Shown: positions 1 through 19,681 of the stretch, in pieces | How the letters are laid out: every line of letters begins with the position of its first letter | Position numbering within the stretch: position 1 is the first letter of the stretch | Assembly (NCBI GenBank): GCA_031431875.1 | Contig: JANPEF010000018.1 | Location: 1-19,681, forward strand | DNA from: Candidatus Eiseniibacteriota bacterium | GTDB lineage: Bacteria; Eisenbacteria; RBG-16-71-46; DASYSL01 | DNA: 19,681 nucleotides | Reading direction: 5' to 3' | The notes under the pieces: model-generated | What the model was told of the DNA's origin: nothing | Database searches by the model: none | The model's input: the letters and a program-made list of their open reading frames with translations, nothing else | Translations under genes and position numbers: made by a program

Positions 1-246
1 TGCACCGAGTTCACGCTGCGCAGCGAGGTGTTCTCGCCGCTCGAAATCCTGCGCCAGTGCACCTCGACCAATGCCGAGATGATGCAGATGACGGGGCAGA
101 TCGGCTGCGTTGCGCCGGGAGCCCACGCGGATCTGCTGGTCGTCGACGGCGACCCCCTGGCGGACATCGGACTCCTGGCGGCGGACGGCCGGAAGCTGGC
201 CGTCATCGTGCGCGGCGGCGAGGTGGTCAAGAACACGCTGAATTGA
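1..246 (+). CDS. Metal-dependent amidohydrolase family protein, C-terminal part (truncated by window edge)
   Basis: Frame is open from base 1 (CTEFTLRSEVFSPLEILRQCTSTNAEMM...). It contains the amidohydrolase C-terminal signature GCVAPGAHADLLVVDGDPLADI and ends with VIVRGGEVVK. Confidence 0.85.
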   Translation, partial: CTEFTLRSEVFSPLEILRQCTSTNAEMMQMTGQIGCVAPGAHADLLVVDGDPLADIGLLAADGRKLAVIVRGGEVVKNTLN

Positions 247-282
247 GCCTGTGGAGGCGCGATTCCGCGGATCGCGCCGGCT

Positions 283-311
283 TCGACCTCCGGCCCGTTC
301 TGGGCTACATT
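283..311 (+). promoter_or_regulatory. Putative sigma70-type promoter for the FGE-family gene
   Basis: TCGACC (283-288), 17-nt spacer, TACATT (306-311), upstream of GGAGG (353-357) and ATG 363. Confidence 0.4.
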
Positions 312-362
312 GCAGGGCAGGCAATTCTCGAATTGCGGGTTGATGGAAAGGCGGAGGCGGTC

Positions 363-1391
363 ATGGCGGATGCGAAGAAGCCCGGAATCTCGCTCACGGT
401 GGCGGAACCGGACGGGGGAGTGGTCGGGCCGCGCTCGGCCCCCGGCGATGCACCGGGGTCGAACCTCCTGTGGATTCCCGGCGGCACCTTTCGCATGGGA
501 TCCGATGAGCACTATGCCGAGGAGCGACCCGTCCATCGCGTCACGGTGGATGGATTCTGGATGGACCGCTACCCGGTGACCAACGAGCGCTTCGCGAAGT
601 TCGTCGAGGCGACGGGTCACGTCACCTTCGCCGAGATCCCGCCGAAAGCCGAGGACTACCCCGGCGCGCTGCCCGAGATGCTCTACGCCGGCTCGCTCGT
701 CTTCGTGAAGCCCAAGGGCCCGGTCGATCGGCGCAACATCGGCAACTGGTGGCAGTACCTGAAGGGCGCCGACTGGCGTCACCCGCAGGGCCCACAGAGT
801 TCGCTCGAGGGGCGCGCGCAGCATCCGGTCGTCCACATCACGTTCGCCGACGCCGAGGCGTTCGCGAAGTGGGAGGGCAAGGAGCTGCCGACCGAGGCCG
901 AGTGGGAGTTCGCTGCGCGCGGCGGGCGCGACGGCGCGGCTTACGCGTGGGGCGACGACCTCCTGCTCGACGGCAAGCACATGGCGAACACGTGGCAGGG
1001 CGAGTTCCCGTGGGACAACCAGCTCGAGGACGGCTTCGAGGGCACCTCCCCGGTCGGCGCGTTCCCGGCGAGCGGATACGGGCTGCACGACATCATCGGC
1101 AACGTGTGGGAGTGGTCGACCGACTGGTACGTCGCCAACCATCCCGCCGACGAGCAGAAGGCCTGCTGCATCCCGCAGAACCCACGCGGGCCAAAGGCCG
1201 AGGACAGCATCGATCCGCGGCAGCCCGAGATCCCCATCCCGCGCAAGGTCCTCAAGGGCGGATCGCACCTGTGCGCGCCCAACTACTGTCGTCGCTATCG
1301 CCCGGCGGCCCGCTTTCCCGAGCCCGTCGACACCTCGGCGGCGCACGTGAGTTTCCGCTGCATCGTGCGGGTGCCCGCTGCGAGCGCCTGA
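363..1391 (+). CDS. Formylglycine-generating enzyme (FGE-sulfatase/SUMF1) family protein, 342 aa
   Basis: Motifs IPGGTFRMGS, ERPVHRV, VTNERF, HPVVHITFADA, LPTEAEWEFAARGG, YGLHDIIGNVWEW and the catalytic-type core KVLKGGSHLCAPNYCRRYRPAAR with both Cys. Start set at ATG 363 (GGAGG RBS), not the track start at 57. Confidence 0.92.
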   Translation: MADAKKPGISLTVAEPDGGVVGPRSAPGDAPGSNLLWIPGGTFRMGSDEHYAEERPVHRVTVDGFWMDRYPVTNERFAKFVEATGHVTFAEIPPKAEDYPGALPEMLYAGSLVFVKPKGPVDRRNIGNWWQYLKGADWRHPQGPQSSLEGRAQHPVVHITFADAEAFAKWEGKELPTEAEWEFAARGGRDGAAYAWGDDLLLDGKHMANTWQGEFPWDNQLEDGFEGTSPVGAFPASGYGLHDIIGNVWEWSTDWYVANHPADEQKACCIPQNPRGPKAEDSIDPRQPEIPIPRKVLKGGSHLCAPNYCRRYRPAARFPEPVDTSAAHVSFRCIVRVPAASA

Positions 1392-1431
1392 CCTTGCCCG
1401 TCCCGCGCGGATCGGCCGGATTCTGCTGGCC

Positions 1432-1995
1432 GTGGCCATCGCCGGCGCGACTTCGAGCTGCGCCACGCTCTCGCAGGTCGCCGCCCTGCACCAGGTCGAG
1501 TTCCGCCTCGATCGCGTGAGTGGCGCGACGCTCGCCGGAGTCCCGCTCGCCGGCAAGCAGTCCTACGGCGATCTCGGCGCCCTCGACATCGCGCGCCTCG
1601 TCGCCGCGGTGACGACGAAACACGTGCCGCTGGCGATGACAATCCACGTCGAGGGCACGAACCCCGCGAGCAACAGCGTCACGGCCCGCCTCATCCAGAT
1701 GGATTGGACCCTGTTCATCGACGACGTGGAGACCGTCTCGGGCCACCTCGATCGGCAGTTCCAGTTCGCGCCGGGCCAGCCCACCGACGTGCCGATCGTC
1801 GTCGAGCTCGACCTGTGGGAGTTCTTCGGCGGCCGCGCCGAGGACCTGTTCGCGATCGCCATGGGCGCCTCGGGAGCAGGCGGGCGGACGCTCAATCTCG
1901 CGCTCAAGGCCACACCGACCATCGACACGCCTCTCGGTCCGATCCGCTATCCGAGTCCGCTCACGATCGTCCAGCGCGACGTCGTGGCGCGATAG
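1432..1995 (+). CDS. Putative lipoprotein with LEA_2/WHy-like domain (true start probably upstream, possibly 1378)
   Basis: Hydrophobic stretch ending in TSSC, then IHVEGTNP...ARLIQMDWTLFIDDVETVSG...PGQPTDVPIVVELDL, a pattern typical of LEA14/WHy beta-sandwich lipoproteins. GC-rich third codon positions. Confidence 0.7.
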   Translation: MAIAGATSSCATLSQVAALHQVEFRLDRVSGATLAGVPLAGKQSYGDLGALDIARLVAAVTTKHVPLAMTIHVEGTNPASNSVTARLIQMDWTLFIDDVETVSGHLDRQFQFAPGQPTDVPIVVELDLWEFFGGRAEDLFAIAMGASGAGGRTLNLALKATPTIDTPLGPIRYPSPLTIVQRDVVAR

Positions 1996-2109
1996 TCCCC
2001 GCACCCACCTTTGCCGCAATATGTAGAAAGTGCCCCGTACGGTGTCGCATCCCGGCCGAGCGCATTTTCGTAAGCGACGCTCCTCCAATCGGTTAGACAG
2101 CATCGCGAT

Positions 2110-2126
2110 CTGGCACGAACGGTGCG
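2110..2126 (+). promoter_or_regulatory. sigma54 (RpoN) -24/-12 promoter-like element
   Basis: cTGGCACG-AACG-GTGCg has exact GG-N10-GC spacing and one mismatch to TGGCACG-N4-TTGC. It lies about 65 nt upstream of ATG 2190, in the sense orientation. Confidence 0.6.
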
Positions 2127-2189
2127 TTCTCCCGTGGGGAGGCGTGGCGGAATCTCCCCACGCCGAGCGGCCCCAACGAGGAGCAGACC

Positions 2190-3494
2190 ATGGAACCCCG
2201 ACGATGGATGAGTGCAGCACTGGGTACGATCGTTCTGGTGCTCGCCTCGGCGTCGCCGGGCGTGGCGCAGAATTGCCTGATCACCGCGCCGGCCACGGTT
2301 GCGGTCAACGAGTCGTTCACGCTCTGCGGCCCCACGGCGAGCGGCTACACCTTCGAGTGGTACGGCCCCGGCCTGGCCTCGAGCAGCACCGTGCGTTGCA
2401 TCAAGACGACGGGATTCGCCAACGGCGGCTATGAGTTCCTTCTCGTGCGCAGCCGCAACGGCGTCGAAGTGGATCGCTGCGTGAAGGTCGTCAACGTCGG
2501 GGGGAGCACCGGTGGCACGGCTTCGTGTCAGGTCTCGGGACCGAACTCGATCACGGAGGGCTCGAGCGCCACGTTGTGCGCACCCAACGACGGCATTCAT
2601 GAGTACACCTGGACGGGCCCGAACGGGTTCACCGCCACGACCGCGTGCGTGACCGTGTCCAGCGAGGGTACGTTCATGCTGACGAGCCGGAACCGGATCA
2701 CGGGCAGCTCGCGGCAGTGCACGCACCGGCTCGACGTGGTCGGTTCGAACGCGGGGGACATCGGCACGCAGTGCGACATCATTGGTCCGGACGTGCTCCC
2801 CACGGGCGGGACGGCTCGGCTGTGCGCGACGTCGCGTTCGAACACGTCCTATCGCTGGAGCGGTCCCGGCGGCTACACCGCCTCGTCGCGTTGCATCACG
2901 GTCAGTACGGCGGGCAGCTACACGGTGACGCTGCGCAACCTGTCGACGGGAAGCACCGATCGGTGCACGTATCCGCTGGCGAACGACAATTGGAGCGGCC
3001 CGGACGGCGAGGATCCCGACGCCGCGTACTGGGACAACTGTCCTCGCGACCTGCAGTTCTGGCGTGGCGCGATGTCCCAGAAGTCGGCCACCGTGTCCGG
3101 GCTGTCGACCGCCGAGCTTCAATCCGTGGCGCGCGAAGTCGGTCGGCGCTCGACCTATTTCAACTGGTCGAATGACGTGCAGGGCCTGCGCGCAGCACTG
3201 AGTCCCGCGGCGCCGCTGACCCGTCGCAAGCAGATTGCGCGCCAGTACGCCGCGCTCCTGGCCAACGTCTCTGCCGGCGAACTCAGCCTCGGCAACCAGG
3301 GTGACAATGCGATCGGACTCGACTCCGACACGCAGATCGACTTCAAGGGAGCGGGAACGATCGGCGAGCTGATCGCCCTCACCGATCGGTGGCTGCGGGA
3401 AAACCGCGGCAACTACGCCCAGCTCAACGCGGCGCTCAACCAGATCAACCGCGGCCGGGGCATCGGCCCGGTGTGCAACGCGGACGGGCAGTGA
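2190..3494 (+). CDS. Secreted Cys-rich protein with three Ig/PKD-like repeats and a helical C-terminal domain, 434 aa
   Basis: GAGGAG RBS at 2178-2183. Signal peptide MEPRRWMSAALGTIVLVLASASPGVA. Three ~70-80 aa repeats, each with 4 Cys and a W-x-GP motif. Confidence 0.85.
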   Translation: MEPRRWMSAALGTIVLVLASASPGVAQNCLITAPATVAVNESFTLCGPTASGYTFEWYGPGLASSSTVRCIKTTGFANGGYEFLLVRSRNGVEVDRCVKVVNVGGSTGGTASCQVSGPNSITEGSSATLCAPNDGIHEYTWTGPNGFTATTACVTVSSEGTFMLTSRNRITGSSRQCTHRLDVVGSNAGDIGTQCDIIGPDVLPTGGTARLCATSRSNTSYRWSGPGGYTASSRCITVSTAGSYTVTLRNLSTGSTDRCTYPLANDNWSGPDGEDPDAAYWDNCPRDLQFWRGAMSQKSATVSGLSTAELQSVAREVGRRSTYFNWSNDVQGLRAALSPAAPLTRRKQIARQYAALLANVSAGELSLGNQGDNAIGLDSDTQIDFKGAGTIGELIALTDRWLRENRGNYAQLNAALNQINRGRGIGPVCNADGQ

Positions 3495-3556
3495 TGCCAG
3501 GTGCTCCGGGGTGATCCTCTTCCTCGGCATCGATCGGCATCGGAAATCGTAGCCCA

Positions 3557-3587
3557 GCGCCCCGGTGGGTTCGCCCCGCCGGGGCGT
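3557..3587. terminator. GC-rich hairpin between convergent genes (possible bidirectional terminator)
   Basis: GCGCCCCGGTGGG-TTCGC-CCCGCCGGGGCGT between the stops at 3494 (+) and 3597 (-). U-tracts are weak. Confidence 0.5.
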
Positions 3588-3596
3588 TCCTGTCGC

Positions 3597-4568
3597 CTAC
3601 GGTGACGTCATCGTCACGCTGGCGCTGTACCAGATCGCGTCGCGATCGAGGCTGATCGAGTTGAGCTGCGTCTGCACCGCGATCACGCGGCCGTCGACGG
3701 TCAGGCTGTCGGTGACGCCGCCTGGAATGATGAAGGGCCGGATCTTGTTCACCGGGAGCGTGATGTTGAACCCCTTCTCCTGGACGATTCCCTCCAGCAG
3801 CCCGGGGACATTGACCTTGTCGAGCACGAAACCGCACACGCCGTGCTTCTCGGCGAGGATGCTGTCGATGGCGGCCCACGAGGCCTTCGATGGCCGGACG
3901 TGGACGCGCACCCGCGTCTCGGGGAACACCGGCTTGCAGACGATCTGGCCACCGTCGATCGCCACCTTGAGACGACCGCGGACGACGTAGGTCTGCGGGA
4001 TCACGTCGGCCGTCAGGCGGCGAGTGATGTCCATGTCGCCGCACGCGAGGTCGGCGACGTTCTTGCCGTTCCACAGGAAGTGGATCGTGGCCCGGCCGTG
4101 GCCCTGGCTCACTTCCACCGGCAGCGACATGGCGACGACGTTGTCGCCGAAGTCGATCTTCGGCTGGCCCGGCTTCAGTCTTGCGATGACCTCCTCGATG
4201 TCCACGTCGACCACGAACTCACCGATGGTGATGATCTTCTTCACCTTCTTGGCGACGTGGGCCTTGATGCCGCCCAGGCTCAGGGTCGCATTGTCGGCGA
4301 CGTCGGCGAAGACGCGCGCGATCACGCTGCGCAGAAACGACGTCGGAACGCTGATCACGATGTCACCATCAGGCAGCTTCTGCAGGCGCGGGTCCTTGTC
4401 GATCAGGGCGGCTGCATACGACTGCATCGAGTCCTGTTGCGCCTCGAGCCCGGCGATCTCGGCCTTCCACGCCGCGACTTCCTGGTGGGAACTCCGGCGA
4501 GCGCAGCCGGCACCGCCGACGAGCGCCGCGAGCAGCAGCACGGCGAGGAACGGGCGCCCGGCCCTCAT
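3597..4568 (-). CDS. Uncharacterised lipoprotein with N-terminal coiled coil and long beta-strand-rich domain, 323 aa
   Basis: Start [22 protein letters not shown] (lipobox-like) at 4568 overlaps the upstream stop (ATGA). Heptad-like WKAEIAGLEAQQDSMQ follows. Confidence 0.8.
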   Translation of the reverse strand: MRAGRPFLAVLLLAALVGGAGCARRSSHQEVAAWKAEIAGLEAQQDSMQSYAAALIDKDPRLQKLPDGDIVISVPTSFLRSVIARVFADVADNATLSLGGIKAHVAKKVKKIITIGEFVVDVDIEEVIARLKPGQPKIDFGDNVVAMSLPVEVSQGHGRATIHFLWNGKNVADLACGDMDITRRLTADVIPQTYVVRGRLKVAIDGGQIVCKPVFPETRVRVHVRPSKASWAAIDSILAEKHGVCGFVLDKVNVPGLLEGIVQEKGFNITLPVNKIRPFIIPGGVTDSLTVDGRVIAVQTQLNSISLDRDAIWYSASVTMTSP

Positions 4569-5371
4569 GAGCGACCCCCGGCGGGCGGCTTGCGCTGCTT
4601 CTTCTTGACCGAGATGCCGATGCCCTTCTCGGCGCCCCGCACCTGCCCGACCTCGGCGTGGAGCGTCACCCACAGCTTCCCGCCCGCCGCGAGAACCCGT
4701 TCCACCGACAGCTCGAGCGGCACGACGAGCGAGTCGAGCGCGACCGAGCCCTCCTGGATCGCGGGCACGCGGATGTTCTGCGCCAGCGCCACGGGGATCT
4801 GGAGTGTGGGCAGCGCGTCCTGCAGCAGGTCGCGCCCCTTGTCCGCGATGAAGTTCTTCCCGCCCGCGCCGAGCACCCTGTCGAACATGCCCGCGCTGCG
4901 GACCTCGATGCGATCGACGGCGATCGTCACGCTGAGGCGATGCGTCGTGGAGTCGACCGCGATCGCGCCGAGGCCGCCGTGGATTCGCAACGTTGTCTTC
5001 CGCTCGGGCGTCTGCGGCCGGTGGATCTCGCCGTCGAGCGTGATGTAGCCGAACTTGTCGCGCAGCAGCACCGTCGCGCTATCGAGGTGCACGACGAACT
5101 TCTTCCCCAGCGGGCGCTCCAGCGGGAGCTGGAAACGCAGGGCGTCGCCGATGACCTTCTCGTCGATGCCGACGAGGAAGCGCTCGCGGGGGATCAGCGT
5201 GCCCTGCTCGGCCTCGACGATCAGCTCGCGCAGGCCCTGGTTCTGCCGCTCGAGGACCGCTTTCCTGATCAGGTACTCGGTCTCCTCGTTGGAGGCGGAG
5301 CAACCGCCGAGCAGGATCGTCCCCACGAGGAGAAGGGCCATGGCTGCCCGGAGGCGCGAAGACGGATTCAT
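4565..5371 (-). CDS. Uncharacterised lipoprotein with N-terminal coiled coil, 268 aa
   Basis: [24 protein letters not shown] (lipobox LGGC), then [22 protein letters not shown]. Basic C-terminus. Coupled to the next gene by a 4-bp overlap. Confidence 0.82.
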
Positions 5372-5454
5372 GGCCGCATGGTAGTCGCAATATCCACCGG
5401 GGGCTACACTGCCCCCGCAACGCGGTTCGACACTTCCGTCCTGCGAGAGGAGAC

Positions 5455-5832
5455 ATGAGCATGGAACTCGGTGCGTTTTCGATCAGCCTCACCGTCAAGG
5501 ACCTCGCGGCATCCCGGGCGTTCTACGAGAAGTTCGACTTCAAGAGCTTCGCTGGGAACGCCGCACAGAACTGGCTGATCCTCAAGAACGGCGACCACAT
5601 CATCGGCCTGTTCCAGGGCATGTTCGAGAAGAACATGCTCACCTTCAATCCCGGCTGGGACCAGGACGCGCAGAAGCTCGCCTCGTTCACCGACGTCCGC
5701 GAGCTGCAGCGCACGCTCAAGGCCCAGGGGATCACGTTCACGAGCGAGGCCGACGAAACGACCACCGGGCCCGCGAGTTTCGTCGTGGTCGATCCCGACG
5801 GGAACCCCGTCCTCGTGGACCAGCACGTCTGA
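5455..5832 (+). CDS. VOC/glyoxalase family protein, 125 aa
   Basis: GAGGAG RBS. Has [19 protein letters not shown] at the N-terminus and [20 protein letters not shown] at the C-terminus, the standard VOC motifs. Confidence 0.92.
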
Positions 5833-5842
5833 CAGAAAGCCC

Positions 5843-5871
5843 TTGCCAGCACGGGTATTCGCGGGCAAAAT
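5843..5871 (+). promoter_or_regulatory. Possible sigma70-type promoter for 5991
   Basis: TTGCCA, 17-nt spacer, CAAAAT. The -10 lacks its first T. Confidence 0.3.
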
Positions 5872-5990
5872 CGGCGCTCCTGTGCGACTGGCAGTCTCCG
5901 GGAGGGGCAGGCAGCGAGCCCCGAGATTCCACGCTGATCCGCGCCAGCCGCTGATCCGAAGCATTCCATCGTCATGGAGGAGGCATCCAA

Positions 5991-6788
5991 GTGCGCAATC
6001 TGCTACTCGCTATCGTGTTTACCGCCGTCGCCGTCGCCCCGGTTCGGGCCGACGAGATCTTCGGCGGCGATCTTCAGGTCGTCGAGGAGTTCGCGATCGG
6101 CACGCCCGGGACGATGGAGCCCGCGGTGCTGGTCTCGGACTACTCGAACGTGAGCAACTTCCTCGGCCAGGGCTTCATCAACGGCGGGTCCGCGCTGCAG
6201 GGCACCAACACCATCACCCGCCTCGTTGCCGATGACCTGACGCCCACCGGCGTCCATGCTGGATTGTCGATCACGCAGTTCAAGTTCAGCATGGCCAACT
6301 TCAACCAGACGACCGTGAGCACTCGTCCGCGCGTCCGCTTCTGGTTCGCCGACGGCGCCGCCGGTGCTCCGGGCACGTACTACAACCTGCCCGCCGCAGT
6401 CGGCTTCTCGTTCAACCCGATCGCCATCGGACCCGGCGTGACGGTCGTCACCGCCACCCTCGCTCCCGGCCAGTTCTTCATGCCGGGTGTGCCATTCTGG
6501 GCCGGCATCACGTTCGACAACAACAACGGGGCCACGGGCGCCACGGCGGCGCAGCTCGACCTGATCGGCCAGGGCATCTTCGACCCGGCGGATATCGGCA
6601 GCAGCGGCGACCAGTTCTGGGTCTCGACAGGTGCTGGCAGCCTCTTCAACCTGGCCAACCCGGCGGGTTCCCTGGGCAACCTGGGCGGCGCCCCGCCGGC
6701 CAGCTTCGGCTGGGAGTTCACCGTCGATGCGCCGGTCCCGGTCAATCAGACGAGCTGGGGCCGCGTGAAGTCGCAGTACAAGAACTAG
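5991..6788 (+). CDS. Secreted protein of unknown function with C-terminal SWGxVK tail, 265 aa
   Basis: Strong GGAGGAGG RBS before the GTG start. Signal peptide MRNLLLAIVFTAVAVAPVRA. G/T/N/F-rich mature domain ending VPVNQTSWGRVKSQYKN. Confidence 0.88.
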   Translation: MRNLLLAIVFTAVAVAPVRADEIFGGDLQVVEEFAIGTPGTMEPAVLVSDYSNVSNFLGQGFINGGSALQGTNTITRLVADDLTPTGVHAGLSITQFKFSMANFNQTTVSTRPRVRFWFADGAAGAPGTYYNLPAAVGFSFNPIAIGPGVTVVTATLAPGQFFMPGVPFWAGITFDNNNGATGATAAQLDLIGQGIFDPADIGSSGDQFWVSTGAGSLFNLANPAGSLGNLGGAPPASFGWEFTVDAPVPVNQTSWGRVKSQYKN

Positions 6789-6819
6789 TCGATCGCATTG
6801 TCGCAGGCGTCTCAACAAC

Positions 6820-6852
6820 GGGCCGCTTCCCCTCGGGGAGGCGGCCCTTGAT
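6820..6852 (+). terminator. Intrinsic terminator-like hairpin
   Basis: GGGCCGCTTCCC-CTCG-GGGAGGCGGCCC (12 bp with one G-U) followed by TTGAT, about 30 nt after stop 6788. Confidence 0.65.
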
Positions 6853-6917
6853 GTCGGAGTCGCAGGAGGACTCGACGCCTCCATGCAGTGATCCGCCGGA
6901 TAGGCTAGATTCCCCGC

Positions 6918-9614
6918 ATGCCGCTCTCCGCCGGAACCCGTGTCGGCCCGTACGAGATCGTCGCCCCGCTCGGCGCTGGCGGAATGGGCGAGGTGTACCG
7001 CGCCCGCGATCCGCGCCTGGGGCGCGACGTGGCGATCAAGGCGTTGCCCGCCGAGTTCTCGCGCGACCCCGAGCGTCTTGCCCGCTTCGAGCGCGAGGCA
7101 CGGCTGCTGGCCTCGCTCTCACACCCCAACATCGCCGGGATTCACGGCCTCGAGGAGGTCGACGGCGCGCGCTACCTCGTGCTCGAACTCGTCGAGGGCG
7201 AGACGCTGGCCGACCGACTGGTCCGCGGGCCGTTGCCCGTCGACGAGGCGATCGACATCGCGCGGCAGATCGCGACGGGCGTGGAGGCGGCGCACGAGAA
7301 CGGGGTCGTCCACCGGGACCTCAAGCCTGCGAACGTGATGCTCACGCCGGTGGGCGCGGTCAAGGTGCTCGACTTCGGTCTCGCCAAGTCCGGAGCGAGC
7401 GAGCCCGCCGCCGTCGATCCGGGGGCGTCGGCCTCGCCCACGATGACCTACAACCCGACGCAGGCAGGCATCGTCCTGGGCACCGCGGCCTACATGAGCC
7501 CGGAGCAGGCGCGCGGTCGGCCGGTCGACAAGCGCACGGACATCTGGTCGTTCGGCTGCGTGCTCTTCGAGTGCCTGACCGGTCGCCGAGTGTTCGCGGG
7601 CGAGACGTCGTCGGACCTGGTCGCGCACATCCTCAAGACCGAGCCCGACTGGAGCCGCCTGCCGGCCGCGACGCCCGCGCGCGTGCGCGCGCTGCTCGAG
7701 CGCTGCCTGCGCAAGGACGCGCGCGAGCGCCTGCGCGACATCGGCGAGGCGCGCATCCTGCTGGCCGCGCCGTCGCAACCCGAGGACTCGGCGGCCCCGC
7801 CGCGCACCCGCAGCGGCGGCGTGCCGTGGTGGTTTGCGGCGGCGGCCGTCCTGGCCGTGGCCGCGCTCGCGGTCTTCGCTACGATGCGCCTGGGCCCCGG
7901 CACGCGGTCTGGCCTGGTGCGCAAGTTCGACCTGCTGGCGAAGGACCTGGTGTTCGACTGGCCGGTGACGCCGCGCCTGTCGCCAGACGGCTCGCGCTTT
8001 GCCTACGCATCCGCGAACCAGCTCTGGGTGCGCGACCTCGACCAGCTCGCGCCGCGTGCGGTGGCCGACCTCCAGGAGCCGATGGCGTTCGCGTGGTCGC
8101 CCGACTCGCAGGAGCTCGTGTATGGCGACCGCAAGCAACTGTGGCGGGTCGGCCTGGCCGGCGGGGCGCCGAGCGCGGTGTGCGAAGTGCCGGCCACGGG
8201 GAAGCTGATCGGCGTGACGTGGAGCGCCCGGGGAGTAATCGCGTTCTCGGTCTGGCGGGATCGCATGTACCAGGTTCCGGCGCTGGGCGGCAATCCGAGC
8301 GTGCTGATCGAGATCGACCCTGACACGCAGATCGACTTTCACTGTCCGACCTGGCTCCCGAACGGGGACCTGCTCTACGTGACGCACTGGAAGAGCGAGC
8401 GCGACAGCGCCGGGACGGTGAAGCGCGCGCTCACGATCTTCGACGGAAAGCGGCAGATCGGAATTCCAGGGGAGTTCGGAAACTCGCCGGACGACATGCC
8501 GACCCTCACCTCCAGCGGGCGCCTGCTGTTCCTGCGCGTCGGGGCGACGCCCGGAGCCTGGTCGGCGCCGTTCGACCTGGCGCACCATCGCGCCACCGGT
8601 CCGCCGATCCTCGTGGCGGCGGGGGCCGTCACGATCAGCGCCGCCGACGATGGTTCCCTGCTCTACGTCGAAGGGTCCGGGAACAGCGTCACGCGGGAAC
8701 TGGTCTGGGTGGATCGCGCGGGGAAGGACATTGCGGCGCTGGGCAAGCCGCACCGCGGACTCGGTCGCGCCCGGCTTTCGCCCGACGGCCGGCGCATCGC
8801 GTTCACGGCCAGCCATGGCGACAACGAAGACGTCTGGGTTCTCGACGTGGCGAGTGACACCGAGACGCGCCTCACCTTCGGCCCGCTCCGCGAAGTGTCC
8901 CCGGAGTGGATGGCGTCCTCGTCCACGCTCGCCTACATCGAGCTGGAGCCGGGCGGCATGCAGGGCCGCGTGTTGTCCATTCACGCCGACGGCTCCGGCG
9001 GCCAGCGACCGTTCGCGCCGCCGGCCTCCATCGTATCCCTCAACTGCAACGTGATGCTGGCTCCGGATGGGAGATCGGCGATCCGCATCGTCGATGAGCG
9101 CGGTCACGGGAGCTTGAAGCTGGGCCCGGTGCTCCCCGACGGTAGCCTCGGATCGCTCGGGCCGCTCCTGCCCCAGGTCCCGGCGCCCAACGTCGCCGAC
9201 GCGCGTATCTCGCCCGACGGTCGGCTGGTCGCGTACCAGACCGACAACCTGGGCCAGGTCGACGTCTTCCTGGCCCGCTTCCCCGACGGCAAGGGGCAGT
9301 GGCAGGTCGGCTCCGGAGGCGGGTTTCGGCCCCGCTGGGCGCGCGACAGCGGAGAGCTGTTCTTCCTCGCCGGCAGCGGGCCCACCAACCGCGGCATGGC
9401 CACAGCGAGGGTGGATCCCTCGCAGAATCCGCCGCTCGGAGCGATCACGCCGCTGTTCGACACCCGGGGCCGCGACCTGACCGACTTCGACGTGACCGCG
9501 GATGGCCTGCGACTCCTGTTCACGCGCCCCGTCGGCGGCGGGGATCCGTCCACGCAACACCTGGTGCTGGTCCAGAACTGGGAGCGGGAGAGTGCGGCGA
9601 AGGGTGGGCGCTGA
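6918..9614 (+). CDS. Hanks-type Ser/Thr protein kinase with a hydrophobic (putative TM) segment and TolB-like/PD40 beta-propeller repeats, 898 aa
   Basis: Kinase motifs LGAGGMGEVY, VAIK, HRDLKPAN, DFG, GTAAYMSPEQ and DIWSFG. Hydrophobic segment VPWWFAAAAVLAVAALAVFA. Repeated P-x-[LI]SPDG and WSPD motifs. Confidence 0.95.
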   Translation: MPLSAGTRVGPYEIVAPLGAGGMGEVYRARDPRLGRDVAIKALPAEFSRDPERLARFEREARLLASLSHPNIAGIHGLEEVDGARYLVLELVEGETLADRLVRGPLPVDEAIDIARQIATGVEAAHENGVVHRDLKPANVMLTPVGAVKVLDFGLAKSGASEPAAVDPGASASPTMTYNPTQAGIVLGTAAYMSPEQARGRPVDKRTDIWSFGCVLFECLTGRRVFAGETSSDLVAHILKTEPDWSRLPAATPARVRALLERCLRKDARERLRDIGEARILLAAPSQPEDSAAPPRTRSGGVPWWFAAAAVLAVAALAVFATMRLGPGTRSGLVRKFDLLAKDLVFDWPVTPRLSPDGSRFAYASANQLWVRDLDQLAPRAVADLQEPMAFAWSPDSQELVYGDRKQLWRVGLAGGAPSAVCEVPATGKLIGVTWSARGVIAFSVWRDRMYQVPALGGNPSVLIEIDPDTQIDFHCPTWLPNGDLLYVTHWKSERDSAGTVKRALTIFDGKRQIGIPGEFGNSPDDMPTLTSSGRLLFLRVGATPGAWSAPFDLAHHRATGPPILVAAGAVTISAADDGSLLYVEGSGNSVTRELVWVDRAGKDIAALGKPHRGLGRARLSPDGRRIAFTASHGDNEDVWVLDVASDTETRLTFGPLREVSPEWMASSSTLAYIELEPGGMQGRVLSIHADGSGGQRPFAPPASIVSLNCNVMLAPDGRSAIRIVDERGHGSLKLGPVLPDGSLGSLGPLLPQVPAPNVADARISPDGRLVAYQTDNLGQVDVFLARFPDGKGQWQVGSGGGFRPRWARDSGELFFLAGSGPTNRGMATARVDPSQNPPLGAITPLFDTRGRDLTDFDVTADGLRLLFTRPVGGGDPSTQHLVLVQNWERESAAKGGR

Positions 9615-9627
9615 TGCGGGAGGAACG

Positions 9628-10080
9628 ATGAGTCTGCGAAACTGGATCCTGCTCGGCGCTGTGCTCGTGGTCCCCGTCCAGGCGCAGCCGGCGCTTGCGC
9701 GCGATGAGGTCGCCGCCGTGAAGGCCACCGTGAAGGCCTACTACTCCAGCTATGCCCAGCGCGACACGCTGGCGTATCGCGCCGCGCTCACCGAGGACTA
9801 CGCGCTCCTCGAGCACGGCACCATGCTCGATGCGGCGGGGGACATCGCATTGTTGGGCCCGCCCGACTCGACCTATCGGCGCAGCGATGCCTTCGACTTT
9901 CGCAGCGTGAAGGTACAGGGCGACGTGGCCTACGCCGTCTACTTCCTCAAGTCCGAGATCAAGGACCGCGAAGGATTGCGCCAGAAGGAATGGCTCGAGA
10001 GCATGATCCTGAGGCGCACCGGGAGTGCGTGGCGCGTCGCGTTGCTGCACTCGACGCGGATCAAGCCCCCGGGCAAGTAG
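9628..10080 (+). CDS. Secreted NTF2-like (SnoaL/DUF4440-type) protein, 150 aa
   Basis: GGAGG RBS before ATG 9628. Signal peptide, then VKATVKAYYSSYAQRD...LTEDY...VKVQGDVAY...ESMILRRTGSAWRVALLHST. Confidence 0.82.
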   Translation: MSLRNWILLGAVLVVPVQAQPALARDEVAAVKATVKAYYSSYAQRDTLAYRAALTEDYALLEHGTMLDAAGDIALLGPPDSTYRRSDAFDFRSVKVQGDVAYAVYFLKSEIKDREGLRQKEWLESMILRRTGSAWRVALLHSTRIKPPGK

Positions 10081-10155
10081 GGCGCCCGGCCGACCGGCAT
10101 GCGCACTCTCCCCGGCCACGCGAATTCGGGCAGCCGCCACGGGGGAAAGCCGCGA

Positions 10156-10184
10156 TTGACCGCCCGCGGGGCCGGGCCTAGGAT
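10156..10184 (+). promoter_or_regulatory. sigma70-type promoter for 10304
   Basis: TTGACC (10156-10161), 17-nt spacer, TAGGAT (10179-10184). Confidence 0.6.
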
Positions 10185-10303
10185 CGTCGGGCGTCGGCCT
10201 TGATCCCCCCCCCGACTTTTCGACGCCCCGGCCCGAGGTTCGGCCCCTGAACTCGTCCGAACCGACCCCATCCGGCAGTCCAATTTCTGAGAGGATCCCC
10301 GAC

Positions 10304-10948
10304 ATGAAGAAGTGGCTTCTGCCCGTGGCGCTTGCCTGCGCGGCCACCTGGGCAATCGTTCCCGCCGCCCTGGCGAGCACCGACCTGTACATCTCCGAGT
10401 ACGTCGAAGGCTCGTCGAACAACAAGGCGATCGAGATCAAGAACCACACGGGCGCGGCGGTCGACCTGGCCCTGGGAGGGTACAAGCTCCAGCACTACTT
10501 CAACGGGGCCGTGACGGCCACGAACACGATCACGCTGACCGGGATCATCGCGGACAACGACGTGTTCGTCGTCGTCCACTCGTCCGCGGCCGCAGGGCTG
10601 CTCGGGCTCGGCGACCAGACCAGTGGCAGCCTCAACTTCAACGGCGACGACGCCGTCGTCCTGGTGAAGGGTGCCGGGAACACCACCGTCGATGTCTTCG
10701 GCCAGATCGGCTTCGACCCTGGAACCGAGTGGGGCGCCGGCCTGCAGAGCACCATGGACAACACGCTGCGCCGGAAGCCCGCGGTCTGCGACGGCGACAT
10801 CAACGGCTCGAACGTGTTCGATCCGACGATCGAGTGGGACGGATTCGCCACGGACACGTTCGCGGGAGTCGGTGTCCACGACGACGCCTGCGGGCCGGTG
10901 CCCGTGCTGAACAGCTCGTGGGGCTCGGTCAAGTCGCTGTACCGATAG
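10304..10948 (+). CDS. Secreted lamin-tail-domain (LTD) protein with C-terminal SWGxVK tail, 214 aa
   Basis: GAGAGGA RBS and signal peptide. [29 protein letters not shown]...[11 protein letters not shown]...VDVFG...TLRRK matches the LTD seen at the N-terminus of ExeM/NucH-type extracellular nucleases. Ends [16 protein letters not shown]. Confidence 0.9.
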
Positions 10949-10967
10949 TCGACGAATTCCGAATCGG

Positions 10968-11009
10968 CGACGACCACGTTCGCGTTGCGGGCGTGGTCGT
11001 CGTGTTCGT
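10968..11009 (+). terminator. Intrinsic terminator-like hairpin
   Basis: CGACGACCACG (10968-10978) pairs perfectly with CGTGGTCGTCG (10992-11002), followed by TGTTCGT. Confidence 0.6.
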
Positions 11010-11140
11010 GGGACCCAGCGCGTCGCGTGCAAATGATCACGACATACCACCTAAGTCCGGAAAAGACTCGCGCCTGGCGCCCCGCTCGTGTAGCTTCGTC
11101 CACCTCCCCCTGCCGGCCCCACGACCCCTCCGAGGTCGCC

Positions 11141-14100
11141 ATGAATCGTTCCACCTCGTCGATCGCACCCGGCTTCCTCTCCTTCGGCGTCGCCCTCGCC
11201 CTGGCACTGCCGGGCCTACCCGAGTCCCGGGCCGGCGAACTGGCCGACGTGTTTCCCACGCTGCCGTGGTCTCCGTCCGGCACGAGCCCCGGCCAGGGGC
11301 TCGGCTACAGCGCCGCGCCCGCCGGGGACGTCAACGGAGATGGCTACGGGGACGTCGTGGCCAGCACGGCCACCGAGGACACCGCGCAGGTTCGGGCCCT
11401 GTTGTACCTCGGCGGGCCGAACGGCCCTTCGCTCGTTCCCGCCTGGACGTTCAGCACCGGCCCCGCGGACACGCGTTTCGTCCGCCCTGCCGGGGACGTC
11501 AACGGCGACGGCTACGGCGACATCCTGTTGACCCTCCCTTACGCGACCTTCCTCAATCATCCCAGCGCCGGCCGCGTCGCGATCTTCCACGGCGGACCCG
11601 CGGGACTCCCGGCGGCGCCGAACTACGAGCTCCTCCCGCCGTCGCCGGCGGACGCACAATTCTTCGGCAACTCTGCGGACTTCGCCGGGGACGTCAACGG
11701 CGACGGCTTCTCCGACGTCGTCGTGTCGACCTCGCTCTACGTGGAGGGCGGCATTCAGCGGCGCGGTGCGGCGTACATCTATCACGGCGGTTCGGCGGGC
11801 CTGGCGGCCGCGCCTGCGCGAACGCTCATCGGCCCGGCGGCCTCGACCCGGTTCGGCGAGAAGGCTGCCACGGCGGGCGACGTGAATGGCGATGGCTTCG
11901 ACGACGTCATCATCAGCGCCCCCGAGGCGGACTCACCGTTTCCCCGCGGCGGGATCGTGCGGATCTTCCATGGCTCGGCGACGGGGATCGAGGCGGTCCA
12001 GAACGTGGAGTTCCCGGGGCTGAGCATCGATGCGCTCTGCGGCGTTTCCGTGTCGACGGCCGGCGACGTGAACGGGGACGGCTACGCCGATGTCCTGTTC
12101 GGCTCGCCCGGCAACGGTGTGGCGGTCGGTCGCGCCGACATCGCCTTCGGGGGCCCGGACGGAGCCGGCTCGCGCACGCAACTGAACAACCCGAACCCCG
12201 TGGCGCTGGAACGCTACGGGCTCGTTGTCGCCACGCTCGGCGACACCGACGGCGACGGCTACTCCGAGTTCGCGGTCAGCGGCCGGAACCCCCCGACGAA
12301 CAACGGGCACGCCATCGTGTTCGGCGGCGGCCCCGCGTTCGTCCAGCTGGGGGAGCTCATCTCGCCACCGGGCGGAGACCAATTCGCCGGGTCGATCGGC
12401 CCATCCGGCGACGTCGACGGGGACGGGTTGAGCGAGATCCTCGTCTCCGATTTCGGTGCCGCCCCCAACTCCGCGGGTCGGATCTACCTGCGCGATCGGC
12501 AACGGAGGATCCTCGGCACCGCGACGGGCTGGCCGCTGATCGGACCGCAGCTCGGGACGCGCTTCGGCAACTCGCTGGCGATCGTCCAGATCCGCAGCAT
12601 TCTCGCGTTGCCGCGGCTCGTGATCGGCGACCCGCAGTTCGACGGCTTCGGACGCGTCACCGAGTACGAGGGCGGTGGCGTGGCCGGCCTCTCGACCACG
12701 ATCCGCCACGCGGTGACGAGCAACATCAACGCGCAGGCCCTGGGAACACGCGTCGCCGACGCCGGCGACTTCGACGGCGACGGTTTCGGCGACTACGTCG
12801 TGTCGTCGCCGGGGATCAATGGGGGAACGTTCCAGAACCCGATCTCCCAGGTCGGTCGCGTCGACCTCGTGCGCGGCACGGAGACGGCGCCGGCGGCGCC
12901 GGTCCCGCTGCTGGCGGGCACGCGCGACTTCGACCGCGTGGGCAGTGCCCTGGCCGGCCGCGGCGACGTCAACGGAGACGGCTACCACGACGTGCTGATC
13001 GGCGCGCGCGAGGCGGACACGGCGACGCTGTCGAACGCCGGCAAGGCATGGGTCGTCTTCGGCGGCCCCACACCGCCGGCCCCGTGGACGATCGAGGGCA
13101 GCCAGGCGGGCCAGGGTCTGGGCGCCGGCGTCGCGTTGCTCGACTTCGACGGCGACGGCTGGACCGACGTGGCGATCGGCTCGACATCGCCGTTCGGCGG
13201 ACCGCAGCTCGGCGGGAAGGTGCAGGTCCACTACGGCAGCCCGAGTGGTCCCGCAATCGCTCCCGGATTCGTCCTCACCTCGACGGGCGTCACGTTCGGG
13301 TCGGCCGTGGCCGCACTCGGCGACGTCAATGGCGACGGCGTGTCCGATCTCGGCGTCGGCGCACCGCTCGAGGACAACAAGGGTGTCGCGCGCGTCTACG
13401 CAGGCTCGCGCGGCCGCTCGCAATCGCGCGCGACGATCAAGACCTACGCCGGCACGCAGGATGGCGGGCGCATGGGCGAGACGATGGCGGGCGGCGGCGA
13501 CATCGACGGCGACGGCTTCGGCGAGTTCGCGATCGGCCAGCCGGGATTCGACGGCGGGCAGACCGACGAGGGCCGCGCCTTCCTGTATTTCGGCGCGCTC
13601 CTCCTGCCCGAGGCGCAGCCCACCGTCACGCTCGAGCCGAACCTGTTCGGCGCCGAGATGGGAGGGAGCCTCGCGCCGCTGGCCGACGTCAATGCCGACG
13701 GATTCGCCGACTGGATCGTCGGCGCGCCCGGCGCGGGTCGCGTCTTCGTCGGGCTCGGCGGCGGGGGGCGCGGCCGTCGGCACCAGCTCCTGTTGCTCGA
13801 TCCGCTCGCCGGTCGCCTGCTCCACTCGCCGACGCAGAGCTCGAGCGATCACGCCGTGATGGCCGCGCTCTTCCCGCACGCCCCGATGGGTCGCACGAAG
13901 ATGGGCCTGCAGTTCGAGGTGCGCACCCAGAACGAGGTCTTCACCGGCGTGCCGACGAACACGACTCCGGTCGAGTACGTGGCCGGCAATCCGGAGGACG
14001 GCGGGACCGTGAGCGAGGAACTCGACATCCCGCAGGCGGCGACCGCGTTCCACGTGCGAGTGCGCCAGTACACGCGCTCGCCCTACTTCCAGCGCTCGCC

Positions 14101-14485
14101 GTGGGTGGCCGTCGACGCGCGCTCGATGGGCGAGCACGACTTCCGCTTCGCCGGCGCCGCGGTGTCGGTGGAACCATTCGAGCCCGCGCGGGTGGACCGG
14201 CCGAGTCTGCGTGCCGTGGCGCCGAGCCCGGCCGGCGGAACGACCGCGTCGCGCATCGCGTTCTCGCTGCCGCACGCGGCGCGCGCGCGACTCGACATCC
14301 ACGACGTGCGCGGCGCACGGGTACGCCGGCTCTTCGATGGCGACGCGACGGCGGGCACGACGACGCTCGCCTGGGACGGTCGCGACAACTCCGGGCGCAC
14401 AGCGCCCGCAGGGATCTACTTCGTGCGCTTCGCCGCCGAGGGTGAGCAAGAGACTGCGCGCTTCGTGCGGCTCGGGGGGTGGTGA
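11141..14485 (+). CDS. Secreted FG-GAP (integrin-alpha-like) repeat protein with C-terminal FlgD-Ig/T9SS-CTD-like domain, 1114 aa
   Basis: GAGGT RBS before ATG 11141 and a signal peptide. Thirteen GD[VFIT][ND]GDGxx[DE]-type Ca-binding loops plus one degenerate blade. C-terminus ...IAFSLP..ARARLDIHDVRGARVRRL...LAWDGRDNSGRTAPAGIYFVRF. Confidence 0.92.
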   Translation: MNRSTSSIAPGFLSFGVALALALPGLPESRAGELADVFPTLPWSPSGTSPGQGLGYSAAPAGDVNGDGYGDVVASTATEDTAQVRALLYLGGPNGPSLVPAWTFSTGPADTRFVRPAGDVNGDGYGDILLTLPYATFLNHPSAGRVAIFHGGPAGLPAAPNYELLPPSPADAQFFGNSADFAGDVNGDGFSDVVVSTSLYVEGGIQRRGAAYIYHGGSAGLAAAPARTLIGPAASTRFGEKAATAGDVNGDGFDDVIISAPEADSPFPRGGIVRIFHGSATGIEAVQNVEFPGLSIDALCGVSVSTAGDVNGDGYADVLFGSPGNGVAVGRADIAFGGPDGAGSRTQLNNPNPVALERYGLVVATLGDTDGDGYSEFAVSGRNPPTNNGHAIVFGGGPAFVQLGELISPPGGDQFAGSIGPSGDVDGDGLSEILVSDFGAAPNSAGRIYLRDRQRRILGTATGWPLIGPQLGTRFGNSLAIVQIRSILALPRLVIGDPQFDGFGRVTEYEGGGVAGLSTTIRHAVTSNINAQALGTRVADAGDFDGDGFGDYVVSSPGINGGTFQNPISQVGRVDLVRGTETAPAAPVPLLAGTRDFDRVGSALAGRGDVNGDGYHDVLIGAREADTATLSNAGKAWVVFGGPTPPAPWTIEGSQAGQGLGAGVALLDFDGDGWTDVAIGSTSPFGGPQLGGKVQVHYGSPSGPAIAPGFVLTSTGVTFGSAVAALGDVNGDGVSDLGVGAPLEDNKGVARVYAGSRGRSQSRATIKTYAGTQDGGRMGETMAGGGDIDGDGFGEFAIGQPGFDGGQTDEGRAFLYFGALLLPEAQPTVTLEPNLFGAEMGGSLAPLADVNADGFADWIVGAPGAGRVFVGLGGGGRGRRHQLLLLDPLAGRLLHSPTQSSSDHAVMAALFPHAPMGRTKMGLQFEVRTQNEVFTGVPTNTTPVEYVAGNPEDGGTVSEELDIPQAATAFHVRVRQYTRSPYFQRSPWVAVDARSMGEHDFRFAGAAVSVEPFEPARVDRPSLRAVAPSPAGGTTASRIAFSLPHAARARLDIHDVRGARVRRLFDGDATAGTTTLAWDGRDNSGRTAPAGIYFVRFAAEGEQETARFVRLGGW

Positions 14486-14493
14486 GTCGTGAC

Positions 14494-15129
14494 CTATCGG
14501 TAGAGATCCTTCAGGCCACCCCATGTCGTCGGCTGCGCTGGCGTCGCAACGCCATCGAGGGTCGCCATCACGTATCCGGACCGGATCTGCGTGAAGTCGA
14601 AGAACAGGATCGTGAAGGTCTTGCCCTCGAACACGCTCAGCTCCGGGAACTCCCGCGGGATCGCCTGCGACCCGAACACCGTCCCCTGCACGTCGTCGAG
14701 CGTGTACGTCAGCGACTGCATCATGGTGTTGCCGAGGGGCGGGGTCGTGATGCCACCCTGCACCTGCGCCGAGTACTGATCGTACGGCGCGTTGTTGGTC
14801 ACCGTGGTGAGCGAGAACGTCGGCACGCCGACACCCGCCCAGGTGTCGATGGAGAATGCGAACTCCGTGAGCGCGTCCTGGTAGCCGGTGACGTACGCGT
14901 CCTGCGGCACTCCTGTCGCATTGCGCTCGATCGTGTACTGAAAGGTCACCGCCTGGCCCAGCGAAAACAGGCCGGTGAGATCGGCCGTATTGCCCGAGCC
15001 ATTGGTGACCGTCGTGAGCACACCGGTGAACTGGTGCGTGACCTCCTCGGCCTGTACACGCGGAGCAACGAGCAGGAGCGATACGAGAATGAGCGCACTG
15101 CGAGAACGGATCTTCGTAACCAGGTCCAT
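14494..15129 (-). CDS. Secreted protein of unknown function with C-terminal TWGxLK tail, 211 aa
   Basis: GGAGGA RBS before ATG 15129. Signal peptide MDLVTKIRSRSALILVSLLLVAPRVQA. T/F-rich beta domain ending TPAQPTTWGGLKDLYR. Confidence 0.87.
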   Translation of the reverse strand: MDLVTKIRSRSALILVSLLLVAPRVQAEEVTHQFTGVLTTVTNGSGNTADLTGLFSLGQAVTFQYTIERNATGVPQDAYVTGYQDALTEFAFSIDTWAGVGVPTFSLTTVTNNAPYDQYSAQVQGGITTPPLGNTMMQSLTYTLDDVQGTVFGSQAIPREFPELSVFEGKTFTILFFDFTQIRSGYVMATLDGVATPAQPTTWGGLKDLYR

Positions 15130-15360
15130 GGAATCCTCCGGGAGCGGGCGGGGCTGTAACGCGTGCCCAACGGGGGGGGCACCTACGGTACACCCGTGAG
15201 ACGACGCAGGAAACCCCACATCAGCAAACGCCGCTGCACTCGGACCGAACGCCCACTAAATTGTTGTCCCACAAGGATGGCGCGAATCCCGTGAGGCCGG
15301 GTCGGAAGGATGGGAGACGCGGCCAGCGCCATCCAAATCAACGCTTGCGGGCCAGAACCC

Positions 15361-15389
15361 TTGCAACGGCCATCGCCAAGGCGTATTGT
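15361..15389 (+). promoter_or_regulatory. sigma70-type promoter for the 15476-18267 operon
   Basis: TTGCAA (15361-15366), 17-nt spacer, TATTGT (15384-15389). Confidence 0.55.
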
Positions 15390-15475
15390 CCCTGCGCCTT
15401 CTCTCCCCTCCACACACCATGCCTGCTCCTGGGCTGCGCTGAGCTGTGCCCCACGGTTGTCATTCGGAGGTTTCC

Positions 15476-15901
15476 ATGCGTTCCGCCGCACCCCTGCTGC
15501 TCGCCATCATAATTGTGGTCAGCCTCTCCACTCGCGTCGGCGCCGCACCGCCCGCCACATCTCCCTCCGCAAAGGCGCCCGAGATCGTGACGGTCGGCAG
15601 CGCACCGTACGTGCTCACGGCCGCCCATCGCGCCAAGCTGGCCGAGAGCCTCCGCCAGTACGAACTCCGGCGGTCCATTGCGGCGACGCGGGCCACCATT
15701 CCTGCAGACGGCCTCCGGGTCCCCGCGGCGATGATCCCGCCCAAGTCCGCGTTCCTCGAGACCCGCGAGGCGGCAGGCGTGTCGCGGAATCGTTTCAAGG
15801 TCGGCCAGCCATCCGCCGCCGGCGCACCTGTCCTCCCGGCCCCGACCTATGGTCCGGCCACCATCAAGGCAATGAGCAGCGAGAAGGCAGGCCAGCCATG
15901 A
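15476..15901 (+). CDS. Small Ala/Pro-rich secreted hypothetical protein, 141 aa
   Basis: GGAGGT RBS at 15466-15471. Signal-like MRSAAPLLLAIIIVVSLSTRVGA. Stop overlaps the next start (ATGA 15898-15901). Confidence 0.68.
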   Translation: MRSAAPLLLAIIIVVSLSTRVGAAPPATSPSAKAPEIVTVGSAPYVLTAAHRAKLAESLRQYELRRSIAATRATIPADGLRVPAAMIPPKSAFLETREAAGVSRNRFKVGQPSAAGAPVLPAPTYGPATIKAMSSEKAGQP

Positions 15902-18267
15902 GCCGCCCGATCCGATCCCTGCGCGGAGCGGCGCCGACGTTCGCCATCGCCGTCACGATGCTCTTCGCGTCGGCGCTCGCGCCGGAGCAAGCCCTGGCCC
16001 AGTGCACCTATCCTGTGCTCACCAGTGGAACGGTCGTCTCGCTCGGCAGCGGGGCGACGCCGCAGTTCAGCATGGGCGCCGACGCTTGGTGCGCGGTCGG
16101 CGTTCGTGGCCCGGTCGGCGACGATTGGGACCTGACCGTGAACTCAGCGACTGGAGCCTTCCCCGGATGCGTCGCGGGAGGCCTCTCGTCCTCGACCTAT
16201 GGAGCCGGCACTGTCGACTTCGTGATCGGCGACTTCAACTCCGGTGCGAATCCCCTCGGCACCTACTACGCGCAGTCCTACCGCTTCTCCGGCGTGGGAG
16301 CGGCGGCCGATGTCGAGTGGGACGACGACAACGACTATCTCCTGCCCAACGTCTACCCGACCGTGCGCTCGACCGGACCGGGCGACGTCCTCGAGTGCTG
16401 GGACACGTATCTCGCTGCCGGATATACGTACACGCTGAGCCATGTCTCGTTCGGATCGGCGACGACGCGCGCCTTCCTGTTCCGCAATCCCGCCGCCGGC
16501 GCCTACTGGGTCGGGCGGTCGAGCCGCGTGATGGAGATCGGGATGAACACCACGGGGGCATACACGGCGCCCACGTCGGGCTGGTACGGGGTGGTCGTCA
16601 CCAACGAGAACGGTGGCTCCAGCAACTACTCGATCGGCATTGCCACCTGTCTGCCGCCGGAGCCGCTCGCCAGCGCGTCGCCCTCAATCGTTATCGGGCC
16701 GAACAGCTGGACATACTTCGACCAGAGCAACAACTACTACACCGCGGTCGCGGTGCGGTCGAACGACCCGTCCCAGGACTGGGACCTTGGCGTCTTCGGG
16801 GCGGTGTCCGGCAGCCCGCACCCGTACTGCTTCGGAAACGGCCTGGCCTCGTCCGCCTATGGCAGCGGCAAGGCCGACGTGATCATCGGCGACTTCAACG
16901 GCGGGGCCAATTTCGCGGGGCGGTATTACGCTCATGCGCTCGCCTACGGGGGCTCGACATCCCCCGCCCGCGTGGAGTGGGACGACGGCGTCGAGCAGCT
17001 CGCCATCGACCAGCCATCCATCGTGCGCACGACCGGCGCGAACGACATCATCGAGTGCTGGGATGTCTTCCTGACGGCTGGCCAGTGGTACACGTTCGAC
17101 TTCGCGGCTGAGGGCGCGGACCTCAAGTACATGGTCGTGCGGAATCCGGGCAGCACATTCTGGGTCAACCGCAGCTCTCCAGACGTCGCCGAGTTCAACG
17201 CCAGCGAGCAGTATCTCGCCCAGACCAGCGACTGGTACGCCGTGGTCGTCGTGAACGACAACGGCGCCGAGGGCAGTTATCGCCTCGGCATCTCGACCTG
17301 CCCGCAGGAGGCGTACCCGCTGCCCGCGAACTTCACCGTCTACAGCCAGTACGACTGGAAGTACGCCTCACAGGCCGATCCCGATTCCGCCCGCTGGATG
17401 GCGTTTGCCACGCGCTCGCGCAACCCGGCCCAGGACTGGGACGTGACGATGTTCAGCGACTTCACCGGCGGCACGGGCGCAACGGGATGCGCCACTGGCA
17501 CCCTGGCCTCATCGGCGTACGGCTCGGGCTGGGCGGACTATGTCGTAGGGTACCGGCGCTACAACCCGCCCAGCTTCGTCTTCGGCTTCCCGTTCGCGTT
17601 CGGCTCGACCACCTCCGACGGCCTCCTGATGTGGGACGAGGCCGACCCTCTCACGGTGGACGCGCCGACGACGAACGGCAGCATCGTGCCGGAGGACATC
17701 GTCGAGGTGTACGACGTGGAGCTCAAGGCCGGCTGGGAGTACGAGGTCCAGTTCACTCCGGTCGGCGCAGTCAATCTGCACTTCTCGGTGTTCGGGAACC
17801 CGGCCGGGGCGACCTACTGGAGCGGCCGCGGGGGTGCGATGCTCGCGGAGGCGAACACCACGACGAGCTTCATCGCACCGTTCGCCGGACGGTACGCGAT
17901 CGTGGTGGCGAGCGAGTCGGAAGCGACGGGCACCTACGGATTGCGCGTCGCCCGCGGTCTCGTCGCCGTCGGCGATCCGCCGGTCGGGCGGACCCGACTC
18001 GTCGGGCTCTCCCCGAACCCGGCGCGCGGGGCGACCCGAATCACCTACGAGCTCGCGTCGCCGGGCGCAGCCTCGTTTGCGGTATTCGATCTCGCCGGGC
18101 GGCGGGTGGCGACCCTGACCGCGCCATCGGGCTCGGCAGGAGCGTCCAGCGTCGTATGGAGCGGTCGCGACGAGGACGGACGCGCGGTCGCGACGGGCGT
18201 CTACTTCGTGAGCATGCTGCACGAGGGTCGGGCGGTGGGCGAGTCGAGACTGGTCCTCCTGCGCTGA
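15898..18267 (+). CDS. Secreted protein with three ~215-aa tandem repeats (PPC-like beta-sandwich pairs) and FlgD-Ig/T9SS-CTD-like C-terminus, 789 aa
   Basis: Signal peptide ending ALA-Q. Repeats start at Cys codons 16003, 16648 and 17299 and share DWD[LV], L[AS]SSxYG, WD[DE], L-x-AG-x-x-Y, NP and Y[AG][VI]VV. C-terminus SPNPARGATRITYEL...VFDLAGRRVATL...WSGRDEDGRAVATGVYFV. Confidence 0.9.
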   Translation: MSRPIRSLRGAAPTFAIAVTMLFASALAPEQALAQCTYPVLTSGTVVSLGSGATPQFSMGADAWCAVGVRGPVGDDWDLTVNSATGAFPGCVAGGLSSSTYGAGTVDFVIGDFNSGANPLGTYYAQSYRFSGVGAAADVEWDDDNDYLLPNVYPTVRSTGPGDVLECWDTYLAAGYTYTLSHVSFGSATTRAFLFRNPAAGAYWVGRSSRVMEIGMNTTGAYTAPTSGWYGVVVTNENGGSSNYSIGIATCLPPEPLASASPSIVIGPNSWTYFDQSNNYYTAVAVRSNDPSQDWDLGVFGAVSGSPHPYCFGNGLASSAYGSGKADVIIGDFNGGANFAGRYYAHALAYGGSTSPARVEWDDGVEQLAIDQPSIVRTTGANDIIECWDVFLTAGQWYTFDFAAEGADLKYMVVRNPGSTFWVNRSSPDVAEFNASEQYLAQTSDWYAVVVVNDNGAEGSYRLGISTCPQEAYPLPANFTVYSQYDWKYASQADPDSARWMAFATRSRNPAQDWDVTMFSDFTGGTGATGCATGTLASSAYGSGWADYVVGYRRYNPPSFVFGFPFAFGSTTSDGLLMWDEADPLTVDAPTTNGSIVPEDIVEVYDVELKAGWEYEVQFTPVGAVNLHFSVFGNPAGATYWSGRGGAMLAEANTTTSFIAPFAGRYAIVVASESEATGTYGLRVARGLVAVGDPPVGRTRLVGLSPNPARGATRITYELASPGAASFAVFDLAGRRVATLTAPSGSAGASSVVWSGRDEDGRAVATGVYFVSMLHEGRAVGESRLVLLR

Positions 18268-18288
18268 TCTGAATCGACTCGAGTCAGG

Positions 18289-18324
18289 GCGGCCGTCCGC
18301 GCGTGGCGCGGGCGGCCGCTTCGT
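18289..18324 (+). terminator. Intrinsic terminator-like hairpin
   Basis: GCGGCCGTCCGCGC-GTG-GCGCGGGCGGCCGC (14 bp with one G-U) followed by TTCGT, about 20 nt after stop 18267. Confidence 0.55.
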
Positions 18325-18538
18325 CGCGATGCGCCCGGAGGTGACGATCGCGACTGCGCGCCGTTGCCAGCCCTGATCCCCCGACCGACCCGGCGTATCC
18401 TGAACGACCCGTCGCTCAATCCGAGTTCCTCGAGCTCTCGAACCCGAGCAAATTTGCAGCCAGGTCCGGCAGCAGCGTCGGTCGCCGACGCCACCGGACT
18501 CCGCCCCATTCTCCGCTAAGCTGTTGGCCTGCAAGGAC

Positions 18539-18582
18539 GAAGGGGTGGCCGAGCGGTCGAGGGCGGCGCTCTTGAAGGACCG
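18539..18582 (+). pseudogene. Degenerate 5' half of tRNA-Ser(TGA)
   Basis: GAAGGGG-TG-GCCGAGCGGTCGAGGGC-G-GCGCT-CTTGAAG-GACCG contains the acceptor 5' strand, T8, a serine-type D arm and anticodon TGA at 18573-18575. The anticodon stem is disrupted, and no variable arm or GTTCRA T-arm follows. Confidence 0.6.
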
Positions 18583-18673
18583 ACACCCCTCCTGCGCGCC
18601 ATGGGCAAACTGGGTGCTCGCAGTGCGCGGCTCGTGTTTGGTGGCGACTTGCGGGTGAGGGCCGATCCTTTAC

Positions 18674-18702
18674 TTTGTTCGGGTACCGAACAATGTTACC
18701 GT
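18674..18702 (+). promoter_or_regulatory. Palindromic operator-like site overlapping a putative promoter
   Basis: TTGTTCGG-GTA-CCGAACAA (18675-18693) is a perfect 8-bp inverted repeat, immediately followed by TG-T-TACCGT (extended -10-like). Confidence 0.5.
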
Positions 18703-18926
18703 GGCCGCGCAGTCGATGAAGGGGCCCCTTGGGCCCCATGAACCGTGGCCACGAGGACGAGTGGCCCGGTTGCCCCAGCTTCTCCGCCATCGCGAGACAT
18801 TCCCGTTGCCGGGCTCTGCCACCGTTGTTTCCCGGGTTGCGGGTGTCTTCTCACGAGTCCGGTTCCGACACGCGGAACGATTTCAGGAAGCGGAGAAGGA
18901 CCATCCGTAGGAAGGTCGTGAGTGAT

Positions 18927-19547
18927 ATGAGCGTCTTGATCAAGATCTTCGCGAGTTCGTTCTGCATGCTGGCGCTGACGTTGACCGCGGGCCAAGCCTC
19001 CGCGGCGAATCTTCTCAGCAACCCCGGTTTCGAGACCGGGTCCCTGGCTCCCTGGGCGGGTGTCGGCGGCCTCGCCGCGAATGCCACGATCACTGTCCTG
19101 TCTCCGGACAACGGTCCATCGGCGCCCGGGACCTTTCACGCGTTCCTCGACAACCGTGCGGAGGCCAACGGGCTGACCATGGCGCAGACGACCGCGCTCG
19201 GCACCGCGGTTCCGGGAAGGGTCTACTACTCGTTTGATCTGAAGCTCGGCACGGCGGCCAATGGCGGTGTGTTCTTCGTGGAGATCTTCGCTCAGAACGC
19301 GGGCGGTGCCGTCATCGGCAATGCAGGACTGCTGGGGAATTTCGCCCCGGCCAACTGGACCACCTACAGCGGCTCGTTCATCGCTCCGGCGGGCACGGAC
19401 CACCTGACGATCCAGTTCGAGGCGCCGACGGGAGCCGTGACCGGGAGCGTGTCCTCCATGAAGGTCGACAACGTGGATCTCCACCAGGACGTGGTGGTGC
19501 CCGCGGAAGGCGCCTCCTGGGGCCGCGTGAAGGGTCTGTACCGCTGA
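18927..19547 (+). CDS. Secreted CBM4/9-like (galactose-binding-like jelly-roll) protein with C-terminal SWGxVK tail, 206 aa
   Basis: Signal peptide ending ASA, then ANLLSNPGFETGSLAPW...YYSFDLK...WTTYSGSFIAPAGT...MKVDNVDL. Ends VPAEGASWGRVKGLYR. Alternative start GTG 18918. Confidence 0.87.
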   Translation: MSVLIKIFASSFCMLALTLTAGQASAANLLSNPGFETGSLAPWAGVGGLAANATITVLSPDNGPSAPGTFHAFLDNRAEANGLTMAQTTALGTAVPGRVYYSFDLKLGTAANGGVFFVEIFAQNAGGAVIGNAGLLGNFAPANWTTYSGSFIAPAGTDHLTIQFEAPTGAVTGSVSSMKVDNVDLHQDVVVPAEGASWGRVKGLYR

Positions 19548-19580
19548 TATGGCATGACCTCTTGTCAAGCTGGTCCACAC

Positions 19581-19614
19581 GCGACCACCGCTCCGGCGGT
19601 GGTCGCTGTGTTTT
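19581..19614 (+). terminator. Intrinsic terminator
   Basis: GCGACCACCGC-TCCG-GCGGTGGTCGC (perfect 11 bp) followed by TGTGTTTT. Confidence 0.75.
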
Positions 19615-19681
19615 GGGGAGATGAGCTTCTGGAAGGACGGACGCGGAAGTCGCCGACGGCGTGTCACTCTGATATCCGCGG

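Follow-up and report, generated by a model that had tools for sequence, protein, structure and literature searches.

In many bacteria, C-terminal sorting signals decide which exported proteins remain on the cell. Each known class of such signals has led to a new enzyme family, namely the sortases, the exosortases, the rhombosortases and the T9SS sortase. PEP-CTERM, LPXTG, GlyGly-CTERM, IPTL-CTERM and MYXO-CTERM are short portable C-terminal modules found on many unrelated proteins with a signal peptide, and tripartite sorting domains contain a hydrophobic membrane helix followed by a basic cluster. The known T9SS signals are folded domains, beta-sandwiches of about 70-100 residues with seven strands, which PorV or PorP/SprF shuttles recognize, as described in the available text of PMC12618676. 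The Lpp box, the C-terminal peptidoglycan-linking motif of Braun lipoprotein and of Dickeya OutB, has 6 residues and no membrane helix, and is enough by itself to attach a periplasmic reporter to peptidoglycan; it needs a C-terminal lysine and tolerates many substitutions, and Coxiella LimB is joined through an internal lysine (available text of PMC12274547).

We have defined as the window the whole stretch of DNA under analysis (19,681 nucleotides), and as the window genome the 3.75-Mb genome that contains it. By checking the open reading frames of the whole window, we found that four proteins end in a common tail of 17 residues, each just where a preliminary description of this DNA had placed it. 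Tail protein 1 (5991..6788, plus strand, 265 aa) comprises a signal peptide, a beta-sandwich passenger and the tail at 6735-6785 (VPVNQTSWGRVKSQYKN). Its passenger is related to choice-of-anchor/PEP-CTERM passengers; it has no Pfam family and no NCBIfam match at E<=1, and a Foldseek search of its model against the PDB gave none at E<=0.001, with weak jelly-roll/CBM-like rows only. Tail protein 2 (10304..10948, plus strand, 214 aa) has a signal peptide, a lamin-tail domain (Pfam LTD, E 6.7e-16) and the tail at 10898-10945, and the NCBIfam match covers only the N-terminal part of the ExeM exonuclease model. Tail protein 3 (14494..15129, minus strand) has 211 aa from the ATG at 15129, in a frame that is open to 15219, and consists of a signal peptide, a passenger without Pfam or NCBIfam match and the tail at 14497-14544 (TPAQPTTWGGLKDLYR). 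Finally, tail protein 4 (18927..19547, plus strand) has 206 aa from the ATG at 18927, in a frame that is open from 18729, with a signal peptide, a CBM_4_9-like passenger (Pfam CBM_4_9, E 1.3e-4, below the cut-off) and the tail at 19497-19544 (VPAEGASWGRVKGLYR). The N-terminal signal peptides of all four look canonical by eye, and their mature parts fall in four separate BLAST clusters, in agreement with the earlier view of four exported proteins with non-homologous mature domains.

Regarding the rest of the genome, we searched all six frames for the strict pattern WGx[VLIM]KxxY and obtained 63 matches, 61 of them at 1-2 residues from a stop codon, one at 5 and one elsewhere. Hence 62 of the 63 lie within 5 residues of a stop, and the motif is not an internal one; the reversed motif gave no match in the six frames. 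Both the frequency of the tail and its C-terminal placement are far above chance. The single off-end match (on C7) lies 9 residues after a stop and is likely a remnant. The four window tails all have the same spacing and all share the proline at position -6 and the W, G, K and Y. Genome-wide, this invariance stands for W, G, K and Y, which together with a serine or threonine at -1 are present in 62/62 tails, and fails for the proline, which is found in 48/62. Glycine at +1 and lysine at +4 (never arginine) occur in every tail. The motif is followed by 0-5 residues, so that the invariant lysine is internal, 4-9 residues before the C-terminus, and the last residue of the tail is arginine in 36/62 and lysine in about 2/62.

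The 62 carriers are mostly small, export-type proteins. A strict signal-peptide heuristic was passed by 50 of the 62 tail ORFs, compared with 186 of 600 random ORFs, an enrichment read with a crude instrument in which start codons are chosen for the best signal peptide; a laxer test discriminated poorly (56/62 vs 188/400). The 57 passengers compared form 44 BLAST clusters; the tail is not confined to recent paralogues. Their Pfam families include CHRD, NHL, DUF4394, DUF7450, LTD, CBM, PD40 and beta-helix. Among the 120 DUF4394 homologues listed, 21 carry the tail directly after the end of the domain, and the two-domain DUF4394 forms, including all those named as Bacteroidota taxa, stop flush at the same domain end. 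The tail is a modular element, portable on unrelated passengers.

By scanning the whole genome collection at the DNA level, we detected at least 121 loci with the strict pattern. It is present in 187 of 201 sampled genomes of the phylum of the window (Eisenbacteria by record labels), in 54 of 61 genomes of a second phylum and in 41/41 relatives from the same order, with 0-1 in the controls. Three MAGs labelled Verrucomicrobiia, Limnocylindria and Fibrobacteraceae hold 23-31 strict tails each; the first of them actually belongs to the phylum of the window, and the last to the second phylum. In the second phylum, acidic residues precede the predicted helix (EExSWGAIKSMYR). We had taken the genomes with no strict match as tail-less controls, and dropped them after an HMM search and the reading of 20 places had revealed dialects of the tail (..TWGRIKSQFQP, ..TTWSGIKAQYR, ..SSWGAIKALY and ..TTWGKIKDIYRNR), in which the lysine is likewise kept. 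With the strict pattern and then the HMM search, we found no clean tail-less genome in either phylum. About 2% of the genes of the window genome carry the tag, and in two uncultured phyla of soil and sediment, if not more, it is close to universal.

The tail has about 17 residues, without a membrane helix or a basic cluster. Positions 0, 1, 3, 4, 7 and 8, counted from the tryptophan, are conserved, and positions 2, 5 and 6 are variable. The conservation moment is maximal at 100 degrees (1.23, vs 0.15 at 180 degrees), a helical periodicity that favors an amphipathic helix, as had been proposed from the four window tails. An apparent alternation of residues had also suggested a beta-strand, a reading that we dropped, as the conserved positions match the 100-degree and not the 180-degree periodicity. 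In the AlphaFold2 model of tail protein 1, residues 255-263 are helical with low confidence (pLDDT about 57-61, vs >94 for residues 21-247), and the tail is not packed on the passenger.

In order to place the tail among known signals, we compared it with curated models. No Pfam or NCBIfam model matches it in the four window proteins or in 30 of the 62 tail peptides; on the same proteins and peptides the CTD models (TIGR04183, PF18962 and PF13860) gave no match, and TIGR02595 and related PEP-CTERM models gave none at E<=10 on the 30 tails. A literature search found no description of it. The statement that the tail fits no known sorting signal is therefore upheld, with respect both to its anatomy and to existing families. 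It shares with PEP-CTERM and the other short modules its portability on unrelated proteins with signal peptides, and it opens with a small proline-containing motif, [TV]PA, comparable to the VPEP of PEP-CTERM. Unlike the tripartite domains, it lacks both the hydrophobic helix and the basic cluster, and membrane-embedded transpeptidases of the exosortase or sortase kind could not bind it the way they bind their own substrates. The window genome, which is 98.45% complete, contains no match to exosortase PF09721 (the control, Methanocaldococcus, does match) and only two PEP-CTERM-like ends in six frames, both doubtful. As for the OMP beta-signal read by BAM, it is also a conserved motif at the extreme C-terminus with an aromatic residue near the end; however, the barrels of the window genome end in ..x-F with an alternating pattern (PorV in ..SLGARF, SprA in ..GSVRF), while the tail ends in Y-R(-x), has helical conservation and follows soluble passenger domains.

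The relatives of tail protein 1 were the most informative in this regard. It has 511 homologues at E<=0.001, which include ends in other sorting signals. Among 150 representatives, 10 have the tail and 79 a PEP-CTERM-like end identified by a regular expression. When 142 of these were compared with NCBIfam, 58 (by our own count) matched PEP-CTERM-type models at the C-terminus, 14 the T9SS type A model (TIGR04183), one IPTL-CTERM and one a GC-type dockerin; one homologue reached the cut-off of the choice-of-anchor R model NF041539 (31.4 vs 30). The tail and PEP-CTERM share the same junction on these homologous passengers of choice-of-anchor type, as both begin just after ..ANFGWEF.., and among the relatives the CTD is found on long multi-domain forms and the tail on short ones. 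The homologues thus present what characterizes choice-of-anchor proteins, a single passenger domain with C-terminal anchors that differ by lineage. This swapping of signals on one passenger domain is the strongest new evidence for a role in sorting.

Since the tail caps about 60 proteins and occupies the place of the surface-sorting signals of their relatives, it is probably an address label. The explanation that we consider probable is that it acts as a portable C-terminal localization tag of Sec-exported proteins, bound by a conserved envelope receptor that fixes their final place. The tag would consist of a proline-rich spacer ([PS][TV]PAxP) and a Ser/Thr-capped amphipathic helix of about 9 residues that ends 0-5 residues before the C-terminus, with W0, G1, [VIL]3, K4, Y7 and R8 on its conserved face. 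After export and folding of the passenger, the exposed helix would be bound by the receptor, and this binding would set the place of the protein, keeping it on the outer membrane or cell surface or delivering it there. In this lineage the tail would take over, on the same families of passengers, the task that PEP-CTERM, T9SS C-terminal domains and further anchors perform elsewhere. The anatomy of the tail, its strictly C-terminal position, its export-type carriers, its modularity, the signal swapping and its taxonomic spread are observations; recognition of the tail by a protein, the destination of the carriers and the fate of the tail, cleaved or kept, are inferences.

The tag is in none of the domain libraries searched, and no known reader suits a tag so short and so polar. 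A bolder version of the localization tag, which we put forward only tentatively, is that it would be the first short C-terminal sorting signal of diderms without a membrane helix: a capped amphipathic helix of 9 residues, used by dozens to more than 100 proteins per genome in several uncultured phyla, and recognized by a novel type of receptor, soluble or in the outer membrane, instead of an intramembrane sortase-like enzyme. A specialized PorV-family shuttle could play this part, moving small proteins in folded form through the type IX translocon or alongside it; so could an enzyme that attaches them via the invariant lysine. A model of the tag would lead to better annotation for thousands of ‘hypothetical’ proteins, would define the secreted and surface proteome of these phyla and would serve as a handle for finding a new sorting or anchoring machine. 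Once the reader is known, the 17-residue tag might also become a display or localization tool.

The T9SS offers one place to look for this reader. The preliminary description had noted no sorting machine in the window, and indeed we found no known sorting enzyme there. Elsewhere in the window genome, T9SS machinery is present, with PorU at 553.3 bits (cut-off 420), SprA at 440.7 (cut-off 200) and PorV_fam at 201.9 (cut-off 90), as well as about 9-12 PorV paralogues; the presence of this machine alone does not make it the reader of the tail. PorU was matched in 24/24 genomes tested, above the cut-off in 20 of them. The T9SS CTD is, like the tail, a C-terminal signal on Sec-exported proteins of the same genomes, all of which have PorU, and both signals are used by relatives of one passenger; unlike the tail (about 17 residues, predicted helical and flexible), it is a beta-sandwich of approximately 70-100 residues. 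Among the T9SS signals described in the available text of PMC12618676, a 17-residue tag is without precedent. The two signals are mutually exclusive on proteins: none of the 148 CTD proteins of the window genome carries the tail. Their genes are moderately clustered, as 15/62 tail genes have an adjacent CTD gene vs 6.1 in shuffles (15 was reached in 4/2000 shuffles), and CTD genes recur in 14/20 loci from genomes with few strict tails.

Two CTD proteins are encoded in the window. The first (10985..14485, plus strand, likely start 11141) is an FG-GAP repeat protein with a FlgD_ig/T9SS type A-like C-terminal domain (Pfam FG-GAP 3.4e-63, FlgD_ig 1.5e-11), a domain that represents the alternative C-terminal signal of the window genome. 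The second (15310..18267, plus strand, likely start 15898) is a secreted protein with a FlgD_ig/Por_Secre_tail C-terminal domain (TIGR04183 25.0 bits, cut-off 23; FlgD_ig 1.3e-9). We considered that tail proteins might piggy-back on a neighboring CTD protein, and dropped this idea, given that 47/62 tail genes are not next to a CTD gene. Genomes with no strict match likewise have PorU and a PorU-like paralogue. Because the T9SS and its CTD cargo occur also where the strict tail is rare, the T9SS neither predicts nor requires many tails. Our best guess for the reader of the localization tag, a comparably tentative one to the bolder version above, is a component that works with the T9SS, for instance a paralogue of the PorV-family outer-membrane shuttle.

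One could argue that a reader is not needed, and that the amphipathic helix, lying at the interface of one leaflet of a membrane or against LPS, anchors the carriers in plane. Precedents are the MinD membrane-targeting sequence and the amphipathic anchors at the C-terminus of some penicillin-binding proteins, and the tail is short, helical in periodicity and always at the extreme C-terminus, with W, V/I/L and Y on one side and K and R alongside, and without a dedicated gene beside the tail genes. However, a lipid interface would not distinguish residues that are invariant in 62/62 tails (K and never R, G at +1, S/T at -1), and the helix would offer only three hydrophobic side chains. The acidic residues that precede it in the second phylum also speak against a simple charge attraction to anionic lipids, and conservation over two phyla and unrelated passengers looks like recognition by a protein. 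We consider in-plane anchoring unlikely.

The invariant lysine suggests another explanation, a covalent tether in which an L,D-transpeptidase would join it to the stem peptide of peptidoglycan; the tail would then be a modified Lpp box, and its carriers periplasmic proteins bound to the wall. The lysine is never replaced by arginine in the strict tails and persists in the dialects, and most tails end in Tyr-Arg, where E. coli Lpp ends in Arg-Lys. According to the available text of PMC12274547, the Lpp box shows that a short tag without a membrane helix can link a reporter to peptidoglycan, and LimB that an internal lysine can be used; the Lpp box also resembles the tail in being very short and portable, with a lysine and with basic and aromatic residues near the end. 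Unlike the Lpp box described there, which requires a C-terminal lysine and tolerates substitutions, the tail has its lysine inside, usually ends in arginine (about 2/62 end in K) and is strongly conserved at six positions. The genome has five YkuD (L,D-transpeptidase) matches above the cut-off, one adjoining a tail gene on C17; however, the family is so widespread (7/14 control genomes match) that its presence says little, and one adjacency among five genes is close to chance, which we estimate at roughly 20%. Besides, the passengers elsewhere bear surface-directed signals. Altogether, we regard a tether through the lysine as improbable.

To search for a reader by gene neighborhood, we inspected the genes around the tail genes of the window genome, both for the 43 in the gene-caller set and for all 62, and the only recurring neighbors were CTD-cargo genes and Ser/Thr kinases. 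The outcome was the same in 20 loci from low-count genomes, with no recurring enzyme or barrel. In 14 cases, vs 5.9 expected (hypergeometric p 0.0013, uncorrected), a kinase gene is found at most 4 genes away from a tail gene; kinase genes also immediately adjoin five tail genes and recur in 6 of the 20 low-count loci. Window gene 1 is one of the five: 130 bp downstream of it starts the gene of a Ser/Thr kinase (6918..9614, plus strand) that has a membrane helix and, on the periplasmic side, a PD40/TolB-like propeller. We dropped the PD40 ectodomain as a specific receptor, as only 2 of the 14 nearby kinases are of PD40 type vs 12/47 genome-wide. A prediction of complexes, run with aligned sequences for PorV, for the periplasmic part of the kinase and for a tail of 40 residues, scored 0.00 twice in runs without controls and speaks neither for binding nor against it.

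These kinases, together with the many passengers that are binding-type modules, would suit a signaling adaptor, whose variable domain binds a ligand while its constant tail docks on the periplasmic part of a membrane Ser/Thr kinase. Yet the tail is constant and the ectodomains are heterogeneous, with few propellers among the nearby kinases, the enrichment is modest in a genome where genes for secreted proteins cluster in islands anyway, and the swap with surface anchors is left unexplained, so we find the adaptor very improbable. There is a similarly slight chance that the tail serves processing or turnover and not localization, a protease of the periplasm recognizing it either as a degron or as a pro-piece to be removed: the C-terminal peptide is exposed and flexible in the AlphaFold2 model, and the conserved stretch of small residues and proline ahead of it could be a cleavage site, but PDZ-type recognition uses an extended strand and the free carboxylate, where the tail is predicted helical with 0-5 residues from motif to end, and a degron on about 60 unrelated, stable-looking domains that is swapped for anchors in relatives is hard to rationalize.

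At the end of the window, the left end of an IS110-family element (19548..19681, plus strand) is inserted directly 3' of the TGA of tail gene 4; it is no part of the tag.

Four ORFs in the window end in the tail, namely protein 1 (5991–6788, plus strand) and proteins 2 (10304–10948, plus), 3 (14494–15129, minus) and 4 (18927–19547, plus), each with a Shine-Dalgarno-like sequence or a plausible start. All four terminate in the tails quoted in the preliminary description and carry a classical signal peptide, as it had proposed. A six-frame translation of the whole genome G000 (3.75 Mb, 70% G+C, 166 contigs, 98.45% complete), in which the window is C18:1–19681, gave 63 matches to WGx[VLIMA]KxxY, 61 of them 1–2 residues before a stop codon and one 5 residues before. 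The sole non-terminal match (contig C7, plus strand, frame 2, near frame residue 10370) lies 9 residues after a stop, reads ..GRSWGRVKAVYRQASPG.. and has 11 further residues after the motif; judging from its sequence, it is likely a decayed tail gene or remnant. With the wider core [ST]W[GS]x[IVLM]Kxx[YFLW] we found 64 terminal matches and one non-terminal match, while the reversed-motif controls gave no match in G000 for the strict motif and one for the wider core. According to these near-stop counts against the reversed controls, the motif is genuine, strictly confined to C-termini and much more frequent than chance would give.

A comparison with existing models, suggested beforehand, yielded none for the tail: no Pfam or NCBIfam match covered it in the four window proteins, and 30 of the 62 tails, searched as 28-residue peptides, gave no match in NCBIfam (release 20) at E ≤ 10. 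A full-text search of the literature on Eisenbacteria/Krumholzibacteria sorting signals, T9SS and choice-of-anchor domains returned no description of it in the text portions retrieved.

Aligned on the tryptophan, the 62 tails give the consensus (C)..[PS][TV]-P-A-x-P-[AST]-[ST]-W-G-x-[VIL]-K-x-x-Y-R-(R/N/Q/K/H)-end. W, G, K and Y, as well as S/T at -1, are found in 62/62 and R at +8 in 56/62, with P at -6 in 48/62 and A at -5 in 45/62. Positions 0, 1, 3, 4, 7 and 8 are rich in information, while 2, 5 and 6 carry little; the resulting conservation moment is greatest at exactly 100 degrees (1.23, versus 0.15 at 180 degrees). Such periodicity is the signature of a predicted alpha-helix with one conserved face, Ser/Thr at the N-cap and a proline-rich spacer ahead, which supports the amphipathic helix proposed earlier; a beta-strand reading is ruled out by the same periodicity (100, not 180 degrees). 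In an AlphaFold2 model of protein 1, built on a 79-row alignment, residues 21–247 form a confident beta-sandwich (pLDDT block means 93–99), and the tail has a pLDDT of about 57–61, with a helix drawn at 255–263 and unpacked against the domain. Because this low-pLDDT helix makes no packing on the sandwich, the model suggests that the tail is left exposed as a peptide, which would take up its fold upon binding.

The 62 carriers are mostly 160–340 residues long (the longest, 492). Start codons were hand-chosen by the analyst, so the signal-peptide figures are rough: a strict heuristic accepted 50/62 tail ORFs versus 186/600 random ORFs, and a laxer test, with 56/62 versus 188/400, was uninformative. 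The 57 passengers of at least 100 residues fell into 44 BLAST clusters (E ≤ 1e-3), where the four from the window, described as unrelated, were four singletons. No Pfam family was found for most passengers; those with one (CHRD (2), NHL propellers (2), DUF4394, DUF7450, LTD (2), CBM-like (3), PD40 and beta-helix (2)) are modules of a binding type, none of them an obvious enzyme.

A search of 1.84 billion cluster representatives gave 511 relatives of protein 1 at E ≤ 0.001. In the best 150 of these 511, the shared domain terminates in ..ANFGWEF.., and what follows varies: 10 relatives have the tail, 79 an end that a regex classes as PEP-CTERM-like, and 61 some other end. We scanned 142 of these 150 with NCBIfam, leaving out eight of more than 900 residues, and obtained C-terminal matches of PEP-CTERM type in 58 (counted by hand), while 14 matched T9SS type A (TIGR04183) and one each IPTL-CTERM and a GC-type dockerin; a single protein exceeded the 'choice-of-anchor R' cut-off. 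The ten relatives with the tail all lacked a C-terminal NCBIfam match. Regarding DUF4394, the tail is appended directly at the domain end in 21 of the 120 listed homologues, and the two-domain forms, including all Bacteroidota-named ones, stop flush at that same end. Earlier signals of this kind were recognised by just this behaviour, a short module taking the place of known anchors at one junction of shared passengers. Since the tail swaps with known anchors on homologous passengers, these comparisons strongly suggest a sorting or anchoring function, and we consider it probable that the tail is a localisation tag. G000 has no exosortase (no match to PF09721) and essentially no PEP-CTERM ends, so the tail would stand in for PEP-CTERM-type anchors in its lineage. 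The original reading stands: the tail is an uncatalogued, portable C-terminal tag with a proline spacer and a capped amphipathic helix, used by about 2% of G000 genes.

To count its distribution we used the strict DNA pattern WGx[VIL..]KxxYR-stop in three genome samples, including the flagged unpublished genome G007, on which no claim rests. Strict matches were present in 41/41 same-order relatives, 187/201 genomes of the window's phylum and 54/61 genomes (0–39 matches each) of a second phylum, reached via a MAG labelled Krumholzibacteriia; the reversed-pattern control gave 0–1 across samples. The small-genome family f7 was low (30/41). Genomes with zero strict matches still carry tail dialects (HMM search, 20 places read), in which W-S replaces W-G, Y gives way to F or L and 0–4 residues trail, W and K being retained. 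Tails of the second phylum have acidic residues upstream and a variable last residue. A longer pattern gave at least 121 loci in a whole-collection scan and, among the matches listed, nearly all are labelled Candidatus Eisenbacteria, the window's phylum, to which a Verrucomicrobiia-labelled MAG also belongs. The tail is near-universal in at least two uncultured phyla. The long pattern was also seen on two IMG/VR contigs classed as viral, L230 (tail ORF on the minus strand) and L231, in signal-peptide proteins ending ..STWGRVKGVYR and ..TTWGSIKAFYR; these may be prophages or misclassified.

G000 encodes PorU (553 bits) with an adjacent PorV, SprA (440.7 bits) and about 9–12 PorV-family paralogues. 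A FlgD_ig-type CTD ends 148 of its proteins (median 738 residues), none of which carries the tail. Two CTD-protein genes flank tail genes inside the window; genome-wide, 15/62 tail genes lie beside CTD genes versus 6.1 in shuffles (4/2000 shuffles reach 15), and tail genes form 7 adjacent pairs with each other versus 1.27. CTD genes recur in 14/20 tail loci of few-strict-tail genomes, and PorU was matched in 24/24 genomes tested, 20 above its cut-off. Taken together, these results fit a pair of C-terminal signals used as alternatives, with big proteins bearing a large domain and small proteins a short tag. The majority of tail genes in G000 lack an adjacent CTD gene, and genomes poor in strict tails have T9SS just as often; a T9SS-associated reader of the tail is a tentative proposal that we regard as less likely than not.

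Ser/Thr kinase genes also lie near tail genes in G000 (14 versus 5.9), with heterogeneous periplasmic parts (PD40-type in 2/14). One of the five YkuD L,D-transpeptidase genes (C17:28963–29322) lies next to a tail gene (C17:27734–28453) in divergent orientation, which may be chance, being one gene of five. That the tail anchors proteins in the membrane with no reader seems improbable to us. As described in PMC12274547, the Lpp box (Braun lipoprotein, Dickeya OutB) is likewise a very short, portable C-terminal tag with no membrane helix, and Coxiella LimB is linked via an internal lysine; a covalent wall tether, conceivable for the tail as its lysine is invariant and never arginine, is nevertheless very unlikely, the terminal lysine that the Lpp box requires in that account being missing.

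Several T9SS-linked loci were noted alongside. At C58:12740–28042 in G000, the PorU-PorV operon goes on to encode an inactive, T9SS-dependent metalloprotease of M6-like type, two paralogous 302–331 aa proteins with barrel-like ..F ends and weak DUF5683 matches, and a protein of 1480 aa, part of which faintly resembles SprA; these further genes are unstudied T9SS-linked genes. Most PorV paralogues (loci including C145:18503–25581, C106:63120–69739 and C147:21449–27425) come immediately after a large CTD protein and a barrel protein of 943 aa whose end is TonB-receptor-like, a layout resembling polysaccharide-utilisation loci that suggests cargo-specific shuttles. A second PorU-like C25 peptidase (C23:8017–12468, 1483 aa) has its own FlgD_ig CTD and reaches the cut-off of neither the PorU nor the 'PorU2' model; most of the tested genomes have comparable paralogues. 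In a few-tail genome, locus L180 (G207:C22, 6910–10434) has a TolQ/ExbB-like and ExbD-like pair immediately followed by two genes of tail type (..RSWSELKSLYR and ..RDWGQVKSLYR) and then by two CTD proteins.

An element of the IS110 family, about 1.57 kb long, with a 394-aa transposase (PF01548 and PF02371) and the ends TATGGCATGACC.../...GGTCATGCCATAGGGTCTAG, begins at window 19548–19681 and recurs in G000 at C60:22209–22339, C59:8595–8725 and C61:48799–~50364; three copies break contigs. All four left junctions lie exactly after TA(C/T)CGCTGA, which encodes Tyr-Arg-stop at the end of a tail-type gene. The element appears to target the conserved 3' end of tail genes. Among 26 genomes searched, its left end was found in G000 only (0/25 relatives, bar a 29-nt piece in G011). 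The same 11 nt, TATGGCATGAC, come after a fifth tail gene of G000 (C67:35010–35837, minus strand, ..ATYR-TGA), and the sequence beyond them differs from the element and forms a hairpin of its own; this could be a target site that is vacant or otherwise occupied, or a related element. The window also holds the 3' end of an amidohydrolase gene (1–246) followed by a formylglycine-generating-enzyme-like protein (57–1391; FGE-sulfatase, E 2.4e-77), two adjacent lipoprotein-like genes (3597–5371, minus strand), a glyoxalase-fold gene (5455–5832) and a DUF4440/SnoaL-like secreted protein (9628–10080).
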